From a bacterium (GTDB lineage: Bacteria > Patescibacteriota > Minisyncoccia > UBA6257 > Colwellbacteraceae), in contig JAJYME010000004.1 of assembly GCA_021787205.1 (NCBI GenBank), forward strand, positions 39,063-103,062: a DNA stretch of 64,000 bases, read 5' to 3'. Below the pieces are notes generated by a model. It had not been told where the DNA came from. It did not search any database and saw only the letters and a list, made by a program, of their open reading frames with translations. Shown here piece by piece: positions 1-64,000 of the stretch. The translations under genes and the position numbers were made by a program. Numbering within the stretch: the stretch's first letter is position 1; the number at the start of each line of letters is the position of its first letter.

Positions 1-49
1 CAAAATATCGAGAGCCGACGTTGTTGCCGCGGCTGGAAAGGCCGAGACC

Positions 50-853
50 ATGTGGGAAGCGGGTCTGGCTGAAAACGCCTACGAGAACTCGGAAGATGGC
101 ACCGGATTGCCCATAAACTTGATTTACGACGAGAGGCAGGCGGAGACCGATTATTTGAACAAACAATTTACCGATCTCACCGATAAGAAGGTCAAATACG
201 ATTATTTGAGGAGGGAGTATGACTCACTGGTCTCAAATATGAATGCCTCAAAGGACAGCTTTGAAAGTTTAAGGAACCTCTATGAGAGTTTTTTGACAAA
301 ATTCAATATCAAGAAAGCCCAGTTTGAAAAAGATAAGAGGATTTATGATGAAAGAGTAGCTGACTGGAATTCGAGAGGGGTGATAACGGAGGAAGAATAC
401 AAATCTTTGCAAGAAGAGGGAACCAGATTAAGGTCGGTTGCCGCCGACTTGAACGCGGACTTCGAGGATCTCAAGAATATCTACAGCCAGTTGGAGGCGG
501 CGAAGGACAGTTTTAACATGGTGATCGGAAAAGTAAACGCGGTTGCTGAACTGGTCAACAAGACGGCGGAATCCTTGAACGAGCGAGTGGTGGAGTACAA
601 CCATCTTTCCGAAGGAAGAGATGAGTTTGTGACTGGGTATTACAAACAATCGCCGACGGAAAAGCAAATAGACATCTTCCAATTCGGATCGAAGGAGGAG
701 CTGGTCTTGATAATCGCCCACGAGCTTGGGCATGCATTAGGCATGGGGCATGCGACAACATCAGAATCGATAATGTATCCAAAGACAACGGATAAGGTGA
801 AGAGCGCCTCGGCCGAAGACTTGAGGCTTCTGAGAGAGGCTTGCGCCATGTAG
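50..853 (+). CDS. Metzincin-type zinc metalloprotease with a long coiled-coil N-terminal region; the ORF may continue upstream of the window, since the frame is open to position 2
   Basis: The C-terminus carries HELGHALGMGH, which fits HExxHxxGxxH, followed by SIMYP (a Met-turn-like motif). The N-terminal ~200 aa are rich in E/K/L heptad-like sequence. No in-frame stop lies between the window edge and the first ATG. Confidence 0.55.
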   Translation: MWEAGLAENAYENSEDGTGLPINLIYDERQAETDYLNKQFTDLTDKKVKYDYLRREYDSLVSNMNASKDSFESLRNLYESFLTKFNIKKAQFEKDKRIYDERVADWNSRGVITEEEYKSLQEEGTRLRSVAADLNADFEDLKNIYSQLEAAKDSFNMVIGKVNAVAELVNKTAESLNERVVEYNHLSEGRDEFVTGYYKQSPTEKQIDIFQFGSKEELVLIIAHELGHALGMGHATTSESIMYPKTTDKVKSASAEDLRLLREACAM

Positions 854-902
854 AGAAAGACGGTTATCAACCGTCTTTTCGCTTTTGTGAATAAGGCGCC
901 TG

Positions 903-908
903 TGCTAT
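903..908 (+). promoter_or_regulatory. Extended -10 element TGCTATAAT, 14 nt upstream of the pilin-like gene
   Basis: The sequence gtgctataatttt sits immediately upstream of the ATG at 922. Confidence 0.4.
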
Positions 909-921
909 AATTTTCTTAATT

Positions 922-1548
922 ATGAGACTGGCAAAAATCGCCGGACAATCTTTGGTAGAAATCCTGATCGCGGTCGGGGTTTCATCATTGATTATCGGCT
1001 CAGTAGTCACAACATACATCGCTTCGCTTAATTCGAATGCCAATGCGAGAATAAACGCGGTGGCTACTCAGTTGGCTCAGGAGACATATGACAACGTAAA
1101 GGCGATGTCCGAAGCTGATTGGAACAGCGTCTATCTAAAGAGCAAAGCAACCAATTACTATCTCCAGCTTAACGGTGTCGGATCTTTCGATATCATTGCC
1201 GGTACTGAAAATATCGCCGCGGGAGGAACGAATTATACCAGGGCTTTTACTTTGCAAAACGTCTCGAGGAGCTTGGGGGGCGACCTAGTCACCTCAGGAA
1301 TGGGTCCTGACGATCCCTCTACCCAACTAGTCATGGTGACGGTGGGTTGGACAATCGGAGGCAAACCTGGGACCACAACTGTCGGCGGCTATATCTCAAG
1401 AGTAAAAAATACATCTTTGAAGATTACGACCTGGAATGGGGGATCGGGAAGCGAAGGGCCGTTCGTCGGACAGACAAATACTTTCTCGGCATCCTCGAAC
1501 GTCGACTGGAGCACTTTGCCGGGAACTCTGAAAGTTTTAAATTTTTAA
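922..1548 (+). CDS. Type IV pilin-like / pseudopilin protein
   Basis: The N-terminus MRLAKIAGQSLVEILIAVGV fits the prepilin pattern: Gly, then Q/F-S-L-V-E with Glu at +5, then a hydrophobic helix. Confidence 0.55.
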   Translation: MRLAKIAGQSLVEILIAVGVSSLIIGSVVTTYIASLNSNANARINAVATQLAQETYDNVKAMSEADWNSVYLKSKATNYYLQLNGVGSFDIIAGTENIAAGGTNYTRAFTLQNVSRSLGGDLVTSGMGPDDPSTQLVMVTVGWTIGGKPGTTTVGGYISRVKNTSLKITTWNGGSGSEGPFVGQTNTFSASSNVDWSTLPGTLKVLNF

Positions 1549-1561
1549 CAAGACTAACAAG

Positions 1562-2539
1562 ATGCTTTTTGAAAAAAAGAAAACGATATTATCTGCAGCG
1601 ATATGCCTGGTGTTATTCATGTCTGGTTTTATGATTGCCAGGGCGGCGCCCACCTTTCCGGTCAGCTCCACCTATCCGGAATACTACGCCTGGAATGACG
1701 CTATTGGCTGGATCAATTTCCTGGCTTCCGGAACTGTCGATGTGAGGACGGACGGTCTTCAGGGCTATGCCACTTTTGGCGCTGACGCTACGCCTAATTT
1801 TATCTCCCTTAACTGTTCGACCGGTCCGGCAGGATCAAGCTGTTCGCCGGTGAGTTATGGGGTTTCTAATGATGGGCTGGGAAATCTAGCCGGTTGGGCT
1901 TGGTCTGATGCCTTCGGCTGGATAAGCTTCAGTTGCAAAAATCCTGAAACCGGAGGAACGGCGCCCGATTACAGCTGCACACAGTCCAACTACGGCGTAA
2001 AAATAGATGTTAATGGCAATTTTTCAGGATATGCCTGGAATGATGTCGTCGGCTGGATAAGCTTCAATTGCAACCAATCTACGGGAAACAGCTGCGCAAC
2101 GGTAAATTACAAATTGAAGAGCGCCTGGCTCGCCGGTCCGGCATCCGGGGATTTGATTTCGGGGACGTTCGATACCCAGACGACTACCGGAGTCGCTTTC
2201 AATTACATCCTTTGGAGAGGAAGCCTGAATAATGGAAAGGTTTCTTTCCAATTTGCGACCTCGAACTGCGCCAATGGAGCAACGGACGCGCCAACCTGCG
2301 CGACGAACGTCGGTTGGGGCGGATCGAAAACGAGCGGCGACGGCGCTTTTCTGGGGCCGGGGGGAACCACGGCTAAAACCGATACTTATACAGCGGGACC
2401 AGAAGTTCCGATGCAGATCCAGAACCAGGCTACCCATTACAACAAAAGATATTTCAGATACAGGATTTATGTCGAAACTTCAGCCGACCACTCAGGGACG
2501 GCGGTAGTCGATGACGTAGTCGTAAACTGGTCACCATGA
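1562..2539 (+). CDS. Secreted repeat protein (three AWNDxxGWISF-type repeats), hypothetical
   Basis: A signal-peptide-like N-terminus is followed by the repeated motifs AWNDAIGWINF, AWSDAFGWISFSC and AWNDVVGWISFNC, spaced about 60 aa apart. Confidence 0.5.
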   Translation: MLFEKKKTILSAAICLVLFMSGFMIARAAPTFPVSSTYPEYYAWNDAIGWINFLASGTVDVRTDGLQGYATFGADATPNFISLNCSTGPAGSSCSPVSYGVSNDGLGNLAGWAWSDAFGWISFSCKNPETGGTAPDYSCTQSNYGVKIDVNGNFSGYAWNDVVGWISFNCNQSTGNSCATVNYKLKSAWLAGPASGDLISGTFDTQTTTGVAFNYILWRGSLNNGKVSFQFATSNCANGATDAPTCATNVGWGGSKTSGDGAFLGPGGTTAKTDTYTAGPEVPMQIQNQATHYNKRYFRYRIYVETSADHSGTAVVDDVVVNWSP

Positions 2540-2602
2540 ACAAAGGCATCTCCATCGGAGATGCCTTTGCATATTTTGTGAAATTATGAGTTATGTTATA
2601 AT

Positions 2603-3061
2603 TTGATCAGATTGAGAAGGGGAGATATCAAAAATATAAAAGGCATAGCGGCGTTGCCGGTAATCCTTCTGATTTCGGCAATCGTCATCGAGCTTGTGGT
2701 GGCGGGAGCCTTTTTAGCTTTTTCTTTTTCAACCGGCAGCTTCGGAACCCAACTTTCCGCAGAAGCGTTCTTCGGAGCCAGAGCGGGGGCGGATGATGCG
2801 ATGTACCGGATCATAAAAGGCAATTACTCGCCATCTTATAATTTTAACTTGCAGATAGGAACCAGGACTGTGACTTCGACGATAACAGTCGAACAGGATC
2901 CGGTAGACTTAGGTTCATGTTCGGTCAGCTGGGGATGCCATTATAGAATCAGATCGACCGGAAAGTCCTTCATCAGAGAAAGGAAAGTCGAGCTGATACT
3001 ATCCGTCAATCCAACGACCAGGGAAATAAAAAAAGAATCTTTTAGAGAAATAGAACTATGA
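2603..3061 (+). CDS. Membrane-anchored hypothetical protein in the pilus-like cluster; TTG start as in the ORF track, true start uncertain
   Basis: A hydrophobic N-terminal segment AALPVILLISAIVIELVVAGAFLAF is present, but it is not a canonical prepilin motif. A TGTTATAAT element lies just upstream (2589-2596). Confidence 0.35.
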   Translation: MIRLRRGDIKNIKGIAALPVILLISAIVIELVVAGAFLAFSFSTGSFGTQLSAEAFFGARAGADDAMYRIIKGNYSPSYNFNLQIGTRTVTSTITVEQDPVDLGSCSVSWGCHYRIRSTGKSFIRERKVELILSVNPTTREIKKESFREIEL

Positions 3062-4638
3062 AACTTTTTGAAAAAAAAGAAAAAAATCCAGGGGAGACCA
3101 ACCCCAAGATCAGTCTTGATGGTGTCAATCCGACTGCGATAAGCAAAACACTCAACCAGCTTTTTAAGACTGTCTTTCCCATTTCCTTACCGGGAGGACT
3201 GTCTGTCTCCGATTCTGGGTTCTATTACTCCCTTTTTGATGAGAACGGGAAGTTGGTCAGGGGCATAGCCCTAAAGACTCCGACGGGGGCCGTCGAGAAG
3301 GGCAGGATAAAGAACAACCAAGCCGTCGTTTCGGTTCTTAAGGAATTGGGAAGGATGGCGGGGATAGAATTTGGAAAAACTTCAGTAATATTATCCATCC
3401 CGGACAACCTGGTTTACTCCCAAGTAATGACCATTCCCGAGACCGCGGAAGCGGACTTAAAGGAAACGATAGAGCTGAATATAAAGACCATCTCGCCGAT
3501 GGATCTTACGAAAGCTTACTATGATTACGAAATCATAGGTCAGGCTGATACCGGTTTCGGGAAAGATATCCTGGTCTCATTCATCCAATCGGAGATGTCT
3601 GATGAATGGTCCCACGCTCTTAAAGAAGCCGGATTTGTTCCAGTGGCGGTCGAATTCAGCAGCTTCTCCTTAGCGAGAATGGCTGAGGGAATCGTCAAAC
3701 CGGACGAACTGGCGATGGTAATAGACATTTCGGTCGGAGGAATAAGCCAGATAGTTCTTAAGAACAGGAAAATGGCTTTTGACTATCTCGTTCCCTGGAC
3801 AACGATACAAGGAGCCGAAGAGAGAATCTCTTTTGACAGGATGAAGGAGGCTTTGTTTTCGGAAATAAACAAGGTTATTAATTTTTCCATCGGCAAATTC
3901 GGAGGAGAAATAAAAACCCTCATATTAAATTCGGCGGGAATGGTGGACGAGCTTCTGGCTGCTTTGAGCAGCGCCTTCCCGAAGCTTAAAATAATCAGAC
4001 TCGATCTTCCTGGTGGAAAAACGGCGGATTTTGCCGTTTCTATCGGGGCGGCTAAGAGAGGGGTCATCCCGAGGTCAAAGGACGAGATGATAGCTTTGAA
4101 CTCAGTAGTTGTCATAAAAGAGTTTGAAGAAATAAGAATGCTTTTAGCCATGCAATATTGGAGAAGGTTCGCCTTGGCGATGATGTCTTTCATATTGCTT
4201 ACGATAAGCGCCGGGGACTTGTTGGTAAATAAGTTCTTGTACATACCGGAACCGCCGGTAGATGTTTCTCAGACGGAGACGGTTGAATATAATAGGCTCA
4301 AAGCAAAGGCGGCTGAATTCAACTCACTTGTTTCTTCTATCTATTCCATCCGTTCCGAAGAGAACAAGATTACTGATTTCATTAATATGCTTAATGCGAC
4401 TTCGGGATCAGACATCCGTCTCACGAAGATCGCCTATCAGGGTCCAACCCAACCGGTGGTGATAAACGGGGTCGCCCCTTCCACCTCGGTGGTAAGCAAC
4501 TTCCAAACGCAGTTATCCAAAGTGAGCGGCATTTCAAACATTGATTTCCCGTTGGCGTCGGTCCAAGTCCTGCCATCGGGGGAGACGAGTTTCATCATGT
4601 CTTTCTCAGCGGTATTGGAAACATTCAACGCAAAATAA
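3058..4638 (+). CDS. PilM-like (actin-like ATPase fold) fused to a PilN-like transmembrane/coiled-coil segment
   Basis: The N-terminal 350 aa resemble PilM: a central TM helix AMQYWRRFALAMMSFILLTISAG is followed by a PilN-like C-terminal region. It overlaps the upstream gene by ATGA. Confidence 0.5.
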   Translation: MKLFEKKEKNPGETNPKISLDGVNPTAISKTLNQLFKTVFPISLPGGLSVSDSGFYYSLFDENGKLVRGIALKTPTGAVEKGRIKNNQAVVSVLKELGRMAGIEFGKTSVILSIPDNLVYSQVMTIPETAEADLKETIELNIKTISPMDLTKAYYDYEIIGQADTGFGKDILVSFIQSEMSDEWSHALKEAGFVPVAVEFSSFSLARMAEGIVKPDELAMVIDISVGGISQIVLKNRKMAFDYLVPWTTIQGAEERISFDRMKEALFSEINKVINFSIGKFGGEIKTLILNSAGMVDELLAALSSAFPKLKIIRLDLPGGKTADFAVSIGAAKRGVIPRSKDEMIALNSVVVIKEFEEIRMLLAMQYWRRFALAMMSFILLTISAGDLLVNKFLYIPEPPVDVSQTETVEYNRLKAKAAEFNSLVSSIYSIRSEENKITDFINMLNATSGSDIRLTKIAYQGPTQPVVINGVAPSTSVVSNFQTQLSKVSGISNIDFPLASVQVLPSGETSFIMSFSAVLETFNAK

Positions 4639-4675
4639 AGATCGGCGTCATTCAGACGCCGATCTTTATTTAATT
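4638..4675. terminator. Bidirectional rho-independent terminator between convergent genes
   Basis: A 13-bp stem AAAGATCGGCGTC / GACGCCGATCTTT is flanked by A and T runs. Confidence 0.6.
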
Positions 4676-5217
4676 TCTTTCCCGATCTGATCGATGACCC
4701 CCGATATCTTTTCCAGATCGTCTTTCGCTATCTTATCAAGGACGAAGTCTCCGGCTTTCAGCCTTTTCTCATTGCGAATGGCTGATTGCCCTCTGACACC
4801 TATTTTGATTCTTCTGAAATCATCGGAGCCAAGATGTTCGATGATTGACTTGATACCATTATGGCCACCCGAGGAGCCGCTCTTTGACGATTTCCATTTG
4901 CCGGCTTCTATGTCGGAATCATCGTGAATGACAATGAGATTTTCGATTCCGGCGTCAAAGTAATCGAGAGCCGATCTGACTGGATTCCCGGATTCGTTCA
5001 TAAAAGTTTCGGGAATGATAAAGATGATACTTCCCGCTTTAAGATATTTGAAGGGTTTTTTGCTTGGGGCGATAAAATCATCAAGTTTGGCGCCGGCGAT
5101 CCTAAAGACAGCGAGCCTGCCGACGTTGTGATAAGTGTTTTCATACTGGGTTCCGGGATTGCCCAGTCCGACTACGATTTTTACATCATCCTGCTTGCTT
5201 ATCTGAGAAGTAATCAT
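4666..5217 (-). CDS. pth: Peptidyl-tRNA hydrolase
   Basis: VVGLGNPGTQYENTYHNVGRLAV is the classic Pth N-terminal signature; the length is 183 aa. Confidence 0.85.
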   Translation of the reverse strand: MITSQISKQDDVKIVVGLGNPGTQYENTYHNVGRLAVFRIAGAKLDDFIAPSKKPFKYLKAGSIIFIIPETFMNESGNPVRSALDYFDAGIENLIVIHDDSDIEAGKWKSSKSGSSGGHNGIKSIIEHLGSDDFRRIKIGVRGQSAIRNEKRLKAGDFVLDKIAKDDLEKISGVIDQIGKEIK

Positions 5218-5260
5218 TACTATATAGATTAATACAAATAAATTTAATTTAGCAACTTAT

Positions 5261-5800
5261 ATGAATAAAAAGTTAAAGTCGGCTCTTATAGAAGTCGTCA
5301 GCATCATAGGAGTCGTATTTGTCCCTTTTATTATAATCCATCAGTTTGTCGCCAGACCTTTCTTGGTATCCGGAGCCAGCATGGAGCCTAATTTCAAGAA
5401 CGGAAATTATCTGATAGTCGACCTGGTTTCCTATCATTTGGGAGGATTAAAGGCGGGAGATGTGGTGATTTTCAAATATCCCGGAGATCTTTCCACCTAT
5501 TACATCAAGAGAGTCATCGCCTTGCCCGGAGATACGGTCAAGTTTTCCGGAGGGAAGACTTACGTCAACGGCAAAGAGCTCGATGAGGAATATTTGCCCA
5601 AAACGACTGACACTGAGTCGGTAAAGCGGGAGTTTGTTCTCCAAAAGGATGAATACTTTGTCATGGGAGACAACAGGGGCGCGAGTTATGACTCGAGGAG
5701 CTGGGGTCCGCTGCCAAAGGAAGATGTCATAGGGATAGTAAAGGTGAGAGTCTGGCCGCCGTTTGAAATATACAGAAATATAAACGATAATAAACAGTAA
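5261..5800 (+). CDS. lepB: Signal peptidase I
   Basis: The GASMEPNF (Ser box), VMGDNRGASYDSRSWGP and KRVIALPGD motifs are present. Confidence 0.85.
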   Translation: MNKKLKSALIEVVSIIGVVFVPFIIIHQFVARPFLVSGASMEPNFKNGNYLIVDLVSYHLGGLKAGDVVIFKYPGDLSTYYIKRVIALPGDTVKFSGGKTYVNGKELDEEYLPKTTDTESVKREFVLQKDEYFVMGDNRGASYDSRSWGPLPKEDVIGIVKVRVWPPFEIYRNINDNKQ

Positions 5801-5809
5801 AATAAAGAT

Positions 5810-7150
5810 ATGGAAAACAACGCGAGCAAAAACCAGGAGAAGGAAGCGGTGAAAAGCTCTCCGCTTCAAGCTCCAAAAGGGATGAGGGATATTTTACCTG
5901 AAGATTCGATTTATTGGGATAAGATATTCGAGATTGCCAAAGACACGGCTGATTTTTACGGCTTTGGACATATCGATACTCCTATTTTGGAATACACTGA
6001 CCTGTTTTCTCGCGGAGTCGGCAGCGGAACCGATATAGTAGAAAAAGAAATGTACGCCTTCAGGACGAAAGGAGGGGACAACGTCGCCTTAAGGCCTGAA
6101 TTTACCGCTGGCGTGATGAGATCTTTTATTGAGAATGGCATGAGCAGATTTCCCCAGCCAGTAAAGCTTTGGTATTTCGGGCCCACTTTCAGATATGAGA
6201 ATCCGCAAGCCGGGAGATACAGACAGTTTTATCAGATGGGCTTGGAAATCTTGGGAGGGGAGACTGATCCGGTCTATGACGCCCAAGTAATCGTAGCTTC
6301 GATAAGATTGTTCGAGGATTTGAAATTAAAAGACATCATTGTCCAGATTAATAGCATTGGCTGTCACACTTGTCGCGCCCAGTATCGCAAAAAACTCCAG
6401 GATTTTTATAAAAAAGAGATCGAGGCGGCAGAAAGAAGGAGAACGAGGGTTGTCTGCAGAGATTGTGAGAGAAGAGTTGATATAAATGTCTTGAGGCTCT
6501 TGGATTGCAAAGAAGACCTTTGCCAAGACATCAAATCACGCGCCCCAAGCATTCTGGACTCGTTGTGTTCGAATTGCAGGGATCACTTCAAGTCGGTTCT
6601 GGAATTCTTGGATGAAGTCGGGATCAGATATGAACTCAATACCTTCTTGGTGAGGGGATTGGATTATTACAATCGCACCGTCTTTGAATTCGTGGATGCC
6701 AATTATGGAATGGCTCTGGGAGGCGGCGGCCGATATGATTATCTGGCGGAGATCTTGGACAACAAGAGTTCTGTTCCAGCCATCGGTATGGCCTTGGGAA
6801 TCGATCGAATCGCCAATCTTTTGAAAGAAAAACAGATAGGGGTTCCCAATAGGAAAAAAGAAAAAGTTTTCGTCATTCACATCGGCGAAATCGCCAAGAG
6901 GAAGACTTTTGCTCTTATGGAGGAATTGAAGCGAAACCGAATCGCGGCTTCCGAAGCTTTCGGCAAAGATTCGCTTCAAGCGCAAATGAGGGTGGCGGAT
7001 AAGGAAGAAGCCAAGATGGCGCTTATAATCGGCCAAAAGGAAGTCTACGAAGAGGCGACGATCATAAGGGATATGAAAACGGGGATCCAGGAGACTGTTC
7101 CGAATTCAAAACTGATCGAGGAGATCAAGAAGAGACTCCATAAACAATAG
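5810..7150 (+). CDS. hisS: Histidyl-tRNA synthetase
   Basis: KGMRDILPED, FRYENPQAGRYRQFYQ and GGGRYD are class II HisRS motifs. Confidence 0.9.
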   Translation: MENNASKNQEKEAVKSSPLQAPKGMRDILPEDSIYWDKIFEIAKDTADFYGFGHIDTPILEYTDLFSRGVGSGTDIVEKEMYAFRTKGGDNVALRPEFTAGVMRSFIENGMSRFPQPVKLWYFGPTFRYENPQAGRYRQFYQMGLEILGGETDPVYDAQVIVASIRLFEDLKLKDIIVQINSIGCHTCRAQYRKKLQDFYKKEIEAAERRRTRVVCRDCERRVDINVLRLLDCKEDLCQDIKSRAPSILDSLCSNCRDHFKSVLEFLDEVGIRYELNTFLVRGLDYYNRTVFEFVDANYGMALGGGGRYDYLAEILDNKSSVPAIGMALGIDRIANLLKEKQIGVPNRKKEKVFVIHIGEIAKRKTFALMEELKRNRIAASEAFGKDSLQAQMRVADKEEAKMALIIGQKEVYEEATIIRDMKTGIQETVPNSKLIEEIKKRLHKQ

Positions 7151-7179
7151 GTTTTGGCCGGTTACCGGCCCGTTAAATA

Positions 7180-7215
7180 AAAACGGCACATTAGGTGCCG
7201 TTTTTATTTTTTGTT
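7180..7215 (+). terminator. Rho-independent terminator after hisS
   Basis: The stem AAACGGCAC / GTGCCGTTT is followed by TTTATTTTTTG. Confidence 0.6.
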
Positions 7216-7226
7216 ATAATTGGGAC

Positions 7227-7637
7227 ATGGATTGTTTGTTTTGCAAGATAGCCAGCAAGGAAATACCATCCGAGTTGGTTTATGAGGATGAGAACAGTTT
7301 TGCTTTTTTGGATATCGCCCCGATGTCAAAGGGCCACACGGTCGTAATTCCCAAAAAACACGCGGAAAATATGATTGATTTGCCGATGGAGGAGGTAGGT
7401 CCGCTCTTCACCGCGGTCAAAAAAGTAACCGAGTTGCTTCAAGAAAAGCTCTCGCCAAAAGGGTTTACAATTGGCATAAATCATGGTAGAGTTGGAGGGC
7501 AACTTGTAGATCATCTTCATATACACGTTATCCCCCGATATGAGGGAGATGGCGGCGGTTCGCTTCATTCGGTGGTTAAAAATCCGCCAAAAGAAAGCGT
7601 TTCCGAGATAAGAAAGGAGATTGTCGGGTCGAATTAA
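7227..7637 (+). CDS. HIT-family (Hint-like) nucleotide hydrolase
   Basis: The histidine triad HLHIHVIPR is present; a TGTTATAAT element lies 8 nt upstream. Confidence 0.8.
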   Translation: MDCLFCKIASKEIPSELVYEDENSFAFLDIAPMSKGHTVVIPKKHAENMIDLPMEEVGPLFTAVKKVTELLQEKLSPKGFTIGINHGRVGGQLVDHLHIHVIPRYEGDGGGSLHSVVKNPPKESVSEIRKEIVGSN

Positions 7638-7669
7638 CAAATCAACAAGCTTTAATTTAAGAATCATTT

Positions 7670-7885
7670 ATGGCTATTAGCGTCAAAAAGAAGGAAAACG
7701 AATCTGCCGGCTCTTTGATTTTCCGTTTTACAAAGAAGGTCCAGACCAGCGGCGTTCTCTTGGAATCAAAGAAAAGGAGATTCTCAAAGAGAGTTCCCAA
7801 CCTTCGCTCTCGTCATGACTCAGCTCTTCACAGGATTGCGAAGCGCGCCGAGTACGACAAGATGAAAAAAGAAGGAGTCCTTTAA
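7670..7885 (+). CDS. rpsU: Ribosomal protein S21
   Basis: A 71-aa basic protein with an S21-like R/K-rich pattern: FRFTKKV..SGVLLESKKRRFSKR. Confidence 0.7.
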   Translation: MAISVKKKENESAGSLIFRFTKKVQTSGVLLESKKRRFSKRVPNLRSRHDSALHRIAKRAEYDKMKKEGVL

Positions 7886-7995
7886 GCGGAACATTTCCTC
7901 TTTATTCACTTGATGAATAAAGTAATGCATCCGATGGGACAAGGATATGGTCCTGATCCCGTTTTCATTTTTATTTTTAAATTTACTATTAAGTT

Positions 7996-8433
7996 ATGTC
8001 TATTAAAGAACAATTGGACGCTGACTTAAAAACCGCTATGAAAAGCGCCGACTCTTTTAGCGTCGGCGTTTTGCGATTAATAAAGTCCGCTATCCAGAAT
8101 GAAACCATCGCCAAATACGGCACTTCCGGCACCTTGAATGACGCCGAAATGCTTGCCGTGTTGAAGAGGGAGGCGAAGAAGAGAAAAGAATCAATCGAAG
8201 TTTATTCCGCCTCCGGAAGAGAAGATCTCGCCGAAGGAGAAAGGAAGGAGTTGGAATTGCTTTCCAAATATCTCCCCGCTGAAGTTCCCGCTGAGGAAAT
8301 CGAGAAGGTTGTCAAAGAGGTCATTGCCTCCGGGGCGACCGAATTTTCAACCGTAATGAAAGAGGTTATGGCTCGTTTTAACGGAGCCGCCGATGGAAAG
8401 GCAGTCTCTGAAATCGTCAAGAAATCCTTATAA
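7996..8433 (+). CDS. GatB/YqeY domain protein
   Basis: The N-terminal pattern IKEQLDADLKTAMKS...VLRLIKSAIQNE matches the YqeY family. Confidence 0.75.
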   Translation: MSIKEQLDADLKTAMKSADSFSVGVLRLIKSAIQNETIAKYGTSGTLNDAEMLAVLKREAKKRKESIEVYSASGREDLAEGERKELELLSKYLPAEVPAEEIEKVVKEVIASGATEFSTVMKEVMARFNGAADGKAVSEIVKKSL

Positions 8434-8813
8434 TGCAAGATTATAAAAAGACAATCGAAAAGGTCTTGGAGAAAGCGCTCGAATCTTTAGGGATATCGGG
8501 CGCTTCTTTGGAGGTCTATTTGATCGATGATGAGGCAATGCGCCAACTGAACCTCCAAACCAGGGGGAAGGACAATCCGACGAATGTCCTTTCGTTCGAA
8601 TATCCCGATATGCCAAGGCCGGATATTCCGGACTACAAGTATTTGGGAGAAATATATTTGGCGCCTAATTTTATCGATGAGAATAATCAAATGATCGAAC
8701 GGTTGGCGGTCCATGGGCTCTTACATCTTTTGGGATATGACCATATCAAACCTGAAGATGAAAAAATAATGGATCCCATCGAGGATGCCCTGTTTGAAAA
8801 AATGAAAATATAG
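8433..8813 (+). CDS. ybeY: Endoribonuclease YbeY (rRNA maturation)
   Basis: The HGLLHLLGYDH zinc-binding motif is present. Confidence 0.8.
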   Translation: MQDYKKTIEKVLEKALESLGISGASLEVYLIDDEAMRQLNLQTRGKDNPTNVLSFEYPDMPRPDIPDYKYLGEIYLAPNFIDENNQMIERLAVHGLLHLLGYDHIKPEDEKIMDPIEDALFEKMKI

Positions 8814-9084
8814 GATTCCGAAAACCTTATTATCTTAATAAAAAAAGATGACGGTAAAATCTTACAGAAAGAACAAATTGAATTCAAAATACGCCCAAGC
8901 TGACAACAAACCGACAAAGCCCGGCCCCTCGGGAAAAAAGAAGGCAAAAAGGGGGTTGCCGAGCCTGGAATTGCCGATCAAGCCTTAGAAAAGACGAATC
9001 CCGCAGGAATGCGGGATTTTTGCGCTAAAACCTTTCAATAAATGAGGAAAAGTGATATTATGGTGAAAACGAGGCAAAGCACAA

Positions 9085-10311
9085 ATGGCAAACAGTGTTA
9101 TTTTAGGGTTAGACATTGGGTCTGAAAACATAAAAACGGTTATTGCCGAGCCAGGTAATGGAAAACTTCGGCTGTCTTACGCGTCTTCAAAAAAGTCATT
9201 TGGTCTAAGGAGGGGAGCGGTCGTCGATATGGAGGAGGCAAAGAAAGCGGTGGCTGACGCCTTGAAAGAAATCAGGGGCTTCTATAAACCGGCAATCAAA
9301 AACATTTATGTTTCTGTTTCCGGATTCGGAGGTCATTATGACAAGACAGAAGGGACGATAGCTTTGGGAAGACCGGGCGCGGTGATAAACAAGAACGATA
9401 TCTTGCGCGCCGAAACGGAAGCGGCGGCGGTGCCTCTGGCGCCTAACCGAAAAATACTTCACACCCTAGTAAACGAGTATATCGTTGACGGGGCGCCGGA
9501 CATCAAGGATCCGATCGGGATGTCAGCAGCAAAGCTGAAGGTCTCCGGAATGGTGATCGACATCTTTACCCCGGCTTACAAGAACTTGGAAAAGATTGTC
9601 CGGTCAGTCGGGGGGGAGATAAGCGGAGTCGTTTATGCGCCGCTATCAGCCTCAATTTCAATCTTAACAAAAAGCCAGAAAGAAAATGGAGTCGCCTTGA
9701 TCGACATGGGGGCAGAAACGACCAGCTTGGTTGTCTATGAGGATAACAAGCTGATCCATCTCAACTCCTGGCCGGTCGGTTCCAAAAATATTTCGAACGA
9801 TCTGGCGATTGCCTTGCAGATCCCGATTGAAACAGCTGATAAGCTGAAGGTCACTTACGGATACGCGGTATCGCATGATATCTCGAGCAGGGATACAATC
9901 GATCTAAAAAAGATAGATACGGCGGTTGTCGGAACACCTTCAAGACGTTATGTCTCGGAAGTGATCGAAGCAAGATTGGAAGAGATCTTTGAACTCATTG
10001 ATAAAGATTTGGTCATGATAGGCAAGTCTAGAAAGTTGCCCTCAGGAATAGTCCTAACGGGCGGAGGGGCCAAGCTCCCAGGGATTGCGGAGCTGGCAAA
10101 GCACAAATTCAAGCTTTCGACTCAAATTGGGCTTGTGCCATCGGGACTGTTTGAAGTCATTGACCATAATCTATTAGAATATGTGGAATCGCCGGAATAC
10201 GCCGTAGTCTTAGGGCTTATTCTTAAAAGCGAGGACGTGGGAGATATCAGTTTGAACAACGACAGTTTGTTGGAGAATATAAAAAAGGTTTTTAAAAGAT
10301 TGACACCATAA
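9085..10311 (+). CDS. ftsA: Cell division protein FtsA
   Basis: An actin-like fold with ILGLDIGSENIKTV and GGGAKLPGI, located directly upstream of ftsZ. Confidence 0.8.
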   Translation: MANSVILGLDIGSENIKTVIAEPGNGKLRLSYASSKKSFGLRRGAVVDMEEAKKAVADALKEIRGFYKPAIKNIYVSVSGFGGHYDKTEGTIALGRPGAVINKNDILRAETEAAAVPLAPNRKILHTLVNEYIVDGAPDIKDPIGMSAAKLKVSGMVIDIFTPAYKNLEKIVRSVGGEISGVVYAPLSASISILTKSQKENGVALIDMGAETTSLVVYEDNKLIHLNSWPVGSKNISNDLAIALQIPIETADKLKVTYGYAVSHDISSRDTIDLKKIDTAVVGTPSRRYVSEVIEARLEEIFELIDKDLVMIGKSRKLPSGIVLTGGGAKLPGIAELAKHKFKLSTQIGLVPSGLFEVIDHNLLEYVESPEYAVVLGLILKSEDVGDISLNNDSLLENIKKVFKRLTP

Positions 10312-11684
10312 TGGAAAAAAAGAAAAATACAAAAGCAAGCGAGAGCAAGAAGGTGACAAAGAGCACGACTGCGCGCAGCAAACCCAAAACCAAGAAGAGA
10401 GAAGGAACCGTTACTTATAGCAATGGAAGATCCGATATCCAGGTACCGGCCGTAAAGATCAAGGTTGTCGGAATCGGAGGTGGCGGCAACAATGCCGTTT
10501 CCAGGATGAACAAGGATTTCATCCGCGGAGTGGAATTCATCGCTTTGAACACCGATGTCCAGGATCTGGAAAAGACCGGGATTCGCAGATGTATCAATAT
10601 CGGACGCAACCTCACCAAGGGGATGGGCGCCGGAATGAATCCCGATGTCGGCAAACAATCAGCCGAAGAGTCGCGCTCAGAAATAATAGAGACTTTGCAG
10701 GGAGCGGATTTGGTTTTCTTGACTGCCGGCATGGGAGGAGGAACCGGTACGGGAGCAACACCGATCGTGGCTGAATGCGCCAGGGAGGTGGGAGCTCTGA
10801 CCGTGGCCGTTGTCACCAAGCCTTTTGCTTTTGAGGGTGCCCAAAGATCAAGGATCGCCGAAGACGGAATCAATAAGTTAAGGGACAAAGTCGATGCCTT
10901 GATAGTCATCCCGAACGAGAGAATATTCTCAATAATCGGAAATGATACCCCGGTAATGAAAGCCTTTATGAAAGTCGATGAGGTTCTTAAAAATACCGTT
11001 TCCGGAATTTCCGAAGTTATCACTTCGAGCGGATTGGTAAACGTGGACTTCGCGGACATAAGAGCTATCATGCAGGGAGCCGGCGTGGCTCTTGTCGGAG
11101 TCGGAATCGCTTCGGGCGCCGACAGAGCGGTAAAGGCGGCTACCCAAGCAGTCCGTTCACAACTTCTGGAGAGATCAATCGACGGAGCTCATGGAATCCT
11201 TTTCGGAATTTCCGGAGGAGTCGATCTTAAGATGTCGGAGGTCAACGAAGCGGCAAGAATCATTACTGAGAATGCCGATCCTTCCGCCAAGATCATATTC
11301 GGCGCTTACTATGACAGAAAGCTTGCGAAGGGCAATATCAAGATCAACTTGATTGCTACCGGATTCAACGGTTTCGTCACCCAAAAGGAAGGGGAGAAAG
11401 AGACGGCCGTCAAACTTGGTTCGATTTCAACCGGTTCCGCGTCGTTATCCGACCTTTCTATGTTCAATACCATCCCAGAATCGATGGAGAAAGACAAGCC
11501 GACGACTGAGAACAAGATTAAAAATCTTTTTGGAATCGGGAATGAGAAAGACTTCAAAGAAGCGAAGCTTCCTCCCATGGAAAGCTTCGAACACAAGAAG
11601 CCTGTATCTTCCGAACCGGAAGATGATGAGGATAATGATGATATGTTCAACATTCCTTCAATTTTCCGCCGAAAAAAGAAATAA
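10311..11684 (+). CDS. ftsZ: Cell division GTPase FtsZ
   Basis: The tubulin signature GGGTGTG and the VIGVGGGGNNAV-like N-terminus are present, followed by an acidic C-terminal tail. Confidence 0.9.
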   Translation: MEKKKNTKASESKKVTKSTTARSKPKTKKREGTVTYSNGRSDIQVPAVKIKVVGIGGGGNNAVSRMNKDFIRGVEFIALNTDVQDLEKTGIRRCINIGRNLTKGMGAGMNPDVGKQSAEESRSEIIETLQGADLVFLTAGMGGGTGTGATPIVAECAREVGALTVAVVTKPFAFEGAQRSRIAEDGINKLRDKVDALIVIPNERIFSIIGNDTPVMKAFMKVDEVLKNTVSGISEVITSSGLVNVDFADIRAIMQGAGVALVGVGIASGADRAVKAATQAVRSQLLERSIDGAHGILFGISGGVDLKMSEVNEAARIITENADPSAKIIFGAYYDRKLAKGNIKINLIATGFNGFVTQKEGEKETAVKLGSISTGSASLSDLSMFNTIPESMEKDKPTTENKIKNLFGIGNEKDFKEAKLPPMESFEHKKPVSSEPEDDEDNDDMFNIPSIFRRKKK

Positions 11685-11713
11685 AAATCACCCGAAAGGG
11701 TGATTTTTATTAT

Positions 11714-12346
11714 TTAATGATCATGATGATGTCCGCAACCGCAATCGCCTTCATCTCCGCAATCGCATTCCTCCTCATCTCCGCAATCGCATTCCCCGTG
11801 TTCGCAATCGTGGGAATGAATATGTTCACCGAGGTAGTTTTCCGCGAGATATGAGAGTAATTTCTGATATTCTTCAGCTTGCTCTTCACTGATGTTCTCG
11901 TTTTCCAGCTGCTCAAAATCATTCAAGAGATTGGTATCTTCGTCGGAGAGGGTTTTATTGACGGCGGGGTAAACTTCTTCTTCCTCCTTGTTAATATGGT
12001 TGTTGGCGAAGGAGACATAATCCCGGGCGCTATTTATAAGGCTTTCATCATTAGCGTTGCCTTTGTAGCCTTTGATTTCGGACATAAAATTGTCGAAGAG
12101 AACCTTTTCTTGTTTATGTTCATCAAGATGAGGCTGAAGCTCCGGCATTCTTTCCGAAAGCAGATTGGCTTCTTTTTGGTGATGGATCGAGTAAATGAAG
12201 AGTTCTAAGAAGGCAGCAAGCTGTTCCAAATCTTCAATTTTAACCTCTTGTTTATTCTCTAACTTTTGACAAGCGGCTTCGGTGATGTAGAGCATCAAAC
12301 GAATGATATTATGCTCGTCTTGCAATTGTTCTATTAACGGATGCAT
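11714..12346 (-). CDS. Hypothetical helical protein, possibly hemerythrin-like, with a Cys/His/Asp-rich metal-binding C-terminal tail
   Basis: The body carries spaced H/E residues (IHHQKEANLL, HLDEH); the C-terminus is HIHSHDCEHGECDCGDEEECDCGDEGDCGCGHHHDH. Confidence 0.4.
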   Translation of the reverse strand: MHPLIEQLQDEHNIIRLMLYITEAACQKLENKQEVKIEDLEQLAAFLELFIYSIHHQKEANLLSERMPELQPHLDEHKQEKVLFDNFMSEIKGYKGNANDESLINSARDYVSFANNHINKEEEEVYPAVNKTLSDEDTNLLNDFEQLENENISEEQAEEYQKLLSYLAENYLGEHIHSHDCEHGECDCGDEEECDCGDEGDCGCGHHHDH

Positions 12347-12426
12347 GAAAATATTCTAACAGTTATCAACCTTTGTAGCCAGGGGGAGACGACCCCCACA
12401 AATCTTGACTGTTTGGTTAATTGGGA

Positions 12427-12432
12427 TATAAT
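12427..12432 (+). promoter_or_regulatory. Candidate -10 element TATAAT upstream of the intron-containing tRNA
   Basis: gggatataatg lies 36 nt before the tRNA 5' end. Confidence 0.3.
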
Positions 12433-12467
12433 GATTAGGTACCTAAAAGAGGGTATAAATCGAATAT

Positions 12468-12768
12468 TCCCCTGTAGCTCAGTGGTAGAGCGGCTCGCTG
12501 TGGCTTAACGCAGCCTCCGAAAGTAATTTCGGTTGAATAACAAGGTGAATTCGGGGAAGTCCTGACCCATAAAGACAGGATAATCCCGAGCCAAGCTCTG
12601 ATAATTATCAGAGAAGGTGTAGAGACTATCTCGAAAGAGAGTACTTTTCCGACGAACGGAACGGGAAGCGCCTTGCATCCATTTTGGATGATGATATAGT
12701 CCATCCCTTTTAGTAATAGAAGGACAAGTGTAACGAGATGGTCGTAGGTTCGAATCCTACCGGGGGAG
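12468..12768 (+). tRNA. tRNA (anticodon GUU, Asn, after splicing) interrupted in the anticodon loop by a 229-nt group I intron; CCA is not encoded
   Basis: 5' exon (12468-12501): TCCCCTG TA GCTC AGTGGTA GAGC G GCTCG CUGU. 3' exon (12731-12768): UAA CGAGA TGGTC GTAGG TTCGAAT CCTAC CGGGGGA G. The 7-bp acceptor and the D and T arms are intact. Joining the exons gives the loop CUGUUAA. The overall sequence closely parallels E. coli tRNA-Asn as I recall it, including the G73 discriminator. Confidence 0.7.
12502..12730 (+). ncRNA. Group I intron (self-splicing type) within the tRNA anticodon loop
   Basis: The conserved group I elements appear in order. P-like: GAAUUCGGGGAAGUCC. Q-like: AUAAUCCCGAGCC (UUCGGG pairs with CCCGAG, P4). 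R-like: GUAGAGACUAUC. S-like: GAUAUAGUCC (GACUA pairs with UAGUC, P7). Other features: a P2 hairpin CCGAAA-GUAA-UUUCGG; a P6-like 8-bp hairpin CUCUGAUA/UAUCAGAG; a P1 pairing of exon GCUGU with intron GCAGC with U-G at the splice site; a terminal G at 12730; and a possible P10 UAA/UUA. Confidence 0.8.
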
Positions 12769-12775
12769 CATAATA

Positions 12776-12802
12776 AAAACGAGGCGAAAGCCTCGTTTTT
12801 CC
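12776..12802. terminator. Rho-independent terminator downstream of the tRNA
   Basis: AAAAACGAGGC GAAA GCCTCGTTTTT. Confidence 0.6.
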
Positions 12803-12903
12803 ATATGTAGCATGTTTTAATCGCGCATTAAGGGTTCAGGCATTGCGGGTTGGATCGTATTTGATTTACTGAAGAATAAACGCGCAATCTTTCATAGAGC
12901 TCA

Positions 12904-13398
12904 TTAATCTTTTTTGATTATATGTGTGAAGGTGTCTAATTTGTCGTTCATCATCAAATCCTTAACAGTGAACGGTCTAAGGTCTATTTCTCTCAATTCA
13001 TCAATAGAAACCCATTTGATAAATAAGCGCTTTTCTTCACCACGATCAATTTCTATGACTTCTCTGTCAACTGTTTCAAGGCATTCTTCCGGTTCAACAA
13101 TGTAGTAGTATTCTACACCATGTTGAACAATTCCTTTTTTCTCATAGAAATTTTCTTGAATACAAAATAGGGTTGCTTTTTTAACGGTGTAATCTAATTC
13201 TTCCTTGATTTCTCTAGCAACAGCGTCAAGAGAATCCTCGCCTATTTCAATGTGCCCACCGGGAATGTGATAATATGGCGCATTATCGACATTCATAATC
13301 AGGAATTTGTCATTGTGTCTGATAATTCCTACAGCTCGATTATAGTAATTATAATCATCCGTTTTGAATCTAATCTCTGGTTTCATTTTCAAATTCAT
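12904..13398 (-). CDS. NUDIX hydrolase
   Basis: The Nudix box GGHIEIGEDSLDAVAREIKEELDY fits Gx5Ex7REUxEExGU. Confidence 0.8.
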   Translation of the reverse strand: MNLKMKPEIRFKTDDYNYYNRAVGIIRHNDKFLIMNVDNAPYYHIPGGHIEIGEDSLDAVAREIKEELDYTVKKATLFCIQENFYEKKGIVQHGVEYYYIVEPEECLETVDREVIEIDRGEEKRLFIKWVSIDELREIDLRPFTVKDLMMNDKLDTFTHIIKKD

Positions 13399-13455
13399 AT
13401 ATCTTAAAATATCAACGCTATGCTTTATCTTACCATATTTTTAGGGATCCAGTGA

Positions 13456-13620
13456 TTACAAGCAATATCGGCAGATTTCCACCCAATTGCTATAGGAAAA
13501 TATATGCCGGAATTGGCAAGACAACCGGAAATTCTTCTTGAAAAATAGACGCTCAGTCCTTTTTATGCTTAAATCAAGCCATAAGATCCCGGTAATCGGA
13601 ACCGGGCTAGTGTCAGTCTC
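13456..13620 (-). pseudogene. Start-less C-terminal remnant of a paralog of the Cys-rich membrane protein gene at 15920-16666
   Basis: The minus-strand frame has no start codon for 55 codons and ends ...FSYSNWVEICRYCL*. It shares about 50 bp (13447-13496 vs 15911-15960) with the 3' end of the 15920 gene, which ends ...YYGNWVGICRYCP*. Confidence 0.4.
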
Positions 13621-13658
13621 CTTTGGGGGAGCAGGTGGAAAATCTTAATAAAAACATC

Positions 13659-14597
13659 ATGAAAAATAAAACCATTATTTTTACGATCATTATTTTGGTC
13701 ATTATAAGCGGCGCTTTATTTATCGGTCTTAGGCGATCGCAACCATCCGGGAATATCGACAAGACATCAAGCCAAGATGCAATCGAAGCTCCCAAGTTTG
13801 AAGCTTTTAAAGCAACCAAGTTCTTTGCCGGCACTCCGGCGTCTCCCGACTTTAAGACGAGGGAGTCTGCTTTGCAATTCAAAACTGTTATTGAGAACGG
13901 AGCGAAGAAGGGGCCTAATTTCGCTGGCGCTTATACCGTCGTCTCTTGGGGATGCGGCTCAGCCTGTCAAAACCACGCCATCCTGGATGCGGAGAGCGGG
14001 AAGATCCTTGTTTTCGGAAATGATTATGTGACAACCAGGGACCTGAAGTTTAATAAGGAGAGCAATCTTATCATTTTCGATCCTTATGATCCCGAACTTA
14101 ACCCGGCTTCTTTGGAATATGACTTTCCAGCCCGTTATTTTGTTTTTGAAAACGGCGCCTTAAGAGAGATATATAAAGAATCCTGCCTGATGGGATCAGG
14201 GGGATTAGAGTGCGGACAGCTGTCCTTCGGGTTTATCAGATCGCTTTCCTCTAACGCTATCTCTTTCGATCCGATTGAGATGCTCTCAGGAACGATTGCT
14301 CGCGACCAGGCGTCAAAGGACTTAAATTGCCCAATCGATCGGGTGGAGGAATGCGCTCCCAGTCTTAATAATGATTACTATATCAGGAATCTGGATAAGA
14401 CGGCCGTTAATTTTCCAATTGACCAGAATACGATCTTTTCCGTGGAGGCAAACCAAGGATCGCCAGTTCTAAATGAGGTCTCGATTTCCGAATTCGGCAA
14501 CGAGTATTCCGAATCAAACAATTTGCGTCTGGCGCCGTTCAAGATAATGGTCAAGAATGGAAGAGTAATCAAAATCGAGCAACAATATTTACCATAG
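13659..14597 (+). CDS. Hypothetical secreted/membrane-anchored protein
   Basis: The start is set at the internal ATG (MKNKTIIFTIIILVIISGALFIGL, a signal anchor). The rest is a Cys-containing soluble domain with no recognisable family. Confidence 0.45.
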   Translation: MKNKTIIFTIIILVIISGALFIGLRRSQPSGNIDKTSSQDAIEAPKFEAFKATKFFAGTPASPDFKTRESALQFKTVIENGAKKGPNFAGAYTVVSWGCGSACQNHAILDAESGKILVFGNDYVTTRDLKFNKESNLIIFDPYDPELNPASLEYDFPARYFVFENGALREIYKESCLMGSGGLECGQLSFGFIRSLSSNAISFDPIEMLSGTIARDQASKDLNCPIDRVEECAPSLNNDYYIRNLDKTAVNFPIDQNTIFSVEANQGSPVLNEVSISEFGNEYSESNNLRLAPFKIMVKNGRVIKIEQQYLP

Positions 14598-14668
14598 TCG
14601 AAAAAAGAGGGACATTAGTCATTCTCCCTCATTCTTCCCAATATTCTTTTTTGATATAATAAATCGAT

Positions 14669-15094
14669 ATGAAGTACAGCGAGTTCAAAAGAACCATTAC
14701 CCAGTGTCCCTTTTGTTATGGGGACCATAATGAAACGATTATTGAAAACGATCGGGCTATTCTTACCTATTCTTTAGCGCCTTATCATAAGCATCATTTG
14801 CTAGTCATCCCCAAAAGACATGTTGAAAAGATCGACGACATTTCATCTGAGGAGTACGAAGCAATTGATTCTTTAATCAAGAAGGGAATAGAGATTCTTA
14901 AGGCGCTTGGCTATGATAACTATACTATCTTAGTCAGAGAGGGGGCCGGTTCAGGCCGAAGCGTTCCTCACATCCATTATCACGTTATTCCTGATATCAG
15001 GTTGGGGGATAATGATCACGCCGGCGCTGACAGGCTGATTTTGGAAGCCGATCAAATTGCGGCTCTGATGTCGGAAATCAAGAGTGTTCTTTAG
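14669..15094 (+). CDS. HIT-family protein (second copy) with an N-terminal CxxC
   Basis: CPFCYG ... HHLLVIPKRH ... HIHYHVIP histidine triad; TGATATAAT lies upstream. Confidence 0.7.
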   Translation: MKYSEFKRTITQCPFCYGDHNETIIENDRAILTYSLAPYHKHHLLVIPKRHVEKIDDISSEEYEAIDSLIKKGIEILKALGYDNYTILVREGAGSGRSVPHIHYHVIPDIRLGDNDHAGADRLILEADQIAALMSEIKSVL

Positions 15095-15127
15095 GGCTGT
15101 CTGTTCTAAGACAGTTTCACTATAAAA

Positions 15128-15841
15128 ATGACCAAATTATATAAAAAACATAAGATATATATTTTTGCATTCCTGCTTGCTCTGATGCCGGCATCGACTC
15201 TGGCCGCTGCCAATTCAGGTAATGCGGGAAGCTCCACCGCTGCCGCGGTCGGCAGCGCGACGATAGCCAGCCCGGTCTGTTTCGTTTTCGCGAGGAACCT
15301 TGGATATGGCATGCGCGGAAGTGACGTCGCAAATCTTCAATCATATTTGGCGGCAAATACAAAGTATGCTGGCGGAGCGACCGGGTATTTCGGACCTCTT
15401 ACGCGCGCAGCCGTCGCGGCGTGGCAGGCAGCCAATAAAATTTCCTCGACCGGGTATATTGGACCGCTTTCGAGGGCGAAAATATCTTGCCCGAGCAATG
15501 AAACGACCACCTCTGTCATGTTCAATGCCAACCCGTTATCCGGGACGGCGCCCCTCGCCGTTGATTTCTCCGTATCATTAAAGAATGCAGGACAATATAT
15601 AATCGAGTTTGGTGACGGCGCTAACAGCGGTCCGCTTCAAAGCCGTTGTTTGAGCTCGAACTCCAGCCTTGGCGCGCCCAACGCCATATCGTGCGGGATT
15701 TCCGCGGAGCATTCTTATAAGATAGCCGGCGATTATACCGCGACACTTCTTCCATACATAGCCTGCCTTTACGCGACTACGGGCGTCCGATGTATGATAG
15801 CAACGATGCCGTTGGGGCAAGTAAAAATAACGGCGCGTTAA
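15128..15841 (+). CDS. Secreted protein with a peptidoglycan-binding-like domain and a PKD-like domain
   Basis: A signal peptide is followed by GSDVANLQSYLAANTKYAGGATGYFGPLTRAAVAAWQ (PG_binding_1-like), then FNANPLSGTAPLAVDFSVS...IEFGDGANSG (PKD-like). Confidence 0.5.
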   Translation: MTKLYKKHKIYIFAFLLALMPASTLAAANSGNAGSSTAAAVGSATIASPVCFVFARNLGYGMRGSDVANLQSYLAANTKYAGGATGYFGPLTRAAVAAWQAANKISSTGYIGPLSRAKISCPSNETTTSVMFNANPLSGTAPLAVDFSVSLKNAGQYIIEFGDGANSGPLQSRCLSSNSSLGAPNAISCGISAEHSYKIAGDYTATLLPYIACLYATTGVRCMIATMPLGQVKITAR

Positions 15842-15919
15842 TGCTCATCAATAAGATCTGAAATATCAAGGCCAGCTGATAGCTGGCCTTTTTGTTCTTT
15901 ATTATCAGGGATTGAGTGA

Positions 15920-16666
15920 TTAGGGGCAATATCGGCAGATTCCCACCCAGTTGCCATAATAGAGCTTTGAATAATCAATAAGGTAGCAACCTTTGATATT
16001 GATTTCTTGTCCGCCATAATAATAATGTCCGGAACAATAATACAACGATCCGCAGCCGCTGTCGCACTTCGCGGTGTCCCTGTTATTCGTACCAGTTTTC
16101 TCTTTTACGCAACAATAGACGCCTGAAATGCCAGAGGAACAGTTTCCTTGAGGGGCAATCGTGGCGTTTCCAGTAGAGCAAGTATAACAATGGCTATTGG
16201 TGCCGTAGATTCCTTTGAGCCCTTTATCGTCGACGCACGTCGAGCCATAGAGATCGGTTCTTTGGATTATGTTACCGGGATTTTTTGGAAACGATCCCGC
16301 GCCAAAGAACCAAATGAAAAGGCCGATAATGAAAGCTATTATCAGCAGGGGAAGCGGATTGACCGGCTTGTCCTTCGCTTCCGGTCTGGCGTCGGGTTCG
16401 ATATCATTTCTGACGCCGCCGAAGAATATATAGAAAAACAATTGGGGGATGATGCCGTAATAAGCAATAAGGCCAATCGTGATAAGAACGACGGCGGCGA
16501 TGTTGTTTTTCACAGCCTCAATAATGATTTCTTGAGAAAAATTATCCAGGCGGATCTTTTGATTAAGGAGAAAGATCAGAATGAGGAAGAGGGGGAGGAT
16601 GAGATAGCACACCTTAAGGATGCGATAATACCACTTGCCCTCTAAAATTGATTTTTTAATTGGCAT
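15920..16666 (-). CDS. Membrane protein with a Cys-rich extracellular C-terminal domain, hypothetical
   Basis: The start is moved to the internal ATG (MPIKKS...), because the first ATG of the ORF would translate through a strong hairpin at 16678-16707. Three TM segments are followed by a Cys-rich region: CVDDKG, CYTCSTG, CSSGISGVYCC, CDSGCG. Confidence 0.45.
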   Translation of the reverse strand: MPIKKSILEGKWYYRILKVCYLILPLFLILIFLLNQKIRLDNFSQEIIIEAVKNNIAAVVLITIGLIAYYGIIPQLFFYIFFGGVRNDIEPDARPEAKDKPVNPLPLLIIAFIIGLFIWFFGAGSFPKNPGNIIQRTDLYGSTCVDDKGLKGIYGTNSHCYTCSTGNATIAPQGNCSSGISGVYCCVKEKTGTNNRDTAKCDSGCGSLYYCSGHYYYGGQEINIKGCYLIDYSKLYYGNWVGICRYCP

Positions 16667-16848
16667 GTTTTTATTAAAAAGACCTGGACCGATAGGGGGT
16701 CCGGGTCTCAAATGCCTCTTGTGAGTTATTATATCATTAGTCTGATTTTCTACAAGGCGAGACCGGTTCCAGGAGATGTGGAAAACGGTTTTCGGATTTA
16801 TGTGTTAAAATGTTGGAAAGGTCATAATTATAATTTGGTGACAAACTT

Positions 16849-17241
16849 ATGGTTAAAAAAAGAAAATTGATATTGGCGCTAACCATTTCGGTTTTCGCGT
16901 TTCTGGCTTTTTATCTTTTATCTAGCCAGCCAATCGTCTTAACCGGCAGCTGCGATCTTCATGACGCCATAGGAAACAGGATCTCAGTAAACCAAGGAGA
17001 AGTAGCGACTGTAGGGAAGATCCGGATCGGAGTCGTCGCCACAAAGGGCGATTTGGTGAGAATATCTCTCAAGACGGATAGTAAGGCTGAGGGTGAAAAT
17101 TTCAATCTGGCTCTTTGTGAGAGCCGAAGGGCAGACGGGTATCGGATCCAAGTCTTGGCTATCACGGAGAGACGCTGGCTATTATTTCCCAAACCAGGAA
17201 GCAGTACTGGCTCCGTTAGCCTCTTTGTGACCGGGGAATAG
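16849..17241 (+). CDS. Hypothetical secreted protein
   Basis: The N-terminal signal/TM segment is LILALTISVFAFLAFYLL; no family was recognised. Confidence 0.4.
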   Translation: MVKKRKLILALTISVFAFLAFYLLSSQPIVLTGSCDLHDAIGNRISVNQGEVATVGKIRIGVVATKGDLVRISLKTDSKAEGENFNLALCESRRADGYRIQVLAITERRWLLFPKPGSSTGSVSLFVTGE

Positions 17242-17329
17242 CAACGACCGGTTCATCAAGCTTTTGTTCTGAATCCGTCTTCTTGCCGATCGATTGAGTC
17301 AAAAGTCAAAAATAAATTATAATTAAATT

Positions 17330-17806
17330 ATGAAATTATCAGACTTCTACAAGTTGGCGGCAGCTATCATAGTTTCGGAAATGGCAGGGATCATCGGATC
17401 AGCCTTTACTTTTCCGGCGATAGGTAGTTGGTACGCCGGACTTGTAAGACCGAGGATCGCCCCGCCAAATTGGTTGTTTGGCCCGGTATGGACCGCTCTT
17501 TTTCTGCTGATGGGCATTGCCGCTTTCTTGGTTTGGAGGAAAGGACTTGGAAATAAGGAGGTAAGATCGGCTCTTTTCCTCTTTGGAGTCCAGTTAGTTC
17601 TCAACGCCTTGTGGTCATTCATATTCTTTGGAGCGCATTCCTTAGGGGGAGCCTTTATCGAATTGGTCGTCCTTTGGATCGCGATTGCGGCAACGATGGC
17701 GGCTTTTTCAAGAGTCTCCAAGGCGGCGACCTGGCTCATGGTTCCCTACATTTTATGGGTCACATTCGCGGGCTTCCTAAACTTCCTGTTCTGGGTATTA
17801 AATTAG
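17330..17806 (+). CDS. TspO/MBR (tryptophan-rich sensory protein) family membrane protein
   Basis: The conserved segments PPNWLFGPVWTALF and LFLFGVQLVLNALWSFIFFG are present across five TM helices. Confidence 0.8.
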   Translation: MKLSDFYKLAAAIIVSEMAGIIGSAFTFPAIGSWYAGLVRPRIAPPNWLFGPVWTALFLLMGIAAFLVWRKGLGNKEVRSALFLFGVQLVLNALWSFIFFGAHSLGGAFIELVVLWIAIAATMAAFSRVSKAATWLMVPYILWVTFAGFLNFLFWVLN

Positions 17807-17852
17807 TCACCGGATATGTTAGAATAAAGGAAAGGTCATAAATTATTAAGGA

Positions 17853-18059
17853 ATGCTAAAAGATCATAATCACGATTTGGTTCACCAGCTTTCCGAGACA
17901 TCCGACAGTATCTGGAGGATGGAAGAGTATTTAAAAAATGCCGACGGATGCGAGAGCTGCCAAGCGCTCTGGAATGAGATAAAGAACGATTGCGAAAAAC
18001 ACGCCGAGCTCTTAAAGGGAGAAATCGCAAGACATGTCAGCGAGAACAGATTCGAATAA
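17853..18059 (+). CDS. Small hypothetical protein (68 aa) with a CxxC pair
   Basis: It is an ORF only; the sequence contains CESCQALWNEIKNDC. Confidence 0.3.
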   Translation: MLKDHNHDLVHQLSETSDSIWRMEEYLKNADGCESCQALWNEIKNDCEKHAELLKGEIARHVSENRFE

Positions 18060-18151
18060 TTTGTCCTCGCGCACCTCTTAAGATATAATGAAAGAAGAGG
18101 GAATTAATACTATCCCCGCGTCTATAAACAAAGGTCGTATTTTAAAATCTT

Positions 18152-18358
18152 ATGAAGATATTAAATTGGTTAGCCCTTGTCCTTGTAATCGTCGGCGGAT
18201 TGAATTGGGGGTTGGTTGGATTCTTAAACTTTGATTTAGTGGCCATGATTTTCGGGACAATGACATTCCTTTCAAGAGCGGTTTATTCGCTCGTTGGGTT
18301 GAGCGCCTTATATATGCTTTTCGGCCTGACAAAGGTTAAGGAAGGAAATTGGTTATAA
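18152..18358 (+). CDS. DUF378-family small membrane protein
   Basis: LVLVIVGGLNWGLVGF matches the DUF378 signature; there are two TM helices. Confidence 0.6.
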   Translation: MKILNWLALVLVIVGGLNWGLVGFLNFDLVAMIFGTMTFLSRAVYSLVGLSALYMLFGLTKVKEGNWL

Positions 18359-18361
18359 GTT

Positions 18362-18392
18362 AAAAAGAGGCAAAAGCCTCTTTTTTGTTTTT
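18362..18392 (+). terminator. Rho-independent terminator
   Basis: AAAAAGAGGC AAAA GCCTCTTTTTTGTTTTTC. Confidence 0.6.
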
Positions 18393-18412
18393 CTTGCCGA
18401 ACCCAATCGTGA

Positions 18413-18418
18413 TATAAT
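18413..18418 (+). promoter_or_regulatory. -10 element (GTGATATAAT) upstream of the P-type ATPase gene
   Basis: cgtgatataatttgccaaATG; only 7 nt separate the -10 from the ATG, so the leader is very short. Confidence 0.4.
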
Positions 18419-18425
18419 TTGCCAA

Positions 18426-20693
18426 ATGGAGAACGGAATTAAACACTTGAGTTCTGAGGAGGCAAAGAAAAAGTTGGATTTCTACGGTCCCAATATTTTG
18501 GAGGAAGAGAAGGTGTCCTTATTTATAAAAGTATTAAAATGGCTAGTTTCACCAATTTCGCTCATGCTTATAGCCGCCGCTGCTCTTTCTGAATTTTCAG
18601 GGAAAGATTTTGACTTCTACACCATTGTTTTTCTACTCTTTTTAAATTTTTTCATAACCTACTGGCAGGAAAAGAAGGCGGATACGGCAATAAGGCAATT
18701 GAAACAACGATTGATTACCACAGTTAATGTCCTAAGAGACGGTGATTGGGTTAAGTTAGATTCAAGATATTTGGTACCGGGCGACGCGATAAAGCTCTTT
18801 ATAGGAAACGTAATTCCTGCGGACCTAATCATTGATCAGGCAGATAATTTGATGGTCAACGAATCGACGATAACGGGAGAATCCCTGCCAAAATCAAAGG
18901 GTGCTGGCGAAACTCTTTATTCGGGATCGATTATTGTTACTGGCCGCGTGGTAGCGACAGTCCAATCTACTGGCAGCAAGACATATTTTGGTAAGACCCT
19001 CTCCTCGGTGGAAAGGGTTAAAAAAACCAGCATCCTGGAACAAGACATATTGAGTATTTCAAAGTACCTCTCGATTTTAAGTCTGGTCTGCATTTCAATC
19101 CTGACAATCCTTTTCTTGCTCGCAAAACAGCCGCTGATAGAGATCATGACTCTTGACCTTAGTCTTTTGATAGCCGGAATTCCAATTTCTTTGCCGACGG
19201 TCATGACGCTTATAATAAGTTTCGGAGTCTTGGAGTTGGCAAAAAAGAACGCTATCGTGAGGCGCATCTCGTCATTGGAGGATTTGGCTAATGTAGACAT
19301 CGTCTTAAGCGATAAGACCGGAACTTTAACCAAAAATAAACTTTCAGTCCAGCAAATAATCGGTTATAAGAAAACACCTGATGAGGTTTTGACTTATGCC
19401 TATCTGTCTGCTTACAATGATGCTGACAACCCAATAAGCGCCGCAGTCATTGATAAGTTTGAGAAGTCGGGAATCAGATTGCCAAATGATATCGTTTTTG
19501 GTGACATGGTGCCGGCAGATGGAAACAATAAGAGATCGACCACCGCGGTGACGGTCAATGGAAATAAAAAGGTATTGGCCTTCGGGGCTCCCCAAGTGGT
19601 GGGCGCCCTATGCGAGGAGGGGGGAGATCTTATAGACAAAGACATTGTCAGATCGGCGTCAAAAGGGTGGCGCATGCTTGGAGTCGCTTTAAAGGAAAAC
19701 GAAAAATGGATTTTGGCTGGAAGCTTGGCTATAGCTGATGATTTATGGGAAGATTCGGGTGAGGTGGTATCCTTTTTGCGCGAACAAGGAGTAGCGGTAA
19801 AAATGGTCACCGGCGACAATCGGGCCATTGCCCAATATATAGGAGAGAAATTGGGAATTGAATCTGAAAATGTCTACTACGAGGTTTTTCCTGAAGATAA
19901 GTACAAACTTGTCTTAAGGGAAAAAGAGGGCCATCACATCGTAGCTTCTACCGGAGACGGAATAAATGACCTGCCCGCTCTTAAGGCCGCCAATGTCGGA
20001 GTTGCAGTTCAAAATGCCGTGGACGCCCTGAAGGGAGCCGCCGATATAGTTCTTCTATCGCCCGGATTGGCTGTCATTAAAGATGCCATAATAGAGTCGA
20101 GAAAAATATTTCAGAGACTCTATAACTATTCTATTTACAGAGTTTCGGAAAGTTTCAGATTAATTCTTTCAATATTCGCGCTGGGGCTGATTGTCGGAGC
20201 CTATCCTTTAACTCCAGTCCAGTTGATAATACTGGCGCTGTTAAACGATATCCCAATTATCTCCCTGGCTTTTGACCGGGTGAAAATAACGAATAAGCCA
20301 TCAAGGATACAAGTACTAAGAAGGTTTATCATAAGTAGTAGTTACGGATTGATTGGAGTTGCAAACAGCGTCGCTTTTTTCTTATTGGCTGTCTACGTTT
20401 TTCATATTTCAACACCTATCGTCATGACTCTATTTTTCTTGAAATTGACGATAGGCGGGCATATGTTGATATACGTGGCCCATACAGAAGAAAAATGGTG
20501 GAGGTTCCTTCCAAGTAAGCAGGTAATCTTTGCAACGACGGTTACTCAAGCCATTGCGACAATTCTGGCCCTGATGGGTATTTTTATGGAGAAAGCGCCT
20601 TGGCAACTGGTCTTCTTTGTATGGGTTTGGGCGTTTTTCTGGATGCAGGTTTCCGAGCTATTCAAATTAATTTTCACCAAAGATGGGAAATAA
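18426..20693 (+). CDS. Cation-transporting P-type ATPase (P3A/P2-like, H+/Mg2+ type)
   Basis: DKTGTLT, TGDN and GDGINDLPALK are present across roughly 10 TM helices. Confidence 0.8.
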   Translation: MENGIKHLSSEEAKKKLDFYGPNILEEEKVSLFIKVLKWLVSPISLMLIAAAALSEFSGKDFDFYTIVFLLFLNFFITYWQEKKADTAIRQLKQRLITTVNVLRDGDWVKLDSRYLVPGDAIKLFIGNVIPADLIIDQADNLMVNESTITGESLPKSKGAGETLYSGSIIVTGRVVATVQSTGSKTYFGKTLSSVERVKKTSILEQDILSISKYLSILSLVCISILTILFLLAKQPLIEIMTLDLSLLIAGIPISLPTVMTLIISFGVLELAKKNAIVRRISSLEDLANVDIVLSDKTGTLTKNKLSVQQIIGYKKTPDEVLTYAYLSAYNDADNPISAAVIDKFEKSGIRLPNDIVFGDMVPADGNNKRSTTAVTVNGNKKVLAFGAPQVVGALCEEGGDLIDKDIVRSASKGWRMLGVALKENEKWILAGSLAIADDLWEDSGEVVSFLREQGVAVKMVTGDNRAIAQYIGEKLGIESENVYYEVFPEDKYKLVLREKEGHHIVASTGDGINDLPALKAANVGVAVQNAVDALKGAADIVLLSPGLAVIKDAIIESRKIFQRLYNYSIYRVSESFRLILSIFALGLIVGAYPLTPVQLIILALLNDIPIISLAFDRVKITNKPSRIQVLRRFIISSSYGLIGVANSVAFFLLAVYVFHISTPIVMTLFFLKLTIGGHMLIYVAHTEEKWWRFLPSKQVIFATTVTQAIATILALMGIFMEKAPWQLVFFVWVWAFFWMQVSELFKLIFTKDGK

Positions 20694-20775
20694 GAGCAAA
20701 GCCTTCGTTAATTGACGCTACTTGTTTTTTGTTGTACAAATCAGTTAGAAATCTTTAAGAAGGAGGAATTCTCTT

Positions 20776-21341
20776 TGAGCGTAACGTTAAGACGAGAAGA
20801 AGGTGCCGAGACGATAGTGAGATGCTTTTTGGAGGCATCCATTTACGGAAACTGTTATCCGTTCGCGATTGCGATGCACAGAGGTCTTGGCTGGCAGATA
20901 ATCGGTCTATTCAGGGAGCAGAAGATAATCCATGCGGGCGTGAAGTCTCCGGAGGGAAAAATCTGGGACGGCCGCGGCGAGATATCCGAATTTCAGTTCA
21001 CGGAGCCATTTCTGGCTGCTTCTAATATTCCGGCAATCACAGACATAACCGAGAGCGATCTTTTTTCAAGGGATGACGTCAGCGAATATATGATCGAGGA
21101 TTATCTTGAGAAAGCTCAGATGATTTGGCCAGACCTTCCATGGATGGGCCAAACCATAAGGCAGCAGGTAACAGCCTTTGCCGAGGAGCTGGAAGCGCTT
21201 AGTCGGAAATACAAGCTTTGGGTGTGCGCTCCATTGCTTGGAATGACGCCGGTTCTCTTTAGGGGACAAGGCGATGAAAAAGGCTATGGAATCTCGGTGA
21301 CCGGAGATGGAGTCACTTACACCATAAACAGGGAACTCTGA
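20776..21341 (+). CDS. Hypothetical cytoplasmic protein (TTG start with a perfect SD)
   Basis: AAGAAGGAGGAA lies 7 nt upstream of the TTG at 20776; the ORF-track start at 20712 has no RBS. No family was recognised. Confidence 0.45.
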
Positions 21342-21344
21342 TCC

Positions 21345-21376
21345 CGACCCCGATTTTTTCGGGGTCTTTTTTTTGC
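21345..21376 (+). terminator. Rho-independent terminator
   Basis: GACCCCGA TTTTTT CGGGGTC TTTTTTTTGC. Confidence 0.6.
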
Positions 21377-21489
21377 ATTTTTCAAAAGAATAAAAAGTTG
21401 GTCGGATATCAGAACCGGGCTATTTTTTCGGATCAGAATCGTCGCGTCCGGGTATCTTTAAAAACGACAGTTGTGATATAATCAATCCA

Positions 21490-22095
21490 ATGAAAACTTC
21501 ACGTAAGGTTAAGAAGAATCCAGCTTTGCGAAGCGTTCTTTTAATCATTCCCTGGCTGATCATTATAATAGCTTTCGCGGCTCTGGGGGTAAAAGCGATG
21601 GATCCGGCAATCGTAACCATCCTGATGTTCTCCTTTACCGCCATGTATTTTGTGACAATCCTTTTGATAGAGGAAGACAAGATGAATGATAGGGCGATCG
21701 CCGCCATTTTCAGTTTCGTTGTCGTTATTGGGTTGGGGTTGTGGCAGATAAACAACATCAACAGGGAAGCGGATGTCAAAATGATCCAGATGGAAGATAG
21801 GCTCAACCAGGAAATAACCGATTCGCGCAAATCAACAACCAATCCTATACAATACATTGAATACAAGTGCCTTAAGGGAAAACACCTATCCGGTCTTTTT
21901 TATGAGAACAGCGCGACCGTGACCTTGTCTGACTCGAGAATCTTCAACCTCCAGAGAACGGTATCGGCCGATGGCCAACGTTTTGCAAGTGAGAATGATA
22001 AGACAGTCTTTTGGATCAAAGGAGAAACTGCCAGGTTTGACGAAGGCAGCAAGACTGTTTATGAGGGTTGTGAGATAATAAAAGGACAGCAATAA
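21490..22095 (+). CDS. Membrane-anchored protein with a C-terminal MliC-like (lysozyme-inhibitor family) domain
   Basis: Two N-terminal TM helices precede the C-terminal region C...ATVTL...RTVSADGQRFAS...FWIKGETARF...C. This resembles the MliC pattern (SASGARY ... W.KGDEA ... C) as I recall it. Confidence 0.45.
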   Translation: MKTSRKVKKNPALRSVLLIIPWLIIIIAFAALGVKAMDPAIVTILMFSFTAMYFVTILLIEEDKMNDRAIAAIFSFVVVIGLGLWQINNINREADVKMIQMEDRLNQEITDSRKSTTNPIQYIEYKCLKGKHLSGLFYENSATVTLSDSRIFNLQRTVSADGQRFASENDKTVFWIKGETARFDEGSKTVYEGCEIIKGQQ

Positions 22096-22121
22096 AAAAA
22101 CACCAACAAGGGTGTTTTTTT
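22094..22121. terminator. Bidirectional terminator between convergent genes
   Basis: AAAAAAACACC AACAA GGGTGTTTTTTT. Confidence 0.6.
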
Positions 22122-22126
22122 ATTGC

Positions 22127-23971
22127 TTAAATCAATCGGCGTTTTATAAGAGAGGATATTCTTAGAGAATTCACCAGAGGAAAGAGGTCCGAAATGAGAT
22201 TGTAGGCGGCAGCCCCAGTCGGTCCGATGATTCCAGCGAAGACGAGGATAAGGCCAAGGACGTTCGAGATTCCCCAAATCCAAAAGTCCTGAACGGAAAT
22301 CTGTTTGGCGATCCTCCCGATCCTGATTGATTCGGGGATGGTGGATAAATCATCATTCATCAAGACTATCTGGGCAGAATCGATTGTCCCTTCCATACCT
22401 CTTCCACCCATGGCAATCCCGACATTGGCAATAGATAGAGCGGCCGCATCGTTTATCCCATCGCCAACCATGGCAACCGAACTTTCTCTTTCTAACTCTT
22501 TGATAATCTCAACTTTGTTTTCCGGAAAGAGATTAGCTCGCCATTCGTCGATACCCGATTTTTCAGCAATTAGCTTGGCCGTCTGAGGATTGTCTCCGGT
22601 TAGCATAATGATTTTTCCGATCCCTAGCGAATGGAGGTCAGAAACGGCGTCGGGGGTATTGCTTTTAACTTCGTCAGCGGCCGAGACGAATCCGACGACG
22701 AGGTTGTTTTTGGTAACGAAGGAGACGCTTCGTCCGGAAGCTCTTGCTTCTTCCGCTGCATTTTTCAGACCTGGCGGAATCTCGATCCCTTTCTCTTCGG
22801 CCAGGATTTGTTTGCCAAAGATGATCTGATCTTTCCCGTGTCTGGCAATCACACCTTTTCCACCCATTTCATCAACCGTTTCCGGGATTGGCCACGAGAC
22901 CTTCTCTTCTGTGGCTCGGGCTATGATCGCTTTGGCGATGGGGTGGTTCGACTTAACGCTTCCGATCGCGGCCGTCTCGAGAACATCTTTCTTGGAGAAA
23001 GAGGGTCCGGGGGTTATCTCTGTCACGACCAGCGTCCCGGTTGTCAGCGTTCCAGTCTTATCAAAGACAACCGTATCAACCTTAGCTAGCATTTCCAAGT
23101 GTCTGGCGCTTTTGATGATGATCCCAAGGCTGGAGGCCTTACGAATTGCTTCCAGGTAGGCGAGGGGAATAGCAACTGCGATATCATCGGCGCAGACTAC
23201 CAGGACTATCGCTAAGACGAATTGCAGGTTTCTGGTTATAAGATAAAGGACGGCGGAAATGAATAATATGGAGATAAGATATATCTTTCCAAATTTCTCT
23301 CCCATTGTCTGGACGCTCGGTTTCTGGTTTCTGGCGGACTCAATAAGGCTTATTATCTTTTCCAGAGTGGTGTCTTTGCCGATCCTGGTCGTTCTGACTC
23401 GGATATTGCCTGACTTTATCAAGGTCGAGCTTAAGACGAGATCGCCCTTATTCTTATCAACGGGCAATGATTCGCCGGTGATAGATGATTCATCAACGGC
23501 GGCACCGCCTGAAATAATAATGCCATCAATCGGTATTCTTTCTTCAATTCCGATGATGATTATGTCTCCGATCCTTATTTTCTCAATAGGAGTTTTGACG
23601 AGAGCACCGTTATTCTCGACTAGGGCGATATTGGGTCGGAGCTTCAGGAGACTCTTTATATTTTTTTGAGTCCGATCCTTTGTCACTTCTTCCAGAATCC
23701 TGGCGGCGGCAAGCATTAATTCGATGAAGACCGCGGAAGCCCATTCCCGATTAAGGAGGGCAAAAAAGAGAGCAACCGAAGCCAGAAGGCTCATTGATTG
23801 CCAATCCTTATGACGAAAGGCTTGATAAGCATCCCAAGCAACTGGGGAGAATCCAACGAGGGAGATAGCAACGAGGAGGGTATTGCTGACTAAGCCAGCA
23901 TAGTGAAGAGCCAAGGTACCTATCAAAATCGCGGTAAGGATGATATCTAACCGGCGCTTAAAGGCATTCAT
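22127..23971 (-). CDS. P1B-like (heavy-metal type) P-type ATPase lacking the canonical CPC motif and any N-terminal metal-binding domain
   Basis: DKTGTLT, GDGINDAAAL and TGDN are present, with P1B-like topology. TM6 reads VLVVCADDIAV where CPC/CPx is expected. Confidence 0.7.
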   Translation of the reverse strand: MNAFKRRLDIILTAILIGTLALHYAGLVSNTLLVAISLVGFSPVAWDAYQAFRHKDWQSMSLLASVALFFALLNREWASAVFIELMLAAARILEEVTKDRTQKNIKSLLKLRPNIALVENNGALVKTPIEKIRIGDIIIIGIEERIPIDGIIISGGAAVDESSITGESLPVDKNKGDLVLSSTLIKSGNIRVRTTRIGKDTTLEKIISLIESARNQKPSVQTMGEKFGKIYLISILFISAVLYLITRNLQFVLAIVLVVCADDIAVAIPLAYLEAIRKASSLGIIIKSARHLEMLAKVDTVVFDKTGTLTTGTLVVTEITPGPSFSKKDVLETAAIGSVKSNHPIAKAIIARATEEKVSWPIPETVDEMGGKGVIARHGKDQIIFGKQILAEEKGIEIPPGLKNAAEEARASGRSVSFVTKNNLVVGFVSAADEVKSNTPDAVSDLHSLGIGKIIMLTGDNPQTAKLIAEKSGIDEWRANLFPENKVEIIKELERESSVAMVGDGINDAAALSIANVGIAMGGRGMEGTIDSAQIVLMNDDLSTIPESIRIGRIAKQISVQDFWIWGISNVLGLILVFAGIIGPTGAAAYNLISDLFPLVNSLRISSLIKRRLI

Positions 23972-24094
23972 GGCTTTATTTTAACATAAAAGACCGAGTC
24001 TGTATTGAAGCTGAAAGCGGACGACTGGTTTGACACTCACTTTCGAGAAAGATATGATTATAAAAATAACCTCCCGGGTAGGTATCCCAAAACA

Positions 24095-24532
24095 ATGAAG
24101 AATAACGCAATAAAAAAAATCTTTTCATCTTTTTTGATCGGGTTAATGTTGATTATCAACGGTTTTTGCGTTTTTCAATTTGTCTTCTCGGGAGTATCGG
24201 TTGTCGAGGAAGCCCAGGCGGCGACCATCGAAGCCGCCCCTCAGCCAGCCAACGCTTGCGGGAGAATAAAAGACGAAGGAAATGACCACTCCAATCATCT
24301 AATGATGAGCGAGGCCGGTGAGGCCACTTCGCATTTTTCTTGTTGCGTTGACGGATCACATAGGAACGTCCTGGATGCTGTCAACTTTGCTGAGTTCTTT
24401 CACCAAGTGGCACCGGTAACACTAATTGCCTCGGAGCAGCTTTCTCTAGATCTTGAGGCGAGCCCTATTGTTGGCCAGAGCTTACCAGCCCCCAATCTCT
24501 CGATAGTCAAGACAACGGTGCTGCGCAGATAA
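24095..24532 (+). CDS. Hypothetical membrane-anchored protein
   Basis: The internal ATG start gives MKNNAIKKIFSSFLIGLMLIING (a TM segment). Downstream is a Cys/His-containing soluble region (HFSCCVDGSH). Confidence 0.4.
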   Translation: MKNNAIKKIFSSFLIGLMLIINGFCVFQFVFSGVSVVEEAQAATIEAAPQPANACGRIKDEGNDHSNHLMMSEAGEATSHFSCCVDGSHRNVLDAVNFAEFFHQVAPVTLIASEQLSLDLEASPIVGQSLPAPNLSIVKTTVLRR

Positions 24533-24619
24533 AGTTTAAAATTTGTAGATATAATCCCAGAGCAGCAAATCAATGTTGTGTTTTTGCTGTTCTTTAGAAA
24601 ACAAATATTTAAATTATTT

Positions 24620-26470
24620 ATGTCAAAAAAAATTATAAAAGTGCCGATAAAAGGCATGCATTGCAGATCTTGTGAACTTTTAATCGAGGAAAAAATAAGA
24701 CCGATAAAACGCGTTGTCGATGTCAAAGTCGACCATATGAAGGGGGAGGCAGAAATCTTTTACAAAGAAAACAGCCCCGCTCCCGATATGAAATCAATAA
24801 AAGAAGCCGTAGTCGAAGCCGGTTACGAAATCGGGGTGGCGGAAGAGCTTCCCTTTATTACCAGAAACAAACAGGAATATATCAATCTCGGGATAGCCTT
24901 CTTGGTCTTGATGATCATATACCTGATCCTGAAGACTACCGGTTTGACGGATATAAACCTTAATCCGAGCACTGGAAATCCCGGATGGGGCTTGATGATT
25001 TTGATAGGCCTGGTGGCTGGGTTTTCAACTTGTATGGCGCTTATCGGCGGATTGCTGCTGGGAGTCTCGGCAAAATATGCCGAGAGCCATCCGGAAGCGA
25101 CTCCGGCCCAAAAGTTCCGCCCCCACATATTCTTTGTGATAGGAAGGGTGCTCTCGTACGCATTCTTTGGCGGGCTGTTAGGACTATTAGGAACAGCCTT
25201 TAAAGTCTCTTCGACCATGAATGGAATCATTACCATTGCTGTCGGAGGAGTAATGTTGCTTATGGGCTTACAGCTTATCAATATCTTCCCACGATTGAAT
25301 AAGGTAAAGATAACCTTGCCGAAGGGTGTGGCGCGAAAACTCGGAATAAACCAGAAGGATGGAGAGTATAGTCATAGAAACTCGATCCTAATGGGAGCAA
25401 TGACATTCTTCCTGCCTTGCGGTTTTACTCAAGCGATGCAGCTTTATGCGATAAGCACCGGAAACTTCTTCGCGGGAGCGATGACTATGGGGCTGTTCGC
25501 CTTAGGAACGGCGCCCGGTCTCCTGAGTATCGGGGGAGTCACCTCAGTCGTTCAGGGCAAATTCAAGGAGAGATTCTTCAAGACCGCTGGTTTAGCCGTC
25601 CTATTCTTCGGATTATTTAACGTTAGCAACGGTTATAGCTTGGCCAGTATGAGTTTTGGCGGATATTCTTCTGGTGAAGGGAGAGCGGCGGTGATCAATG
25701 ACAAGAACGTAAAATTGGAAAATGGAGTCCAGGTAGTTAGAATGATTGAAGGCACAGCCGGATATTCACCCAATGCTTTTTCCATTAAAAAAGGAGTTCC
25801 GGTCAAATGGATAATCAACGCCCAAAATCCATATTCGTGCGCCAGCTCGATCATACTTCCTAAGCTGGGGATTTCAAAAAATCTTGAGGCGGGAGAAAAT
25901 ATTATCGAGTTTACTCCTGAAGAAACGGGCAGACTGCCATTCTCCTGCTCGATGGGTATGTATAAAGGGGTGTTCAATGTTTATGACGGAGATGGAGGTT
26001 TGGGTAATGCCCAGGGTGAATCGAAGGATGAAACTTTGGCTGATGACAGCGCTGACAACTACACCGCCCCGACCCAGGCGGCGCCGGTGCCATCGGGATC
26101 GTCATCATGTACTATGGGGGGTTGCGGTTGCGGAGGAGGAGCTCAGAATGTCACAAAAGACACCGAAGACACCCAGGCGAAGGTAGAGGACGGCGTCCAG
26201 ACAATTAACAGCACCTATACCTCGAGCAAATATTTGTCACCAAACTCCTTCAGGGTAAAAGCAGGAAAGACGGTGAAGTTTACGATTGACGTCAAGGATG
26301 ATGGAAGGGGCTGCGGATACGCAATAACCGTTCCCGGATTGTACGATAACATCGTCCCCTTGGTTGGCGGCAAGAAAATTGTCATGCAATTCAAGCCGAC
26401 CGCTCCCGGGAAATACGACATTACCTGCGGAATGGGAATGATCCGTTTCGGAACAATCGTTGTCGAATAA
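24620..26470 (+). CDS. Multi-domain metal-handling membrane protein: an N-terminal HMA domain, a DsbD/CcdA-like polytopic core, and two C-terminal cupredoxin-like domains
   Basis: The HMA domain is GMHCRSCELLIEEKI (MxCxxC). The TM core has paired Cys-containing helices (GFSTCMALIGG, FFLPCGFTQAM). Two repeats carry FSCSMGMYKGVFNVY and YDITCGMGMIRFGTIVV. Confidence 0.55.
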   Translation: MSKKIIKVPIKGMHCRSCELLIEEKIRPIKRVVDVKVDHMKGEAEIFYKENSPAPDMKSIKEAVVEAGYEIGVAEELPFITRNKQEYINLGIAFLVLMIIYLILKTTGLTDINLNPSTGNPGWGLMILIGLVAGFSTCMALIGGLLLGVSAKYAESHPEATPAQKFRPHIFFVIGRVLSYAFFGGLLGLLGTAFKVSSTMNGIITIAVGGVMLLMGLQLINIFPRLNKVKITLPKGVARKLGINQKDGEYSHRNSILMGAMTFFLPCGFTQAMQLYAISTGNFFAGAMTMGLFALGTAPGLLSIGGVTSVVQGKFKERFFKTAGLAVLFFGLFNVSNGYSLASMSFGGYSSGEGRAAVINDKNVKLENGVQVVRMIEGTAGYSPNAFSIKKGVPVKWIINAQNPYSCASSIILPKLGISKNLEAGENIIEFTPEETGRLPFSCSMGMYKGVFNVYDGDGGLGNAQGESKDETLADDSADNYTAPTQAAPVPSGSSSCTMGGCGCGGGAQNVTKDTEDTQAKVEDGVQTINSTYTSSKYLSPNSFRVKAGKTVKFTIDVKDDGRGCGYAITVPGLYDNIVPLVGGKKIVMQFKPTAPGKYDITCGMGMIRFGTIVVE

Positions 26471-26484
26471 AATAATCAAAAAAG

Positions 26485-26688
26485 ATGAAAACAAATTATA
26501 AAATAGAAGGATTGACTTGCGGCGCCTGCGTAAAGCTTGCCTCGAACCGCATTAAAAAGATAGCCGGAGTCCAGGAGGTCGATATCGACATCAAATCTGG
26601 AACACTCAGTATCACAAGCGATGGGGAGTTAAGCGTTGAAAGCCTAAACGAGAGTTTGGCTGACACCGAATATAAAGTAAAAAAATAA
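26485..26688 (+). CDS. copZ: Copper chaperone (HMA domain)
   Basis: A 67-aa protein with GLTCGACV (MxCxxC). Confidence 0.8.
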
Positions 26689-26693
26689 AAATC

Positions 26694-29600
26694 ATGTCGG
26701 AAAGAATAATATTGGATGTTAGGGGAATGCATTGCGCATCCTGTGAAAAAATAATATCCGAAGAGCTGAGTGACCTTGGGGGAATCTCAGATATAAGCGC
26801 CGATGCCAAAAAGGGGAGGGTCGTTGTGACTATTAATGAGGGCGTCACTCAGAACGAGGTCATTAATTCGATAAGAAAAGCGGGATATGAAGCGACGGTG
26901 GCCGAGGTCACTCCGCTCAGCCCGGCTTCAAATGATATAGCGATTCAGATAAAGAAGGGCGGTGAGTCTCGGGATCTCAAGATGAGGTTGAGCTCCCACA
27001 TCGAAGCCGACGGAAAGATATTTGAGAACAATACCTTCGAAGGAAAGATAAAAAACAGCAGACAAGCCGAGTTTGTAATCCCGGAGAATGAGACGGAAAT
27101 CGGGGATTTAGCCGAAAAGCTTAAGACCGCAGTCGATTTTCCCGCCCTGTTTGACTCGGTTTTCAGTGGCGGCAATAAGGAAGCAGCTTCTTCAGGGTTG
27201 GAAAAAGAAAAACAACTCACGACTTCACCGGCTGTCTCAACTGCGGATGAAAATAAGAGGGTTAGCTTGTCGCTTTTTGGAATGCACTGCTCATCCTGCG
27301 CGGCGATCATCGAGCGTTCTATCAAGAAGGTGCCTGGCGTTAAGCAGGCCAGCGTCAATTTTGCCGCTGAAAAAGCAACCGTCGTTTTCGACGGATCGGC
27401 AACAGATACAGGCAGCCTTGTGAAAGCGATCGAGAAAGCGGGATATAGGGCGGAGTTGGTTGATACAAGGGACCAAGATTATGATCGCAAGAAGAGGGAT
27501 GGGGAAATCAAGTCGTATTTGAAGAAGTTTTGGTGGAGCTCCGCTCTAAGCTTGCCCATGCTTTACTTTATGCTTTTCGATTTCTTTGCCATTCCCGGGA
27601 AAGCGGCGGTTCTGCCGTACATAGGTATAATCTCGCTAATTCTGACGATTCCGATCCAATTCGTAATCGGTTCGGGATTCTATAGGGGAATGTATTCATC
27701 TTTAAAAATGAAAACATTCAACATGGACAGCTTGATAGCCATCGGAACATCTACTGCTTTCATATACAGCACCGTAAACTTTTTTACTTATTTTTATAAG
27801 ACGGGTTCGCTTATCGGATTGAACGGAAAGATTCCCGAATTGTATTTTGAAACAGCAGCATTTTTGATAACTTTCGTAATCTTGGGCAAGTGGCTCGAGA
27901 TGAGAACCAAGGGCAGGACTGGAGATGCGATAAAGAAGTTAATGGGGCTCCAAGCGAAGACGGCGAGGGTTTTCCGGGACAGCAAGATCTTAGATATCCC
28001 AATAGAAGAGGTGGTAGCTGGAGACATCGTCATCGTCCGTCCTGGAGAGAAGATTCCCGTCGATGGACAAATTGTAAAGGGTTCTTCCGCCGTTGACGAA
28101 TCGATGATAACTGGAGAAAGCCTTCCCGTTGAAAAGAATGAGGGAGATAAAGTAATCGGAAGCACGGTTAATAAAACGGGAAGTTTTGAATTCAGAGCGA
28201 CTCGCGTCGGTTCTGAAACAGCCTTAGCTCAAATAATCAGATTAATCGAGGAGGCGCAGGGATCAAAGGCGCCAATCCAGGGATTCGCGGATAAGATCTC
28301 AGCAGTCTTTGTTCCGCTAGTGATCGGACTGGCCCTGCTGACATTTATTGTCTGGTACTTTGTCATCGGATCATCGCTGACATTTGCCTTAATGGCCTTT
28401 ACGGCAGTAATCGTTATCGCTTGCCCGTGCGCCTTAGGTCTTGCCACTCCGACATCATTGATGGTCGGAACGGGAAAGGGCGCCGAATATGGAATCTTAG
28501 TCAAAGGGGGAGAGCCCTTGGAGGCTGCCTGCGGAATAGACGCCATAATTTTTGACAAGACCGGAACTCTGACTAAAGGAAAACCGGAGGTGACTGATAT
28601 AGTCCCATTCGAATCATTAGAGGAGGACGAGGTCTTGGAGATTTCGGCGAGCTTGGAGAAACTGTCCGAACACCCTTTGGCGGAAGCTATTTATACTTAT
28701 GCAAACGAAGAAGGTCTTTCTCTTAGGGAGGTGGACGGATTTGAAGCCATCCCAGGTCATGGAGTGAAGGGCAGGGTGGACAACGTCGAATATTATTTTG
28801 GAAATCGCAGGCTGATGACAAACATTCTCGGCCTTCAGATAGAGAAGATAAACCGCAAGCTGATAAAGCTTGAAGAGCAGGGAAAGACAGCGATGATCCT
28901 TGCCGGAAAGGAAAGGATCTTAGGCGCGATTGCCGTTGCCGATACTGTCAAGCCAACCTCGGCGGAAGCGGTGGCTAAGCTAAAGAAGATGGGTATCGAT
29001 ATCTGGATGATTACTGGAGACAATGAGCGCACCGCCAAAGCGATTGCCCAGCAGGTTGGCATCACAAACATATTGGCTGACGTCTTGCCTGAAGATAAGG
29101 CAAACGAGGTAAAGAAATTACAATCGACCGGAAAGAAAGTAGCCATGGTTGGAGACGGCATAAATGATGCTCCGGCTTTGGCCCAGGCAAACTTGGGAAT
29201 AGCAATGGGGTCAGGGACTGATGTGGCTATGGAGGCTGGGGGCATCGTGATCATAAAAAACGATCTTAATGATGTCGTTACAGCGCTTAAGTTGTCCAGG
29301 GAAACCATGGCAAAGATCAAACAGAATATGTTCTTTGCTTTGTTCTACAATGTAATCGGGATCCCGATCGCGGCCAGGGTATTTATGGTTTTCGGTTTAG
29401 TGTTGAAGCCGGAGTTGGCGGGGCTAGCGATGGCTCTGAGCTCGATATCAGTTGTCAGCAATTCGTTGCTACTCAGGTATTTCAAGCCAAACAGAAGGAA
29501 TTATATTTCCCTGATCGCTCCAGTCGTGATGATCCTGATATTTACCTTCGGATTCATTCAATTCGCTAAAACCAGCTCAAACATGGAGAAGCAAGAAATG

Positions 29601-29975
29601 TCTGACAAGACTGCCACTAAGGAATCAAAATCGGAGATAGGCAATTTTATCTCGGGAAAAGAAATGAAAACTAATTTTTCCAACGGCAATCCTAAGATAT
29701 TTGTTGCCGTGAATGATTTTCCATCAACGGTTGTCGCAGCCGAAGGCGTTCTTTATTTGAAAGAGAATGAGATGGTTGTCGGATACGATGAGGCGATGAT
29801 GATGAAAAATGAGGGTCTGATCTCTGGCGTTGGAAGCAGTTTGAAGGATTTCTTCGGATTACCGACTGTGAGGGTAGTCGGGATTTTGGATAAAACCGGG
29901 ACTGTTTTGGACGGTTATCACTTTGTCACTAAAGGAACGCTGGAGAAAATGACCGGTTCTCCGTCTACAAAATAA
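26694..29975 (+). CDS. copA: Copper-translocating P1B-type ATPase with two N-terminal HMA domains and a ~200-aa C-terminal extension of unknown function
   Basis: [10 protein letters not shown] and [10 protein letters not shown] (HMA domains), [17 protein letters not shown] and [10 protein letters not shown] are present. The ORF continues about 200 aa past the last TM helices. Confidence 0.9.
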
Positions 29976-30141
29976 GAGCTTAAAATCGATTGAAACAATC
30001 TGGATCATAAAACAATAAACGCCGTCAAACGGCGTTTATTGTTTTATGGGAAAGCGGATTTGTGATAGTATTAGGATATCAGATAAGGCCCAGGATTCCA
30101 TCTTCGCCCCAATAACACTCCAGAGGCTTAGAAGCGAAACA

Positions 30142-30798
30142 ATGCAAATAAAAACAAGAAACAAAAATGATATCTTGTTGCTTATCGGCGGATTGATTTT
30201 CATCGCGGCGGCAACATATTTAGGCCTCTTAGTCATGAAAGACAGACAACCTGAGCCGGTAGCTTGTACGATGGAGGCAAAGCTTTGTCCTGACGGATCG
30301 TATGTCGGGAGAATGGGACCTGATTGTAAGTTCGAACAATGCCCCGGGGTGAGCAAAAGACGGATTTCAACCGAAGGATGGAAAAAGATGGAGGATGCAA
30401 TCGACGAATTGACCTTCTTATATCCCGAAGACCTCTCAACTAAATATATAAAGGCCTATGACTGGCCACCTAAGGTCCAGGTATTGACTGGCAAATTTGA
30501 TTGTACGGAGGCCGGGTCGGAAACAGCGAGAGCCGGAAGAACATCGAGAGTTTTTGTCGATGATGTCGAATATTGCGTGACCAAAATATCCGAGGGAGCA
30601 GCGGGGAGCATATACACCCAATACGCCTATGCTTTTCCCAAGAATGGAAAAAACGTGATTCTGACTTTTACTACCAGACAAATCCAATGCGCCAACTATG
30701 AGCAGCCGGCGGCAGCAGAATGTTATGCGGAAAGGGAATCCTTTTCGATGGACGACATAGTTAACGGAATGGCGAGCAGCTTAGTTTTCAACAAATAA
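30142..30798 (+). CDS. Hypothetical secreted/membrane-anchored protein
   Basis: The internal ATG start gives a signal anchor LLLIGGLIFIAAATYLGLLV. Downstream is a Cys-containing soluble domain. Confidence 0.45.
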   Translation: MQIKTRNKNDILLLIGGLIFIAAATYLGLLVMKDRQPEPVACTMEAKLCPDGSYVGRMGPDCKFEQCPGVSKRRISTEGWKKMEDAIDELTFLYPEDLSTKYIKAYDWPPKVQVLTGKFDCTEAGSETARAGRTSRVFVDDVEYCVTKISEGAAGSIYTQYAYAFPKNGKNVILTFTTRQIQCANYEQPAAAECYAERESFSMDDIVNGMASSLVFNK

Positions 30799-31020
30799 AA
30801 AAATAATGATCAAGAATCAGGCAATAGTCTGATTCTTTTTATTTAAAGACATGTGGAAGTTTGCAGAAAAAAACCATATAACAATATTCATATTTTTAAT
30901 CGCCGTTTTCCTGCTTCTCTGGAATTTAGACAGATACCTCAAGATCTGTCCTTGGGGTCTGGCTCCAGCGGTCCTGGGCATAATTTTCGAGGTCGTCATC
31001 TTGATAAGAAAAAAGAGGAA

Positions 31021-31656
31021 ATGAGATTCAGGAACAGGGAAGAGGCCGGAGAAAAGTTGGCGACGGCTCTTCAAAAATACAAGGATACCGATGCGGTTGT
31101 CTATGCCATGCCGCGAGGGGGCGTTCCTTTGGGGGAGATTGCGGCTAGGCGTCTTAACCTGCCGTTGGATTTGGTAATCGTCAGAAAGGTAGCCCATCCG
31201 AATGATCCTGAATTCGCAATTTGCGCAGTCGCGGAGAGTGGAAAGAAATTGTGCAATGAGGATGCTGCTTATTTGGATCAGGCCGCGCTTGATCTTCTGA
31301 TAAAAGACCAGGTAGCTGAGGCCGAGAGGAGAAGGGAGGTTTACTTAAGGGGTCGGAGACGCATTTCTCCCGAGGGTAAGACGGCGATAATAATTGATGA
31401 TGGAGTGGCAACCGGCCTGACAATGAAGCTGGCGATTGAGACAATAGCAGCCGCCCGTCCGAAAAAGATAATCGCCGCCGCTCCAATCGTCCCGAAAGAT
31501 GCTTATCGGGAAATATCAAAGAGTGTAGACGAGTTTGTCGTCCTCGAAGTGCCACAAGCCTATTTAGGCGCCGTCGGATCGTATTATGACGAGTTTCACC
31601 AACTTGAGGACAGTGAGGTTACAAAATTATTAAAAAAACATAATGACAATATTTAA
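31021..31656 (+). CDS. Predicted phosphoribosyltransferase (type I PRTase fold)
   Basis: The PRPP-binding loop TAIIIDDGVATGLT is present; AGAGGAA lies upstream of the ATG at 31021. Confidence 0.7.
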   Translation: MRFRNREEAGEKLATALQKYKDTDAVVYAMPRGGVPLGEIAARRLNLPLDLVIVRKVAHPNDPEFAICAVAESGKKLCNEDAAYLDQAALDLLIKDQVAEAERRREVYLRGRRRISPEGKTAIIIDDGVATGLTMKLAIETIAAARPKKIIAAAPIVPKDAYREISKSVDEFVVLEVPQAYLGAVGSYYDEFHQLEDSEVTKLLKKHNDNI

Positions 31657-32533
31657 TTTAGCTGAATATAAATATCTAGTTCCCGATTTGAGCGGGAGCA
31701 AAAAAGATGAAGTCGGGAAATACAAAATCAAGAAATTCGGCAACGGGACATCGATAATATCGATTGAAACTTCGGTTGAGGGGAAGAGATGCGCCGTTTT
31801 TGGCGGCGCCACTCATTTAACGTCCCTTTTTGAGACACTCCTCCTATGTCACACCCTGAAAAAAGAAGGAGCGAGACAAGTGACCGCAATCATTCCCTTC
31901 ATACCTTATGCGAGACAGGATGAGAATAAGAAAGGCGAAAGCTGGGGAATGAAATGGCTATCGGAAATGCTGGCTTCTTCCGGGGTGAATGAGGTAATAA
32001 CGATCGATATCCATTCAAAGCTAGCGGCGGAGTTAGGAAGTCTTCCGATCGTCTCATTGTCCTCGGCAGAAATCCTGGCCAGGCCGGCTTTAAAGATAGT
32101 AAAAAGAAGTTCTGTTTGCGTGGCGCCTGACGAGGGGGCGATTGATAACTGCATTGAGATTAGCGAGAAATTGGGAATGACGGCTCCCGTCGCCCATTTT
32201 TCAAAGAAGAGGTCGAGCCGGGGGAAGGTAAGGATAATCTCCTTTATGGGGAAGGCGGGAGAAGAGGCGGTAATCGCGGATGACATAATCGACACCGGAT
32301 CCACTCTAGTCGAAGCTTGCAAGAGACTTAAGAAAGCCGGCGTGAGAAAGATAACGGTTTTCGCAAGCCACGGAGTATTTGACGGAAAAGATTGGAAGAA
32401 ATCCTTTGGCCTCGGAGTTGATCGGATTTATTGCACTGATTCCAACCCGGCTATGAGAAGGTTAGATCACCCGAAAGTGAAGATCGTTTCGATAAAGAAT
32501 CTTATAGCAGAACATCTTATTCCCGGACTATAA
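31643..32533 (+). CDS. prs: Ribose-phosphate pyrophosphokinase family protein
   Basis: GARQVTAIIPFIPYARQD and VIADDIIDTGSTL are Prs motifs. Confidence 0.75.
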   Translation: MTIFNLAEYKYLVPDLSGSKKDEVGKYKIKKFGNGTSIISIETSVEGKRCAVFGGATHLTSLFETLLLCHTLKKEGARQVTAIIPFIPYARQDENKKGESWGMKWLSEMLASSGVNEVITIDIHSKLAAELGSLPIVSLSSAEILARPALKIVKRSSVCVAPDEGAIDNCIEISEKLGMTAPVAHFSKKRSSRGKVRIISFMGKAGEEAVIADDIIDTGSTLVEACKRLKKAGVRKITVFASHGVFDGKDWKKSFGLGVDRIYCTDSNPAMRRLDHPKVKIVSIKNLIAEHLIPGL

Positions 32534-32577
32534 TAAGGTTTGTCTATTATGCCCGAGAGGGATAAAATTAATGTTAA

Positions 32578-35040
32578 ATGACCAAAGAGGAAGCGCAAAA
32601 ACAAAGTGCGGAGGAATTGACTAAAAACCTTGGGACTTCGGTTGAAACCGGTTTGAAAACCGAAGAGGCGGAAAGAAGACTGGGCGTTGACGGCTTGAAC
32701 AGTCTCCCCAAGGAGGGACACTCTGGTCTCAAGACTTTCTTTAATCAATTCAAGAGCTCAATGGTCTATTTATTGATCGGCTCCAGCTTGGTTTCTTTTG
32801 CCTTGACCGATATTCTGAGCGGCATAGTAATAATGACCATTGTCGTTATTAACGTCGGACTCGGCTTTTATCAGGAGTACAAGTCAGAAAAGTTAGTTGA
32901 GGGACTTTCTAAGTTTGTAAGCAAACAAGCAGTGGTAAGGAGGGACGGGCTAAACCAACTAATTGATTCCAGCCTGATCGTGACCGGAGATATCGTAATC
33001 CTCAAAGAGGGCGACATCGTTCCGGCGGACATAAAAATCACAGAAGTCGACGGTTTGGAGACGAATGAATCCCAGCTCACGGGAGAAACGGTAGCGGTGA
33101 GCAAAAAAGAGAACGATTTAATCTATTCTGGCAGCATCATCGAGAACGGAGGGGGAGAGGGCATTGTCTATGCGACCGGAGAGAATACCGAATTTGGCAG
33201 CATAGCCAGGGTTTCAGCAGCCATAAAGCGCGAAACCAGATATGAAAAATCATTGAATGAGTTAAGCTTTTTCTTGGTTAGGATAGTGGGAGCGATTTTA
33301 GCCATAGTCTTTATGGTCAAGATGTGGCTTGATTGGGGCTCTTTCAATCTCATAGAGGTGTCTTTGTTCATAATCGCGATGGCGGTAGCGACCGTCCCCG
33401 AGAGTTTGCCGGTAATCGCCTCCATCTCCCTTTCTAATGGCGCCTTGAAGCTTGCCAAGAAACATGTTGTCGTAAAGCACCTGACTTCTGTAGAAGACCT
33501 TGGTAATGTCACCATGCTTTGTACGGATAAGACGGGAACGTTGACGGAAAACAAAATGACGATCACCGGGATCGTTTCTGAAGATCAGGAGCTTTTTATG
33601 TCTTTGGCTTACGCCTCAGTCGAGAAAATAGGAATCGGGAGAAAGAAATATCAGAATGCTTACGACGAAGCCTTCAATGCTTATGCGACTAAAAAGACGA
33701 AAGAATCGGTTGACGAAAGGATGAGGACAATAAAAGAATTCCCATTCGATTCCGATGCCAGGAGGAGAAGAGCAGTCATTTATGATAAAGTCGCTAAAAA
33801 ATACTTTTTGGTGGTTATCGGCTCTCCGGAGACTTTGCTGCAGATTGCGGAGACCGAAAGATCGGAGCAGTATAAAGAAATATTAACTGAAGAGGGGAAT
33901 AAGGGATTGAGACACCTAGCGTTGGCTTACAAAGAGGTTGCTTATGACGATAATTTCGACATCATAAAGAGCGAGTCGGGAATTGATTTTCTTGGTTTTG
34001 CCACTTTTACCGATCCTCTAAGGGCGACATCGCAGCAGACGATAAAGGAAGCTGAGGCTTTAGGAATTTCGATAAAGATATTATCCGGGGACAGCAAGGA
34101 AGTTTCGGAATATGTCGGCAAGGAAGTCGGATTGATTTCCGGAAATCAAAAGGTATACACCGGAGACGAGCTTTTCGAAATGTCGGCGGACGAATTCAGA
34201 CGGGTAATAAATGAAAACAACGTTTTTGCTCGCGTGAATCCGGAGCAGAAATACAGGATCATAGCCGCCCTGAAGGAAAACAACATTGTCGCTTACCAAG
34301 GAGATGGTATCAACGACGCCCCGTCCTTAAAGTTAGCCGATGTCTCAATCGCAGTCAGTTCGGCCACCGATGTGGCAAAGGAAAGCTCGGATATAGTCCT
34401 TCTAAAGAGAAATCTGGAGGTCGTAATTGACGGGATAAAGTATGGAAGATCGATTTTCGTAAACATAAACAAATTCATAAGGCATACAATGATAAGCAAT
34501 TTTGGCAACCTTATTGCCTTATCAATCCTATTCCTTCTGTCCTCGGACCTACCCATGCAGACCATCCAAGTCCTTTTGCTGACAGTCATCGCTGATATCC
34601 CGATGATTGCCATATCAACCGATTCGGTCGATAAGGGAGAGATCATAAGGCCGGAGAAGCAAGACATAAGAGGTCTGATGTCAGTCTCTTTGGTCTTGGG
34701 AATACCGACGGCGGCAATGGATCTGGGGTATTTCTTCTTGATTCGAAATGAAGCCCCGAGAATCCTCCAGACAAGTTTGTTTATCTTTTTTGCCCTTACC
34801 GGTCTGGTTGTCTTTTACGCGATAAGGACGAAGAGACATTTTTGGAGGTCGAGGCCGTCGACCCCGATAAACATCGCATTCGTGGCAGCTTTCCTGATAT
34901 CTGTTCTTATAACCTATTTGCCAATCTTTCAACGCTGGTTCGGATTCGTATCGCTTCAAGCGAGTGCGATTATGATCATCACCATTTTCACGATCGGATA
35001 TCTTTTCTTAGCCGATCTGATTTATTCTAAGACAAAATAA
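32578..35040 (+). CDS. Cation-transporting P-type ATPase (P2-like)
   Basis: CTDKTGTLTENKM, LSGDSKEV (a TGD variant) and [11 protein letters not shown] are present. Confidence 0.8.
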   Translation: MTKEEAQKQSAEELTKNLGTSVETGLKTEEAERRLGVDGLNSLPKEGHSGLKTFFNQFKSSMVYLLIGSSLVSFALTDILSGIVIMTIVVINVGLGFYQEYKSEKLVEGLSKFVSKQAVVRRDGLNQLIDSSLIVTGDIVILKEGDIVPADIKITEVDGLETNESQLTGETVAVSKKENDLIYSGSIIENGGGEGIVYATGENTEFGSIARVSAAIKRETRYEKSLNELSFFLVRIVGAILAIVFMVKMWLDWGSFNLIEVSLFIIAMAVATVPESLPVIASISLSNGALKLAKKHVVVKHLTSVEDLGNVTMLCTDKTGTLTENKMTITGIVSEDQELFMSLAYASVEKIGIGRKKYQNAYDEAFNAYATKKTKESVDERMRTIKEFPFDSDARRRRAVIYDKVAKKYFLVVIGSPETLLQIAETERSEQYKEILTEEGNKGLRHLALAYKEVAYDDNFDIIKSESGIDFLGFATFTDPLRATSQQTIKEAEALGISIKILSGDSKEVSEYVGKEVGLISGNQKVYTGDELFEMSADEFRRVINENNVFARVNPEQKYRIIAALKENNIVAYQGDGINDAPSLKLADVSIAVSSATDVAKESSDIVLLKRNLEVVIDGIKYGRSIFVNINKFIRHTMISNFGNLIALSILFLLSSDLPMQTIQVLLLTVIADIPMIAISTDSVDKGEIIRPEKQDIRGLMSVSLVLGIPTAAMDLGYFFLIRNEAPRILQTSLFIFFALTGLVVFYAIRTKRHFWRSRPSTPINIAFVAAFLISVLITYLPIFQRWFGFVSLQASAIMIITIFTIGYLFLADLIYSKTK

Positions 35041-35062
35041 AAACCTCCCTAGGGAGGTTTTT
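35041..35062. terminator. Bidirectional terminator
   Basis: AAACCTCCC TA GGGAGGTTTTT. Confidence 0.6.
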
Positions 35063-35063
35063 A

Positions 35064-35768
35064 TTATCTTGAGTTGGCGCCGCTTTCGGTTTCCAAATTA
35101 TTCTCTGGCGATTCCTGACGCTGGACCGTCGGCTGCTGCTTGGATCCGTTTTTCAGTTTCTGAAGTTCGGATTGAAGCCTTTTGATCATATCAAGCAATG
35201 ACTGGATCGTCGGATTGGAATTACCATTATTGACGGCAGTCGTGCTTAGCTTGAGGCAGGCAGTCCTATCTGCGTTGAATTGTCTCGAGGCAGATTCTCT
35301 AGCCACGGTCTGGTTCTTCTCAGCGATGGAAAGAGAATCTTTCATCGTCTTTTCGGCCGTTTTTAAGGCAGTCTGGACGGTAGTCCTATCCTCGGATGAA
35401 TTCCAAGCGGAGACAGCGGCTGACTTATAGGTTGTCCTGGCGGAAATAACGGCAGTTTGATAAGTTTGAATGGAAGAAATTAAGGCGCTTTCTCTGGTAT
35501 CGACAGCCTTGCTCATACAGGACAAGTATTCTTTACCAGTACCTTGAACGGCGCTTGATTCTTCTCCGACTTCAAGCTTGATGCCTTGAGTTCCGGGGAG
35601 AGAGGCGTCGGAATTGGTTTTGGCCTCTTCTTGGGCGGAGGCGACGGAGACGCCGGCAAGAGCGGCGACGCCGATCAGGCCCGTTATTAGTAACTTTTTC
35701 ATTGTTGATTCATTATAGCATCGTTTTTTGCCGACTTCTTGTGGAAAACCTGGGAGGCTTGACAACAT
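35064..35768 (-). CDS. Secreted coiled-coil hypothetical protein
   Basis: The signal peptide MKKLLITGLIGVAALAGVSVASA is followed by an A/S/T/Q-rich helical region. Confidence 0.5.
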   Translation of the reverse strand: MLSSLPGFPQEVGKKRCYNESTMKKLLITGLIGVAALAGVSVASAQEEAKTNSDASLPGTQGIKLEVGEESSAVQGTGKEYLSCMSKAVDTRESALISSIQTYQTAVISARTTYKSAAVSAWNSSEDRTTVQTALKTAEKTMKDSLSIAEKNQTVARESASRQFNADRTACLKLSTTAVNNGNSNPTIQSLLDMIKRLQSELQKLKNGSKQQPTVQRQESPENNLETESGANSR

Positions 35769-35967
35769 GGAGATAATTTGTTATTTTAATGATAAATAAT
35801 TTAGCCTTATAAATCCGGGTTAATCTATTTGATCAGATCCGGATTTTTTATTTTAGTGTCTCATTGGTCTAGTCGTTAGGCCGCAAACAAAAACAGACAC
35901 TTGATAGGAGGGGGTGTCTGTTTTTTAGTGCGTGCTCGTTATTCGGCTTTTTTATTTACAAATAAAA

Positions 35968-37290
35968 ATGAGACAAAAAACAAATAGTTTCAGATCCAAT
36001 GATGGATTTGAAAAAAAGAAAAAATCCTTCGGAGAACGTTCCGGAGGTTATAACAAGGGTCGTCGCGGATCGGGAGGCGGCAGGAGAGCTTTTATCGATG
36101 AATCAAGGTTCATCTCTAAGGCTAAGGATAGAAAGATCGTCGAGTATTCTCCTAAAAACAGATTTTATGATTTGCCGATAAACGAGGCCTTAAAGAAGAG
36201 CATCGAGGCTAAGGGCTATGAGAAGCCGACCTTGATCCAAGACAAGGCAATCATTCCTGCATTGGAAGGAAACGATTTGATCGGTATCGCCAATACCGGA
36301 ACCGGTAAGACCGCGGCCTTTCTTATTCCGCTCATTGATAAAGTCTTGAACAATAAGAATGAGAAGGTGTTGATTATCGCCCCGACGAGAGAATTGGCGG
36401 AACAGATAAGCGGAGAGTTAAGCGGCTTTTCAAAGGGCATGAAGATTTTTTCAGCCTTAGCCGTTGGCGGTATGAATATCGGCTCTCAGATAATGAATAT
36501 CAGGAAAGGAGTCAGCTTCGTAATCGGAACTCCTGGAAGAATCAATGATTTGATAACCAGGAAGGTTTTGAAATTAGAACAGTTCGGAACTTTGGTTCTT
36601 GATGAAGCTGATAGAATGCTTGATATGGGATTCATTGGAGAGGTGAGAAATATCTTCGAAAAGATGCCCGAGAAGAAGCAGGTCCTGTTCTTCTCCGCCA
36701 CTTTCGAGAAGGAAATCCAAAGGTTAGCCGATGATTTTTTGAAGGATCCAGTCAAGATAGAAGCCAAGACCGGAGATACTTCCGAAAATGTCGACCAAGA
36801 TGTCGTCAAATTCAGCCGCTATGAGGAAAAGATGGACACCCTTCACAATCTTCTCATTGAGGGGGGATTCAAGAAGGTGCTTATCTTCGGAGAAACGAAG
36901 ATGGGCGTGGAAGAAGTCTGCACGAATCTGAAGGACAGGGGATTCAAGGTGGTATCAATTCACGGAGATAAATCCCAAAGAGACCGTAGAGTAGCCCTTA
37001 AGATGTTTAAGGAAGAAAAGGCGGAAATCATGGTTGCGACAGATGTCGCCGCCAGAGGATTGGATATCCCTGAAGTTACCCACGTCATCAACTATGACAT
37101 TCCCCATACGTATGAGGATTATGTCCATAGAATCGGAAGAACTGGACGCGCCTCAAGCAAAGGAACGGCTTTGACTTTCGTAAAAGAGAGCATGTCTTTA
37201 TATGGAGACAGGCCGGAGAGAGGTGACAGAAACAGATACAGAAGGGGAGAGAAAAAGCCAGTCAGACAAAATAAGAAATTTAGAAGATAA
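35968..37290 (+). CDS. DEAD-box ATP-dependent RNA helicase with an Arg/Gly-rich N-terminal region and a basic C-terminal tail
   Basis: The helicase motifs ANTGTGKTAAF, PTRELA, DEAD, SAT and HRIGRTGRA are present. Confidence 0.85.
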   Translation: MRQKTNSFRSNDGFEKKKKSFGERSGGYNKGRRGSGGGRRAFIDESRFISKAKDRKIVEYSPKNRFYDLPINEALKKSIEAKGYEKPTLIQDKAIIPALEGNDLIGIANTGTGKTAAFLIPLIDKVLNNKNEKVLIIAPTRELAEQISGELSGFSKGMKIFSALAVGGMNIGSQIMNIRKGVSFVIGTPGRINDLITRKVLKLEQFGTLVLDEADRMLDMGFIGEVRNIFEKMPEKKQVLFFSATFEKEIQRLADDFLKDPVKIEAKTGDTSENVDQDVVKFSRYEEKMDTLHNLLIEGGFKKVLIFGETKMGVEEVCTNLKDRGFKVVSIHGDKSQRDRRVALKMFKEEKAEIMVATDVAARGLDIPEVTHVINYDIPHTYEDYVHRIGRTGRASSKGTALTFVKESMSLYGDRPERGDRNRYRRGEKKPVRQNKKFRR

Positions 37291-37360
37291 AAAACGCCCG
37301 GGATTCCGGGCGTTTTTTAGACTTTTATTCCAATTTCAAGCATAATGATACCTGAGTCTT

Positions 37361-39457
37361 ATGGAGAACTTCATAGCATTAGTGACGCCAATGCTCCAAC
37401 ATATCGGAGTATTCGGCTATTTGGTGGTTTTTGCGGTAACTTTTACCGAGGCCGTAGCTTTTATCGGTTCATTTATCCCAGGCGGAACGATTTTGACGAT
37501 TGCCGGATTTTTTGCCGCCCAAGGATACTTTAGTTTTGCCAAATTATTGACCGTCTCCGCCTTAGGTGTCATGCTCGGTGACGGGCTTAGCTTTTGGTTG
37601 GGATCAAAAAGCAAGAGACTTTTTAAGGAAAAGAGATTTTTGCTTAATGAAAAAAATCTCGAGAAGGGGAGAAAATTCTTTGAAAAACATGGAGGAAGAA
37701 GTATTCTTTTTGGGAGATTTATCGCCCCAGTCAGATCGGTCATTCCTTTTGTCGCCGGGGCCTCGAAGATGGATAAGTGGGAATTCACCTTTTGGATGAT
37801 CATCGGCGGCATATTATGGTCCTTATTCCATATCGTCCTGGGATTCTTCTTTAGCGGGACAATCGAGACTTTGGGAATGTGGTCGACAAGGGTTGGTGTC
37901 TTTGTCGCGGCGATAATCGTCGGAATAATCATTCTCCAGCTTATGGTCAGGTTTGCCCATCCGATATTCGAATTCTTGGGGTCGCTGCTTAAATCAATAA
38001 AAGAAGCAATATTGGAAAATCCGGACGTGAAGAAAATGGCCAAGAAGCATCCGAAGATATTCGCCTTCTTAGGGAAAAGGCTTGATACCGGCAATTTCAC
38101 GGGAATGCTTTTAACATCCCTTCTAATAGCCTTTGTCTACATCCTTTCCGTTTTTGCCGGGACGGTTGAAGACGTGGTGACAAACTCGATAATCACCGGC
38201 GCTGACCTAAGGGTCGAGAATCTGGTTTATTCCTTCAGGAACACGGACCTGATCAAGTTCTTCTTATGGGTGACGACTCTTGCCAATGTTCGGGTAATTA
38301 TCGTCTTTGCGACCATCCTTTCCCTGATATTGTGGGTAAGGAGGAAGAAGGAGTTCATACTGCCGTTCTGGGTGACTCTTTCCGGATCGACTTTGTTCTA
38401 CACGATAACGAAGCTGATCGTTCACAGGCCAAGACCGGAATTGGCTTATTATGCCGAGCGCGGCTTTTCTTTCCCTAGCGGACATTCGACAATCGCGGTG
38501 GCTTTTTACGGATTTGTCGCCTACATCCTTTTCCGCAGAAAGCATCATTGGAAGATGAAGGCTAATGTTGTTTTCTGGGGATTATTAACTATCTTAGCGA
38601 TCGGTTTCTCGAGAATTTATCTCTGCGTCCATTATCTGAGCGACGTCATGGGAGGCTATATGATGGGCGCCTTGTGGCTGATAATCGGCATCATCCTTTC
38701 CGAGTGGTTGCTTAAATACAGCAATGAGGAGAGGCAACCGGCTTCAAGGAAGGTGTGGGTGACCTCCATCGTCTTAGCTATCCTGGGAATATCGTTCTAT
38801 GCTTATGCGGCCTATACTTTCAGACCCGTCCCTAATAACAAGGCGATCATACAGGATAAGGTGACGACCGCCGATATCCAGACGATGTTTAACGCTTACA
38901 ATCTTTCAAAATACTCCGAAACATTGTATGGAAACCCGATGGAGCCGGTCAGCTTGATCATGGTTGCCGATAATGATGAGAAATTCGTGAGCTCGATGAA
39001 GGAGGCGGGGTGGAGCCTTGCCGACCAACTCAACGTATCGACTTTAATTGAAGCCGGTCGGACGGCGATGTTCAATGAAGAATATCAAACCGCTCCGATC
39101 ACGCCTTCTTTCTGGAATGCCCAAACCCACGACTTCGGTTTTCAGAAGCCGACTTCGGAAAATAGCGTCCGATTCAGGCATCACGCCAGATTTTGGAGAA
39201 CGAACGTCAGGACTGAAGATGGAAAAAATATTTACGTCGGGACAACAAGCCTCGATGTCGGCATAAAGTGGTATATCACTCACAGAATTTCTCCGGACAT
39301 AGATACGGAGAGAGAATTGGTACTAAATGATCTCGAGACAATCGGGGCGGCAACTTACGTTGAAAAGATCCAACTGGTGGCTCCGCTTCTGGGAAAGAAC
39401 TTCGCCAGGGATCAGTTCTTTACGGATGGAAAGGCCTACATCATTTATTTTAAATAA
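37361..39457 (+). CDS. Fusion protein: DedA/SNARE-associated membrane domain + PAP2 phosphatase domain + a C-terminal domain of unknown function
   Basis: The N-terminus is DedA-like (GYLVVFAVTFTEAVAFIGSFIPGGTIL). The PAP2 motifs KLIVHRPRP, PSGHS and SRIYLCVHYLSDV follow. About 250 aa after the last TM helix remain unassigned. Confidence 0.65.
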   Translation: MENFIALVTPMLQHIGVFGYLVVFAVTFTEAVAFIGSFIPGGTILTIAGFFAAQGYFSFAKLLTVSALGVMLGDGLSFWLGSKSKRLFKEKRFLLNEKNLEKGRKFFEKHGGRSILFGRFIAPVRSVIPFVAGASKMDKWEFTFWMIIGGILWSLFHIVLGFFFSGTIETLGMWSTRVGVFVAAIIVGIIILQLMVRFAHPIFEFLGSLLKSIKEAILENPDVKKMAKKHPKIFAFLGKRLDTGNFTGMLLTSLLIAFVYILSVFAGTVEDVVTNSIITGADLRVENLVYSFRNTDLIKFFLWVTTLANVRVIIVFATILSLILWVRRKKEFILPFWVTLSGSTLFYTITKLIVHRPRPELAYYAERGFSFPSGHSTIAVAFYGFVAYILFRRKHHWKMKANVVFWGLLTILAIGFSRIYLCVHYLSDVMGGYMMGALWLIIGIILSEWLLKYSNEERQPASRKVWVTSIVLAILGISFYAYAAYTFRPVPNNKAIIQDKVTTADIQTMFNAYNLSKYSETLYGNPMEPVSLIMVADNDEKFVSSMKEAGWSLADQLNVSTLIEAGRTAMFNEEYQTAPITPSFWNAQTHDFGFQKPTSENSVRFRHHARFWRTNVRTEDGKNIYVGTTSLDVGIKWYITHRISPDIDTERELVLNDLETIGAATYVEKIQLVAPLLGKNFARDQFFTDGKAYIIYFK

Positions 39458-39458
39458 G

Positions 39459-39488
39459 AAAATCCGCCCGCTGAGGCGGATTTTTGTC
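39459..39488 (+). terminator. Rho-independent terminator
   Basis: AAATCCGCC CGCTGA GGCGGATTTTTG. Confidence 0.55.
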
Positions 39489-39610
39489 GTTTTTGCCTTA
39501 AGACTTTATAATTCATAAAAAGATGGGGTGTGGCAGCCGTTTGTCGTCCTATCTTTGCTAAGATAAGTTTTTTGAAGCTAGGAACAAAAGATCAGAAATA
39601 ACAAAAGAGG

Positions 39611-40315
39611 ATGACGATAATATCAAAAATAAGGAATGAATTGGAAGAGAGATCAAATTTGCAGACGAAGAAAAGCGCAGAGAGATTCTTCAGGGAGCCG
39701 GTAAAGATATACGGAGTGAAATCTGCCGAGGTCGGAATGATCGCGAAAAAATATTATAAGGAAATCAGGGAGCTGCCCAAAGGAGAGATATTCGCCCTGT
39801 GCGAGAAGCTCTATCAATCGGGAATGATGGAAGAATCTTTTATTGTCTCTTCGTGGACTTGGGCGATGAGCAAAAACTTCAAGCCTTCGGACTTCAAGGT
39901 TCTGGAAGGATTCGTGAAAAATCATATTTCTAATTGGGCTTCATGCGACGGCTTCTGTAACCACGCCCTCGGCGACTTCATGGTGATGTATCCAGAATAT
40001 ATCAAAAAACTTGCTGGATGGGCAGTCAGTGATAACAGGTGGGTGAGAAGAGCAGCGGCGGTGAGCCTGATTGTTCCTGCCAAGAAGGGTTTGTTCCTTA
40101 AGGAATCATTCAGCATTGCCGACATTCTTCTTGAGGACGAAGACGATATGGTTCAAAAAGGCTACGGATGGCTTTTGAAGGCGCAGACTGAAAAGCATAC
40201 GGAGGAAGTCTTTGAATATGTAATGAAGAATAAAGGAAAGATGCCTAGAACCGCTCTTAGATACGCGATTGAGAAGATGTCGCCCGAACTAAAAAAGAAA
40301 GCGATGGAAAGATAG
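39611..40315 (+). CDS. DNA alkylation repair enzyme (AlkD/AlkC-like HEAT-repeat glycosylase family)
   Basis: The N-terminus LEERSNLQTKKSAERFF...YGVKSAEVGMIAKKY and the overall ~230-aa helical repeat pattern fit the family. Confidence 0.6.
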   Translation: MTIISKIRNELEERSNLQTKKSAERFFREPVKIYGVKSAEVGMIAKKYYKEIRELPKGEIFALCEKLYQSGMMEESFIVSSWTWAMSKNFKPSDFKVLEGFVKNHISNWASCDGFCNHALGDFMVMYPEYIKKLAGWAVSDNRWVRRAAAVSLIVPAKKGLFLKESFSIADILLEDEDDMVQKGYGWLLKAQTEKHTEEVFEYVMKNKGKMPRTALRYAIEKMSPELKKKAMER

Positions 40316-40351
40316 TCCAGATAGGGCAAATGCATAAAATAAACCGTTTGT

Positions 40352-40359
40352 GGTATAAT
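40352..40359 (+). promoter_or_regulatory. Extended -10 TGGTATAAT
   Basis: ttgtggtataatcgg lies 10 nt before the ATG at 40369. Confidence 0.45.
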
Positions 40360-40368
40360 CGGAACAAG

Positions 40369-40815
40369 ATGAACAAATTGCGAATAATCGTGACGGTAGC
40401 GCTTCTGGCAGTCGTTGCCATAAGCGGATACTTCATTCTCGCTCCCAGCAAAAACGGAGGCGCGTTTCCAACGAATCCCCAACAGCAAAACCAAATTTCA
40501 AATCCAACTCAACCTGATGTTCCCGGAGCCCAAGTCGGAACCGGAGGCGGGTTAGGTGAAAATCAGGGGAAAGTGGTCGTTCCTTCCCAGCCAATTTCTT
40601 CCGGGAATGGCGGCGCTGGCTGCAAGGTTGGGGGATGCTCGGGACAACTTTGCCTTGATGCCTCCGGAGAGGAGATAGCCTCCACTTGTGAATGGAAGGA
40701 AGAGTATTCTTGTTATAAGAAAGCGAAGTGCGAGAAGCAAACCACCGGAAAGTGCGGTTGGACAGAAACTGCGGCTTTCAAACAATGTTTAGCAGAAATT
40801 AACCCCTCTTTATAG
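40369..40815 (+). CDS. Secreted Cys-rich small protein, hypothetical
   Basis: A signal anchor LRIIVTVALLAVVAISGYF precedes a C-terminal region with 8 Cys: CKVGGCSGQLC...CEWKEEYSCYKKAKCEKQTTGKCGW...C. Confidence 0.45.
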   Translation: MNKLRIIVTVALLAVVAISGYFILAPSKNGGAFPTNPQQQNQISNPTQPDVPGAQVGTGGGLGENQGKVVVPSQPISSGNGGAGCKVGGCSGQLCLDASGEEIASTCEWKEEYSCYKKAKCEKQTTGKCGWTETAAFKQCLAEINPSL

Positions 40816-40826
40816 AGGGGTTTTAT
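40801..40826 (+). terminator. Rho-independent terminator
   Basis: AACCCCTC TTTATA GAGGGGTT TTATT. Confidence 0.55.
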
Positions 40827-40854
40827 TGACAAAAACGGGTGATTATGATATAAT
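40826..40854 (+). promoter_or_regulatory. Consensus sigma70-type promoter: TTGACA, 17-nt spacer, TATAAT
   Basis: TTGACA at 40826-40831 and TATAAT at 40849-40854 form a perfect hexamer pair with optimal spacing, about 40 nt upstream of the gene at 40893. Confidence 0.6.
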
Positions 40855-40892
40855 CTAACCAGAAACTTAAATATGTTTGGAGGTGTATTTCT

Positions 40893-41366
40893 TTGTTCCA
40901 AAGACATGGTTTTTGGCAAAGCCGCGATGGCATAACAGGGAAGACCTTTGAAATAGAGGTGTTGGGAGTTTGTAGGAATGTCGGAGGGGAGGTTCAGTAC
41001 CTTCCTTATCACAAGGCGATGAAGGTTGCCATGAGCAACCAGCCTTGGGACGATCCGACAGACCCCGAACCTAGATTTCCAAGAGATTTGCATTTCCTGG
41101 TGTGCGAAGAATTAGGGATTGATTGCTCGGAGTTGCGCTATTACACCGCGGTCGGGACCGCATTCGACTTCTTCCATGGGATCGACGCCTTTTTTACCTA
41201 TAAAAGGGGAGATAAGGTCTACTGGGTCACTTTGGACCTGTCGCTCAGGCAGAAGTTTGAATATAAAGCTGACATCCTTGTTGGCTTTATGGAGAAGATC
41301 GACGACCTCAAGGCGTGTGCCCGGGAGATCGCGCAGGCGTTTCAGCAAAAAATCGCTACTATTTAG
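40893..41366 (+). CDS. Hypothetical protein (157 aa)
   Basis: It is an ORF downstream of the consensus promoter; no family was recognised. Confidence 0.4.
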   Translation: MFQRHGFWQSRDGITGKTFEIEVLGVCRNVGGEVQYLPYHKAMKVAMSNQPWDDPTDPEPRFPRDLHFLVCEELGIDCSELRYYTAVGTAFDFFHGIDAFFTYKRGDKVYWVTLDLSLRQKFEYKADILVGFMEKIDDLKACAREIAQAFQQKIATI

Positions 41367-41383
41367 AGAAAGGGTTGATAACC

Positions 41384-41626
41384 GTGAAAATCTACCAAAT
41401 TTTTTGTGGCAGATGTAGGCATACCAGGAAGGTGACGCAAGAAGAGTTCATCGATTTGATCGGCGCCGAGGCCTGGGAAGCATTGGACGAGAGGATAAAG
41501 AAAGGAGAAGCCGAAGGAGGATTGCTGATCTTCAACGATGGATGCAAGAAGTGCAAGCCGAAGATGAGGATTGACGGCATCTTGTGCGCCTTAAAACCCC
41601 AAACACTTGTAAGCCGTGTTGTTTAA
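41384..41626 (+). CDS. Small zinc-ribbon-like protein (2x CxxC), GTG start
   Basis: CGRC ... CKKC; GAAAGGG lies 8 nt upstream of the GTG. The ORF-track start at 41315 overlaps the upstream gene. Confidence 0.4.
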   Translation: MKIYQIFCGRCRHTRKVTQEEFIDLIGAEAWEALDERIKKGEAEGGLLIFNDGCKKCKPKMRIDGILCALKPQTLVSRVV

Positions 41627-41650
41627 AAAGCAACACGGCTTTTTTCTTTC
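41613..41650 (+). terminator. Rho-independent terminator
   Basis: GCCGTGTTG TTTAAAAAG CAACACGGC TTTTTTCTTTC. Confidence 0.65.
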
Positions 41651-41688
41651 GAGGTATATTGCAATGCAAAGAACCTTCTGTTATCATC

Positions 41689-42030
41689 ATGATAATGGAG
41701 AAAATAAAGTTGGAGAATTCACGGGCTCAGATGAAAAAAGGAGTTCTTGATTTTGCCGTGCTTTTGGTAGTTTCTGAGGGCGCCATATACGCTCCGGACA
41801 TAATCGTCAAGCTGAAGGAGGCGGGGCTGAGAGTCGTCGAGGGGACGATTTATCCACTCTTGAACAGGCTGAAAGAGAGCGAGTTTTTAGAATATGAGTG
41901 GAAGGAATCGAAGTACGGTCCACCGAGAAAATATTACCAATTGACCAGCAGGGGGAGAGCAGCCCTTAGAGAGCTTACTGACGGATGGAACGAACTCTCG
42001 AGAACGATAAGCAATTTGTTAAAAAAATAA
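41689..42030 (+). CDS. PadR-family transcriptional regulator
   Basis: The winged-helix signature GTIYPLLNRLKESEFLEYEW...PRKYYQLTSRGR is present. The start is placed after the terminator, because the longer ORF-track start at 41584 would read through it. Confidence 0.75.
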   Translation: MIMEKIKLENSRAQMKKGVLDFAVLLVVSEGAIYAPDIIVKLKEAGLRVVEGTIYPLLNRLKESEFLEYEWKESKYGPPRKYYQLTSRGRAALRELTDGWNELSRTISNLLKK

Positions 42031-42031
42031 A

Positions 42032-43780
42032 ATGAAGAAAACAATCAGCATTAGCATCGCCGGAGAGGTGTTTTACATCGAGGAAGATGCATACAACAAG
42101 CTTGACGGCTATTTGGAAGCAATCAAGAAAAAATTCTCAAAGGACGGCGAAAAAGAAGTAGTTGACGACATCGAATCCGCTATCGCCGAGGGATTCATCA
42201 GGCAATCGAAAGGAAGGGAAAGATTGTTGAGCCTCGAAGACATAGAGGAGATGATTGAGACGATGGGAACGGTGGAGGATATCGTCGGAGAAGACGAAAC
42301 TTCGGCAAGGGAAGAGAACGAGGAGGAGGACAAGTGCTGTTCCGGCCGAAGGATTTACAGGGATAAGGAGAATAAGATGATTGCCGGGGTTTGTTCCGGG
42401 CTAGGATCTTATTTTGATATCGATCCGACGATTCTTAGGATTCTTTTTATTTTACTCGCATTTCTCAACGGGATCGGGATCGTAGCTTATGTCGTTCTTT
42501 GGCTCGCCATACCGGAAGCGAAGACAGCCTCGGACAGACTGATGATGAAGGGGGAGAAGGTGACTATCGAGGGAATCAGGGAAGTCGCTGAAGACAGGGT
42601 TCCGAACCGCGGAGAGACCGCTGAATCCGGAATTGGCGGAATCTTGCATAAGATAACCGAAATCTTTGCGGTAATAGCCAATGCCTTACTGAAATTGATA
42701 AAAATCTTAATAAAAGTTTTTTTTAAGGTTTTGGGTTTTGTCTTGGTTGTCGCCGGAATATTTGCCGTTTTCGGTATAATTTTCGGATTTGGTTTTGGGG
42801 CGATGGGAAGCTCAGCCCTTATTATTAAATTTTTCGCCTCATTTGGAGGACTCAAAGCCGCTTTTCTCGCAATATTGGCGTTTATCATCGCCATACTGCC
42901 GCTGCTTTTTCTAATTTTTATAGGGTCATCAATGATGGCAAGAAAGCCGATGTTCCGATTATCGGGAGTGATCACGGGACTTGTTATCTGGCTCTTGGCA
43001 ATCGGGGGATGTCTCGCTATCGTTTCCGTGAAATATGGGACGATAATCAATGAAAGGGCTAATGCGCCGATAATTTCGAAAACATACGACTTGGATAAGT
43101 TTGACTCTGTCGATATCGGTAATCTTTCAAAAGTCAGCATAGAAAAAGGCGAGACAGCTAGTGTCACCGTAAACGGAACAGATCGGGGCATAAGCCAAAT
43201 GAAAGCGGAGGTGAGAGACGGAAAGCTGACTCTGACCAGGAGCGGCAACATTAACGATGAAGAATGTCCTTTTTGCTGGTTTGTCGTTGATAACAACCGG
43301 CCGGTAGAGGTTGATATCATAGTGCCGGAATTACATTCGGTTTCTGCTGGAAACACGACCAGTGTCACGATTTTCGGTTTTGACGAAAACGATCTTCTTA
43401 TCCAGGCCGAAAACGCATCTAGGTGGGAGATTAATGATATCAATATCAAAAAACTGACGCTGACAGCTAAGGATGTTTCCTCAATCGAAGCTGTGGGATC
43501 GGGGGATGAAGTCGCGATCATCGCCAAAGACGCGTCGCGTATCAATCTGATGAGGTTTCCAGTCCATAAGGCTGACGTCTCGGCTTATAACGTCGCTTCG
43601 GTAAAGATCAATGCCGATTTAGAAGTCTCGGTCATGAAGGAGGGACCAGCCAATGTTTCTTACATAGGCAATCCAGCTATAAAAGAAATAAAGGTTAGAA
43701 GAGTTGAATCCAAAGATGGCGCAGTAGAGGGTAGCCAAGAAACAAACATAAATCCTAATAATGAAAATTCCGCCCAGTAG
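42032..43780 (+). CDS. PspC-domain membrane protein with a large C-terminal extracytoplasmic beta-rich domain (DUF4097/adhesin-like)
   Basis: The PspC domain (KMIAGVCSGLGSYFDIDPTILRILFILLA) is followed by several TM helices and a ~250-aa C-terminal repeat-like domain. Confidence 0.7.
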   Translation: MKKTISISIAGEVFYIEEDAYNKLDGYLEAIKKKFSKDGEKEVVDDIESAIAEGFIRQSKGRERLLSLEDIEEMIETMGTVEDIVGEDETSAREENEEEDKCCSGRRIYRDKENKMIAGVCSGLGSYFDIDPTILRILFILLAFLNGIGIVAYVVLWLAIPEAKTASDRLMMKGEKVTIEGIREVAEDRVPNRGETAESGIGGILHKITEIFAVIANALLKLIKILIKVFFKVLGFVLVVAGIFAVFGIIFGFGFGAMGSSALIIKFFASFGGLKAAFLAILAFIIAILPLLFLIFIGSSMMARKPMFRLSGVITGLVIWLLAIGGCLAIVSVKYGTIINERANAPIISKTYDLDKFDSVDIGNLSKVSIEKGETASVTVNGTDRGISQMKAEVRDGKLTLTRSGNINDEECPFCWFVVDNNRPVEVDIIVPELHSVSAGNTTSVTIFGFDENDLLIQAENASRWEINDINIKKLTLTAKDVSSIEAVGSGDEVAIIAKDASRINLMRFPVHKADVSAYNVASVKINADLEVSVMKEGPANVSYIGNPAIKEIKVRRVESKDGAVEGSQETNINPNNENSAQ

Positions 43781-43886
43781 CGGAATTTTTTAATCAGGAG
43801 GCTTAATCGTTGTTTTTGCCATCGAGTTTTACCTGAGGAAATTTATTCACATTAACTTCGTTGGCGGATGATGGTATAATTTCCTT

Positions 43887-44432
43887 ATGATCGATTTAAA
43901 ATCCAAGAAGGCGCAGATCATAATCGGAGCGGCCGGAGCATTGATTGTGGTCTTGGCGCTCATTATCGGATTGAGCTATAAAAAATCCTCAAATAATACC
44001 GGAGATACAGCCGGGAAGAATAATGGCTTTGTTGAGACGGATACGAAAAAAATGGTGCCTAAAGGCGCTTATGTTCCAGAGGTTGACCAGCAAACCAACG
44101 ACAAAGATCTCGCGGTTCCGAAAGATGTGGTAAGCGCGGCTCCTGATGTCGATGCCAAGATGAGGCAATTTGAAGTTAGCGCCAACGGCGGTGTCTTCAC
44201 GCCATCAAAGATATCGGTGAGAAAGGGAGATACGGTAAGAATAAATATCGCTTCGATAGACAAGGACTATGATTTTGTTTTGCCTGATTTTGGAATGAAA
44301 CAAATTATAAACAAAGGAACCCAGAGGATAGTTGAATTCCAAGCGACGAACGAGGGCCAGTATGTCTATTATTGTGAAAAGTGCGGAGGAATTGATTCTA
44401 ACGCAAAAGGAACGATTACGATCGTCCCTTAA
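43887..44432 (+). CDS. Membrane-anchored cupredoxin-fold-like protein
   Basis: A signal anchor precedes the C-terminus FEVSANGGVFTPSKISVRKGDTVRINI...YVYYCEKCGGID...GTITIV, which resembles a cupredoxin_1-type beta sandwich. Confidence 0.45.
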   Translation: MIDLKSKKAQIIIGAAGALIVVLALIIGLSYKKSSNNTGDTAGKNNGFVETDTKKMVPKGAYVPEVDQQTNDKDLAVPKDVVSAAPDVDAKMRQFEVSANGGVFTPSKISVRKGDTVRINIASIDKDYDFVLPDFGMKQIINKGTQRIVEFQATNEGQYVYYCEKCGGIDSNAKGTITIVP

Positions 44433-44467
44433 GAGAAAAAGAACGGGAAACCGTTCTTTTTTGTCAA

Positions 44468-46075
44468 ATGACAAAGGTTATCAAAGATAGTAGACTTAAT
44501 GGCATGGAACAGGTAAAGAACAACAAATGGAGCGTCTGTTTTGCCGGCGAGGCAGGAAAAGGGATAGACAAGACAGCGGTTCTTTTTGGCAAGATTCTAG
44601 CGTCTTATGGTTATAGCGTTTTTATCTATCGTGATTACGGATCGCTTATAAGAGGAGGCCACAACTTTAGCATAGCGACCATATCTCAGACGGATATATT
44701 GTCACATGAAGATAGTTTCGATCTGCTCTTGGCCTATGATAAGAATTCTGTCGAGATTCACAAGGATGGATTAAAGATCGGAGGACAGGTATTCGCCGCT
44801 AACGACTTCGGAATTGAGGCGATTAACCTTAATCAAGACAAGATAACCAAAGAAAGCGGGGCTTCCGGAAATTTTGGAAACAATATCGGATGCGGCGCCT
44901 TGATGAAACACTTCGGGATACCTTTTGAATTTTTTGCGGCAGCGGCCGAAAAGCAATTCGGAGACAGGGCTGATATTGTAAAAGAGCTGGGAAGAATTGG
45001 ATACGAAGAGGCGACGACGAAGTTTCAGTTGCCTCTCGGTGATGAAAAGAGAATCGTGATAGACGGATCGGAAGCGGGGGCGAAAGCAATAAGCGCCATC
45101 GGCGGCATCCCGGCTTTTTATTACCCGATGACTCCCGCAACCGGACTCTTTGAGAGGCTTCAGGAAGATTCTAAATGTGACGTCTTCCAGGTTGACGACG
45201 AGGTGGGAGCCATCAACGCGGCGGCTGGAGCGGCTTTTTCCCGAGGGATAGCTTTGACTGGAAGCTCGGGCGGAGGCATTGCCTTGATGGGGGAGGGAGT
45301 TTCTTTCATTGGCATAGCCGAATTGCCGGTAGTCATCTATTTTGCCCAGAGACAGGGGCCCTCAACCGGAGTCCCGACTTATTCCGAGCAAGCCGATCTT
45401 AAGTTTGCGCTCAATCTCGGTCCCGGGGAGTTTCCGAAGATCGTAGTTTCCGCCGGCGATGCCAAAGGAATGTACGAACTGACAGAAGAGGCGTTCTATC
45501 TAGCGCAGAAATATCGATGTCCGGTCACCATCCTTTCCGATAAGAACATAGCAGAAAATTATTTCTCAGTCAGAGAATCTGACTTGAAGTTGAGAGAAAT
45601 CGCAAAGGATTTGCAAAGAGGAGCGCTTCCCGGGCTTACGACAGTCAGGGCTTCGAGTTACGAACATAACGAGGAAGGTTTTACGATCGAGGACGCCGAA
45701 TCAGTTCAAGCGGCGAATGAAAGGAGGCTCAAGAAGATGGAGCTTATCAAGGAAGATGTCAATGATAATTTTGAAATGACGAGAACTTATGGCGAAGGAG
45801 AAAATCTGATTATTTTCACCGGTTCCGTCAAGGGAGCGATAATCGACAATCTCCCGGAAAACTATCGGGCAATGGAAATAAAGTACCTCGAACCCTTCCC
45901 AGGAGAAACGGTAGCGGCGGAAATAAAAAAGGCGAAGAGGGCAATGACGGTGGAGATGAATGCCACTGGATTGTTATCCCAAATAATAGCGGAAAAGACG
46001 GGGCTTGCTACCGAAAAACTATTGAAGTATGACGGAAGGCCGATTGTAAAGAAAGACTTAGAAAAATTAAGCTAA
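44468..46075 (+). CDS. 2-oxoacid:ferredoxin oxidoreductase, fused gamma-alpha subunit
   Basis: The N-terminal gamma-like segment GEAGKGIDKTAVLFGKILASYGYSVFIYRDYGSLIRGGHN is followed by an alpha domain with YYPMTPATGL. Confidence 0.8.
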   Translation: MTKVIKDSRLNGMEQVKNNKWSVCFAGEAGKGIDKTAVLFGKILASYGYSVFIYRDYGSLIRGGHNFSIATISQTDILSHEDSFDLLLAYDKNSVEIHKDGLKIGGQVFAANDFGIEAINLNQDKITKESGASGNFGNNIGCGALMKHFGIPFEFFAAAAEKQFGDRADIVKELGRIGYEEATTKFQLPLGDEKRIVIDGSEAGAKAISAIGGIPAFYYPMTPATGLFERLQEDSKCDVFQVDDEVGAINAAAGAAFSRGIALTGSSGGGIALMGEGVSFIGIAELPVVIYFAQRQGPSTGVPTYSEQADLKFALNLGPGEFPKIVVSAGDAKGMYELTEEAFYLAQKYRCPVTILSDKNIAENYFSVRESDLKLREIAKDLQRGALPGLTTVRASSYEHNEEGFTIEDAESVQAANERRLKKMELIKEDVNDNFEMTRTYGEGENLIIFTGSVKGAIIDNLPENYRAMEIKYLEPFPGETVAAEIKKAKRAMTVEMNATGLLSQIIAEKTGLATEKLLKYDGRPIVKKDLEKLS

Positions 46076-46776
46076 TGAATACGACAATCGATTTGAACAC
46101 AAAAGAAAAAATAACCTGGTGCCCGGGATGCTTGAATAATGTCGCCTTGATAGCCTTTAAGAAAGCAATTAAGGAATTGGGTGAGGAGGGGAAGGTAGAC
46201 CCGATGAAAATTGTCCTTGTGACTGATATCGGGTGCAATGGCAAGATTTACGATTATGTAAACCTTTCGAGCATTTACGGTCTTCACGGAAGGGTCATCC
46301 CCGCGGCTTATGGGACCAAGATCGGAAACCCCGACCTTAAAGTAATCGGTTTTGCCGGGGATGGCGGAACTTATGGCGAGGGAATGGGACATGTGGTCTC
46401 AGCTTCCAGGAAGAATTTCCCGATAACCATGTTTGTTTTGAATAACGGGGTGTTTGCCCTGACAAAGGGGCAGACCTCTCCCACGAAGAAGGATTCTGAC
46501 AATATAGCGCCTTTGGCAATTGCGAGGGCGGCCGGGGCTAAATTCTTGGCAAGGGGAACGACTTTTTTCCCGGATCAATTAACGATTCTGATGAAGGAGG
46601 CGATAATGCACGACGGTTTTTCCCTGACTGACATCGTGCAACCCTGCATTATTTTCAACAACAATTCAACCGAATTAAGAGAGAGGCTGGAGAGGGTTGA
46701 GGCGATGGGGGAAGAGCAGCTCTCAGATGAGCTGAAACAGGGGAAAATCCATACCGGGATTTATATTGAAAAGTAG
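46075..46776 (+). CDS. 2-oxoacid:ferredoxin oxidoreductase, beta (TPP-binding) subunit
   Basis: CPGC and GDGGTYGEGMGH are present; the gene overlaps the alpha gene by ATGA. Confidence 0.8.
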   Translation: MNTTIDLNTKEKITWCPGCLNNVALIAFKKAIKELGEEGKVDPMKIVLVTDIGCNGKIYDYVNLSSIYGLHGRVIPAAYGTKIGNPDLKVIGFAGDGGTYGEGMGHVVSASRKNFPITMFVLNNGVFALTKGQTSPTKKDSDNIAPLAIARAAGAKFLARGTTFFPDQLTILMKEAIMHDGFSLTDIVQPCIIFNNNSTELRERLERVEAMGEEQLSDELKQGKIHTGIYIEK

Positions 46777-46793
46777 TCAAAATATGTTATAAT
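46766..46793 (+). promoter_or_regulatory. Promoter TTGAAA-16-TGtTATAAT upstream of tRNA-Lys
   Basis: The hexamers are at 46766-46771 and 46788-46793. Confidence 0.45.
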
Positions 46794-46856
46794 GATCGGA
46801 CAGGTCCGAAAGGGTTTGTAAAGCGCTGAAAGTGTTTTTAACATCGGAAGCGCTTT

Positions 46857-46929
46857 GGATCGCTAGCTCAACCGGCAGAGCAGGCGCCTCTTAAGCGCAA
46901 GGTTCTGGGTTCGACTCCCAGGCGATCCA
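46857..46929 (+). tRNA. tRNA-Lys (anticodon CUU); CCA not encoded
   Basis: GGATCGC TA GCTC AACCGGCA GAGC A GGCGC CTCTTAA GCGCA AGGTT CTGGG TTCGACT CCCAG GCGATCC A. The acceptor and T stems are perfect. Confidence 0.85.
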
Positions 46930-46942
46930 CAAATAAAATTAA

Positions 46943-46985
46943 GAAGCTTGATAAGGCTCGGACCAATGGTCCGGGTTTTATTTTG
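46943..46985 (+). terminator. Rho-independent terminator after tRNA-Lys
   Basis: GCTCGGACC AATG GTCCGGG TTTTATTTTG. Confidence 0.55.
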
Positions 46986-47008
46986 ATAAAGGTCAAAACA
47001 AAAAAACA

Positions 47009-47206
47009 ATGGAAGAGAAAGAAGAATGCATGGCCTGCATTTGTCCCTGCCGAGAACATACCAAGCACAATCATCCTATTCACGAGGGGATGGAGCACGA
47101 AGCTTATATAAGGAGGGAGGAACACGAGGGAGTAAGTTGCAGGCATTGCGGCCATAACCATCGGGCGGATCGGAAATGCGACATTTGCGGCTGCGAGATA
47201 AAATAA
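47009..47206 (+). CDS. Small Cys/His-rich putative metal-binding protein (65 aa)
   Basis: MEEKEECMACICPCREHTKHNHPIHEGMEHEAYIRREEHEGVSCRHCGHNHRADRKCDICGCEIK contains 10 Cys and 10 His in 65 aa. Confidence 0.4.
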   Translation: MEEKEECMACICPCREHTKHNHPIHEGMEHEAYIRREEHEGVSCRHCGHNHRADRKCDICGCEIK

Positions 47207-47223
47207 TTTCGTAAAATAAAAAT

Positions 47224-47252
47224 AACCCTCTTTACGAGGGTTCATTTTTTAG
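47224..47252. terminator. Terminator hairpin between convergent genes
   Basis: AACCCTC TTTACGA GAGGGTT CATTTTTT. Confidence 0.55.
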
Positions 47253-47836
47253 ATTTCTTTGGGAAGAATATTCTCTTTTGCCCAGTCCAAGAATTGGTTC
47301 AAAGCAATGGTCCTTTCGGAATATTTGCCTTTTTGTGCTTCGGGGATGTGAATATAGGGCATCCTGGCTCCATGAGGAATGAAGAGGTGCCCAAACCCGG
47401 CGGATTTTGGGAAATCGGTGTCGGTCGGCAAATCGGATATTCGCCCTCTCACTCTTCCTTCGAATATGACCGGATTTTTGGCAGTTGCTTCATCGCAATA
47501 AGCGACAGCAACGACTGATTCGGCGTAGCGGCTTTGCCCGTTCAACATTCGTAAGACTCCGTTCATTCCGAGACGGGATTTTACGAATTTCGCAAGGGCG
47601 CCAGGATAGCCTTCACAGGCGGCGAGATAGATTCCCGCATCATCAACGAGCACCGGGCTTTTGCATTTTATATAAGCCAAAGACGCTTTGTATTTGACGA
47701 CGGTTTTGACATCCAGGAACTGGTATTCGGGGATAGAGCACTCCAGTCGTCTTAGGTCGAAATAATTTCCAAGAATCTGTTGTGCTAGAGCAAACTTGTA
47801 GTCCGATGAGGTGATCATGGTCATTACAGGTTTCAT
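47249..47836 (-). CDS. Non-canonical purine NTP pyrophosphatase (HAM1/RdgB family), tentative
   Basis: LVDDAGIYLAACEGYPGALAKF resembles the Ham1 core (..DSGL....G.PG..SAR.); the length is ~195 aa. Confidence 0.5.
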   Translation of the reverse strand: MKPVMTMITSSDYKFALAQQILGNYFDLRRLECSIPEYQFLDVKTVVKYKASLAYIKCKSPVLVDDAGIYLAACEGYPGALAKFVKSRLGMNGVLRMLNGQSRYAESVVAVAYCDEATAKNPVIFEGRVRGRISDLPTDTDFPKSAGFGHLFIPHGARMPYIHIPEAQKGKYSERTIALNQFLDWAKENILPKEI

Positions 47837-47932
47837 TGATAATTCCTCCTTTTAAATCTATTTTCTGGATCTGCTGCAAGAATATCACTTCGGTCTAGTT
47901 TTGTCAAGTATTTTCTCAAAAATATCCAAAAA

Positions 47933-47940
47933 AGCTATAA
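47933..47940 (+). promoter_or_regulatory. -10 element GCTATAAT upstream of recG
   Basis: aaagctataatttatccaATG. Confidence 0.35.
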
Positions 47941-47948
47941 TTTATCCA

Positions 47949-50063
47949 ATGACGGAAAATCTGGACGTTTCCTTGAAGGAAATCAAGGGAATTGGGGAAA
48001 AATTACTGGAAAAACTGAATAAGGTAGGTATTGAAACCGTTGCCGATCTTTTATGGTTCACGCCAGTAAGGATCGAAGATTGGAATAATCCAACGCCAAT
48101 CTCGGAGGTAAAGGAGGACGGATTTTATGTCGTCAGGGGAGTGATTGAGAAGGTGACAGAAAGAAGGATCTGGGCCAGAAAAATGTCCATCGTCGAGGCG
48201 ATGATCGGAGACGGGACGGGTTCGGTCCGGGCAGTCTGGTTCAATCAGGTCTATGTGAAAAGAGGATTTACCAAGGGCGATGAGGTGATAGTCTCGGGAA
48301 AGACGAGTTATAAAGGGAAGATATTCTTCTCATCTCCTACTTGCACGGTCATTGGGGAGGGCTTTGTCCCAAATATCGTTCCTGTCTACAAAAGACCAAA
48401 GGGAGTTTCCTCAAAGACCATCAATACCTTGGTTGGCAAATTATTGCCGATAGCAAGGCTTGAAGAATTCATTCCGGAAGAAATATTAGGAAAGGAAAAG
48501 TTTCTGGAAGTGAACCAGGCGCTCAAGGCAATCCACTTTCCGAATACCTCCCTTGAATGGTGGCAGGCAAAAAAGAGATTCGCCTTTGAGTCCTTATTCC
48601 TGATGCAGTTGGGAAGTTTGATCCAAAAGAAAAAGCTTTCCGAACTGGCGGCGCCAGCGATAAGCCCGGATTACGAATTTTTGAAAAAGACGATCGAGGA
48701 ATTGCCATACCCTTTGACCTTCGCTCAAAAAAGGGTGTTCTATGAAGTATTGAAAGATATGGAGAAAGGGACTCCGATGAGCAGATTGATCCAGGGGGAT
48801 GTCGGATCGGGAAAAACGATTGTGGCAGCGCTCTCGGCGATAGAAGCAGCCAGAAATGGCTATCAGGTGACCCTGATGGCGCCGACAGAAATATTGGCAA
48901 CCCAGCATTATGAGACGATAAAAAAGATATTTGGAAAATTAGGGATTGGGACAGCGCTCTTAACATCAAAAACCAGGAAAATATACTATGGAGACGGATT
49001 GGAGTCTGAGCCGAAGAAAGAAGATATTTTGAACGAGATAAAGTCGGGAAAGATCAAGATAATCGCCGGTACTCACTCTCTCATAGCCGGCGGGGGAAGA
49101 ACAAAGCCCATAATTTTTAACAAACTCGGGTTGGTGATAATCGACGAGCAGCATCGATTCGGAGTCAATGAGAGAGCGAAGCTGATTGACAGATCTAAAA
49201 ATGAGAATTTCTCTCCTCACTTTTTGAGTATGTCGGCAACGCCCATTCCCAGAACTTTGGCAATCGCCATGTTTGGAGACCTTGATTTGTCGGTAATTGA
49301 TGAGCTTCCTAAGAATAGAAAGCCGATCGTAACGAAAGTGGTGGACGGCGAGAGCAGGGACAAGGCCTACGAGTTTATAAGGAGGGAGATAGAAAATGGG
49401 AGACAGGCCTTTGTCGTCTGTCCGATGATTGATCGCGATGAGGAAGAGATAGACTTTTCGAACAACACGATGGCGGATGTAAAGACCGTTACGGAGGAAT
49501 ATAAAAAATTATCCAAGGAGATTTTTCCAAAACTGAAGGTTGGCGTCTTGCACGGAAAGATGAAAGCCGAAGAAAAGGCCCAAGTAATGCAAGACTTCAA
49601 GGAAAACAAGACAAATATCCTCGTTTCAACCTCCGTAATCGAAGTGGGAGTCGATGTGCCAAACGCAACTATCATGATGATCGAGTCGGCTGACAGGTTT
49701 GGTTTGGCCCAGCTCTACCAATTCAAAGGAAGGGTTGGTAGGGGAGAACATCAATCCTACTGCCTATTATTTACCGAAACTAATGGCGAGGAAGCGGTAA
49801 AAAGACTCCAAGCGATAGCGACAGCCAAGAGTGGATTCGAATTGGCAGAAAAGGATTTGGAAATCAGAGGCCCAGGAGAATTCCTGGGAGAAAATCAGAA
49901 GGGGTTGCCAGACGTGACAATGAAGGCTTTGCAAGATAAACAAATGATAAAGGAGAGCCGGGAGGCGGCGATAATGGTGCTTGAGGGCAAGATCGGATTC
50001 AAAGAATTCTCCGTTCTAAAAAAGAAATTAGACCACTTCCAGAAGAGTTTTCATTTGGAGTAA
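47949..50063 (+). CDS. recG: ATP-dependent DNA helicase RecG
   Basis: An N-terminal wedge/OB region is followed by the helicase motifs GDVGSGKT, DEQHRFGV and QFKGRVGRG. Confidence 0.85.
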   Translation: MTENLDVSLKEIKGIGEKLLEKLNKVGIETVADLLWFTPVRIEDWNNPTPISEVKEDGFYVVRGVIEKVTERRIWARKMSIVEAMIGDGTGSVRAVWFNQVYVKRGFTKGDEVIVSGKTSYKGKIFFSSPTCTVIGEGFVPNIVPVYKRPKGVSSKTINTLVGKLLPIARLEEFIPEEILGKEKFLEVNQALKAIHFPNTSLEWWQAKKRFAFESLFLMQLGSLIQKKKLSELAAPAISPDYEFLKKTIEELPYPLTFAQKRVFYEVLKDMEKGTPMSRLIQGDVGSGKTIVAALSAIEAARNGYQVTLMAPTEILATQHYETIKKIFGKLGIGTALLTSKTRKIYYGDGLESEPKKEDILNEIKSGKIKIIAGTHSLIAGGGRTKPIIFNKLGLVIIDEQHRFGVNERAKLIDRSKNENFSPHFLSMSATPIPRTLAIAMFGDLDLSVIDELPKNRKPIVTKVVDGESRDKAYEFIRREIENGRQAFVVCPMIDRDEEEIDFSNNTMADVKTVTEEYKKLSKEIFPKLKVGVLHGKMKAEEKAQVMQDFKENKTNILVSTSVIEVGVDVPNATIMMIESADRFGLAQLYQFKGRVGRGEHQSYCLLFTETNGEEAVKRLQAIATAKSGFELAEKDLEIRGPGEFLGENQKGLPDVTMKALQDKQMIKESREAAIMVLEGKIGFKEFSVLKKKLDHFQKSFHLE

Positions 50064-50131
50064 TGCGGATCCGCTAATTAGTGGAAAAGAGAAGATAAAT
50101 GTGATATTTTATAAGGGTCACATTTATTTTT

Positions 50132-50203
50132 GCCTCCGTAGTTCAACGGATAGAGCAACGGTCTTCGAAACCGTTGATGAGGGTTCGATTCCTTCCGGAG
50201 GCA
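50132..50203 (+). tRNA. tRNA-Arg (anticodon UCG); CCA not encoded
   Basis: GCCTCCG TA GTTC AACGGATA GAGC A ACGGT CTTCGAA ACCGT TGAT GAGGG TTCGATT CCTTC CGGAGGC A. Confidence 0.85.
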
Positions 50204-50383
50204 CATAGAATGACAATACATTTTTCCCGATTGACGCGGTCTTCACCCTCCAGCGGGGCGAATCCGCTCAGATCTCGGCAATTTACCAATGCTCTGCATT
50301 GGGCCAATCTAAATTGCCTACGATATGCATCGAGGAAAGATGTATTGTCTTATACAATATGAAGGATATAAATTTATTAACGA

Positions 50384-51841
50384 ATGACTAATAATATGGA
50401 GATTCCAAGCGAAGTAAAAAAAGTCTTAGCCGAGCTTGCCGGGCGCGGATTCTTGGCGTATATCGTCGGAGGATCGGTGAGGGATTTATTGCTCAATAAG
50501 GCCCCGAGCGATTGGGACATCACCACCAATGCCTTGCCGGATGATGTGCTTTCTATCTTCCCGGATAGTTTTTATGAAAATGATTTTGGAACGGTCGGAG
50601 TAAAGACCGAATCAGATAATGACAACTTGAAGGTGATCGAGGTGACTACTTTCAGGAAGGAGGGCGGCTATTCTGATTTCCGTCATCCTGATAAAATCGA
50701 ATTTACCGAAAAGGTTGAGGATGACTTATCAAGAAGGGACTTTACCATAAACGCCATGGCGATGGATGCGAATGGGAACCTGATCGATGTTTATGACGGT
50801 CGGAAGGACTTGGACTTAAAAGTCGTAAGAGCTGTCGGCGATCCAATCGAAAGATTTGAAGAGGATGCCCTTCGCCTCATGAGGGCTATCAGGTTCGCGG
50901 CTCAACTCGGATTTGATATTGAGGCCAAGACGCTTGAGGCGATTAACCAAAAGGCTTACCTTATCCAGAATATCGCTAAAGAAAGAATCCAAGTGGAGTT
51001 TTCAAAAATCGTGATGTCGGATTCGGCGGCTTGGGGAATCGTTATGTTAGACAGTTGCGGATTGCTCCAATACATCGTTCCTGAATTAAGGGAGGGAATC
51101 GGGGTTACTCAGAACAAACATCATATCTACACTGTTTGGGAACATAATTTGAAAGTTTTCGATTATGCATGTAAAAACAGCCCCAAGTTGGAGGTCAGAT
51201 TGGCAGCTCTTTTTCACGATATAGCAAAGCCAAAAGTAAAAGCGGGGGAAGGGGAGAACTCAACTTTCTATAACCATGAAGTGATGGGAGCAAAGATGGC
51301 GAAAGAAATCTTGAGAAGACTGAAGTATTCGACGGAAGTTGTAGACTGCACGACTCATCTCGTAAGAAATCACATGTTTTATTATAACGTGGGAGAAGTG
51401 ACTGAGGCGGGAGTGAGAAGATTTATAAAAAGGGTGGGCGAGGAGACTCTTGATGATTTGATGGTTCTGCGTGAAGCGGACAGAATTGGCTCCGGAGTGC
51501 CGAAAGCCGTACCTTACAAGATGAGACATCTGAAGTTCATGATCGACAAAGTAAGAAGGGATCCGCTGACTCCGAAGGCTTTGAAACTGAATGGAGATGA
51601 GTTGATGAAGTTGCTCGGAATCGGCCCAGGAGTAAAGATCGGTTTCATCCTCAATATTCTTCTGGAGGAAGTCCTTGATGATCCTCAAAAGAATGACAAA
51701 GAGTATCTGGAGAAGAGGGCGATTGAGCTTAACGATTTTGATGATTCCAGGTTAAAGGAAATGTTCCAAACCGCAAGGAATAAGAAAGATGAGTTTGAAG
51801 CGGCGGCGGAGAAGGAGATAAAAAGAAAACATAAAGTTTAA
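50384..51841 (+). CDS. cca: CCA-adding tRNA nucleotidyltransferase with an HD domain
   Basis: The N-terminal pol-beta NTase motif GGSVRDLLL...DxD, the RAIRFAAQLGF head/neck region and the HD-domain HDIAKP are present. Confidence 0.8.
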   Translation: MTNNMEIPSEVKKVLAELAGRGFLAYIVGGSVRDLLLNKAPSDWDITTNALPDDVLSIFPDSFYENDFGTVGVKTESDNDNLKVIEVTTFRKEGGYSDFRHPDKIEFTEKVEDDLSRRDFTINAMAMDANGNLIDVYDGRKDLDLKVVRAVGDPIERFEEDALRLMRAIRFAAQLGFDIEAKTLEAINQKAYLIQNIAKERIQVEFSKIVMSDSAAWGIVMLDSCGLLQYIVPELREGIGVTQNKHHIYTVWEHNLKVFDYACKNSPKLEVRLAALFHDIAKPKVKAGEGENSTFYNHEVMGAKMAKEILRRLKYSTEVVDCTTHLVRNHMFYYNVGEVTEAGVRRFIKRVGEETLDDLMVLREADRIGSGVPKAVPYKMRHLKFMIDKVRRDPLTPKALKLNGDELMKLLGIGPGVKIGFILNILLEEVLDDPQKNDKEYLEKRAIELNDFDDSRLKEMFQTARNKKDEFEAAAEKEIKRKHKV

Positions 51842-51846
51842 TTTTA

Positions 51847-51916
51847 TTTTCGATTCTCGGCCTTACAAATAAAAATAACCCCCACCTTTATACGGGGGTT
51901 ATTCTATCTGTCGGGC
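51847..51916 (+). repeat. Copy A of a ~70-nt direct repeat (copy B at 52085-52154) containing a terminator hairpin
   Basis: The first 44 nt (ttttcgattctcggccttacaaataaaaataacccccaccttta) and the last 16 nt (attctatctgtcgggc) are identical. The hairpin 3' arm differs (tacgggggtt vs ggtggggatt), yet both versions still fold. Confidence 0.7.
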
Positions 51917-51962
51917 ATTTTGAGATGCCGAACGAAAACCGCCCACGTATGGGCGGTTTGGT

Positions 51963-51980
51963 TCTGTCGGGCTGCCGAGA
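51963..51980 (+). repeat. 18-bp direct repeat of the tRNA-Pro 3' end (tctgtcgggctgccgaga; second copy at 52145-52162 overlapping the tRNA)
   Basis: The copies are exact and 182 bp apart. Confidence 0.7.
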
Positions 51981-52148
51981 CGCTTCGCTATCTCACGTCG
52001 CGGAAGCGTCCGTTCCTGTGAAACCCACGGTTTCACAGACATCCTATACGGAAGGGATACTGAGTCTCCCTTCCGACCCATCCCTTTTCGATTCTCGGCC
52101 TTACAAATAAAAATAACCCCCACCTTTAGGTGGGGATTATTCTATCTG

Positions 52149-52219
52149 TCGGGCTGCCGAGAATCGAACTCGGTCTTTACGCACCCGAAGCGCACGTACT
52201 ACCGGTATACTACAGCCCG
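52149..52219 (-). tRNA. tRNA-Pro (anticodon CGG); CCA not encoded
   Basis: Reverse complement: CGGGCTG TA GTAT ACCGGTA GTAC G TGCGC TTCGGGT GCGTA AAGA CCGAG TTCGATT CTCGG CAGCCCG A. G37 is present. Confidence 0.8.
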
Positions 52220-52473
52220 TTTATTTATTTGCTCGGTTGGGTGGCAGCTGGCGTCTATCCTTGTTTGGAAACGTCGCGCACTTGCTGGTTGCTATACAGT
52301 CCGAACATTGAAAATATTACCCTAATCTGGCCTAAAAAACAAGAAAATCGAAGACGATATTAACGCTAATGATAAAGAAGGAGAATCTTGCCGAGACAAG
52401 TTAGGGAGGGAGGAGTCTTGAAGTCAATTCTTGGCAAAATGACAAAATGGGGAAAAACTGATAAGATGAGGCC

Positions 52474-53409
52474 ATGATTAGCATTTTTCAGCGAACAATA
52501 CGCGATGAAAAAGTGAATGCGATTGAAGAATTCCGATCCGGGAGCTGGATTTATGTTGAATCTCCGACGATGGAAGAATTGGCTAATATTGCCAAAGACT
52601 TTGAGCTCGAAGAAGATCTTTTAAAGGATGGATGCGATCCTTATGAGGTTCCAAGAATGGAGGTTGAGAAGAACGCCATCTATCTCTATACCAGGGTACC
52701 GGTAAAGACAAACAACGAGATAACCACAGCGCCGCTACTGATCGTTCTGGGAGTCGATTTCTTCCTGACTATCTCAAATGAGAGATATAACTTTTTCCGC
52801 AAGATGATTTCTCAAGGAAGCGATTTTTTCACTAGCCAGAAAACGGCAATGCTGATTTATGTAATTTCTGAGATACTTGGAATTTACAATGAATCGCTTA
52901 CCAATATCAGAAGACAGGTGAGGATAGTCTCCGACCACATCGAGGAAATCAAGAATGACGATATTGTCAAATTCCTGGATTTCGAAGGGATCATCAATGA
53001 TTTTCTTTCGGCTTTGATTCCTACGAGCGCCATTCTGTCCAACCTCCTGTCGGGCAAGGCGCCAAAGGACTTGATCAAATTATACGAAGCCGACCAAGAC
53101 TTGATTGAAGACCTATTCTTGTATTCAACCCAAACGATCGAGCTTTGCAAATCAAGCCTTAAGACTATCGTCAATATCCGCGAGGCTTACTCCATCATCA
53201 TGACAAATAATCTTAACCGGGCAATCAAATTATTGACGGCGCTGACGATTATCGTTGCTCTTCCAACCTTGGTGACCAGCATATTCGGAATGAATGTCCG
53301 ATTTCCTTTTCCTGAAGGATCGTTTATGGTCTTTTGGGGAATAGTCATCGTCATGATCGGTTCGGTCGGGTTTACAGCGTATTTCTTCATTAAGAAGAAT
53401 TGGTTTTAA
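52474..53409 (+). CDS. corA: CorA-family Mg2+/Co2+ transporter
   Basis: The C-terminal two TM helices carry the GMN motif (SIFGMNVRFPF). Confidence 0.8.
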   Translation: MISIFQRTIRDEKVNAIEEFRSGSWIYVESPTMEELANIAKDFELEEDLLKDGCDPYEVPRMEVEKNAIYLYTRVPVKTNNEITTAPLLIVLGVDFFLTISNERYNFFRKMISQGSDFFTSQKTAMLIYVISEILGIYNESLTNIRRQVRIVSDHIEEIKNDDIVKFLDFEGIINDFLSALIPTSAILSNLLSGKAPKDLIKLYEADQDLIEDLFLYSTQTIELCKSSLKTIVNIREAYSIIMTNNLNRAIKLLTALTIIVALPTLVTSIFGMNVRFPFPEGSFMVFWGIVIVMIGSVGFTAYFFIKKNWF

Positions 53410-53410
53410 G

Positions 53411-53704
53411 ATGGGTTTGAAATTTTCCAGGAACATCGAAGACTTTACTTGTGCCAATTGCGGCGAAAAGATAAAAGGAAACGGGTATACAAACCATTGC
53501 CCAAAATGCCTTTGGAGCCGTCACGTCGACATTTTTCCCGGTGACCGGGCAAACGAGTGCGGCGGGAATATGAAGCCTATCGGGTATGAAACCAAAGGCG
53601 GAAGGATTGTCCTCATACATAGGTGCGAGAGTTGCGGTGAGATAAAGAGAAATAAGATGCAACCAGAGGACGACATGAGCCTTCTGGCAAATTTAGAGAA
53701 CTAA
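53411..53704 (+). CDS. RNHCP-domain zinc-ribbon protein
   Basis: CANCGEKIKGNGYTNHCPKC...HRCESCGE carries the RNHCP signature with two Cys pairs. Confidence 0.55.
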   Translation: MGLKFSRNIEDFTCANCGEKIKGNGYTNHCPKCLWSRHVDIFPGDRANECGGNMKPIGYETKGGRIVLIHRCESCGEIKRNKMQPEDDMSLLANLEN

Positions 53705-53730
53705 AAAACCGCGCAGGGCGCGGTTTTTTA
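53704..53730 (+). terminator. Rho-independent terminator
   Basis: AAAAAACCGCGC AGGG CGCGGTTTTTTA. Confidence 0.6.
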
Positions 53731-53944
53731 ATAAAGACGATCCTATAAAAAAATCAATAATATTAACGTTTGTTAAATTATTTATTTCTTCTTGGCGGCT
53801 TTCTTGGCAGGAGCCTTTTTAACAGCTTTCTTAGCGGCTGGCATTGGTTTTTTATAAAGTTAAGACCTTTATCTAATTATAAACGGAATCTGCAAAAGTA
53901 AAGCTGTGCATAACTTGCTGTCTTTGCTCGACAACCTTGATAAA

Positions 53945-53952
53945 TGGTATAA
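53945..53952 (+). promoter_or_regulatory. Extended -10 TGGTATAAT, 10 nt upstream of the ppsA start (very short leader)
   Basis: aaatggtataatgcaggtgttATG. Confidence 0.5.
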
Positions 53953-53962
53953 TGCAGGTGTT

Positions 53963-56338
53963 ATGCGAAACATAATTTGGTTTAAAGATTTAGGGATTGA
54001 AGATGTTCCCGAAGTGGGAGGAAAGAACGCCTCGTTGGGCGAAATGTATAACGCTTTGACTTCAAAAGGCGTTAAATTGGCAAACGGTTTTGCCATTACT
54101 TCAGGAGCTTATAGGACTTTTTTGGAAGAGGCCGGACTTACCGACAAGATTGCCGCTGTTTTGAAAGATTTGAATACGAAAGACATCACAAATCTTCAAA
54201 CCAGGGGAAAGAAAGTAAGAAGTCTTATCTTGGGAGCTGAATTGCCAAAACGGCTGCAGGAGGAAATCGCCGAAGCTTACAAGAAGCTCTCGACGGATTT
54301 TAATAAGAAAAACGTAGATGTCGCCGTCCGATCTTCCGCTACCGCTGAAGACTTGCCGGGCGCCTCTTTTGCCGGGCAACAGGAAACTTACTTGAATATC
54401 AGCGGTGAAAAAGCCCTGATGGAGGCTGTTAAGAAATGTTTTGCATCGTTGTTCACCGACAGGGCAATCTCATATAGGGTCGATAATGGCTTCGACCATA
54501 TGAAAACCTACCTTTCTGTCGGCATCCAGAAAATGGTCCGTTCAGACAGGGCCTGCTCGGGAATTATGTTTACCATCGACCCGGAAACCGGATTCCGCAA
54601 CTCAGTCATCATTAATGCCTCATACGGACTTGGAGAAATGGTTGTCCAAGGAGCGGTCATTCCTGATGAGTTCAAGGTTTTTAAACCGACTCTTGAGAAG
54701 GGGCATAAAGCTATAATTTCCAAGGAGCTTGGCTCAAAAGACGTAATGATGATTTACGGAGAGAAGGGCGCGGCGACCAAGGTCTTAAAGACTCCAGTCC
54801 AAATGAGAGAAAAGTTCTCATTGACCGATGACGAGGCTATCACACTTGCAAAGTGGGGAGTGCTTGTCGAGGAGCATTACGGAAAACCGATGGATATGGA
54901 ATGGGCTAAGGATGGGGTTTCCAAGGAACTCTATATTGTCCAAGCGAGACCGGAAACCGTCCATTCGAGGGAGGATAAATCGGTCATCTCTGACTATGTC
55001 ATGACCAAAAATTCAGGAAAGATCTTGGCTAAGGGCGCATCCGTTGGCAGCAAGATAGCTTCTGGAAAGGCGAATATCATCAAGACGGTATCGGGAATAA
55101 AAGGCTTCAAAGCCGGGGAAGTCCTGGTGACCACCATGACCGATCCCGACTGGGAACCGATCATGAAGATTGCTTCAGCAATCGTGACGGACGAAGGCGG
55201 AAGAACCTCGCACGCGGCAATCGTTTCCCGAGAAATCGGAATCCCTTGCATCGTTGGTTGCGGTGACGCGACCAAGAAAATAAAGCAGGGAGAGGAGGTT
55301 ACCGTAGATTGTTCTACCGGAGGAGAAGGTTTCATCTGGAGCGGAAAGGGGGAATGGGAAGTAAAAACTTACAAGATTGACAATAAAGAAAGACCGAAGA
55401 CGAAGATCATGATGAACGTCGGAAATCCTGATGAGGCCTTTGAAAATTCATTCATCCCTAACGATGGAGTCGGATTGGCGAGAGAAGAATTCATCATTGC
55501 TTCCCATATCGGGATCCATCCCCAAGCATTGATTGACTTCAAGAAACTCAAGGATGCAAAGCTCAAGAAAGCCATAGAGGAGAAGACCGCCGGTTATGCC
55601 AATAAGACTGATTTCTATGTCGATAAGTTGGCGGAAGGAGTCGGACAGATTGCTGCGGCGTTTTATCCGAAACCGGTAATCCTTCGTTTTTCTGATTTTA
55701 AGACAAACGAATATGCGACTCTCTTGGGAGGGGCTGAATATGAGCCTAAAGAGGAAAACCCAATGATCGGATGGAGAGGAGCTTCCCGCTACTATGATCC
55801 TAGATATGAAGAAGCTTTCGGATTGGAGTGTGAAGCTGTCCATAAGGTCCGCGAGGATTTGGGGCTTACAAACTTGATCGTCATGGTGCCTTTCTGCCGA
55901 ACCGTCGAGGAGGGCAAGAAGGTGGTCAAGAAAATGGCAGAATACGGATTAAAGCAAGGCCAGAACGGACTTAAGGTTTATGCCATGTGCGAGATCCCTT
56001 CAAATGTCATCCTGGCAGAAGAATTCCTTGATGTCTTTGACGGAATGAGCATCGGATCAAATGATCTTACCCAGCTTACCTTGGGAATTGACAGGGATAA
56101 TGCCGATCTTGGCAAAATTGCCAACGAGAAAGATGAGGCAGTCAAGAAGCTTATCGCGTCAGTCATAAAGACAGCGAACAAGATGGACAAATACATCGGA
56201 ATCTGCGGACAAGCTCCGTCTGATTATGAGGATTTTGCCTTATTCTTGGTGAAAGAAGGAATCCAGAGCATGTCTTTGAATCCTGATACTGTCATGAAAA
56301 CAACCCAGGCTGTAAAAGAGCTTGAAGACAGAATGTAA
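53963..56338 (+). CDS. ppsA: Phosphoenolpyruvate synthase (PEP-utilising enzyme family)
   Basis: The N-terminus VGGKNASLGEMY, the phosphohistidine domain GGRTSHAAIVSREIGIPCIVG and a C-terminal PEP-binding TIM-barrel region are present. The ATG at 53906 is rejected because it lies upstream of the -10 element. Confidence 0.9.
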   Translation: MRNIIWFKDLGIEDVPEVGGKNASLGEMYNALTSKGVKLANGFAITSGAYRTFLEEAGLTDKIAAVLKDLNTKDITNLQTRGKKVRSLILGAELPKRLQEEIAEAYKKLSTDFNKKNVDVAVRSSATAEDLPGASFAGQQETYLNISGEKALMEAVKKCFASLFTDRAISYRVDNGFDHMKTYLSVGIQKMVRSDRACSGIMFTIDPETGFRNSVIINASYGLGEMVVQGAVIPDEFKVFKPTLEKGHKAIISKELGSKDVMMIYGEKGAATKVLKTPVQMREKFSLTDDEAITLAKWGVLVEEHYGKPMDMEWAKDGVSKELYIVQARPETVHSREDKSVISDYVMTKNSGKILAKGASVGSKIASGKANIIKTVSGIKGFKAGEVLVTTMTDPDWEPIMKIASAIVTDEGGRTSHAAIVSREIGIPCIVGCGDATKKIKQGEEVTVDCSTGGEGFIWSGKGEWEVKTYKIDNKERPKTKIMMNVGNPDEAFENSFIPNDGVGLAREEFIIASHIGIHPQALIDFKKLKDAKLKKAIEEKTAGYANKTDFYVDKLAEGVGQIAAAFYPKPVILRFSDFKTNEYATLLGGAEYEPKEENPMIGWRGASRYYDPRYEEAFGLECEAVHKVREDLGLTNLIVMVPFCRTVEEGKKVVKKMAEYGLKQGQNGLKVYAMCEIPSNVILAEEFLDVFDGMSIGSNDLTQLTLGIDRDNADLGKIANEKDEAVKKLIASVIKTANKMDKYIGICGQAPSDYEDFALFLVKEGIQSMSLNPDTVMKTTQAVKELEDRM

Positions 56339-56342
56339 TAAT

Positions 56343-56375
56343 AAAAGGACACCGATCGGTGTCCTTTTATTTTAT
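56343..56375 (+). terminator. Rho-independent terminator after ppsA
   Basis: AAAAGGACACCGA TCGGTGTCCTTTTATTTT. Confidence 0.65.
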
Positions 56376-56407
56376 TAGGATGCGATTTTTGTTATAATGA
56401 ACTACAT

Positions 56408-57631
56408 ATGTCCCGCATCCGCGCCTTCACCCTAATAGAACTTCTCATAGTCATCGCGATCATCGCGATCTTGGGCTCTGCCACGGTCCTGGTCTTAAAC
56501 CCCATAGAGCTCATGAAGCAAGGAAGGGACGGAACAAGGATAAATGATACGGAGAACATAGAGAAGTCCATAAAGATGACCCTCTTCAACAATCCTTCCC
56601 TCATAGACTCCCTGTCTCCCACCAACATCTATCTCTCATTGCCGACAGGCTCCTGTCCGACCAACCCTCCCTCAGGCTATTCCTATGTCTGCAACGCCAC
56701 TTCTGCCAACATGAACAAAGTTGACGGCACAGGCTGGATCCCCTTGAGTCTCCAGAACATGGCAACGCTTCCAGTCGACCCCAATGCAGGGAACAACAAC
56801 GATTATTACGCCTTCGTGGCAGATCCCGTGACCAAGACGTTCGTGATCACTTCCTTGTTGGAATCTGAGAAACAAACCAAGCTTACGGCCGCAAAAGACG
56901 GCGGAACGGATCCGGGGAGATTTGAGAAGGGAAACCCGACACTTTGGGCGAATGCTTCAGGATTGATGGGATATTGGCCTATGGATGAGGGCATGGGAAC
57001 TACGACTGCGGATTTGTCAGGGAATGGTAATACTGGAAATGTAAGTGGAGCATGGACAATAGGGAAAATTGTGGGCGGAGTGAATTTTGATGGTTCTAGC
57101 AGCAATAACGTGGATGTAGCAAATTCTACATCTTTAAGTTTTGGAACTGGAAGTTTTTCTGTATCAGGCTGGGCATTTTATAGGAGTTATATATATCCAA
57201 GATCAAGTTTTATAATAAAAAAATCAGCCCAATGTTATTCAGATGGAGCTGCTAACGCTGGTTTTGATATAGGTCATTCGTATCATCCGGATGGTGCGGA
57301 TATATGCTTGAGGGATGCTAATAATGCTGCAATAAGAACAACTTTGACGTTTAATTCAAATCAAACTCCGCCAAATTTACAAAACAAATGGTCTCATTAC
57401 GTATTTGTTTTTAATAGAACAACTGGAAGAGTGATTGCTTATATTGATGGGATCCGTCAGTCTAATGAAATTAACATATCATCGATAACGGGAAGTGTTA
57501 ACAATAACAATTCTCTTACAATGGGAACTTTATATGGTTGGCAGACGGATGGAGTCATGGATGATATTCGGGTTTATAATCGTGCTTTGACGGCTGATGA
57601 GGTTGTTTCAATGTATAATGCAAACAAATAA
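56408..57631 (+). CDS. Type IV pilin-like protein with a C-terminal LamG/concanavalin-A-like lectin domain
   Basis: The N-terminus MSRIRAFTLIELLIVIAIIAILG is the canonical prepilin N-methylation motif. The C-terminus LTMGTLYGWQTDGVMDDIRVYNRALTADEV is typical of LamG-like jelly-roll domains. TGTTATAAT lies upstream. Confidence 0.65.
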   Translation: MSRIRAFTLIELLIVIAIIAILGSATVLVLNPIELMKQGRDGTRINDTENIEKSIKMTLFNNPSLIDSLSPTNIYLSLPTGSCPTNPPSGYSYVCNATSANMNKVDGTGWIPLSLQNMATLPVDPNAGNNNDYYAFVADPVTKTFVITSLLESEKQTKLTAAKDGGTDPGRFEKGNPTLWANASGLMGYWPMDEGMGTTTADLSGNGNTGNVSGAWTIGKIVGGVNFDGSSSNNVDVANSTSLSFGTGSFSVSGWAFYRSYIYPRSSFIIKKSAQCYSDGAANAGFDIGHSYHPDGADICLRDANNAAIRTTLTFNSNQTPPNLQNKWSHYVFVFNRTTGRVIAYIDGIRQSNEINISSITGSVNNNNSLTMGTLYGWQTDGVMDDIRVYNRALTADEVVSMYNANK

Positions 57632-57657
57632 AAAACGCCAATAGGCGTTTTTTATTT
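57632..57657. terminator. Bidirectional terminator
   Basis: AAAAACGCC AATA GGCGTTTTTTATTT. Confidence 0.6.
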
Positions 57658-57660
57658 GAA

Positions 57661-58461
57661 TTACTTGATTTCGAAAGTAAGAGTCATCTGGGCAGTCACT
57701 TCCTGAGAACCGGCTTCCATCGAAGGGGAGGCCGCTCCGGTAGCGAATGCGGAATCCATTTTGGCGGTACGGTAGTTAGTAAGAGGATAATAACCGCTTG
57801 AATCTTCATTAACGGCAATGATCTTGCCAACTTTTATTCCGGCAGCCTTGGCAATCGCTTCAGCCTTGTCTTTCGCTTTTTGGATGGCCAATTCTCTAGC
57901 TTTGGCTTTTACGGCTTCGGGTTCATCGATATCAAAATTGGGTCCCGACAAATCATTAGCGCCTTTAGCAACGACACCTGACATCAGATCACTGATCTTG
58001 GTAAAATCGCGGACTTTGATTTCCACGGTATTGCGGACGGTATAACCGACGAGTCTCTGGCTGGGGCAGACGGTATCGACGGAAGTGTAGATGCATTTGG
58101 GATACTCATATCTCGGCTCGATGGAATAGTTGGTGGTTTTTATATCAGCTTCGGCCACGCCGCTTTCTTTGACGAAAGAAATGACAGCATTGGTCTTATC
58201 GGCGTTTTTGGACTGGGTATCAGCCAAGGCGGTGGCGCTGCCTTCCGTAAAGACAGAGACGGAGAATTTGGCGATATCCGGCTTGGTCTCGACCTTGCCT
58301 TCCCCTTGGACGGAGAATGTCTTGTACTGTGACGGAGAGATTGAGCTGGAATATGTCTTGGCAGCTGAAATGATGCCATATGAGGCAACCACGATGCCGG
58401 CGACGATCGCGATTCTTACAACATTCTTAATGCGATCTTCGGTGAATACTTTTTTAAGCAT
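57661..58461 (-). CDS. SIMPL/DUF541-family secreted protein
   Basis: The start is set at the internal ATG, giving MLKKVF... plus a signal anchor. The body (EGKVETKPDIAKFSVSVFTEG...ADTQSKNADKTNAVISFVKESGV...IKTTNYSIEPRY) matches DUF541 repeats. Confidence 0.6.
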   Translation of the reverse strand: MLKKVFTEDRIKNVVRIAIVAGIVVASYGIISAAKTYSSSISPSQYKTFSVQGEGKVETKPDIAKFSVSVFTEGSATALADTQSKNADKTNAVISFVKESGVAEADIKTTNYSIEPRYEYPKCIYTSVDTVCPSQRLVGYTVRNTVEIKVRDFTKISDLMSGVVAKGANDLSGPNFDIDEPEAVKAKARELAIQKAKDKAEAIAKAAGIKVGKIIAVNEDSSGYYPLTNYRTAKMDSAFATGAASPSMEAGSQEVTAQMTLTFEIK

Positions 58462-58551
58462 GATATCATTATAAGGTCTTATTCGCTTTTTTGAAAGTTC
58501 TGGCCGTATCATGATATTTTTATTTTCTGAAAAATGGTAAGATATAACCAT

Positions 58552-59568
58552 ATGAAAATCGCATTTTTTGAAATTACGCCGGATGATAGAAGATACTTCG
58601 AGGAAGGATTGAGAGGCGGCGATCTTATTTTCACGGAAGATAAATTAGACAAAGATCATTTGCCGCAAGGGGAATTGGCAGAAGCGGAGGTGATTTCAGT
58701 GTTTACAAAGTCTAAGATTGATAAGGAGACAATGGCGGCTTTTCCAAACTTGAAACTGATTGCAACGAGGACGACCGGATATGACCATATCGATTTGGAA
58801 GCGGCGGCGGCAAGAGGGATAACCATCTCCAATGTTCCCAGTTATGGGGAGAATACGGTAGCCGAATTCACCTTCGGTCTTATCCTTTCCGTTTCCAGAA
58901 AGATATTCAAGGCCTATGACCAGATAAAGGAAACCGGTTCTTTTTCACTGGAGGGGCTACAGGGGTTTGACCTGCTCGGGAAGACGATAGGAGTCGTCGG
59001 AACAGGCAGGATCGGGAAAAACGTAATCAAAATAGCCAACGGCTTCGGAATGAAAGTCATCGCTTATGATATGTACCCCTCAGAGCAGCTAACCAAGGAT
59101 TTTGGTGTCCAGTATGTTTCTTTCAACGAGCTTCTGGGGAAAGCGGATATCATCACTTTCCATGTCCCTGATTTGCCGGAAACGAGACATATGATCAATA
59201 TGGAAAATATTGATTTGATAAAGCGGGGAGCGATCCTGATCAATACCGCCAGAGGACCGGTCGTGGAAACGGAAGCTCTGGTCAAAGCCTTGAATTCAGG
59301 AATCTTAGGCGGAGCCGGATTAGATGTCTTGGAGGAAGAGGTGGCGACAAAAGACGAAGTCGAGTTCCTGATTCACGGGAGAGAGGATGGGCACAACCTC
59401 AAGACCATTCTTGAGAACCACTTGCTTATCGATATGGAGAATGTGATCATCACTCCTCATAACGCCTTTAATTCCAAAGAGGCTCTGCGAAGGATCTTGG
59501 AGACCTCGGCGGACAACATCAAAAAATTCATCGAAGGGAATCCGGCAAACATAATAAAATCAAAATGA
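58552..59568 (+). CDS. D-isomer-specific 2-hydroxyacid dehydrogenase (D-lactate/phosphoglycerate dehydrogenase family)
   Basis: The NAD-binding motif GVVGTGRIGKNV and the catalytic region ...R...E...H are present. Confidence 0.8.
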   Translation: MKIAFFEITPDDRRYFEEGLRGGDLIFTEDKLDKDHLPQGELAEAEVISVFTKSKIDKETMAAFPNLKLIATRTTGYDHIDLEAAAARGITISNVPSYGENTVAEFTFGLILSVSRKIFKAYDQIKETGSFSLEGLQGFDLLGKTIGVVGTGRIGKNVIKIANGFGMKVIAYDMYPSEQLTKDFGVQYVSFNELLGKADIITFHVPDLPETRHMINMENIDLIKRGAILINTARGPVVETEALVKALNSGILGGAGLDVLEEEVATKDEVEFLIHGREDGHNLKTILENHLLIDMENVIITPHNAFNSKEALRRILETSADNIKKFIEGNPANIIKSK

Positions 59569-59981
59569 GAACTTTAGGCGTCCTCATAACGATAGTCTTT
59601 GGAATAGTCTTAGGGAAAATCTTAGCAATGCTCGTAGTGGGCATACCGGTGATGATGTTAGCGATAAAGTTCAGATCATTAATTGATGTCTTCTACTGGC
59701 TTGAAGCGATACTGTCCGCCTTTTTCATTTACAGCGGAGTGAGGTTGGGAATAAAAATCAGCTCCGGAAAGGACTTTCGAGTAAACAAGACCCTCGCTTT
59801 GGCTTGGGTAACGGTGATAGCCTCCGGAGTAATCATAATGACAATCGTTACCCAGATCGTAATCTCGAAATCAATGAGTTGGAGTTATATTTTGGCTAAC
59901 GGGCTGTCTTTCTTGCTAGCTGGAATCTATGGCGTAAAACATCAGCTAAAGAATATTGAAAATAAAGAGTATTACATATAG
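59565..59981 (+). CDS. Hypothetical membrane protein (4 TM)
   Basis: A hydrophobic ORF that overlaps the upstream stop by ATGA. Confidence 0.45.
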   Translation: MRTLGVLITIVFGIVLGKILAMLVVGIPVMMLAIKFRSLIDVFYWLEAILSAFFIYSGVRLGIKISSGKDFRVNKTLALAWVTVIASGVIIMTIVTQIVISKSMSWSYILANGLSFLLAGIYGVKHQLKNIENKEYYI

Positions 59982-59991
59982 AATAGATATC

Positions 59992-60201
59992 ATGGGAATG
60001 TTTGACCAAATCAAGGCTGCCCAGAACATGATGAAAAACATGTCTCCTGAGCAAATCAAGGAGATGATGGAACAGGCGAAGGAAAGCCAAAAAATGCTTG
60101 AAGATATGATCCAAAAATCAGTCGAAAAAGCGATCAAGGAACGTGATTTAATTTCTCGCGCGGATGCTGAGAAAATGATTGAAAAGAAAATCGGGAAATA
60201 A
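59992..60201 (+). CDS. Small helical hypothetical protein (E/K/M-rich)
   Basis: It is an ORF only; a terminator hairpin overlaps the stop (60191-60215). Confidence 0.35.
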   Translation: MGMFDQIKAAQNMMKNMSPEQIKEMMEQAKESQKMLEDMIQKSVEKAIKERDLISRADAEKMIEKKIGK

Positions 60202-60255
60202 TCCCGGTTTTTTTATTTAATCCCGGTGGATTTTTACCCACTTCTCCTATATACT

Positions 60256-60972
60256 AAGAACTCAATGAAACTTCGCATCCAAAAATATTTATCCGAACAG
60301 GGAATATGCTCCCGCCGTGAAGCGGAGGATCTTATAAGAAGGGGACTTATCTCAGTAAACGGCCAGGTGGTAAGGGAGATGGGTGTCCAAATCGATCCGG
60401 AGACGGACAGGGTCGAGCTTCTCGACCGGGGTCGGGAGGTTATGACGGAAAAGACGACAATCGCTTTGCATAAACCAAGAGGCTTGGTTTGCTCTCGAGA
60501 TTCTTCTGAAGGGGAAACCATATTTGATGCGTATCCTCAATTTCTTCCCTTGAACATCGTCGGTCGTCTCGATAAGGACAGTGAAGGATTGATTCTCATT
60601 TCCAATGATGGCGCCATCACGAAAGCGGTGACGGGGGATAGACACGTGACCGAGAAAGAATATGAAGTGACCGTCAGGGAAGACATCCCTTCGAATATGA
60701 AGCGCCTTTTTGAGGCCGGCATCGAGTTGGAGGACGGACCTACCCTTCCAGCAAAAGTGAGGTTGATAAGCCCGCATACCTTTGTCATCGTTATTCGTGA
60801 AGGGAGAAAACATCAAATACGCAGGATGTGCGAGTTTATGCGACTGACCGTAACGAAGCTGAAAAGGATAAGGATAGCCCATATTTCCCTTTCTAACCTC
60901 AGAGCCGGGGAATATCGCGTCTTAACCAAAGAGGAGGTGGCGCCGCTCAGGGAGGCGGGAAAGACGGCCTAG
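60256..60972 (+). CDS. Pseudouridine synthase, RsuA/RluB family (S4 domain + catalytic domain)
   Basis: The S4 domain LRIQKYLSEQGICSRREAEDLIRRGLISVNG is followed by the catalytic-Asp motif VGRLDKDSEGLILISNDG. Confidence 0.8.
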   Translation, partial: KNSMKLRIQKYLSEQGICSRREAEDLIRRGLISVNGQVVREMGVQIDPETDRVELLDRGREVMTEKTTIALHKPRGLVCSRDSSEGETIFDAYPQFLPLNIVGRLDKDSEGLILISNDGAITKAVTGDRHVTEKEYEVTVREDIPSNMKRLFEAGIELEDGPTLPAKVRLISPHTFVIVIREGRKHQIRRMCEFMRLTVTKLKRIRIAHISLSNLRAGEYRVLTKEEVAPLREAGKTA

Positions 60973-60999
60973 CTAGCCCTCGACACCCTCTTGACAGCT

Positions 61000-61491
61000 T
61001 TTAGCCTTGGGAATAGAATTAAATCAGAACCTCGAAAAGTATGTTCGTGGTCAATCTTTTATACAAGGGAGGGATGCTATGAGCTCAGGACCTGAAGGCA
61101 AGCCCAAGAGGCTTTCACCGATCCGGGTCGTCCTTGATGCCATTCGCGGTGTCAAATTCGCTCCAGCTCCATTTCCGTCTACCTTTTTGAACATCCCGTT
61201 TTGTTCCGTTCCAGCGAGTCCCGTCGGCCGTTCCGGCTTCGGGTCCCATCTGGCCGCTCATACCCGAGCGGTTAGGCCCCCCTAGCGGAGCCGTAAAGCC
61301 CAAAGACGCTTTCGGCTTCTGTCGGACCGTCAGGCCCCCGTAACGGAGCCCAAAACCAAGCGGTTTCACCCCGAGTAACTACGCAGTGAAAGGGAGGCGC
61401 CGACGCAACAAGGTACCAACGATCGTCCCAGAAAAAAAGAACCACACAACCGGGGCCCATTCTCATTCGAATGGGCCCTTTTCCTTTTCTT
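61000..61491 (+). ncRNA. Candidate structured non-coding RNA (identity undetermined): a GC-rich segment ending in a strong intrinsic terminator
   Basis: Local GC is clearly higher than in the flanks. The overlapping ORFs have implausible G/P/R-rich translations. An internal repeated motif AGGCCCCC(C)UAGCGGAGCC / AGGCCCCCGUAACGGAGCC is present. The terminator is GGGCCCATTC TCATTC GAATGGGCCC TTTTCCTTTTCTT (61453-61491). Confidence 0.3.
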
Positions 61492-61495
61492 GGAA

Positions 61496-61524
61496 TTGAA
61501 AAAGGAATGAAAAATTGATAATAT
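61496..61524 (+). promoter_or_regulatory. Promoter TTGAAA-17-TAATAT for tRNA-Ala
   Basis: The hexamers are at 61496-61501 and 61519-61524; the tRNA 5' end lies 13 nt downstream of the -10. Confidence 0.5.
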
Positions 61525-61537
61525 GAAGATAAAAAAC

Positions 61538-61608
61538 GGGCTCGTAGTTAAACGGCAGAACGGTACATTCGCATTGTACAGATAGGGGTTCAATTCCCCT
61601 CGAGTCCA
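61538..61608 (+). tRNA. tRNA-Ala (anticodon CGC) with the G3-U70 identity pair; CCA not encoded
   Basis: GGGCTCG TA GTT AAACGGCAG AAC G GTACA TTCGCAT TGTAC AGAT AGGGG TTCAATT CCCCT CGAGTCC A. Confidence 0.85.
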
Positions 61609-61640
61609 CAAATTGAACCGCCGGAAGCCCGCAATATTTT
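61587..61640 (+). repeat. Direct repeat copy 1: the tRNA-Ala 3' 22 nt plus ~32 nt of downstream flank (copy 2 at 61696-61750)
   Basis: ggt(t)caattcccctcgagtccacaaattgaaccgccggaagccc(g/a)caatat appears twice, 109 bp apart, in the same orientation. Confidence 0.75.
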
Positions 61641-61695
61641 TTTCATTGGCGGGCTGAGGCGCGGCCCGAAGGAAATCCGCAGGATTTACCTGAGA

Positions 61696-61750
61696 GGTCA
61701 ATTCCCCTCGAGTCCACAAATTGAACCGCCGGAAGCCCACAATATATTTT
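61696..61750 (+). repeat. Direct repeat copy 2 (a partial tRNA-Ala 3' end that is not a complete tRNA)
   Basis: See copy 1. The upstream sequence gcgggctgaggcgcggcccgaaggaaatccgcaggatttacc does not fold as a tRNA 5' half. Confidence 0.75.
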
Positions 61751-61771
61751 TATTGACAAGAAGTTTGAAAA

Positions 61772-62152
61772 GTGGCAGACTGGAATCAGTCCAATAAAAA
61801 AAGTGAGGTGTTTTATGTGGAACCTAGAAAATCTAAGTTCGGAAAAGGAGAGATTCTTTCCAGAGGATTATTTGCTGACGAAAAAGACAGGTTGACATCA
61901 AGGAGTATCCAAGGGTTTTTCAATTCGACGATCACTATCGGAAGCACCGGAGTGATGACCGTCACGTTGTCCATCCTAGGACACAAGCTATTCGGGGAAC
62001 TGGTTGATTTTTGCAACCAGTGGGGTCTTGCAATAGACAAGGCCACGCTGTCCGGCGAACTTCTGATTGTTAAGATCGCCTTCGTCGCCGGCGTGACATT
62101 TACTCTCGTCGGAATAATGAATATTCTGACAAAAGCAGACAAGAATAACTAA
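61772..62152 (+). CDS. Hypothetical protein with a C-terminal hydrophobic segment; the start codon (GTG) is uncertain
   Basis: It is an ORF only; no family was recognised. The ORF-track start at 61772 is a GTG, not an ATG, and an alternative in-frame GTG at 61811 lies 3 nt after a GAGGTG SD-like sequence. Confidence 0.3.
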   Translation: MADWNQSNKKSEVFYVEPRKSKFGKGEILSRGLFADEKDRLTSRSIQGFFNSTITIGSTGVMTVTLSILGHKLFGELVDFCNQWGLAIDKATLSGELLIVKIAFVAGVTFTLVGIMNILTKADKNN

Positions 62153-62182
62153 CGCTCCTGATAACACATAAAGCACGAAAGA

Positions 62183-62212
62183 TCATCCCGCCTAAAAAGG
62201 CGGGATTTTTTA
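62183..62212 (+). terminator. Rho-independent terminator
   Basis: ATCCCGCC TAAAAA GGCGGGAT TTTTTAT. Confidence 0.6.
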
Positions 62213-62324
62213 TGGGATTAAAATTGACTCAGTTTGGTTTTTTATGCTATTACGATCTTACTTCCACTGAAGATATTCAGTGAAGAGAACCTATAAAATA
62301 ATATATATAAGGAGATGTGATTAA

Positions 62325-62978
62325 ATGGTAAAAATGACAGACGGAAGGAAACGCAAAGTAGGATCCTTGAAACTAGGTGTGTCAGTATTGGCTTTTGACG
62401 AGTTAGGCAGGGTGATATTCTCCGCTTTCAAGAAGTCCGCTTCTTCGGGGGAGATAAGAACAGCTGTCGGTTGGCGGGGTTTTAGCGCCAACTATCTTCC
62501 GGAAGAGGTCATAATACAATTAAGCGTCGGTCCGAATAAGAGCTGCAGAGTGGAGGGGATAATCGATGTTTCTTCTGACAACTCTCCATTTGGCACGGCT
62601 GATTTCTTGCATATCTTATCTTGCAGACACAAGAAACTTAACGCCATATTCAGGTCGGAAACGAAGCTGAACGACTGGTTCTTTGGGTCGGTTTTCGACC
62701 CAAAATCAAAAGGGGAGACCGAGCTGAAAGCAGTAGTAGGAAGCGGCTTTACAAGAACTAAGGCGAGGTTGGCGGAGCTCCCAGTCAAGACCGGTCGGAA
62801 GGGAGATGCTAAGGAGATCTTATCCAAATGGCATATAAACATTCCTTTTGTCCTTAGAAGGAGCCAATCGGCTTATATTCCTCATCTTGCAGATACCATT
62901 GCTTCTGGTGACTTAAGAAAAGAAGAGGATCGCCAGTTGTTTGGTAAAAATATCAATACCACGGTCATTTTCTCATAA
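62325..62978 (+). CDS. Hypothetical protein (217 aa)
   Basis: AAGGAG lies 8 nt upstream of the ATG; no family was recognised. Confidence 0.45.
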   Translation: MVKMTDGRKRKVGSLKLGVSVLAFDELGRVIFSAFKKSASSGEIRTAVGWRGFSANYLPEEVIIQLSVGPNKSCRVEGIIDVSSDNSPFGTADFLHILSCRHKKLNAIFRSETKLNDWFFGSVFDPKSKGETELKAVVGSGFTRTKARLAELPVKTGRKGDAKEILSKWHINIPFVLRRSQSAYIPHLADTIASGDLRKEEDRQLFGKNINTTVIFS

Positions 62979-62998
62979 ATTACAGAATCTCAAAAAAT

Positions 62999-63030
62999 AG
63001 AGCCGATTAAAAACCGGCTCTTTTATTTTT
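62999..63030 (+). terminator. Rho-independent terminator
   Basis: AGAGCCG ATTAAAAA CGGCTCT TTTATTTTT. Confidence 0.55.
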
Positions 63031-63041
63031 ATAAAACATCA

Positions 63042-63071
63042 TTGACAAAAACGAATCAAAATTGTATTGTG
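63042..63071 (+). promoter_or_regulatory. Promoter-like TTGACA-18-TATTGT
   Basis: cATTGACAAAAACGaatc shares ATTGACAAAAACG with the consensus promoter at 40826. Confidence 0.35.
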
Positions 63072-63133
63072 GGAGGAATCCGCGAAGCGGATCAATCAGA
63101 TCTCTTAAAAAAGAATAAAGGAGTTGGTTTATT

Positions 63134-63808
63134 ATGTTGTTATTTCCGGAAAAGTTATCTTTCAAGGGAATGGGTCACGTTGATATGCCGTTAACGAGTG
63201 CCGATTTATATGACTTAGGTTGGGCGACAAGCGAAGCTTTTCGCATGGTTTTGTCCTCCAAAGAAATAATGAAGGCAACCGGTTTAGACGGCGTGATGCA
63301 GGCAGTGCCAAGTCAGATTGAAGTCGAAGTGGCCATCGCGACAAAAAGGAGATACCGGGTCGAACGCCTTAAGACTTCGAATTCGGTCTGGAACGACCAG
63401 CAGATCTTAGGAATAATCTCGTGTGAAAAATTCGGGCAACATCTCTCTGGGGATGTAGCGCGGATCAGGAGATGGTTTAACGGTTCGAGGCCGAGGGACG
63501 GAAGAAGCAGTTCTTTATCCCTTAAGGGAGCGATAGCTTCCGGCTTCATCTTTGATGATCTCAAAAAGATCAAGATATTTTTCAGCGCCTCGTCGCACGG
63601 GCAGAAAATATGCTCTTATTGCGAATGGAGACTGAGGGTATCTTTCGATCTGATTGAGGGGAAGTATGAAGTCAGGGAAACGATGGCGGTCGGTCAAGTG
63701 CTTCAATTGGAAGCCACTAAGACTGGATGCGCCGGATACATCAAGATGGAGAATCATGGAGAGATCGAAGCTGACGCGAAACTCAGAGTAGAGGAGGAGA
63801 TGAAATGA
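63134..63808 (+). CDS. Hypothetical protein (224 aa)
   Basis: AAAGGAG is present as an RBS; no family was recognised. Confidence 0.45.
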   Translation: MLLFPEKLSFKGMGHVDMPLTSADLYDLGWATSEAFRMVLSSKEIMKATGLDGVMQAVPSQIEVEVAIATKRRYRVERLKTSNSVWNDQQILGIISCEKFGQHLSGDVARIRRWFNGSRPRDGRSSSLSLKGAIASGFIFDDLKKIKIFFSASSHGQKICSYCEWRLRVSFDLIEGKYEVRETMAVGQVLQLEATKTGCAGYIKMENHGEIEADAKLRVEEEMK

Positions 63809-64000
63809 TAGGCGGAGAAAACGTTTTTTCGACTGAGCAACCGATGAGATTTAACTTGTCAGACAGAAAAGTGCAGGAACTTGGAAGTCTGCTTTATAAG
63901 GTCTTTAAGAAACTAATGGGGACACCAAGAACGGTGGCCGCATTCAATATGGCCCAAATATTGCCAAAAGCGATAAGGGTAAGGGTAATTGCAGCTACCG
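63805..64000 (+). CDS. Hypothetical protein, 3'-truncated by the window edge; translationally coupled to the upstream gene (ATGA overlap)
   Basis: GAGGAGGAG lies upstream of the ATG at 63805. Confidence 0.4.
   Translation, partial: MIGGENVFSTEQPMRFNLSDRKVQELGSLLYKVFKKLMGTPRTVAAFNMAQILPKAIRVRVIAAT

Follow-up and report, generated by a model that had tools for sequence, protein, structure and literature searches.

A conserved, folded module behind tRNA genes of nearly every type in Patescibacteria

In the window, by which we mean the whole 64-kb stretch of DNA analysed here, the plus-strand gene for the CCA-adding enzyme (cca) and an intact minus-strand tRNA-Pro(CGG) gene enclose a spacer that is dense in repeats and hairpins (Table 1). 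A sequence-only reading had listed most of these elements, and they held up on recounting. The two copies of a 70-nt direct repeat, at 51847-51916 and 52085-52154, agree at 66 of 70 positions, and the 38-nt core of this repeat has only 2 occurrences in the 64-kb window, where 0 would be expected. The reported 18-bp copy of the tRNA-Pro 3' end (TCTGTCGGGCTGCCGAGA), which comprises the last 14-15 nt of tRNA-Pro(CGG) and 3-4 nt of its trailer, is exact at 51963-51980 and 52145-52162, and the tctgtcgggc motif (TCTGTCGGGC) does occur three times, against an expectation of 0.11 and with three occurrences reached in 0/100 shuffles. The stems of the hairpin series are all present, although one of them, GGCAT/ATGCC, is trivial at only 5 bp, and the terminator hairpin embedded in the 70-nt repeat indeed exists in a compensatory variant, with four substitutions moving the pairing register while the hairpin is kept in both copies. 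Overlooked was an inverted copy, TTCGATTCTCGGC, which is found exactly at 51849 and 52087, inverts the T-loop and T-stem 3' strand of the tRNA (52156-52168) and stands at the start of both 70-nt copies. Upon folding 140 nt of the minus strand, we obtained a free energy of -54.5 kcal/mol (z = -3.1). All the repeats and hairpins described earlier turn out to be parts of one object, which reads on the minus (tRNA-sense) strand.

Table 1. Features of the spacer between cca and tRNA-Pro and of the two flanking genes, by position in the window.
Feature	Position	Strand	Basis or remark
cca gene, CCA-adding enzyme, 485 aa	50384-51841	+	ORF list, translation, Pfam PolyA_pol/HD, homologues
Second tandem unit, truncated (copy 1 of the 70-nt repeat)	51847-51916	-	layout inferred via unit 1 and relatives
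Terminator hairpin of the truncated unit	51874-51883 with 51894-51903
Segment S': intrinsic-terminator hairpin 51936-51959 (AAACCGCCCA/TGGGCGGTTT) and TTCGTTCGGCAT	51917-51962	-
Hairpin in S'	51936-51945 with 51950-51959
Complete module, ~148 nt	51962-52109	-	covariance model R1, 77.2 bits, E 1.4e-16
X', exact 18-nt copy of the tRNA-Pro 3' end	51963-51980	-	model alignment and family behaviour
Hairpin, alternative to helix c	51979-51988 with 52000-52010
Optional insert AGCGAAGCG, GCGAAGC mini-hairpin	51981-51989	-
GUGAGAU, conserved 3' extension of P1	51990-51996	-	pairs with UCGAAA/C across two adjacent G-A mismatch positions
Helix c, variable, short CGGA/UCCG hairpin	52000-52012	-
Helix b, CUGUGAAACC-GUG-GGUUUCACAG, conserved AACCGWGGGUU tip	52016-52038	-	covariation
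Hairpin of helix b	52016-52025 with 52029-52038
Helix a, CGGAAGGGA ... UCCCUUCCG, then conserved GUAUAGGA	52049-52075	-	covariation
Hairpin of helix a	52049-52061 with 52063-52075
Purine tract GGGAUGGG (52077-52084) and turn U (52076)	52076-52084	-	predicted third strand
P1 5' strand, GGCCGAGAAUCGAAA, inverted tRNA-Pro T-loop and T-stem 3' strand; pairs with X'	52086-52100	-
tRNA-Pro trailer and intrinsic terminator hairpin 52112-52141 (AAUAAUCCCCACC/GGUGGGGGUUAUU, then U run)	52101-52147	-
Terminator hairpin behind tRNA-Pro	52112-52125 with 52128-52141
tRNA-Pro(CGG) gene, intact	52148-52219	-	ARAGORN; Rfam tRNA at 54.2 bits

The spacer consists of 1.4 tandem units of a conserved, folded, tRNA-linked module on the tRNA-sense strand. 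Along this strand, a unit runs from the trailer and terminator through the T-loop and T-stem 3' strand, copied in inverted orientation, and a conserved core to a direct copy of the last ~16-18 nt of the tRNA. In the core, a purine tract, the mirror of helix a, is followed by helix a itself and then by GUGUAGGA, helix b, the variable helix c, and GUGAGA. The inverted and the direct copy pair with each other to form P1, which closes the core and leaves the acceptor 3' strand as a tail. Accordingly laid out is X', the direct copy in the window, which contains the T-stem 3' strand, the acceptor 3' strand, the discriminator and 3 nt, and which provides the P1 3' strand plus the single-stranded tail. 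The complete module begins 39 nt past tRNA-Pro on the same strand and is the sole match in the 64-kb window to R1, a covariance model that we built from 62 copies. Copy 2 of the 70-nt repeat comprises the trailer/terminator, the purine tract with its turn U, and the P1 5' strand; given this layout of the unit, copy 1 is the start of a truncated unit 2, in which the tRNA 3'-end copy is represented by its final 10 nt (51907-51916), followed by the trailer, the terminator hairpin and a copy of the P1 5' strand (51847-51862), and which then ends abutting the cca stop. The earlier suggestion of a duplicated terminator region was hence correct as far as it went but incomplete, as the 70-nt repeat forms the first part of a truncated tandem unit. 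Between the two units lies S', which shares homology with the single terminator that separates tRNA-Pro from cca in the closest relative, L007 (L-numbers denote the related loci and metagenome contigs compared, and W the window) and has a 10-nt repeat, GCCCGACAGA, on its flanks. In the window, most of the helix c region (52000-52010) can alternatively engage with 51979-51988 in the previously reported hairpin GACGCTTCGC/GCGGAAGCGTC, a pairing that is not conserved in L003. The GCGAAGC insert is present too in L003, L140, L179, L105 and L147. Two open reading frames that cross the region, 51899-52123 (minus) and 51925-52110 (plus), were rejected as coding, since the window and L003 differ by indels of 7, 1 and 2 nt that disrupt any reading frame.

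Searches beyond the window revealed a large family. Exact 20-23-mers of the window insert had no match in viral, genome or metagenome collections; the searched lineage is rare in collections, and a degenerate gapped pattern derived from the conserved blocks was needed. This pattern retrieved at least 120 metagenome loci, and R1 gave 111-112 further matches at E<1e-8 in metagenome loci, with E-values down to 1e-28, so that pattern and R1 together yielded >140 copies on Patescibacteria metagenome contigs. Among the 107 copies with 400-nt flanks, 80 have a tRNA gene just upstream on the same strand (median gap 47 nt), a tRNA is arranged otherwise in 7, and 27 are without a tRNA. The linked tRNAs comprise nearly all isotypes (~18 amino-acid types in >100 contigs), and both copies agree with the local tRNA, the inverted one over 7-19 nt and the 3'-end one over a modal length of 15-16 nt. 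Nearly identical cores occur at different tRNAs (L108 at Arg and L149 at Ser; L093 at Leu and L157 at Phe), and three modules that share a contig have an identity of only 66-72%. On L018 there are two modules, whose 3'-end copies differ. A scan with Rfam 15, which the sequence-only reading had proposed, brought up no catalogued family beyond tRNA: even at permissive thresholds, the window and canonical modules gave only tRNA plus terminator-like noise (rimP, rnk_pseudo, miRNAs). A suspected likeness to the tRNA-like domain of tmRNA, to 5S rRNA or to SRP was dropped, having found no support in the Rfam searches. The module is thus conserved, uncatalogued, and follows tRNA genes of almost every type in Patescibacteria.

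We found the fold to be conserved by compensatory change. On the 62-sequence alignment, P1, a and b were paired in 83.5% of cells compared to 73.3% in 500 shuffles, with a covariation score of 0.338 versus 0.160 that was reached in 0/500 of them, and slid registers scored far lower. Helix a is 98.1% paired and helix b 98.7% paired, each with 5 pairs changed on both sides, and P1 runs on via UCGAAC/GUGAGA over two adjacent G-A mismatch positions (alignment columns 45-50 with 174-179). Compensatory changes also separate stems a and b of the window, L003, L090 and L088 loci. The core is retained even in circularly permuted copies (L141, L189 and L191), in which the loop of helix a is open, the helix is joined to P1, and the purine tract and the a-5' strand come after helix b. 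The conserved fold reads on the tRNA-sense strand; a count of G-U versus A-C combinations gave 54 versus 29 in the tRNA sense, in itself only a weak preference. Furthermore, the module depends on and co-varies with the 3' end of the neighbouring tRNA: the P1 5' strand changes along with the local tRNA in L090, L088 and L008, the inverted copy fits the T-stem of its own genome (GCCGAGA in W, CUGGGAA in L090, GGGAAU in L088), and an A/G difference between W and L003 appears in both the tRNA and the copy. Of the three interpretations offered earlier, that of a small structured RNA came closest, as the hairpins are helices of a conserved, covarying module on the minus strand, with the RNA role a prediction.

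Next to helix a, a second type of covariation was observed. In the window, the purine tract GGGAUGGG is the mirror image of the helix a 5' strand, with 7 consistent layers (52077-52084 over 52067-52075). Across the family, the tract, which lies 5' of helix a, obeys a mirror rule in which G stands opposite G(-C), A opposite A(-U) and U opposite A(-U); this rule is followed at 435/470 positions (93%) as compared to 334±8 (71%) when the tracts are shuffled among sequences, with the observed count reached in 0/2000 shuffles, whereas antiparallel Watson-Crick registers attained 73% at most. Judged from these sequence patterns, the mirror covariation would fit an antiparallel purine-motif triplex on helix a, of class I in the class I/II scheme for intrastrand triplexes (PMC4666352). 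A second triplex on helix b was hinted at by the model-based alignment and was discarded, as fixed offsets in the raw sequences did not confirm it. Three properties occur together in the module, namely a permutation-tolerant core, 5-8 predicted purine-purine-pyrimidine triples on helix a, and the graft of that permutable core into a mimic of the T-arm/acceptor 3'-half of a tRNA, and we tentatively propose, at a confidence somewhat short of even, that they mark a candidate, hitherto undescribed and Patescibacteria-specific class of folded nucleic acid.

Comparison with relatives showed that repeat-flanked units differ in number from locus to locus. The window belongs to a Colwellbacteria-like genome of the Patescibacteria, and the spacer itself is identical in two MAGs. 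Alignment with relatives, which had been suggested as a way to find an uninterrupted cca–tRNA-Pro spacer, did uncover an empty site: L007, whose CCA enzyme is 86% identical to that of the window, has one terminator between the cca stop and tRNA-Pro and no module. Relative to it, the window contains an insert of exactly 182 bp that is flanked by an 18-bp direct repeat, with the native terminator displaced behind the second repeat. L003 (CCA 80%) contains the same pieces in a different order, namely the tRNA, the S' terminator, a 10-nt partial copy, the trailer with its terminator, the hairpin region, and the 3'-end copy. In L090 and L088 (CCA 64%), tRNA-Pro lies on the opposite strand and the module is retained, with tRNA-Pro followed by a terminator, the inverted T-arm copy, three hairpins, GACGUGAGA, and the 3'-end copy. 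Unit counts accordingly range from 0 in L007 through 1 in L090 and L088 and 1.4 in the window to 3 identical 167-nt units in L164. An ancestor with two units split by S' could have given rise to all three arrangements via 1-2 deletions between 3'-end copies. A module at tRNA-Pro(CGG) is found in W, L003, L090, L088, L138 and L140, and over the family 28 of 97 modules share their tRNA species with the nearest-neighbour module, versus 3.9% by chance, a placement that we count as support for long-term residence of the modules. A search of GTDB genomes with the CCA enzyme returned only distant relatives (<=57% identity), of which just one, L008, has the module.

The closest counterpart among known systems is the RtT element of E. 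coli. Downstream of E. coli tyrV lie three units of 178 bp, and at the end of each stands AATCCTTCCCCCACCACCA, which copies the tRNA-Tyr 3' end over 19 nt. The consensus of the Rfam family RtT (RF00391) is closed by GGGGAAGGAU/AUCCUUCCCC, that is, by an inverted copy paired with the 3'-end copy. RtT is described as an RNA that is released from the tyrT transcript and whose role in stress responses is unsettled (bioRxiv 10.1101/2024.07.17.603846). Both elements stand directly downstream of a tRNA on the same strand, are arranged in tandem units of ~170-180 nt, finish each unit with the tRNA 3' end as copied from the T-loop on (19 nt in E. coli, 18 nt in the window), and use the inverted and 3'-end copies as a closing helix (GCCGAGA/UCUCGGC in the window) with the acceptor 3' strand as tail. 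They differ in their cores, and no mirror-repeat or triplex signal is present in RtT. RF00391 had no match on the window (E<=10) or on canonical modules (E<=1 to 10), and R1 scored <=3.4 bits on RtT units, which leaves no detectable homology between the two. Moreover, RtT is known at one tRNA (Tyr) in enterobacteria, whereas the module family occurs at nearly all isotypes in Patescibacteria and is usually preceded by an intrinsic terminator. The window element is RtT-like in design and not a member of RF00391.

Intergenic repeats of other kinds share less with the module. REP/BIME, ERIC, BOX and Correia elements are likewise non-coding, hairpin-rich and multi-copy, occur after terminators and show stem-keeping compensatory changes, but they are bound neither to tRNA genes nor to a single orientation and contain no copies of the neighbouring gene's end. 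The refuting case named in the sequence-only reading, that of common REP-like elements unrelated to tRNA genes, did not apply: the elements do form a repeat family, yet one that is tightly tRNA-linked and polar, with one module copy in 64 kb rather than the distribution of REP- or MITE-like sequences. The remark that the tRNA-Ala locus in the window is duplicated at its 3' end as well was right about the layout; its insert is not of the same family and falls outside R1.

To explain these observations, we propose a released RNA. Read-through from tRNA-Pro would transcribe the module, the tRNA-like 3'-end copy would define the 3' end of the module, and a stable structured RNA would be set free, the conserved core of which may bind a partner. 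The flanking direct repeats (3'-end copy plus trailer) would be intrinsic to the unit and drive its gain and loss by unequal or repeat-mediated recombination, and the 70-nt and 18-nt repeats of the window would exist because recombination between such flanking repeats adds and removes units. For read-through, tRNA-like 3'-end definition and release of a partner-binding structured RNA taken together, we consider the balance to be about even. A number of observations count against it. Upstream of the modules there is no conserved -10 box and none at a fixed distance, about half of the modules, that of the window included, lie behind a strong intrinsic terminator, and a terminator-like site follows the module in only 28/98 cases, as often as on the antisense strand. 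Helices a and b contain few wobble pairs, and the 3'-end copy is decayed in ~18% of loci. A few modules follow rpsI and not a tRNA, which we likewise count on this side.

Some of the same observations point to a different polymer. The functional fold may be that of single-stranded DNA, with the tRNA-sense (non-template) strand forming an intrastrand purine-motif triplex and hairpins during transcription or replication behind highly transcribed tRNA genes, where it would block polymerases, serve as an insulator or be a hot spot of recombination. The almost purely Watson-Crick helices, the missing promoter signal, the strong terminators ahead of about half of the modules and the unstable copy number all agree with this, as does the GCGAAGC insert, which we take to be an unusually stable mini-hairpin as DNA. 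Strongly conserved unpaired junction nucleotides and circular permutation, by contrast, typify folded RNAs, and the strict co-orientation with tRNA genes and the precedent of RtT, an RNA, fit transcription. Isolated purine-purine-pyrimidine triples do occur in RNA, for instance in tRNA cores. The mirror covariation, in turn, follows the class I purine-motif code, with the order third strand 5', purine strand, pyrimidine strand, and since purine-motif triplexes are stated not to form in RNA (PMC4666352), it favours a single-stranded DNA fold. Conserved intrastrand triplex repeats in bacterial DNA have been tied to polymerase arrest and genome instability (PMC4666352), and the E. coli BoxC/PIT (TMECO) elements described there offer a comparison: they too are conserved intergenic repeats with a purine-motif code (G with G-C, A/T with A-T) and a link to genome instability, although they belong to class II, in which the pyrimidine strand comes first, and are short, free-standing and without a link to tRNA genes, whereas the predicted triplex of the module is class I and one part of a 140-nt multi-helix structure. 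On balance, we regard a DNA fold as unlikely, yet as the main rival of the released RNA and somewhat more probable than the explanations that follow.

A non-autonomous mobile element, miniature integrative or MITE-like, would insert at the T-loop or 3' end of a tRNA gene, bring along a 3' end and terminator in place of the original ones, and depend for its movement on a recombinase that is encoded elsewhere and acts in trans. Clean filled (window, 182 bp) and empty (L007) sites with an 18-bp direct repeat are what such an element would leave, and near-identical cores at different tRNAs, tandem arrays, and the two modules of L018 with their different 3'-end copies are in keeping with it. Integrases that target tRNA genes have att sites with just such a block of identity from the T-loop to the 3' end. 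For tRNA-targeting integrative elements, with their att repeats and the P4-type sublocation in the T-loop, the resemblance thus extends to a direct repeat of the tRNA 3' end that flanks the insert from the T-loop on, to an intact tRNA, and to filled and empty sites among relatives. The insert, however, is only ~180 bp long, has no genes, and consists of a conserved structured core and an extra inverted tRNA copy. No integrase or transposase was enriched within 4 kb of ~120 modules or found within 10 kb in the window, clustering of 918 ORFs near modules yielded no recurrent recombinase, the gapped pattern obtained 0 matches in 2.9 M viral contigs (IMG/VR), and phage and plasmid collections showed no similarity to the module. 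Inverted and direct copies are both target-specific, which simple insertion does not account for, and modules on the same contig are only 66-72% alike while orthologous placement at the same tRNA species is common. We therefore hold mobility to be improbable, more so than a DNA fold.

The sequence-only reading had also considered a decayed att site, left behind after the loss of a prophage or island that had integrated into tRNA-Pro. Such a site would be expected to show direct repeats of the tRNA 3' end, and in L003 additional genes, ~7 kb of them, do separate cca from the module, but these genes are without an integrase and without flanking tRNA 3'-end copies. As the same conserved, covarying insert stands behind ~18 amino-acid types of tRNA, with no integrase or cargo nearby and no phage or plasmid match, we consider this origin very improbable. 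Least credible of all, and in effect refuted by the family, is that slippage duplicated the terminator region locally and neutrally, with hairpins arising by chance. Tandem duplications near terminators are common and the second unit is truncated, but the same core recurs at >140 loci with compensatory changes, E-values to 1e-28 and a fold z of -3.1.

The released-RNA reading and its DNA counterpart concern an element that belongs to a large uncatalogued family with unusual structural signals. The window element is the first described member of this tRNA-tied family in the candidate phyla radiation, where RNA biology is almost unexplored. It also shows that the RtT layout, until now an E. coli curiosity, is a recurrent design, which is used by at least 4 unrelated cores: the R1 family, the tRNA-Ala insert of the window, the L018/L073 type, and RtT itself. 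The flanking repeats would let copy number change rapidly beside essential single-copy tRNA genes. Should the module act as RNA, no earlier natural RNA would be known to contain an extended purine-motif triplex, and a new ribozyme or factor-binding domain may have arisen from tRNA trailers; should it act as DNA, tRNA genes would have a conserved triplex-forming element of their own. Overall, the triplex covariation makes it testable whether natural RNAs form purine-motif triplexes and whether conserved triplexes of DNA have a function in cells.

At the tRNA-Ala(CGC) locus of the window, an inverted copy of the T-loop (AATTGAACC) lies directly 3' of the tRNA and is followed by a structured insert of 54 nt and then by a 54-nt direct repeat (96%) comprising the 3'-terminal 20 nt of the tRNA together with its trailer. 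Upon comparing this locus with R1, the covariance model built from 62 copies of the tRNA-linked module family to which the tRNA-Pro element belongs, we found the insert to fall outside the model. Hence, its core differs from that of the tRNA-Pro module.

Small, unrelated inserts were also observed at other Patescibacteria tRNAs, and every one of them terminates by repeating the 3' end of the tRNA at its own locus. One such insert runs in the order T-stem 5', TTC, two hairpins, GATT, T-stem 3' and acceptor 3'. At L018, one of the compared loci, two inserts stand in tandem with differing 3'-end copies. Across the loci examined, 3'-end copies of this kind occurred at 14 of 127 tRNA calls (~9 independent loci), against an expectation of 0.17. 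The window furthermore holds a tRNA gene split by a group I intron, with the 3' exon ...GGTTCGAATCCTACCGGGGGAGCA downstream of it; ARAGORN, with introns allowed, called a tRNA spanning the intron, the identity of which is ambiguous.

Features of the tRNA-linked loci (L numbers denote related or module-bearing loci, in their own coordinates)
Feature	Location	Strand	Remarks
tRNA-Ala(CGC) locus, layout as at tRNA-Pro locus	window 61538-61751	+	
Group I intron inside tRNA gene	window 12409-12723, flanks ~12369-12790	+	RF00028, 78.8 bits
Small tRNA insert with 3'-end copy	L018 7300-7480	-	
Small tRNA insert with 3'-end copy	L073 7533-7610	+	
Small tRNA insert with 3'-end copy	L017 3690-3790	-	
Small tRNA insert with 3'-end copy	L091 2233-2358	+	
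Circularly permuted module core	L141 1138-1265		
Circularly permuted module core	L189 4166-4291		
Circularly permuted module core	L191 4464-4594		

Besides the permuted cores, a weak R1 match (20 bits, E 0.03) was obtained immediately 3' of a tRNA-Lys(CTT) (L088 5572-5689, plus strand), which carries UCGAAC and GGGGGUCGGGG, is otherwise unlike the module and may represent a degenerate or variant copy. Between the conserved GUGAGA segment and the 3'-end copy, the window module contains an optional 9-10-nt insert, (U)AGCGAAGCG (51981-51989), that is also present in L003, L140, L179, L105 and L147; GCGAAGC forms an exceptionally stable mini-hairpin in DNA.

In L003, a relative at 80% identity, ~7 kb of extra genes (11525-18423) separate cca, the CCA-adding enzyme gene, from the tRNA-Pro module. 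These encode N_methyl proteins resembling pilins, together with a NosD/beta-helix protein, and 5.3 kb of the region is flanked by an 88-bp repeat (12975-13063 and 18337-18423; 81%). Among ~120 module loci, cca was the commonest neighboring gene (10 loci), which probably reflects synteny of the tRNA-Arg, cca, tRNA-Pro cluster in the clade rather than a functional link.

Follow-up and report, generated by a model that had tools for sequence, protein, structure and literature searches.

A repeated Pro-Pro-stop ending in a GC-rich intergenic region of a CPR bacterium points to a small-protein mRNA with a conserved non-coding tail

What is encoded in the GC-rich stretch between rluF and the tRNA-Ala(CGC) gene of this uncultured CPR bacterium, a structured RNA or a protein? 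The window (the whole stretch of DNA analysed, 64,000 nucleotides, to which all coordinates refer) contains at positions 60991-61489 of the plus strand one independent transcription unit with a predicted mRNA of ~460 nt and no annotation. The sequence-only reading had taken this region for a structured RNA rather than a protein gene. On balance we consider it to be probably the mRNA of a small protein, with two short ORFs that share the same ending and may act as a coupled cassette pausing at Pro-Pro-stop, and not a purely non-coding RNA. The features of the element and of its downstream neighbour are as follows.

60991-61019, plus strand: sigma-70-type promoter, TTGACA-17 nt-TAGAAT, 11 of 12 consensus matches, absent from the list of the sequence-only reading
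61026-61078, plus strand: 5' UTR, with Shine-Dalgarno sequence GGGAGGG(A) at 61067-61074
61079-61285, plus strand: ORF1, 68 codons and TAG, a basic small protein (pI 11.7) ending R-A-V-R-P-P-stop
61274-61292, plus strand: motif copy 1, AGGCCCCCCTAGCGGAGCC, with the last Arg-Pro-Pro codons of ORF1, TAG and the G-rich complement GGAGCC
61293-61343, plus strand: conserved part of ORF2, (V)KPKDAFGFCRTVRPP and TAA, in the +1 frame relative to ORF1
61332-61350, plus strand: motif copy 2, AGGCCCCCGTAACGGAGCC, with the last Arg-Pro-Pro codons of ORF2, TAA and GGAGCC
61344-61451, plus strand: conserved non-coding 3' region of ~110 nt, from the alignment and consensus fold
61452-61489, plus strand: intrinsic terminator, stem 61452-61479 of 11 bp (7 G-C) followed by the T tract TTTCCTTTTC
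61496-61609, plus strand: neighbouring unit outside the element, a promoter-like site and tRNA-Ala(CGC)

The comparative set consists of three species, that of the window and two other uncultured CPR species (L013 and L014), and the gene order rluF, element, tRNA-Ala(CGC) is common to all of them. The 60991-61019 promoter has counterparts at the same position (TTGACA-17-TATAGT in L013, TTGACT-17-TATACT in L014), and transcription is inferred to start near 61026. The terminators of L013 and L014 are unchanged in position and different in stem sequence, and the three-species alignment contains compensatory pairs in the stems; in all three genomes a G+C-rich hairpin, a T tract and positional conservation mark this site as an intrinsic terminator, in agreement with the GC-clamped plus-strand terminator proposed earlier. 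From the retained promoter and terminator positions and the compensatory changes, the element is a separate transcription unit. The tRNA-Ala(CGC) gene itself (61538-61609) is 100% identical in sequence in the three species and is preceded by a promoter-like site at 61496-61524 (TTGAAA-17-TAATAT with TG) that is also kept in the relatives, which upholds the view that the tRNA has its own promoter and belongs to a separate unit.

The region had been described as GC-rich in an AT-rich genome. The local peak is real, with 200-nt windows across 61100-61399 at 0.595-0.63 GC and 120-nt windows reaching 0.66, but the window has a GC of 0.452 overall, so the genome is merely mildly AT-rich. The GC-richness is also particular to the window species, in which ORF1 and the tail have 58% GC, versus 45% in both relatives.

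A motif had been reported as occurring twice, and the duplication stands. Its copies at 61274-61292 and 61332-61350 are identical at 17 of 19 positions and lie within a 27-nt repeat (61271-61297 and 61329-61355, 81% identity), and the repeat is non-random, the best pair of 19-mers in 500 dinucleotide shuffles matching at 16 of 19. Its interpretation as a structured-RNA signature did not hold, as the motif is coding sequence for a C-terminal hexapeptide and a stop codon, present twice: copy 1 codes R-A-V-R-P-P-TAG at the end of ORF1 and copy 2 R-T-V-R-P-P-TAA at the end of ORF2. Read from the Arg codons at 61268 and 61326, the copies differ at five positions, three of them synonymous (CGA/CGG, GTT/GTC, CCC/CCG), one the stop (TAG/TAA) and one a change of Ala to Thr (GCG/ACC). 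In six-frame translations of 217 kb, every one of the three elements contains the pattern [RK]x[VIL][RYK]PP-stop exactly two times, and there is no occurrence outside the elements. The endings seen are RAVRPP, RTVRPP, RSVYPP and RIIRPP, with the shared form R-x-[V/I]-[R/Y]-P-P-stop. Since the 20-base motif is the same peptide ending twice, the element appears to be a conserved small-protein gene with a non-coding tail and not purely a non-coding RNA.

The motif may also have a structural role. The G-rich stretch is complementary to the two Pro codons, so that each copy can fold with its stop codon in a hairpin loop. In the relatives, reading the sequences directly, the Pro-Pro codons pair with a purine-rich, Shine-Dalgarno-like element just 3' of the stop (ACCU/AGGU in L013; CCAC/GUGG or CCACC/GGUGG in L014).

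The overlapping ORFs of the region had been dismissed as nonsense, and for the ORF at 61079-61285 this is incorrect, as this frame shows both conservation and coding selection. The sequence-only reading had named in advance what would speak against a structured RNA, namely a protein with detectable homologs, and such homologs were found: a protein search returned P0002 (50% identity, 68 aa, the same length, E 3.5e-11), the sole ORF1 homolog called among 1.8 billion representative proteins, and a third homolog of 66 aa was located by synteny in L014. The Shine-Dalgarno sequence and ATG are kept in all three species (AAGGGAGG-N5-6-ATG), and the stop lies in a conserved context. ORF1 is 68, 68 and 66 codons long, and its start-to-stop distances of 204, 204 and 198 nt differ by a multiple of 3. 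The in-frame pN/pS is 0.47 (Fisher p 5e-5), compared with 0.87-1.04 in four other frames, and the BLOSUM similarity of 164 (null 91 +/- 19) lies above 1999 of 2000 permutations. ORF1 is under purifying selection specific to its own reading frame.

The MAG annotation places a 64-aa ORF on the opposite (minus) strand at this locus. A frameshifted pseudogene on that strand was considered and rejected: the 64-aa ORF has no homologs, and the only minus-strand frame with a coding signature is the one that shares the ORF1 wobble position (pN/pS 0.57).

The ORF1 proteins are strongly basic in all three species (pI 10.4-12.0). A hydrophobic centre is present in the L013 and L014 proteins, with Kyte-Doolittle 19-residue maxima of 2.06 and 1.93, and the window protein (0.87) is not hydrophobic. 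ORF1 is fast-evolving, its L014 copy being far more diverged than the L014 rluF, and with a middle that is nearly unalignable its constraint may rest mainly on the two termini. An AlphaFold2 model of the protein, built from a two-sequence alignment, was poor (pLDDT 56).

The second ORF is shorter. Between the window and L013, ORF2 has pS 0.63 and pN 0.11 in frame, and pS 0.10 and pN 0.27-0.30 in the other two frames; in each of the three pairwise comparisons the ORF2 frame is the only one with pS above pN. With three species only, these statistics rest on 13-15 codons. An Arg is encoded by AGG in the window and by CGT in L014, the window and L013 differ by an indel of 3 nt, the TAA is retained in all three species, and an F1 coding signal covers 61298-61340. 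The frame of ORF2 relative to ORF1 varies by species (+1, +2 and 0). TTG or GTG starts are available in the two relatives. In the window ORF2 has no canonical start codon in frame, with GTA where L013 has TTG, so its expression would need a +1 slip on CCC CCC TAG, or none occurs. The CCCCCCT run in copy 1 could permit such a slip, and three independent assemblies agree on the C6 run. The window alone combines CCC CCC TAG with a +1 frame that stays open into ORF2; L013 and L014 have CCA CCT TAG and other frame offsets, and the slip could thus operate in just the one species.

We tentatively favour a cassette of translationally coupled small ORFs in which ribosomes pause at Pro-Pro-stop. A ribosome completing ORF1 would melt hairpin 1, freeing the purine-rich Shine-Dalgarno-like element sequestered by the Pro codons. 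Translation of ORF2 would follow, in the two relatives through coupling or reinitiation with TTG or GTG as the start codon and in the window species, which has no such start, through a +1 slip on CCC CCC UAG. C-terminal Pro-Pro slows termination; Pro-Pro-stop would be an intrinsically slow termination site, and the R-x-V-R-P-P ending probably pauses ribosomes at both stops. How stable and how translatable the message is probably depends on the ~110 nt of structured 3' RNA (23S-like hairpin, 5' UTR pairing and terminator). Ribosome arrest by small proteins with C-terminal Arg-...-Pro-Pro motifs is well established (PMC12992588, PMC10951233). We infer stalling in this element solely from its motif, which differs from the experimentally defined R-[A/G]-P-[P/G].

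The distribution of the element is narrow. In a synteny search of GTDB genomes it is absent at the rluF of the nearest GTDB relative, whose rluF is 70% identical, and relatives with rluF at or below 78% identity have no element next to that gene; contig L025 stops just past rluF and was left out of the presence/absence evidence. Searches of JGI metagenomes with peptide patterns and a tRNA-Ala pattern yielded no further homologs, viral contigs, phages and plasmids held no relevant ones, and no paralogs of the element occur in the 207 kb of sequence examined. The ORF1 protein matches nothing in Pfam, NCBIfam, PHROGs, PADLOC or PDB, and the family is likewise absent from Rfam. By these searches it is a new orphan family, known from three uncultured CPR species.

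The conserved tail raises the question of whether the RNA has a function beyond encoding the two ORFs. The alignment supports the last ~110 nt before the terminator as conserved non-coding RNA with plausible hairpins, and to this extent the earlier idea of a structured RNA survives; as an alternative to a protein it is contradicted by the ORF1 homologs and the frame-specific selection. The region contains the 3' strand of a helix around motif 2, a hairpin block similar to 23S rRNA (61367-61401), the CA-rich AACCACACAA and a 3' clamp strand (61425-61446). A dual-function RNA, in which the conserved 3' part of the mRNA, possibly released as a 3'-UTR-derived sRNA, is also a regulator or decoy, would account for these features, either because a ribosomal or rRNA-binding protein might take the 23S-like hairpin for its rRNA site, or through AACCACACAA, which might act as a single-stranded segment just 5' of the terminator. 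In keeping with such a role, the tail and the coding part show similar conservation between the window and L013 (66% and 68% identity, respectively; shuffled sequences ~49%), and each of the three species retains ACCACACAA adjoining the terminator. The resemblance to E. coli 23S nt 236-268 extends over 28 of 33 positions in the L013 block and 25 of 30 in that of L014 (E 2e-4 to 1e-3), a score reached by none of 200 shuffles. However, the block of the window is more diverged, much less 23S-like and gives no significant blastn match to 23S; there is no ribosomal-protein gene near the element; a promoter scan found no conserved internal promoter in the window, L013 or L014; and the covariation term of the consensus fold is weak (-1.55 kcal/mol, from three sequences only). 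The ORF1 protein has no match to ribosomal-protein families, and the literature on a protein partner of the 23S hairpin offered nothing useful. We regard a dual-function RNA as rather unlikely.

Colinearity of the whole element with the 5' end of 23S or the 3' end of 16S was rejected, as blastn and nhmmer comparisons with the E. coli rrn operon gave scores no higher than those of shuffles beyond the ~33-nt block at 23S nt 236-268. RNase P-like motifs on the minus strand and a group II domain V (GAGCCGUA...) were by-eye impressions that were likewise rejected, with scores no higher than those of shuffles.

A purely non-coding structured RNA with incidental ORFs, be it a new sRNA or a strongly diverged RNase P, tmRNA or SRP RNA, is highly improbable. 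It would explain a promoter and terminator with no annotated product between them, the z-scores of the full-length folds (-3.9, -4.3 and -5.3) and the 19 pairs of the consensus fold that are changed on both sides. Against this, the frame-specific coding signatures in two frames are a strong counter-argument, and ORF1 stays open over 66-68 codons even in the AT-rich relatives. The folding is not unusual either: the element has z-scores of -2.6 to -2.9, within the range of 16 control windows (mean -1.3 +/- 1.3, minimum -3.9), so folding energy alone is unexceptional for this genome. The earlier failure to match RNase P, tmRNA or SRP RNA with confidence was borne out by the Rfam scan at relaxed thresholds, which assigned no family: at gathering score and at E<=10, on both strands, there was no RNase P, tmRNA or SRP match in the window, L013 or L014, and ARAGORN found no tmRNA. 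SRP RNA, 6S RNA and the other 4227 Rfam families gave for 61020-61490 only a chance-level Twister-sister match (14.6 bits, E 6.3, minus strand), and the only tmRNA_permuted match (13.8 bits, E 2.1) falls on the 3' end of tRNA-Ala, outside the element. The suggested divergent form of RNase P, tmRNA or SRP RNA is therefore excluded within the reach of Rfam and ARAGORN.

We give just as little credence to a hok- or AapA1-like module of the type I toxin class, whose compact, self-locked mRNA would encode a small protein and, through 5'-3' pairing, keep the ribosome-binding site hidden up to the moment of 3'-end processing. Each of the three species has a predicted clamp, in the window between 61046-61070 in the 5' UTR and 61425-61446 beside the terminator, with wholly different partner sequences in L014, the Shine-Dalgarno sequence of ORF1 is strongly paired in full-length folds, and the small protein is fast-evolving and has a hydrophobic centre in L013 and L014. 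But the clamp is marginal against shuffles (0.015-0.17 of them, depending on the species, reach the observed energy), the Shine-Dalgarno pairing is lost with slightly shifted ends, and its occlusion is no greater than in ordinary genes used as controls. RNAduplex runs pairing the complete 5' UTR with the complete 3' UTR were uninformative because large loops were allowed. A sigma-70 consensus scan found no minus-strand promoter-like site within the element in any of the species, PADLOC gave no match, and the protein is strongly basic throughout and in the window not hydrophobic.

The least probable reading is a leader-peptide attenuator, in which ribosome position on ORF1 or ORF2 would decide the fate of the 61452-61479 terminator and tune read-through into tRNA-Ala(CGC): the element always lies directly 5' of the same tRNA gene and has two short ORFs with pause-prone endings ahead of a terminator, but the tRNA has its own conserved promoter, inspection of the sequences revealed no conserved antiterminator pairing (GGCCCC against the terminator GGGGCC in the window only), the ORF2 stop is 105-146 nt from the terminator, and the single GCG codon near the ORF1 end that this tRNA reads is missing from L014.

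The small-protein mRNA with two Pro-Pro-stop endings can be extended to a translation-sensing cassette of a kind not described before, in which the two ORFs carry a new termination-arrest motif with their stops in hairpin loops, the first stall licenses ORF2 (or the +1 slip in the window) and the second remodels the conserved 3' RNA, including the 23S-like hairpin. We think this bolder version doubtful; if true, a reduced CPR cell would use the transcript to gauge its capacity for termination, EF-P or release factors, or else the assembly of its ribosomes. To our knowledge translational control in CPR bacteria is almost wholly undescribed. The strictly conserved, doubled R-x-V-R-P-P-stop ending offers a concrete and cheaply testable hypothesis of termination stalling, and such a test would carry arrest-peptide biology into these organisms. 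The finding would be an ordinary one if the ending is merely a structural feature of an orphan protein. The locus also serves as an example of how an unannotated, GC-rich and hairpin-rich intergenic region that resembles a structured RNA can be a small-protein gene.

Several known systems share parts of this organisation. The hok-type and AapA1-type toxin mRNAs of type I toxin-antitoxin systems resemble the element, with its small ORF on a compact mRNA of 400-500 nt and its predicted long-range 5'-3' pairing near the ribosome-binding site, but no antisense RNA gene was found here and the product is basic and, in the window, not hydrophobic. Dual-function RNAs, for example S. aureus RNAIII/hld, SgrS/SgrT and B. 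subtilis SR1/SR1P, resemble the element in a size of ~0.5 kb, a small ORF in the 5' half, a conserved structured 3' half, their own promoter and terminator, and C-rich hairpins. In the element, however, the C-rich segments are Pro codons paired in stems and not exposed loops, and the family is restricted to three uncultured CPR species.

Leader peptides that stall at termination with Pro-stop or Pro-Pro-stop include E. coli TnaC (...HRP-stop) and the cytomegalovirus UL4 uORF2 (...IPP-stop), and C-terminal Pro-Pro is associated with SsrA tagging. The element shares with these leaders one or two conserved prolines at the stop, an Arg or hydrophobic residue just upstream and a short ORF in a regulatory-looking transcript. 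It differs from them in having no evident ligand or downstream regulated gene, in the doubling of its ending in consecutive ORFs and in the length of ORF1, which at 68 codons is much longer than typical leaders.

RAPP-like and SecM-type arrest peptides (ApdA, ApdP, ApcA, SecM; PMC12992588, PMC10951233, PMC7897499) provide a further comparison. The Arg of the R-A-P core is reported to be irreplaceable in RAPP peptides and few core substitutions to be tolerated (PMC12992588), whereas the element has R-x-[V/I]-[R/Y]-P-P directly before the stop instead of R-[A/G]-P-[P/G], and two residues before the first Pro it has V or I where an R would be expected. In addition, no Sec, YidC or other protein gene lies downstream on the transcript, where a mini-ORF with the same ending is followed by the terminator. 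Like those peptides, the predicted ORF1 products are small proteins with a conserved C-terminal Arg...Pro-Pro near the ORF end and with N-terminal and middle sequences that are free to vary, and in the L013 and L014 proteins a basic N-terminus precedes a hydrophobic segment, which may parallel the monitoring substrates.

The unannotated transcription unit between rluF and tRNA-Ala(CGC) occupies positions 60991-61489 on the plus strand of the window. Its main features and those of its neighbours are as follows.

60265-60972, pseudouridine synthase gene (rluF), with S4 and PseudoU_synth_2 domains
60991-61019, near-consensus promoter upstream of the element, TTGACA-17-TAGAAT
61079-61285, plus strand, ORF1, 68 codons and TAG
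61274-61292, motif copy 1, 17/19 identical to copy 2
61293-61343, conserved part of ORF2, ending in TAA
61332-61350, motif copy 2; both copies lie inside a 27-nt repeat
61367-61401, 23S-like hairpin block (~450-482 in L013 and ~4029-4058 in L014, contigs of two other species)
61452-61479, strong terminator, 11 bp and T tract
61538-61609, tRNA-Ala(CGC)

The observations of the sequence-only reading were borne out. GC content is 0.60-0.66 at 61100-61400 compared to 0.452 in the whole window, the region ends in the predicted terminator, a promoter-like site of its own precedes the tRNA, and a 19-mer pair as good as the duplicated motif arose in 0 of 500 dinucleotide shuffles. The lack of a match to RNase P RNA, tmRNA or SRP RNA also held, as neither strand gave an Rfam match with the cut-off relaxed to E<=10, and ARAGORN found no tmRNA.

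A HMMER search with ORF1 as the query, covering all 1.84 billion representative proteins, returned one match of 68 aa, 50% identical and aligned end to end (E 3.5e-11), and this detectable homolog of an encoded protein counts against the earlier reading of the region as RNA rather than protein. The match lies on L013, which is identical to contigs L015 and L016 across the region and whose rluF is 81% identical to that of the window. A third species, L014, was located by synteny (rluF 85% identical). Both relatives show the layout of the window, with rluF, promoter, Shine-Dalgarno (SD) sequence and ATG, an ORF of 66-68 codons, conserved tail, terminator, promoter and tRNA-Ala(CGC), the tRNA being identical in all three. 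The element is absent next to rluF in relatives with rluF identity of <=78%. Among named organisms, Candidatus Colwellbacteria and other Parcubacteria (CPR) are the closest. An identical rluF protein is encoded on contig DAIBYJ010000006.1 of MAG GCA_027424005.1, where the only annotation in the element region is a minus-strand ORF of 64 aa (window 61272-61466). This gene is probably a spurious call, because it has no homolog beyond itself among 5.8 billion clusters and shares sequence with both motif copies and with the terminator. Calling of the region is inconsistent, with a plus-strand ORF in L013 and L014 and a minus-strand ORF in L015 and L016.

Comparison of the three species indicates that ORF1 is protein-coding. 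Its start and stop contexts are conserved and lie 204, 204 and 198 nt apart. The window and L013 copies differ at 76 of 204 positions (21/21/34 at codon positions 1/2/3), with pS 0.62 and pN 0.29 in the ORF1 frame (Fisher p 5e-5). The pN/pS ratios are 0.98 and 0.87 in the remaining sense frames and 1.04, 0.57 and 0.92 in the antisense frames, 0.57 belonging to the frame with shared wobble positions. BLOSUM62 similarity is 164 versus 91 +/- 19 for randomly placed substitutions, a value that 1 of 2000 permutations attained. The flanking rluF has almost saturated synonymous sites in comparisons of these genomes (pS 0.66-0.72), and the conservation of ORF1 therefore reflects selection.

The ORF1 protein is basic (pI 10.4-12.0 across the three species), has a conserved helix-prone segment, D-[AV]-I-x-G-[VI]-[KR], and has no match in Pfam, NCBIfam, PHROGs, PADLOC or PDB. 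L013 and L014 have a hydrophobic centre that is lost in the window, where the GC-rich ORF1 encodes A, P, G and R in place of hydrophobic I, F, L and M. This GC-richness is species-specific (ORF1 and tail 58% in the window, 45% in both L013 and L014). The rluF genes of L015 and L014 are close (pS 0.43, 86% nucleotide identity) and their ORF1 copies only 57% identical (pS 0.83, pN 0.48); from these values the element looks to evolve much faster than neighbouring rluF, or to differ from it in history. The L014 element (3690-4097) has a ~60-nt insertion in its tail with a duplicated GUUUUAC segment. An upstream ORF of 13 codons (61041-61082, ATG TTC GTG ... CTA TGA) overlaps the ORF1 start with its stop (ATGA). 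Its few substitutions relative to L013 are synonymous-looking (pS 0.75-0.84, pN 0.07-0.14, 3-nt indel); L013 lacks its ATG and stop, and the ORF is absent in L014.

The duplicated motif had been taken as an RNA signature. Read as codons, it is shown to encode a C-terminal hexapeptide with its stop, in two consecutive reading frames. Copy 1 comprises the last Arg-Pro-Pro codons of ORF1 and TAG, giving R-A-V-R-P-P-stop with the three preceding codons, and copy 2 with its upstream codons reads R-T-V-R-P-P-TAA in its own frame. From the first Arg codon there are five differences, of which three are synonymous (CGA/CGG, GTT/GTC, CCC/CCG), one is the TAG/TAA swap and one replaces Ala with Thr. In a six-frame scan of 217 kb, each species had exactly two occurrences of [RK]x[VIL][RYK]PP-stop within its element, and the pattern was otherwise absent. 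Each of the three pairwise comparisons gives a higher pS than pN in the ORF2 frame (0.63 vs 0.11 for window and L013), the reverse holds in the remaining two frames, and a second, independent analysis agrees on the frame. Two species use AGG for the ORF2 Arg where the third has CGT, and the sole indel is 3 nt. The predicted ORF2 sequences are listed below.

Window, (V)KPKDAFGFCRTVRPP-stop
L013, (TTG)KPKTFGFYRTVRPP-stop
L014, ...NYCFERIIRPP-stop

No reading frame is conserved between 61344 and the terminator, and several blocks of this tail (61344-61451) are nevertheless conserved in the three-species alignment. The helix around the motif-2 hairpin has C-G to U-A changes in L014, and all three species retain the CA-rich AACCACACAA. 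The hairpin block matches E. coli 23S rRNA nt 236-268 at 28/33 positions in L013 and 25/30 in L014, with 0 of 200 shuffles as high, and contains the near-universal 23S segment GUAGCGGCGAGCGAA. The window copy is more diverged, and a G-C to A-U change preserves its small stem. The resemblance may reflect mimicry, shared ancestry or chance, and a search of the literature for a protein that binds the 23S nt 236-268 hairpin found none. Immediately before the terminator lies a segment able to pair with the 5' UTR in the three species, through unrelated sequences in L014. This pairing beats shuffles only marginally (0.015-0.17), and the predicted SD occlusion varies with the choice of ends and does not exceed that of ordinary genes. 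For the whole transcript, the folding z-score does not fall outside the values of 16 control windows (tool's z values -3.9, -4.3 and -5.3). Tail structure is plausible, though three sequences do not prove it.

That the element is a dual-function RNA or an rRNA mimic is possible but doubtful. A pure non-coding RNA is very improbable, as the coding signatures in the ORF1 and ORF2 frames contradict it; of the earlier interpretation, the separate unit outside known RNA families stands and the protein-free RNA does not. We likewise see very little prospect of a hok-like toxin, as a scan for sigma-70 consensus promoters found none antisense to the element in any of the three species and the window product is not hydrophobic. 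An attenuator of the tRNA is unlikely because tRNA-Ala(CGC) has its own promoter and no conserved antiterminator was found.

The last ~20 nt of this tRNA and ~34 nt downstream are duplicated 108 nt on (61590-61643 and 61698-61751, 54 nt, 96% identical). An analogous duplication in L013 (661-720, ~805-860) flanks a ~145-nt insert, while L014 has none and an ABC-F-type gene directly follows the tRNA. By their position these duplications look like attL/attR scars of integrative elements. The window genes downstream of the tRNA (126, 217, 224, 224 and 203 aa) have no Pfam match, and two Logan assemblies break within the tRNA. Elsewhere in the window, which contains no rRNA, a tRNA-like gene that ARAGORN does not call appears to be split by a group I intron (12409-12723, flanks 12406-12775; Rfam 78.8 bits, E 2.4e-18). 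The 5' half TCCCCTGTAGCTCAGTGGTAGAGCGGCTCG (~12468-12497) and 3' half GGTCGTAGGTTCGAATCCTACCGGGGGAGCA (~12740-12770) have complementary acceptor strands, with a promoter upstream and a terminator downstream.

We somewhat favour the reading of the element as a small mRNA with two coupled ORFs, a common R-x-V-R-P-P-stop ending and a conserved structured tail. The ORF2 frame relative to ORF1 is +1 in the window, +2 in L013 and 0 in L014 (there after two stops), so no recoding event is conserved among them. In L013 a TTG lies 9 nt past the ORF1 stop, and L014 has TTG and GTG with AAGGTGG ahead of them. In each species the ORF1 Pro codons (CCNCC) can pair with a purine-rich SD-like element right past the stop (GGAG in the window, GAGG in L013, GUGG or GGUGG in L014), leaving the stop codon in the loop, a classic geometry for translational coupling. 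In the relatives, ORF2 would be translated by coupling through this hairpin. The window ORF2 frame has no ATG, GTG or TTG, and GTA replaces the TTG of L013. There, and in no other of the three species, ORF1 ends in CCC CCC TAG, and three independent assemblies agree on the C6 run. If tRNA-Pro slipped by +1 there, it would read CCT AGC... into ORF2 and yield an 87-aa product.

By sequence comparison, ORF1 represents an orphan family of small proteins whose twin ending is unusual. It was found in three uncultured CPR species and belongs to no family in the databases, and the element rates as an unannotated small-ORF gene with a regulatory-looking mRNA. Pro-Pro ahead of a stop is a slow termination context. 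Arrest peptides include small proteins with C-terminal Arg...Pro-Pro motifs (PMC12992588, PMC10951233). By analogy with both, ribosomes would pause at both R-x-V-R-P-P stops, a stalling hypothesis that is specific and testable. Compared with the R-[A/G]-P-[P/G] arrest peptides, the motif of the element does not fit the defined core, and we therefore place it outside that family.

Follow-up and report, generated by a model that had tools for sequence, protein, structure and literature searches.

The duplicated 3' end of a patescibacterial tRNA-Ala gene is not an island edge and may be a truncated tandem echo of the tRNA end

The 64,000-nt stretch of bacterial DNA analysed here (GCA_021787205.1 JAJYME010000004.1:39063-103062, the window in what follows) carries near its right end an intact tRNA-Ala(CGC) gene, a directly repeated copy of the gene's 3' end and a cluster of protein-coding genes (Table 1). 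As read off the sequence, the tRNA has G3:U70 and A73 and its CCA is not encoded; its promoter-like site sits 3' of a terminator at 61452-61479. A repeat search places the two copies of the 54-nt repeat, made up of the last 20 nt of the tRNA and 34 nt of flank, at 61590-61643 and 61698-61751, with 52 of 54 positions identical (96%) and a spacing of 108. The first 41 nt are exact, none of 100 shuffles gave any match, and the similarity extends to 61648/61755 if one 1-nt gap is allowed. The original prediction had noticed this repeat, which is real, and had placed its start 3 nt too early, with 22 nt of tRNA and a spacing of 109. Its statement that the second copy is not a functional tRNA agrees with our searches of the region 61612-61780, where Rfam gives no match at E<=10 and ARAGORN makes no call. 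Copy 2 was also considered as a decayed duplicate of the full tRNA, which is excluded by the lack of a covariance-model match and by the spacer, which shows no relation to the 5' portion of the gene (1824 of 2000 shuffles reach its score, p about 0.9).

Table 1. Coordinates of features at the tRNA-Ala locus, in the adjoining gene cluster and at tRNA-Pro, counted from the first letter of the window
Feature	Position	Strand	Basis or remark
Second instance of the layout, behind tRNA-Pro(CGG) (52148-52219)	51847..52219	-	Repeat searches and fold
Promoter-like site of tRNA-Ala, TTGAAA-17-TAATAT, TG-extended	61496..61524	+	
tRNA-Ala(CGC)	61538..61609	+	Intact; ARAGORN and Rfam (62 bits)
Repeat copy 1: T-loop to tRNA end (20 nt) and 34-38 nt of flank	61590..61648	+	
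Inverted arm AATTGAACC, reverse complement of tRNA GGTTCAATT (61587-61595)	61611..61619	+	9-nt inverted match, offset +1
Hairpin AGCCCGC-16 nt-GCGGGCT, reaching from the end of copy 1 into the spacer	61626..61655	+	Predicted folds
GC-rich 54-nt spacer between the copies	61644..61697	+	
Repeat copy 2: tRNA-3'-end-like 20-mer (61698-61717) and putative start of a second, truncated unit	61698..61755	+	
Promoter-like site within copy 2, TTGAAC-16-TATATT	61721..61748	+	Candidate promoter of the downstream cluster
Deletion junction (TTG microhomology 61753-61755) and ~25-nt remnant of an ABC-F gene 3' end	61753..61780	+	Alignment with L003 and L005
Small predicted membrane protein, 111 aa from GTG (gene-called as 126 aa from 61772)	61817..62152	+	76-78% identical in L003/L005
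Paralogue 1, 217 aa, of a four-member tandem family	62325..62978	+	
Paralogue 2, 224 aa	63134..63808	+	
Paralogue 3, 224 aa, reaching about 64479 past the window end	63805..64000	+	

The spacer has no other copy anywhere in a sequence search. It carries GAGGCGCGGCCCGAAGG (61656-61672), in common with the patescibacterial contig L108, and a predicted hairpin at 61671-61690, and its GGGCTGAGG (61651-61659) is predicted to be able to pair with CCTC(G)AGTCC. The inverted arm is found again in copy 2 at 61719-61727, and the motif AATTGAACC(T)GCCGGA is common to the tRNA-Ala locus and L108 (1 of 2000 shuffles). The copy 1 equivalent of the promoter-like site in copy 2 is weaker, reading TATTTT. A coding remnant in the spacer (the N-terminus of ABC-F or the end of an integrase) was rejected, as translations of both strands, compared by eye between the window and L108, share nothing.

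The first downstream gene most likely starts at GTG 61817 and not at 61772, a start preferred because of sequence comparison with L003. Paralogue 3 is followed by paralogue 4 (203 aa) and a uracil-DNA glycosylase (UDG) gene. Counted from the window end, the next 10 kb contain two further paralogues and after them UDG, CapA, a mechanosensitive-channel protein, 23S/5S rRNA, a methyltransferase and FtsW. The description of the downstream ORFs as belonging to no recognisable family holds for Pfam, PHROG and PADLOC, all of which are without a match. The paralogues match no Pfam or PDB sequence; their predicted structures are similar to ATP-grasp ligases of the glutathione synthetase/glutathionylspermidine synthetase type, and a glutathione-synthetase-like (ATP-grasp-type) fold is predicted for them, a likeness of predicted fold and not of sequence family, the ligases being 370-600 aa long versus 203-224 aa for the paralogues. 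A protein of 1670 aa (P0014) proposed as a further family member turned out to be a spurious, repeat-driven match.

The history of the locus can be followed in related contigs. In the closest relatives an ABC-F gene lies between tRNA-Ala and the gene cluster, and L003-L007 carry the same cluster with the ABC-F 3' end before it and UDG after it (83% identical). Homology to L003-L007 begins at TTGACAA 61754, 2-3 nt past copy 2 and within the last 25 nt of the ABC-F gene; the right end of the repeat is therefore a deletion junction and not an att boundary. No ABC-F gene was found in the window or in L001, a protein search for an orthologue elsewhere in the source genome gave none from its contigs, and the nearest ABC-F match (L095) is not syntenic. 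The closest relative with a readable tRNA-Ala flank is L088, from the same sample as L003 and with an RluA 85% identical, in which, in the same order as in the window, RluA is followed by about 570 nt of non-coding sequence and by a tRNA-Ala 100% identical to that of the window; the flank of this tRNA differs, with no repeat and an ATG about 50 nt downstream. More distant RluA homologues lie in other genomic contexts and are uninformative on the tRNA flank. Colwellbacteria-like genomes keep a backbone of 2-hydroxyacid dehydrogenase, p138 (138-aa ORF), p69 (69-aa ORF), tRNA-Ala, a variable segment, UDG, CapA and the mechanosensitive-channel protein, in which the interval from tRNA-Ala to UDG measures 110 nt in L055, 0.8 kb in L050 and 7.9 kb in L046. 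In a UDG scan of genome contigs, relatives were among the matches listed and the window's own species was not among them. Distant relatives are without the gene cluster, which is lineage-specific and not core, and the unknown genes downstream of the repeat are resident, syntenic chromosomal genes.

These observations bear directly on the original prediction, which had read the repeat as a possible attL/attR footprint and the genes after it as possible cargo of an element continuing past 64000; judged by the refuting criteria that it had itself set, this reading fails. [quoted passage not shown] Unlike such pairs, only 54 nt separate the copies, which is not element-sized, there is an additional inverted copy, the right-hand limit is a deletion junction, the would-be cargo is syntenic in relatives, and no integrase, cargo or attP partner was found. 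A third repeat copy is absent from the window and the next 10 kb (74 kb), and that downstream extension holds no integrase either; recombinase Pfam domains are absent from the genes between 53 kb in the window and 10 kb past its end; and tblastn with a patescibacterial tyrosine integrase, a low-sensitivity search, gave nothing in the window or L001. Comparison with relatives did not bring out an empty site filled by the cluster: L088 is without the repeat, and L003-L007, from the same samples, still carry the cluster with UDG on its right. An intergenic region upstream of UDG, considered as a third att copy, consists of a terminator and a promoter only. A phage or plasmid attP was likewise rejected after three IMG/VR scans with negative or chance results, no viral contig there carrying the flank or the tRNA 3' 21-mer and the 111 viral matches to a spacer motif all being chance-like. 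The repeat is neither an attachment-site pair nor an island edge. What stands of the earlier reading is its fallback, a local duplication, which comes close to the proximate cause, and the variability of the interval beside the tRNA.

The T-loop is where tyrosine integrases that target tRNA genes classically cross over, and Williams is said to have defined, in 2002, sublocation classes of tRNA-targeting integration. That the tRNA-Ala repeat begins in the T-loop counts against reading it as an echo of the kind described next.

In a recurrent layout, the T-loop/3' end of a tRNA gene comes back downstream of the gene, first as an inverted copy and then, past 55-90 nt of GC-rich hairpins, as a direct copy of the 3' end. 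This layout occurs in five other Patescibacteria contigs, at genes for tRNA-Ala, -Lys and -Gly (L108/L102, Ala; L056 and L066, Lys; L095, Gly(TCC) and Gly(GCC); L046, Ala) and a second time in the window itself. We refer to it as an echo, defined by a direct copy of the T-loop-to-discriminator stretch 100-190 nt downstream on the same strand, by an inverted T-loop/T-stem copy of at least 10 nt before it, and by a strongly structured interior or a closing helix; at tRNA-Ala the direct copy is 20/20 at +108. Behind the minus-strand tRNA-Pro the order is a terminator, a perfect 13-nt inverted arm (+ strand 52087-52099), about 105 nt of hairpins and an exact 18-nt direct copy of the tRNA end (51963-51980) with its own terminator, and a second, 70-nt copy of tRNA end, terminator and inverted arm lies at 51847-51916. 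The instances number about 8 from 6 genomes, all in loci fetched for other reasons, and the arms always match the adjacent tRNA in the instances found.

Copies of the tRNA tail were counted as matches of at least 10 nt to the last 26 nt of the tRNA within 300 nt downstream, for 38 tRNAs in about 1.5 Mb of Patescibacteria loci. Own-tail copies lie downstream of 6 of the 38 tRNAs in direct and of 7 in inverted orientation, compared with 10 and 24, respectively, among 1118 mismatched tRNA/flank pairs (Fisher 5e-6 and 3.5e-5); the upstream regions hold no direct and two inverted own-tail copies. The intervening hairpins fold well in L056 (z -4.7), L095 (z -4.8) and behind the tRNA-Pro of the window (z -3.1). 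A 9-bp hairpin with a CTGC loop, supported by 3 compensatory pairs, is common to L056, L095 and L066, in all of which it interrupts the inverted arm at one and the same position. An identical 24-nt hairpin module follows unlike tRNAs in separate genomes, an observation that fits purely local copy-choice poorly.

The tRNA-Ala locus is a less typical case. Its inverted arm is 9 nt long versus 11-18 nt elsewhere and its element folds no better than shuffles (z -1.5 to -1.8), so that membership in the family rests on the architecture and on similarity to L108. In L108 a 22-nt repeat confined to the tRNA end and a related 123-nt insert occur in a different genomic context; the junction between spacer and T-loop is at the same place, and the window and L108 are similar in the sequence between the repeats (1 of 2000 shuffles). 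A conserved structured RNA common to the two was rejected, since the hairpin at 61671-61690 is not conserved in L108 and the fold z is weak. In L108, a hairpin with a promoter-like motif beside copy 2 was also considered as part of the element and proved to be a dispersed intergenic repeat. As L088, the closest relative, is without the element, its turnover is fast; fast turnover is also compatible with a mobile or integrative origin.

Taken together, we consider that the 54-nt repeat probably represents about 1.35 tandem units of a ~108-nt tRNA-end echo element directly behind tRNA-Ala(CGC), cut by a deletion (probability roughly 0.55). One unit would span 61610-61717 and comprise the inverted T-stem/T-loop copy, the GC-rich hairpins and the direct copy from T-loop to discriminator; a second unit would begin immediately at 61718 and be cut at about 61755, where an illegitimate deletion with the 3-nt TTG microhomology removed the ABC-F gene. 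The copies may arise locally, by copy-choice in which the polymerase folds back or switches template at the hairpins of the T-arm and the terminator, and by unequal exchange between tRNA-end copies, with gene conversion with the tRNA keeping the copies matched to it. For this origin by local copy-choice and unequal exchange the odds appear about even. Copy 2 would supply the only promoter-like site ahead of a cluster bereft of its upstream gene and, judging from its sequence, is a candidate promoter of that cluster.

The closest precedent is the 178-bp repeat behind E. coli tyrV, of which each unit carries the last 19 nt of tRNA-Tyr; we located three copies at a period of 178, and the copy nearest the tRNA extends over the final 19 nt of tyrV. 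Copy-choice and unequal exchange are also the proposed origin of these tandem units. In tyrT/tyrV as in the window, head-to-tail units begin with the 3' end of the adjacent tRNA, run into the trailer and lie directly downstream of the tRNA gene with no mobile-element genes; counted by the period of 108, unit 1 at tRNA-Ala is 61590-61697 and unit 2 starts at 61698, each beginning with the last ~20 nt of the tRNA as in tyrT. The E. coli units differ in being longer, in encoding RttR/Tpr and in having no inverted tRNA-end copy, the patescibacterial elements adding the inverted arm and GC-rich hairpins, whereas at tRNA-Ala there are ~1.35 units, the second stopping after 58 nt at the deletion junction. 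Tandem inversion duplications and quasi-palindrome template switching are known from bacteria (the Salmonella TID model), as large unstable intermediates under selection. The direct, inverted and direct copies seeded at short hairpins recall that model, with the T-arm and the terminator at the palindrome centres; in contrast to it, the copies here are 10-25 nt long, fixed and recurrent at tRNA ends, and a hairpin module is conserved in three cases. A further parallel comes from E. coli rRNA operons, for which sRNA genes between dual terminators are described (PMC8144298). The tRNA-Pro segment is likewise short, structured and placed between two terminators that end a stable-RNA unit, and could form by read-through; the E. 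coli sRNAs differ in having no tRNA-end copies.

Three other explanations were weighed against the echo element. The repeat could be the product of a one-off 108-bp tandem duplication by replication slippage, followed by deletion and without function, its likeness to other loci being coincidence or shared tRNA-trailer ancestry. The period, the 52/54 identity of copies in register, the microhomology at the junction, the precedent of the tyrV tRNA-end/trailer units and the weak structure scores at tRNA-Ala are all as such an event would leave them. We consider it unlikely, however, in view of the shared spacer/T-loop junction and related spacer of L108, the same architecture at tRNA-Pro in the same window, the enrichment of own-tail copies downstream of tRNA genes, and the hairpin module conserved with covariation. 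Still less credible, though the source is a metagenome-assembled genome, is a repeat created by the assembler. The 54-nt spacer is unique and required for both junctions, similar structures occur in unrelated assemblies, and an artefact is very improbable because the independent Logan contig L002 starts at 61709, the first unique 31-mer past the 41-nt exact core, breaking just as a true repeat longer than k=31 would.

A scar of site-specific integration would require that an insertion in the T-loop made attL (copy 1) and attR (copy 2) and that the element was then mostly deleted, leaving ~88 nt of attP arms, with L108 as a related scar. Such a history agrees with the block of identity running from the T-loop through the tRNA end, with the tRNA-end repeat and related insert of L108 in another context and with the variable interval beside tRNA-Ala, and partial tRNA genes commonly serve as attR of tRNA-targeting integrative elements (PMC9897764). 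It is nevertheless quite improbable, given the lack of an integrase or third copy and the outcome of the IMG/VR scans (no viral contig with the flank or tRNA 3' 21-mer, chance-like spacer-motif matches), and it leaves unexplained the inverted copies matched to each tRNA (7/38), the start of a next unit after copy 2 and the deletion junction at the right boundary.

The echo elements may also work as RNA, for example as a helix mimicking the acceptor/T 'top half' of a tRNA, though we think this the less likely case. A more specific and doubtful form of this idea is a Patescibacteria small-RNA family (~110-150 nt) beside some tRNAs, whose arms would fold into a mimic of the neighbour tRNA's top half (minihelix). 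In such an RNA the acceptor/T-stem 3' strand of the neighbouring tRNA would be complemented by the 5' arm and copied by the 3' arm, and the conserved stub hairpin would lie precisely at the acceptor/T junction, the point from which the body of a real tRNA branches. At tRNA-Ala the candidate 5' strand GGGCU... would keep the G3:U70 wobble, the feature read by alanyl-tRNA synthetase. RNAs of this kind might serve as a decoy, a sensor or a processing guide for enzymes with specificity for tRNA ends, among them RNase P, RNase Z, the CCA-adding enzyme, synthetases and toxins. Another possibility is that each element is a miniature mobile unit which regenerates its arms from the tRNA that it targets.

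For annotation, the duplication of a tRNA 3' end is routinely taken for an island boundary, which here would mislabel a resident lineage-specific cluster as mobile cargo. The tRNA-Ala locus would also be a clean example of promoter replacement after gene deletion, copy 2 being the candidate promoter. The question posed by the echo can be addressed with existing genomes and metatranscriptomes. Of the patescibacterial tRNA genes sampled, roughly one in six is followed by it, although the genomes of these tiny bacteria are otherwise ruthlessly reduced, and this recurrence points either to an unusual mutational process acting on the hairpins of tRNA terminators or to structured elements, matched to their tRNAs, of a class not described before.

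The feature behind the tRNA-Ala(CGC) gene is read here as a truncated tandem tRNA-end echo element (a tRNA followed by an inverted copy of its own T-loop and 3′ end, GC-rich hairpins and a direct copy of the 3′ end) of a recurrent patescibacterial kind, with a probability of roughly 0.55. As read from the sequence, the tRNA has G3:U70 and A73, and CCA is unencoded. The original prediction that its 3′ end and flank are duplicated downstream is confirmed (see table). The initial 41 nt are exact between the copies, shuffled sequences gave zero matches, and with one gap allowed the similarity extends to 61648 in copy 1 and 61755 in copy 2. The repeat takes in the final 20 nt of the tRNA, starting at T-loop base 2, and 34 to 38 nt of flank. 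Copy 2, predicted to be non-functional, indeed receives no tRNA call from Rfam, and the 54-nt spacer was rejected as a decayed tRNA body by comparison with the 5′ part of tRNA-Ala. Misassembly is disfavored because an independent Logan contig begins at the first unique 31-mer past the exact repeat core. Because the unit begins anew downstream of 61717, the 34 nt formerly taken for non-tRNA flank are, on this reading, the beginning of a second echo unit, which is truncated at ~61755 by deletion of an ABC-F ATPase gene. The fallback of a local tandem duplication was nearly right.

Coordinates of the tRNA-Ala feature, other echo elements and the paralogues (window positions unless a contig is named)
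Feature	Position	Strand	Basis or remarks
tRNA-Ala(CGC) gene	61538-61609	+	ARAGORN and Rfam, 62 bits
Promoter-like site of tRNA-Ala	61496-61524	+	motif
Direct repeat, 54 nt	61590-61643 (copy 1) vs 61698-61751 (copy 2)	+	52/54 identical, spacing 108
One echo unit at tRNA-Ala	61610-61717	+	
Parts of the tRNA-Ala unit			inverted motif AATTGAACC; hairpin 61626-61655; GC-rich block with hairpin 61671-61690; tRNA-end copy
Promoter-like site in copy 2	61721-61748	+	TTGAAC-16-TATATT
tRNA-Pro(CGG) and fuller echo element	51847-52219	-	
Further echo cases	L056, L066; L095; L046		tRNA-Lys; tRNA-Gly TCC and GCC; tRNA-Ala (inverted arm only)
Four tandem paralogues	62325-64000 and L001 10672-12083		motifs ILSC, RWFxGS, CEWx(I/L)x(V/I)PFxL common to all

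A JGI metagenome scan with the 3′ 20-mer of tRNA-Ala returned 17 contigs, among them L108 and L102, from one species, in which the window's arrangement stands in a different genomic context. There, a terminator follows tRNA-Ala(CGC), and behind it come GGAATTGAACC, which is exactly reverse-complementary to GGTTCAATTCC of the tRNA, a GC-rich stretch of ~60 nt and a 21/22 T-loop-to-end copy of the tRNA. Two collinear blocks, AATTGAACC(T)GCCGGA and GAGGCGCGG(C/T)CCGA(A/G)G, make up the inter-repeat likeness between the window and L108, and the better one is equalled in 1 of 2000 shuffles. Every ARAGORN tRNA (n = 38) in ~1.5 Mb of Patescibacteria loci was then surveyed for a copy, of at least 10 nt, of its own last 26 nt no more than 300 nt downstream. 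Direct copies follow 6 of the 38 tRNAs and inverted copies 7; the upstream control gave no direct and two inverted copies, both from neighboring tRNA genes, and mismatched tRNA/flank pairs gave 10/1118 direct and 24/1118 inverted (Fisher 5e-6 and 3.5e-5, respectively).

The fuller element in the window follows tRNA-Pro(CGG) and consists of a terminator, an inverted copy of the T-loop/T-stem that is perfect over 13 nt, ~105 nt of hairpins and an 18-nt exact direct copy of the 3′ end with its own terminator, after which a 70-nt second copy of tRNA end, terminator and inverted arm is found (94%). The last of its copies lies directly next to a stop codon, that of a convergent gene ending at 51841. 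The inverted arm is in all cases a perfect complement of the tRNA itself and fits the tRNA better than it fits the direct copy. The intrinsic terminator of the tRNA mostly lies between tRNA and arm and is therefore the center of a long palindrome. The contigs L056, L095, and L066 have a CTGC-loop hairpin of 9 bp inserted in the arm at the equivalent of the acceptor/T-stem junction, identical behind tRNA-Lys and tRNA-Gly and with three compensatory pairs in L066. Predicted folds are strong for L056 (z = -4.7), L095 (z = -4.8), and the window's tRNA-Pro element (z = -3.1), and weak for the window's tRNA-Ala and L108. Rfam has no family for any echo element examined, and a narrow literature search found no prior description of the kind.

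Behind the tRNA-Lys(TTT) of L066 (12378-12700) we noticed two successive inverted arms, of which the first contains the CTGC-loop hairpin and the second is exactly reverse-complementary over 18 nt, together with an internal tandem repeat (two copies of GGAGGTCAGCAGAGCT) and a phrase occurring twice (GAAAGTCACCCGCGACCGTA); the arrangement resembles a compound or nested element. L095 (GCA_037975565.1, JBBCBH010001573.1) carries five tRNA genes in 11 kb (6300-17400), at least three of which have a terminator and, past it, an inverted tRNA-end arm behind them. A large number of its protein genes are called as fragments (137 + 30 + 216 aa for ABC-F; a CCA-adding/PolyA polymerase is split), which suggests frameshift-prone assembly or pseudogenisation. 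L108 has a dispersed intergenic repeat (675-696, 966-1003, 4578-4615), a hairpin TTCCCCCTTT.TAAGGGGGAA and then CAAAGGGGTAT, located 5′ of the tRNA, behind the echo element and 3.6 kb away, which resembles a terminator/promoter cassette shared within that genome.

The original prediction read the repeat as possible attachment sites at an island edge. Its start in the T-loop fits a scar of site-specific integration, but such a scar is improbable: no integrase, cargo or attP partner was found for it, it does not fit the inverted arms, and the right boundary is a deletion junction. The window belongs to contig DAIBYJ010000006.1 of GCA_027424005.1, a Patescibacteria (Paceibacteria) genome near Colwellbacteria. 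In L001, a contig that continues the sequence 10 kb beyond the window end (window coordinate = L001 + 53133), genes of the extension have no recombinase domain; neither there nor in the window is there a third repeat copy, and tblastn with a patescibacterial tyrosine integrase query was negative. The small predicted membrane protein gene at 61817 is followed by the paralogues (217, 224, 224, and 203 aa), a uracil-DNA glycosylase (UDG) gene, a CapA-like protein, a mechanosensitive-channel protein, 23S and 5S rRNA, a methyltransferase, and FtsW. The same cluster of small gene and paralogues is found in close relatives (L003-L007, short Logan contigs; protein identity 55-78%), with the UDG (83% identical) 3′ of it; it is a resident, lineage-specific part of the chromosome rather than repeat-bounded cargo.

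Upstream of the cluster, L003-L007 have the 3′ end of the ABC-F gene, whose stop codon stands 38 nt ahead of the small gene. At the DNA level, the window becomes homologous to L003/L005 at TTGACAA (61754), 2-3 nt past copy 2, and ~25 nt of the ABC-F coding end persist in the window as non-coding DNA; the gene is absent from the window and L001. The junction reads ...CATTG/GCGG in copy 1, ...GTTTG/ACAA in L003, and ...TATTG/ACAA in the window, and marks a deletion at TTG microhomology. L088, from the same sample as L003 (RluA 85% identical), shares the upstream synteny and has a 100% identical tRNA-Ala with a different flank and no repeat; the cluster and UDG are nevertheless in L003, so this comparison does not yield the empty site expected of an island. 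About 50 nt 3′ of this tRNA stands ATGATTGTCGTAAAGAAC, probably the ABC-F start. On comparison of L003-L007 and L088, the ancestral order was most likely tRNA-Ala, ABC-F, cluster, and UDG, with ABC-F lost in the window lineage.

More distant genomes share the backbone 2-hydroxyacid dehydrogenase, p138 and p69 (138-aa and 69-aa ORFs), tRNA-Ala(CGC), a variable interval, UDG, CapA, and MS-channel. The tRNA-to-UDG distance is 110 nt in L055, 0.8 kb in L050 (UppS), and 7.9 kb in L046 (housekeeping genes); none of the three has a direct copy of the tRNA-Ala 3′ end, and L046 has an inverted one. The narrow clade of the window (L088-L090) is the only one in which RluA and a 565-nt non-coding stretch were relocated 5′ of tRNA-Ala, a second rearrangement at this site. 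With the variable intervals, it marks the surroundings of tRNA-Ala as a rearrangement zone. When window 60226-61537 is compared with L091-L094 and L224-L227, genes for the RluA-type pseudouridine synthase at most 78% identical to that of the window lie between cupredoxin and FMN reductase on one side and hydrolase and radical SAM on the other; RluA adjoins p69 and tRNA-Ala only in the narrow clade. Between RluA and tRNA-Ala we also observed a separate transcription unit (60991-61485, +) without an Rfam family: a strong promoter-like site (60991-61019, 11/12 matches), a 68-aa ORF (61079-61285), a GC-rich stretch of ~170 nt in which TAGGCCCCC..AGCGGAGCC occurs twice as an internal repeat, and a clean terminator (61452-61479). 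The N-terminus of the ORF (MS.GPEGKP.R) is common to L089, and its C-terminus (...R(A/S)V(R/Y)PP) is also in L088 and L089.

One of the two substitutions between the copies turns TATTTT of copy 1 into TATATT of copy 2. Because the cluster follows ABC-F without space for a promoter in the relatives, the resulting site would be the obvious candidate driver of the cluster after the deletion. The paralogues (20-29% pairwise identity) form a very small family: 5.8 billion proteins yield 6 clusters, and an exhaustive profile search 11 representatives, one of them spurious. They have no viral match and no Pfam, PHROG, PADLOC, or PDB sequence match, save a weak PADLOC "homing endonuclease" hit of one member (E = 0.002). 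The AlphaFold model of the 217-aa paralogue (13 sequences; pLDDT 80, pTM 0.79) agrees weakly in Foldseek with a glutathione-synthetase-like fold. The paralogues are about half the size of glutathione-synthetase-type ATP-grasp enzymes, and the model suggests fold resemblance to half of such a ligase, not family membership.

Elsewhere in the window, a type IV pilin-like protein (N-terminal methylation motif) is fused to a LamG/laminin-G domain (56408-57631, +), a fusion typical of Patescibacteria surface proteins. The tRNA-Asn(GTT) gene at ~12470-12770 (+), missed by ARAGORN, is interrupted by a group I intron (Rfam RF00028, 78.8 bits, 12409-12723) between anticodon positions 35 and 36 (exons ~12470-12503 and ~12731-12770), the site reported for Patescibacteria (PMC13011429).

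These loci hold local direct and inverted copies of tRNA ends, tandem partial units and a microhomology deletion, and the arrangement recurs at other tRNAs. The units are most likely created and multiplied by copy-choice events, through fold-back at hairpins of the T-arm and terminator and through slippage or unequal exchange from one tRNA-end copy to another, and the match between arms and tRNA is most likely maintained by gene conversion with the latter. Among documented cases, the 178-bp repeats arrayed behind E. coli tyrV/tyrT (rttR/tpr annotated) come closest; our own analysis reproduced three copies with period 178, of which the one nearest the tRNA overlaps its last 19 nt. More than a mutational by-product is suggested because the stub hairpin is conserved and covarying at a fixed position and the arm boundaries coincide with the tRNA terminus; the echo element could be an RNA mimicking the acceptor/T top half of tRNA, or a small mobile unit.
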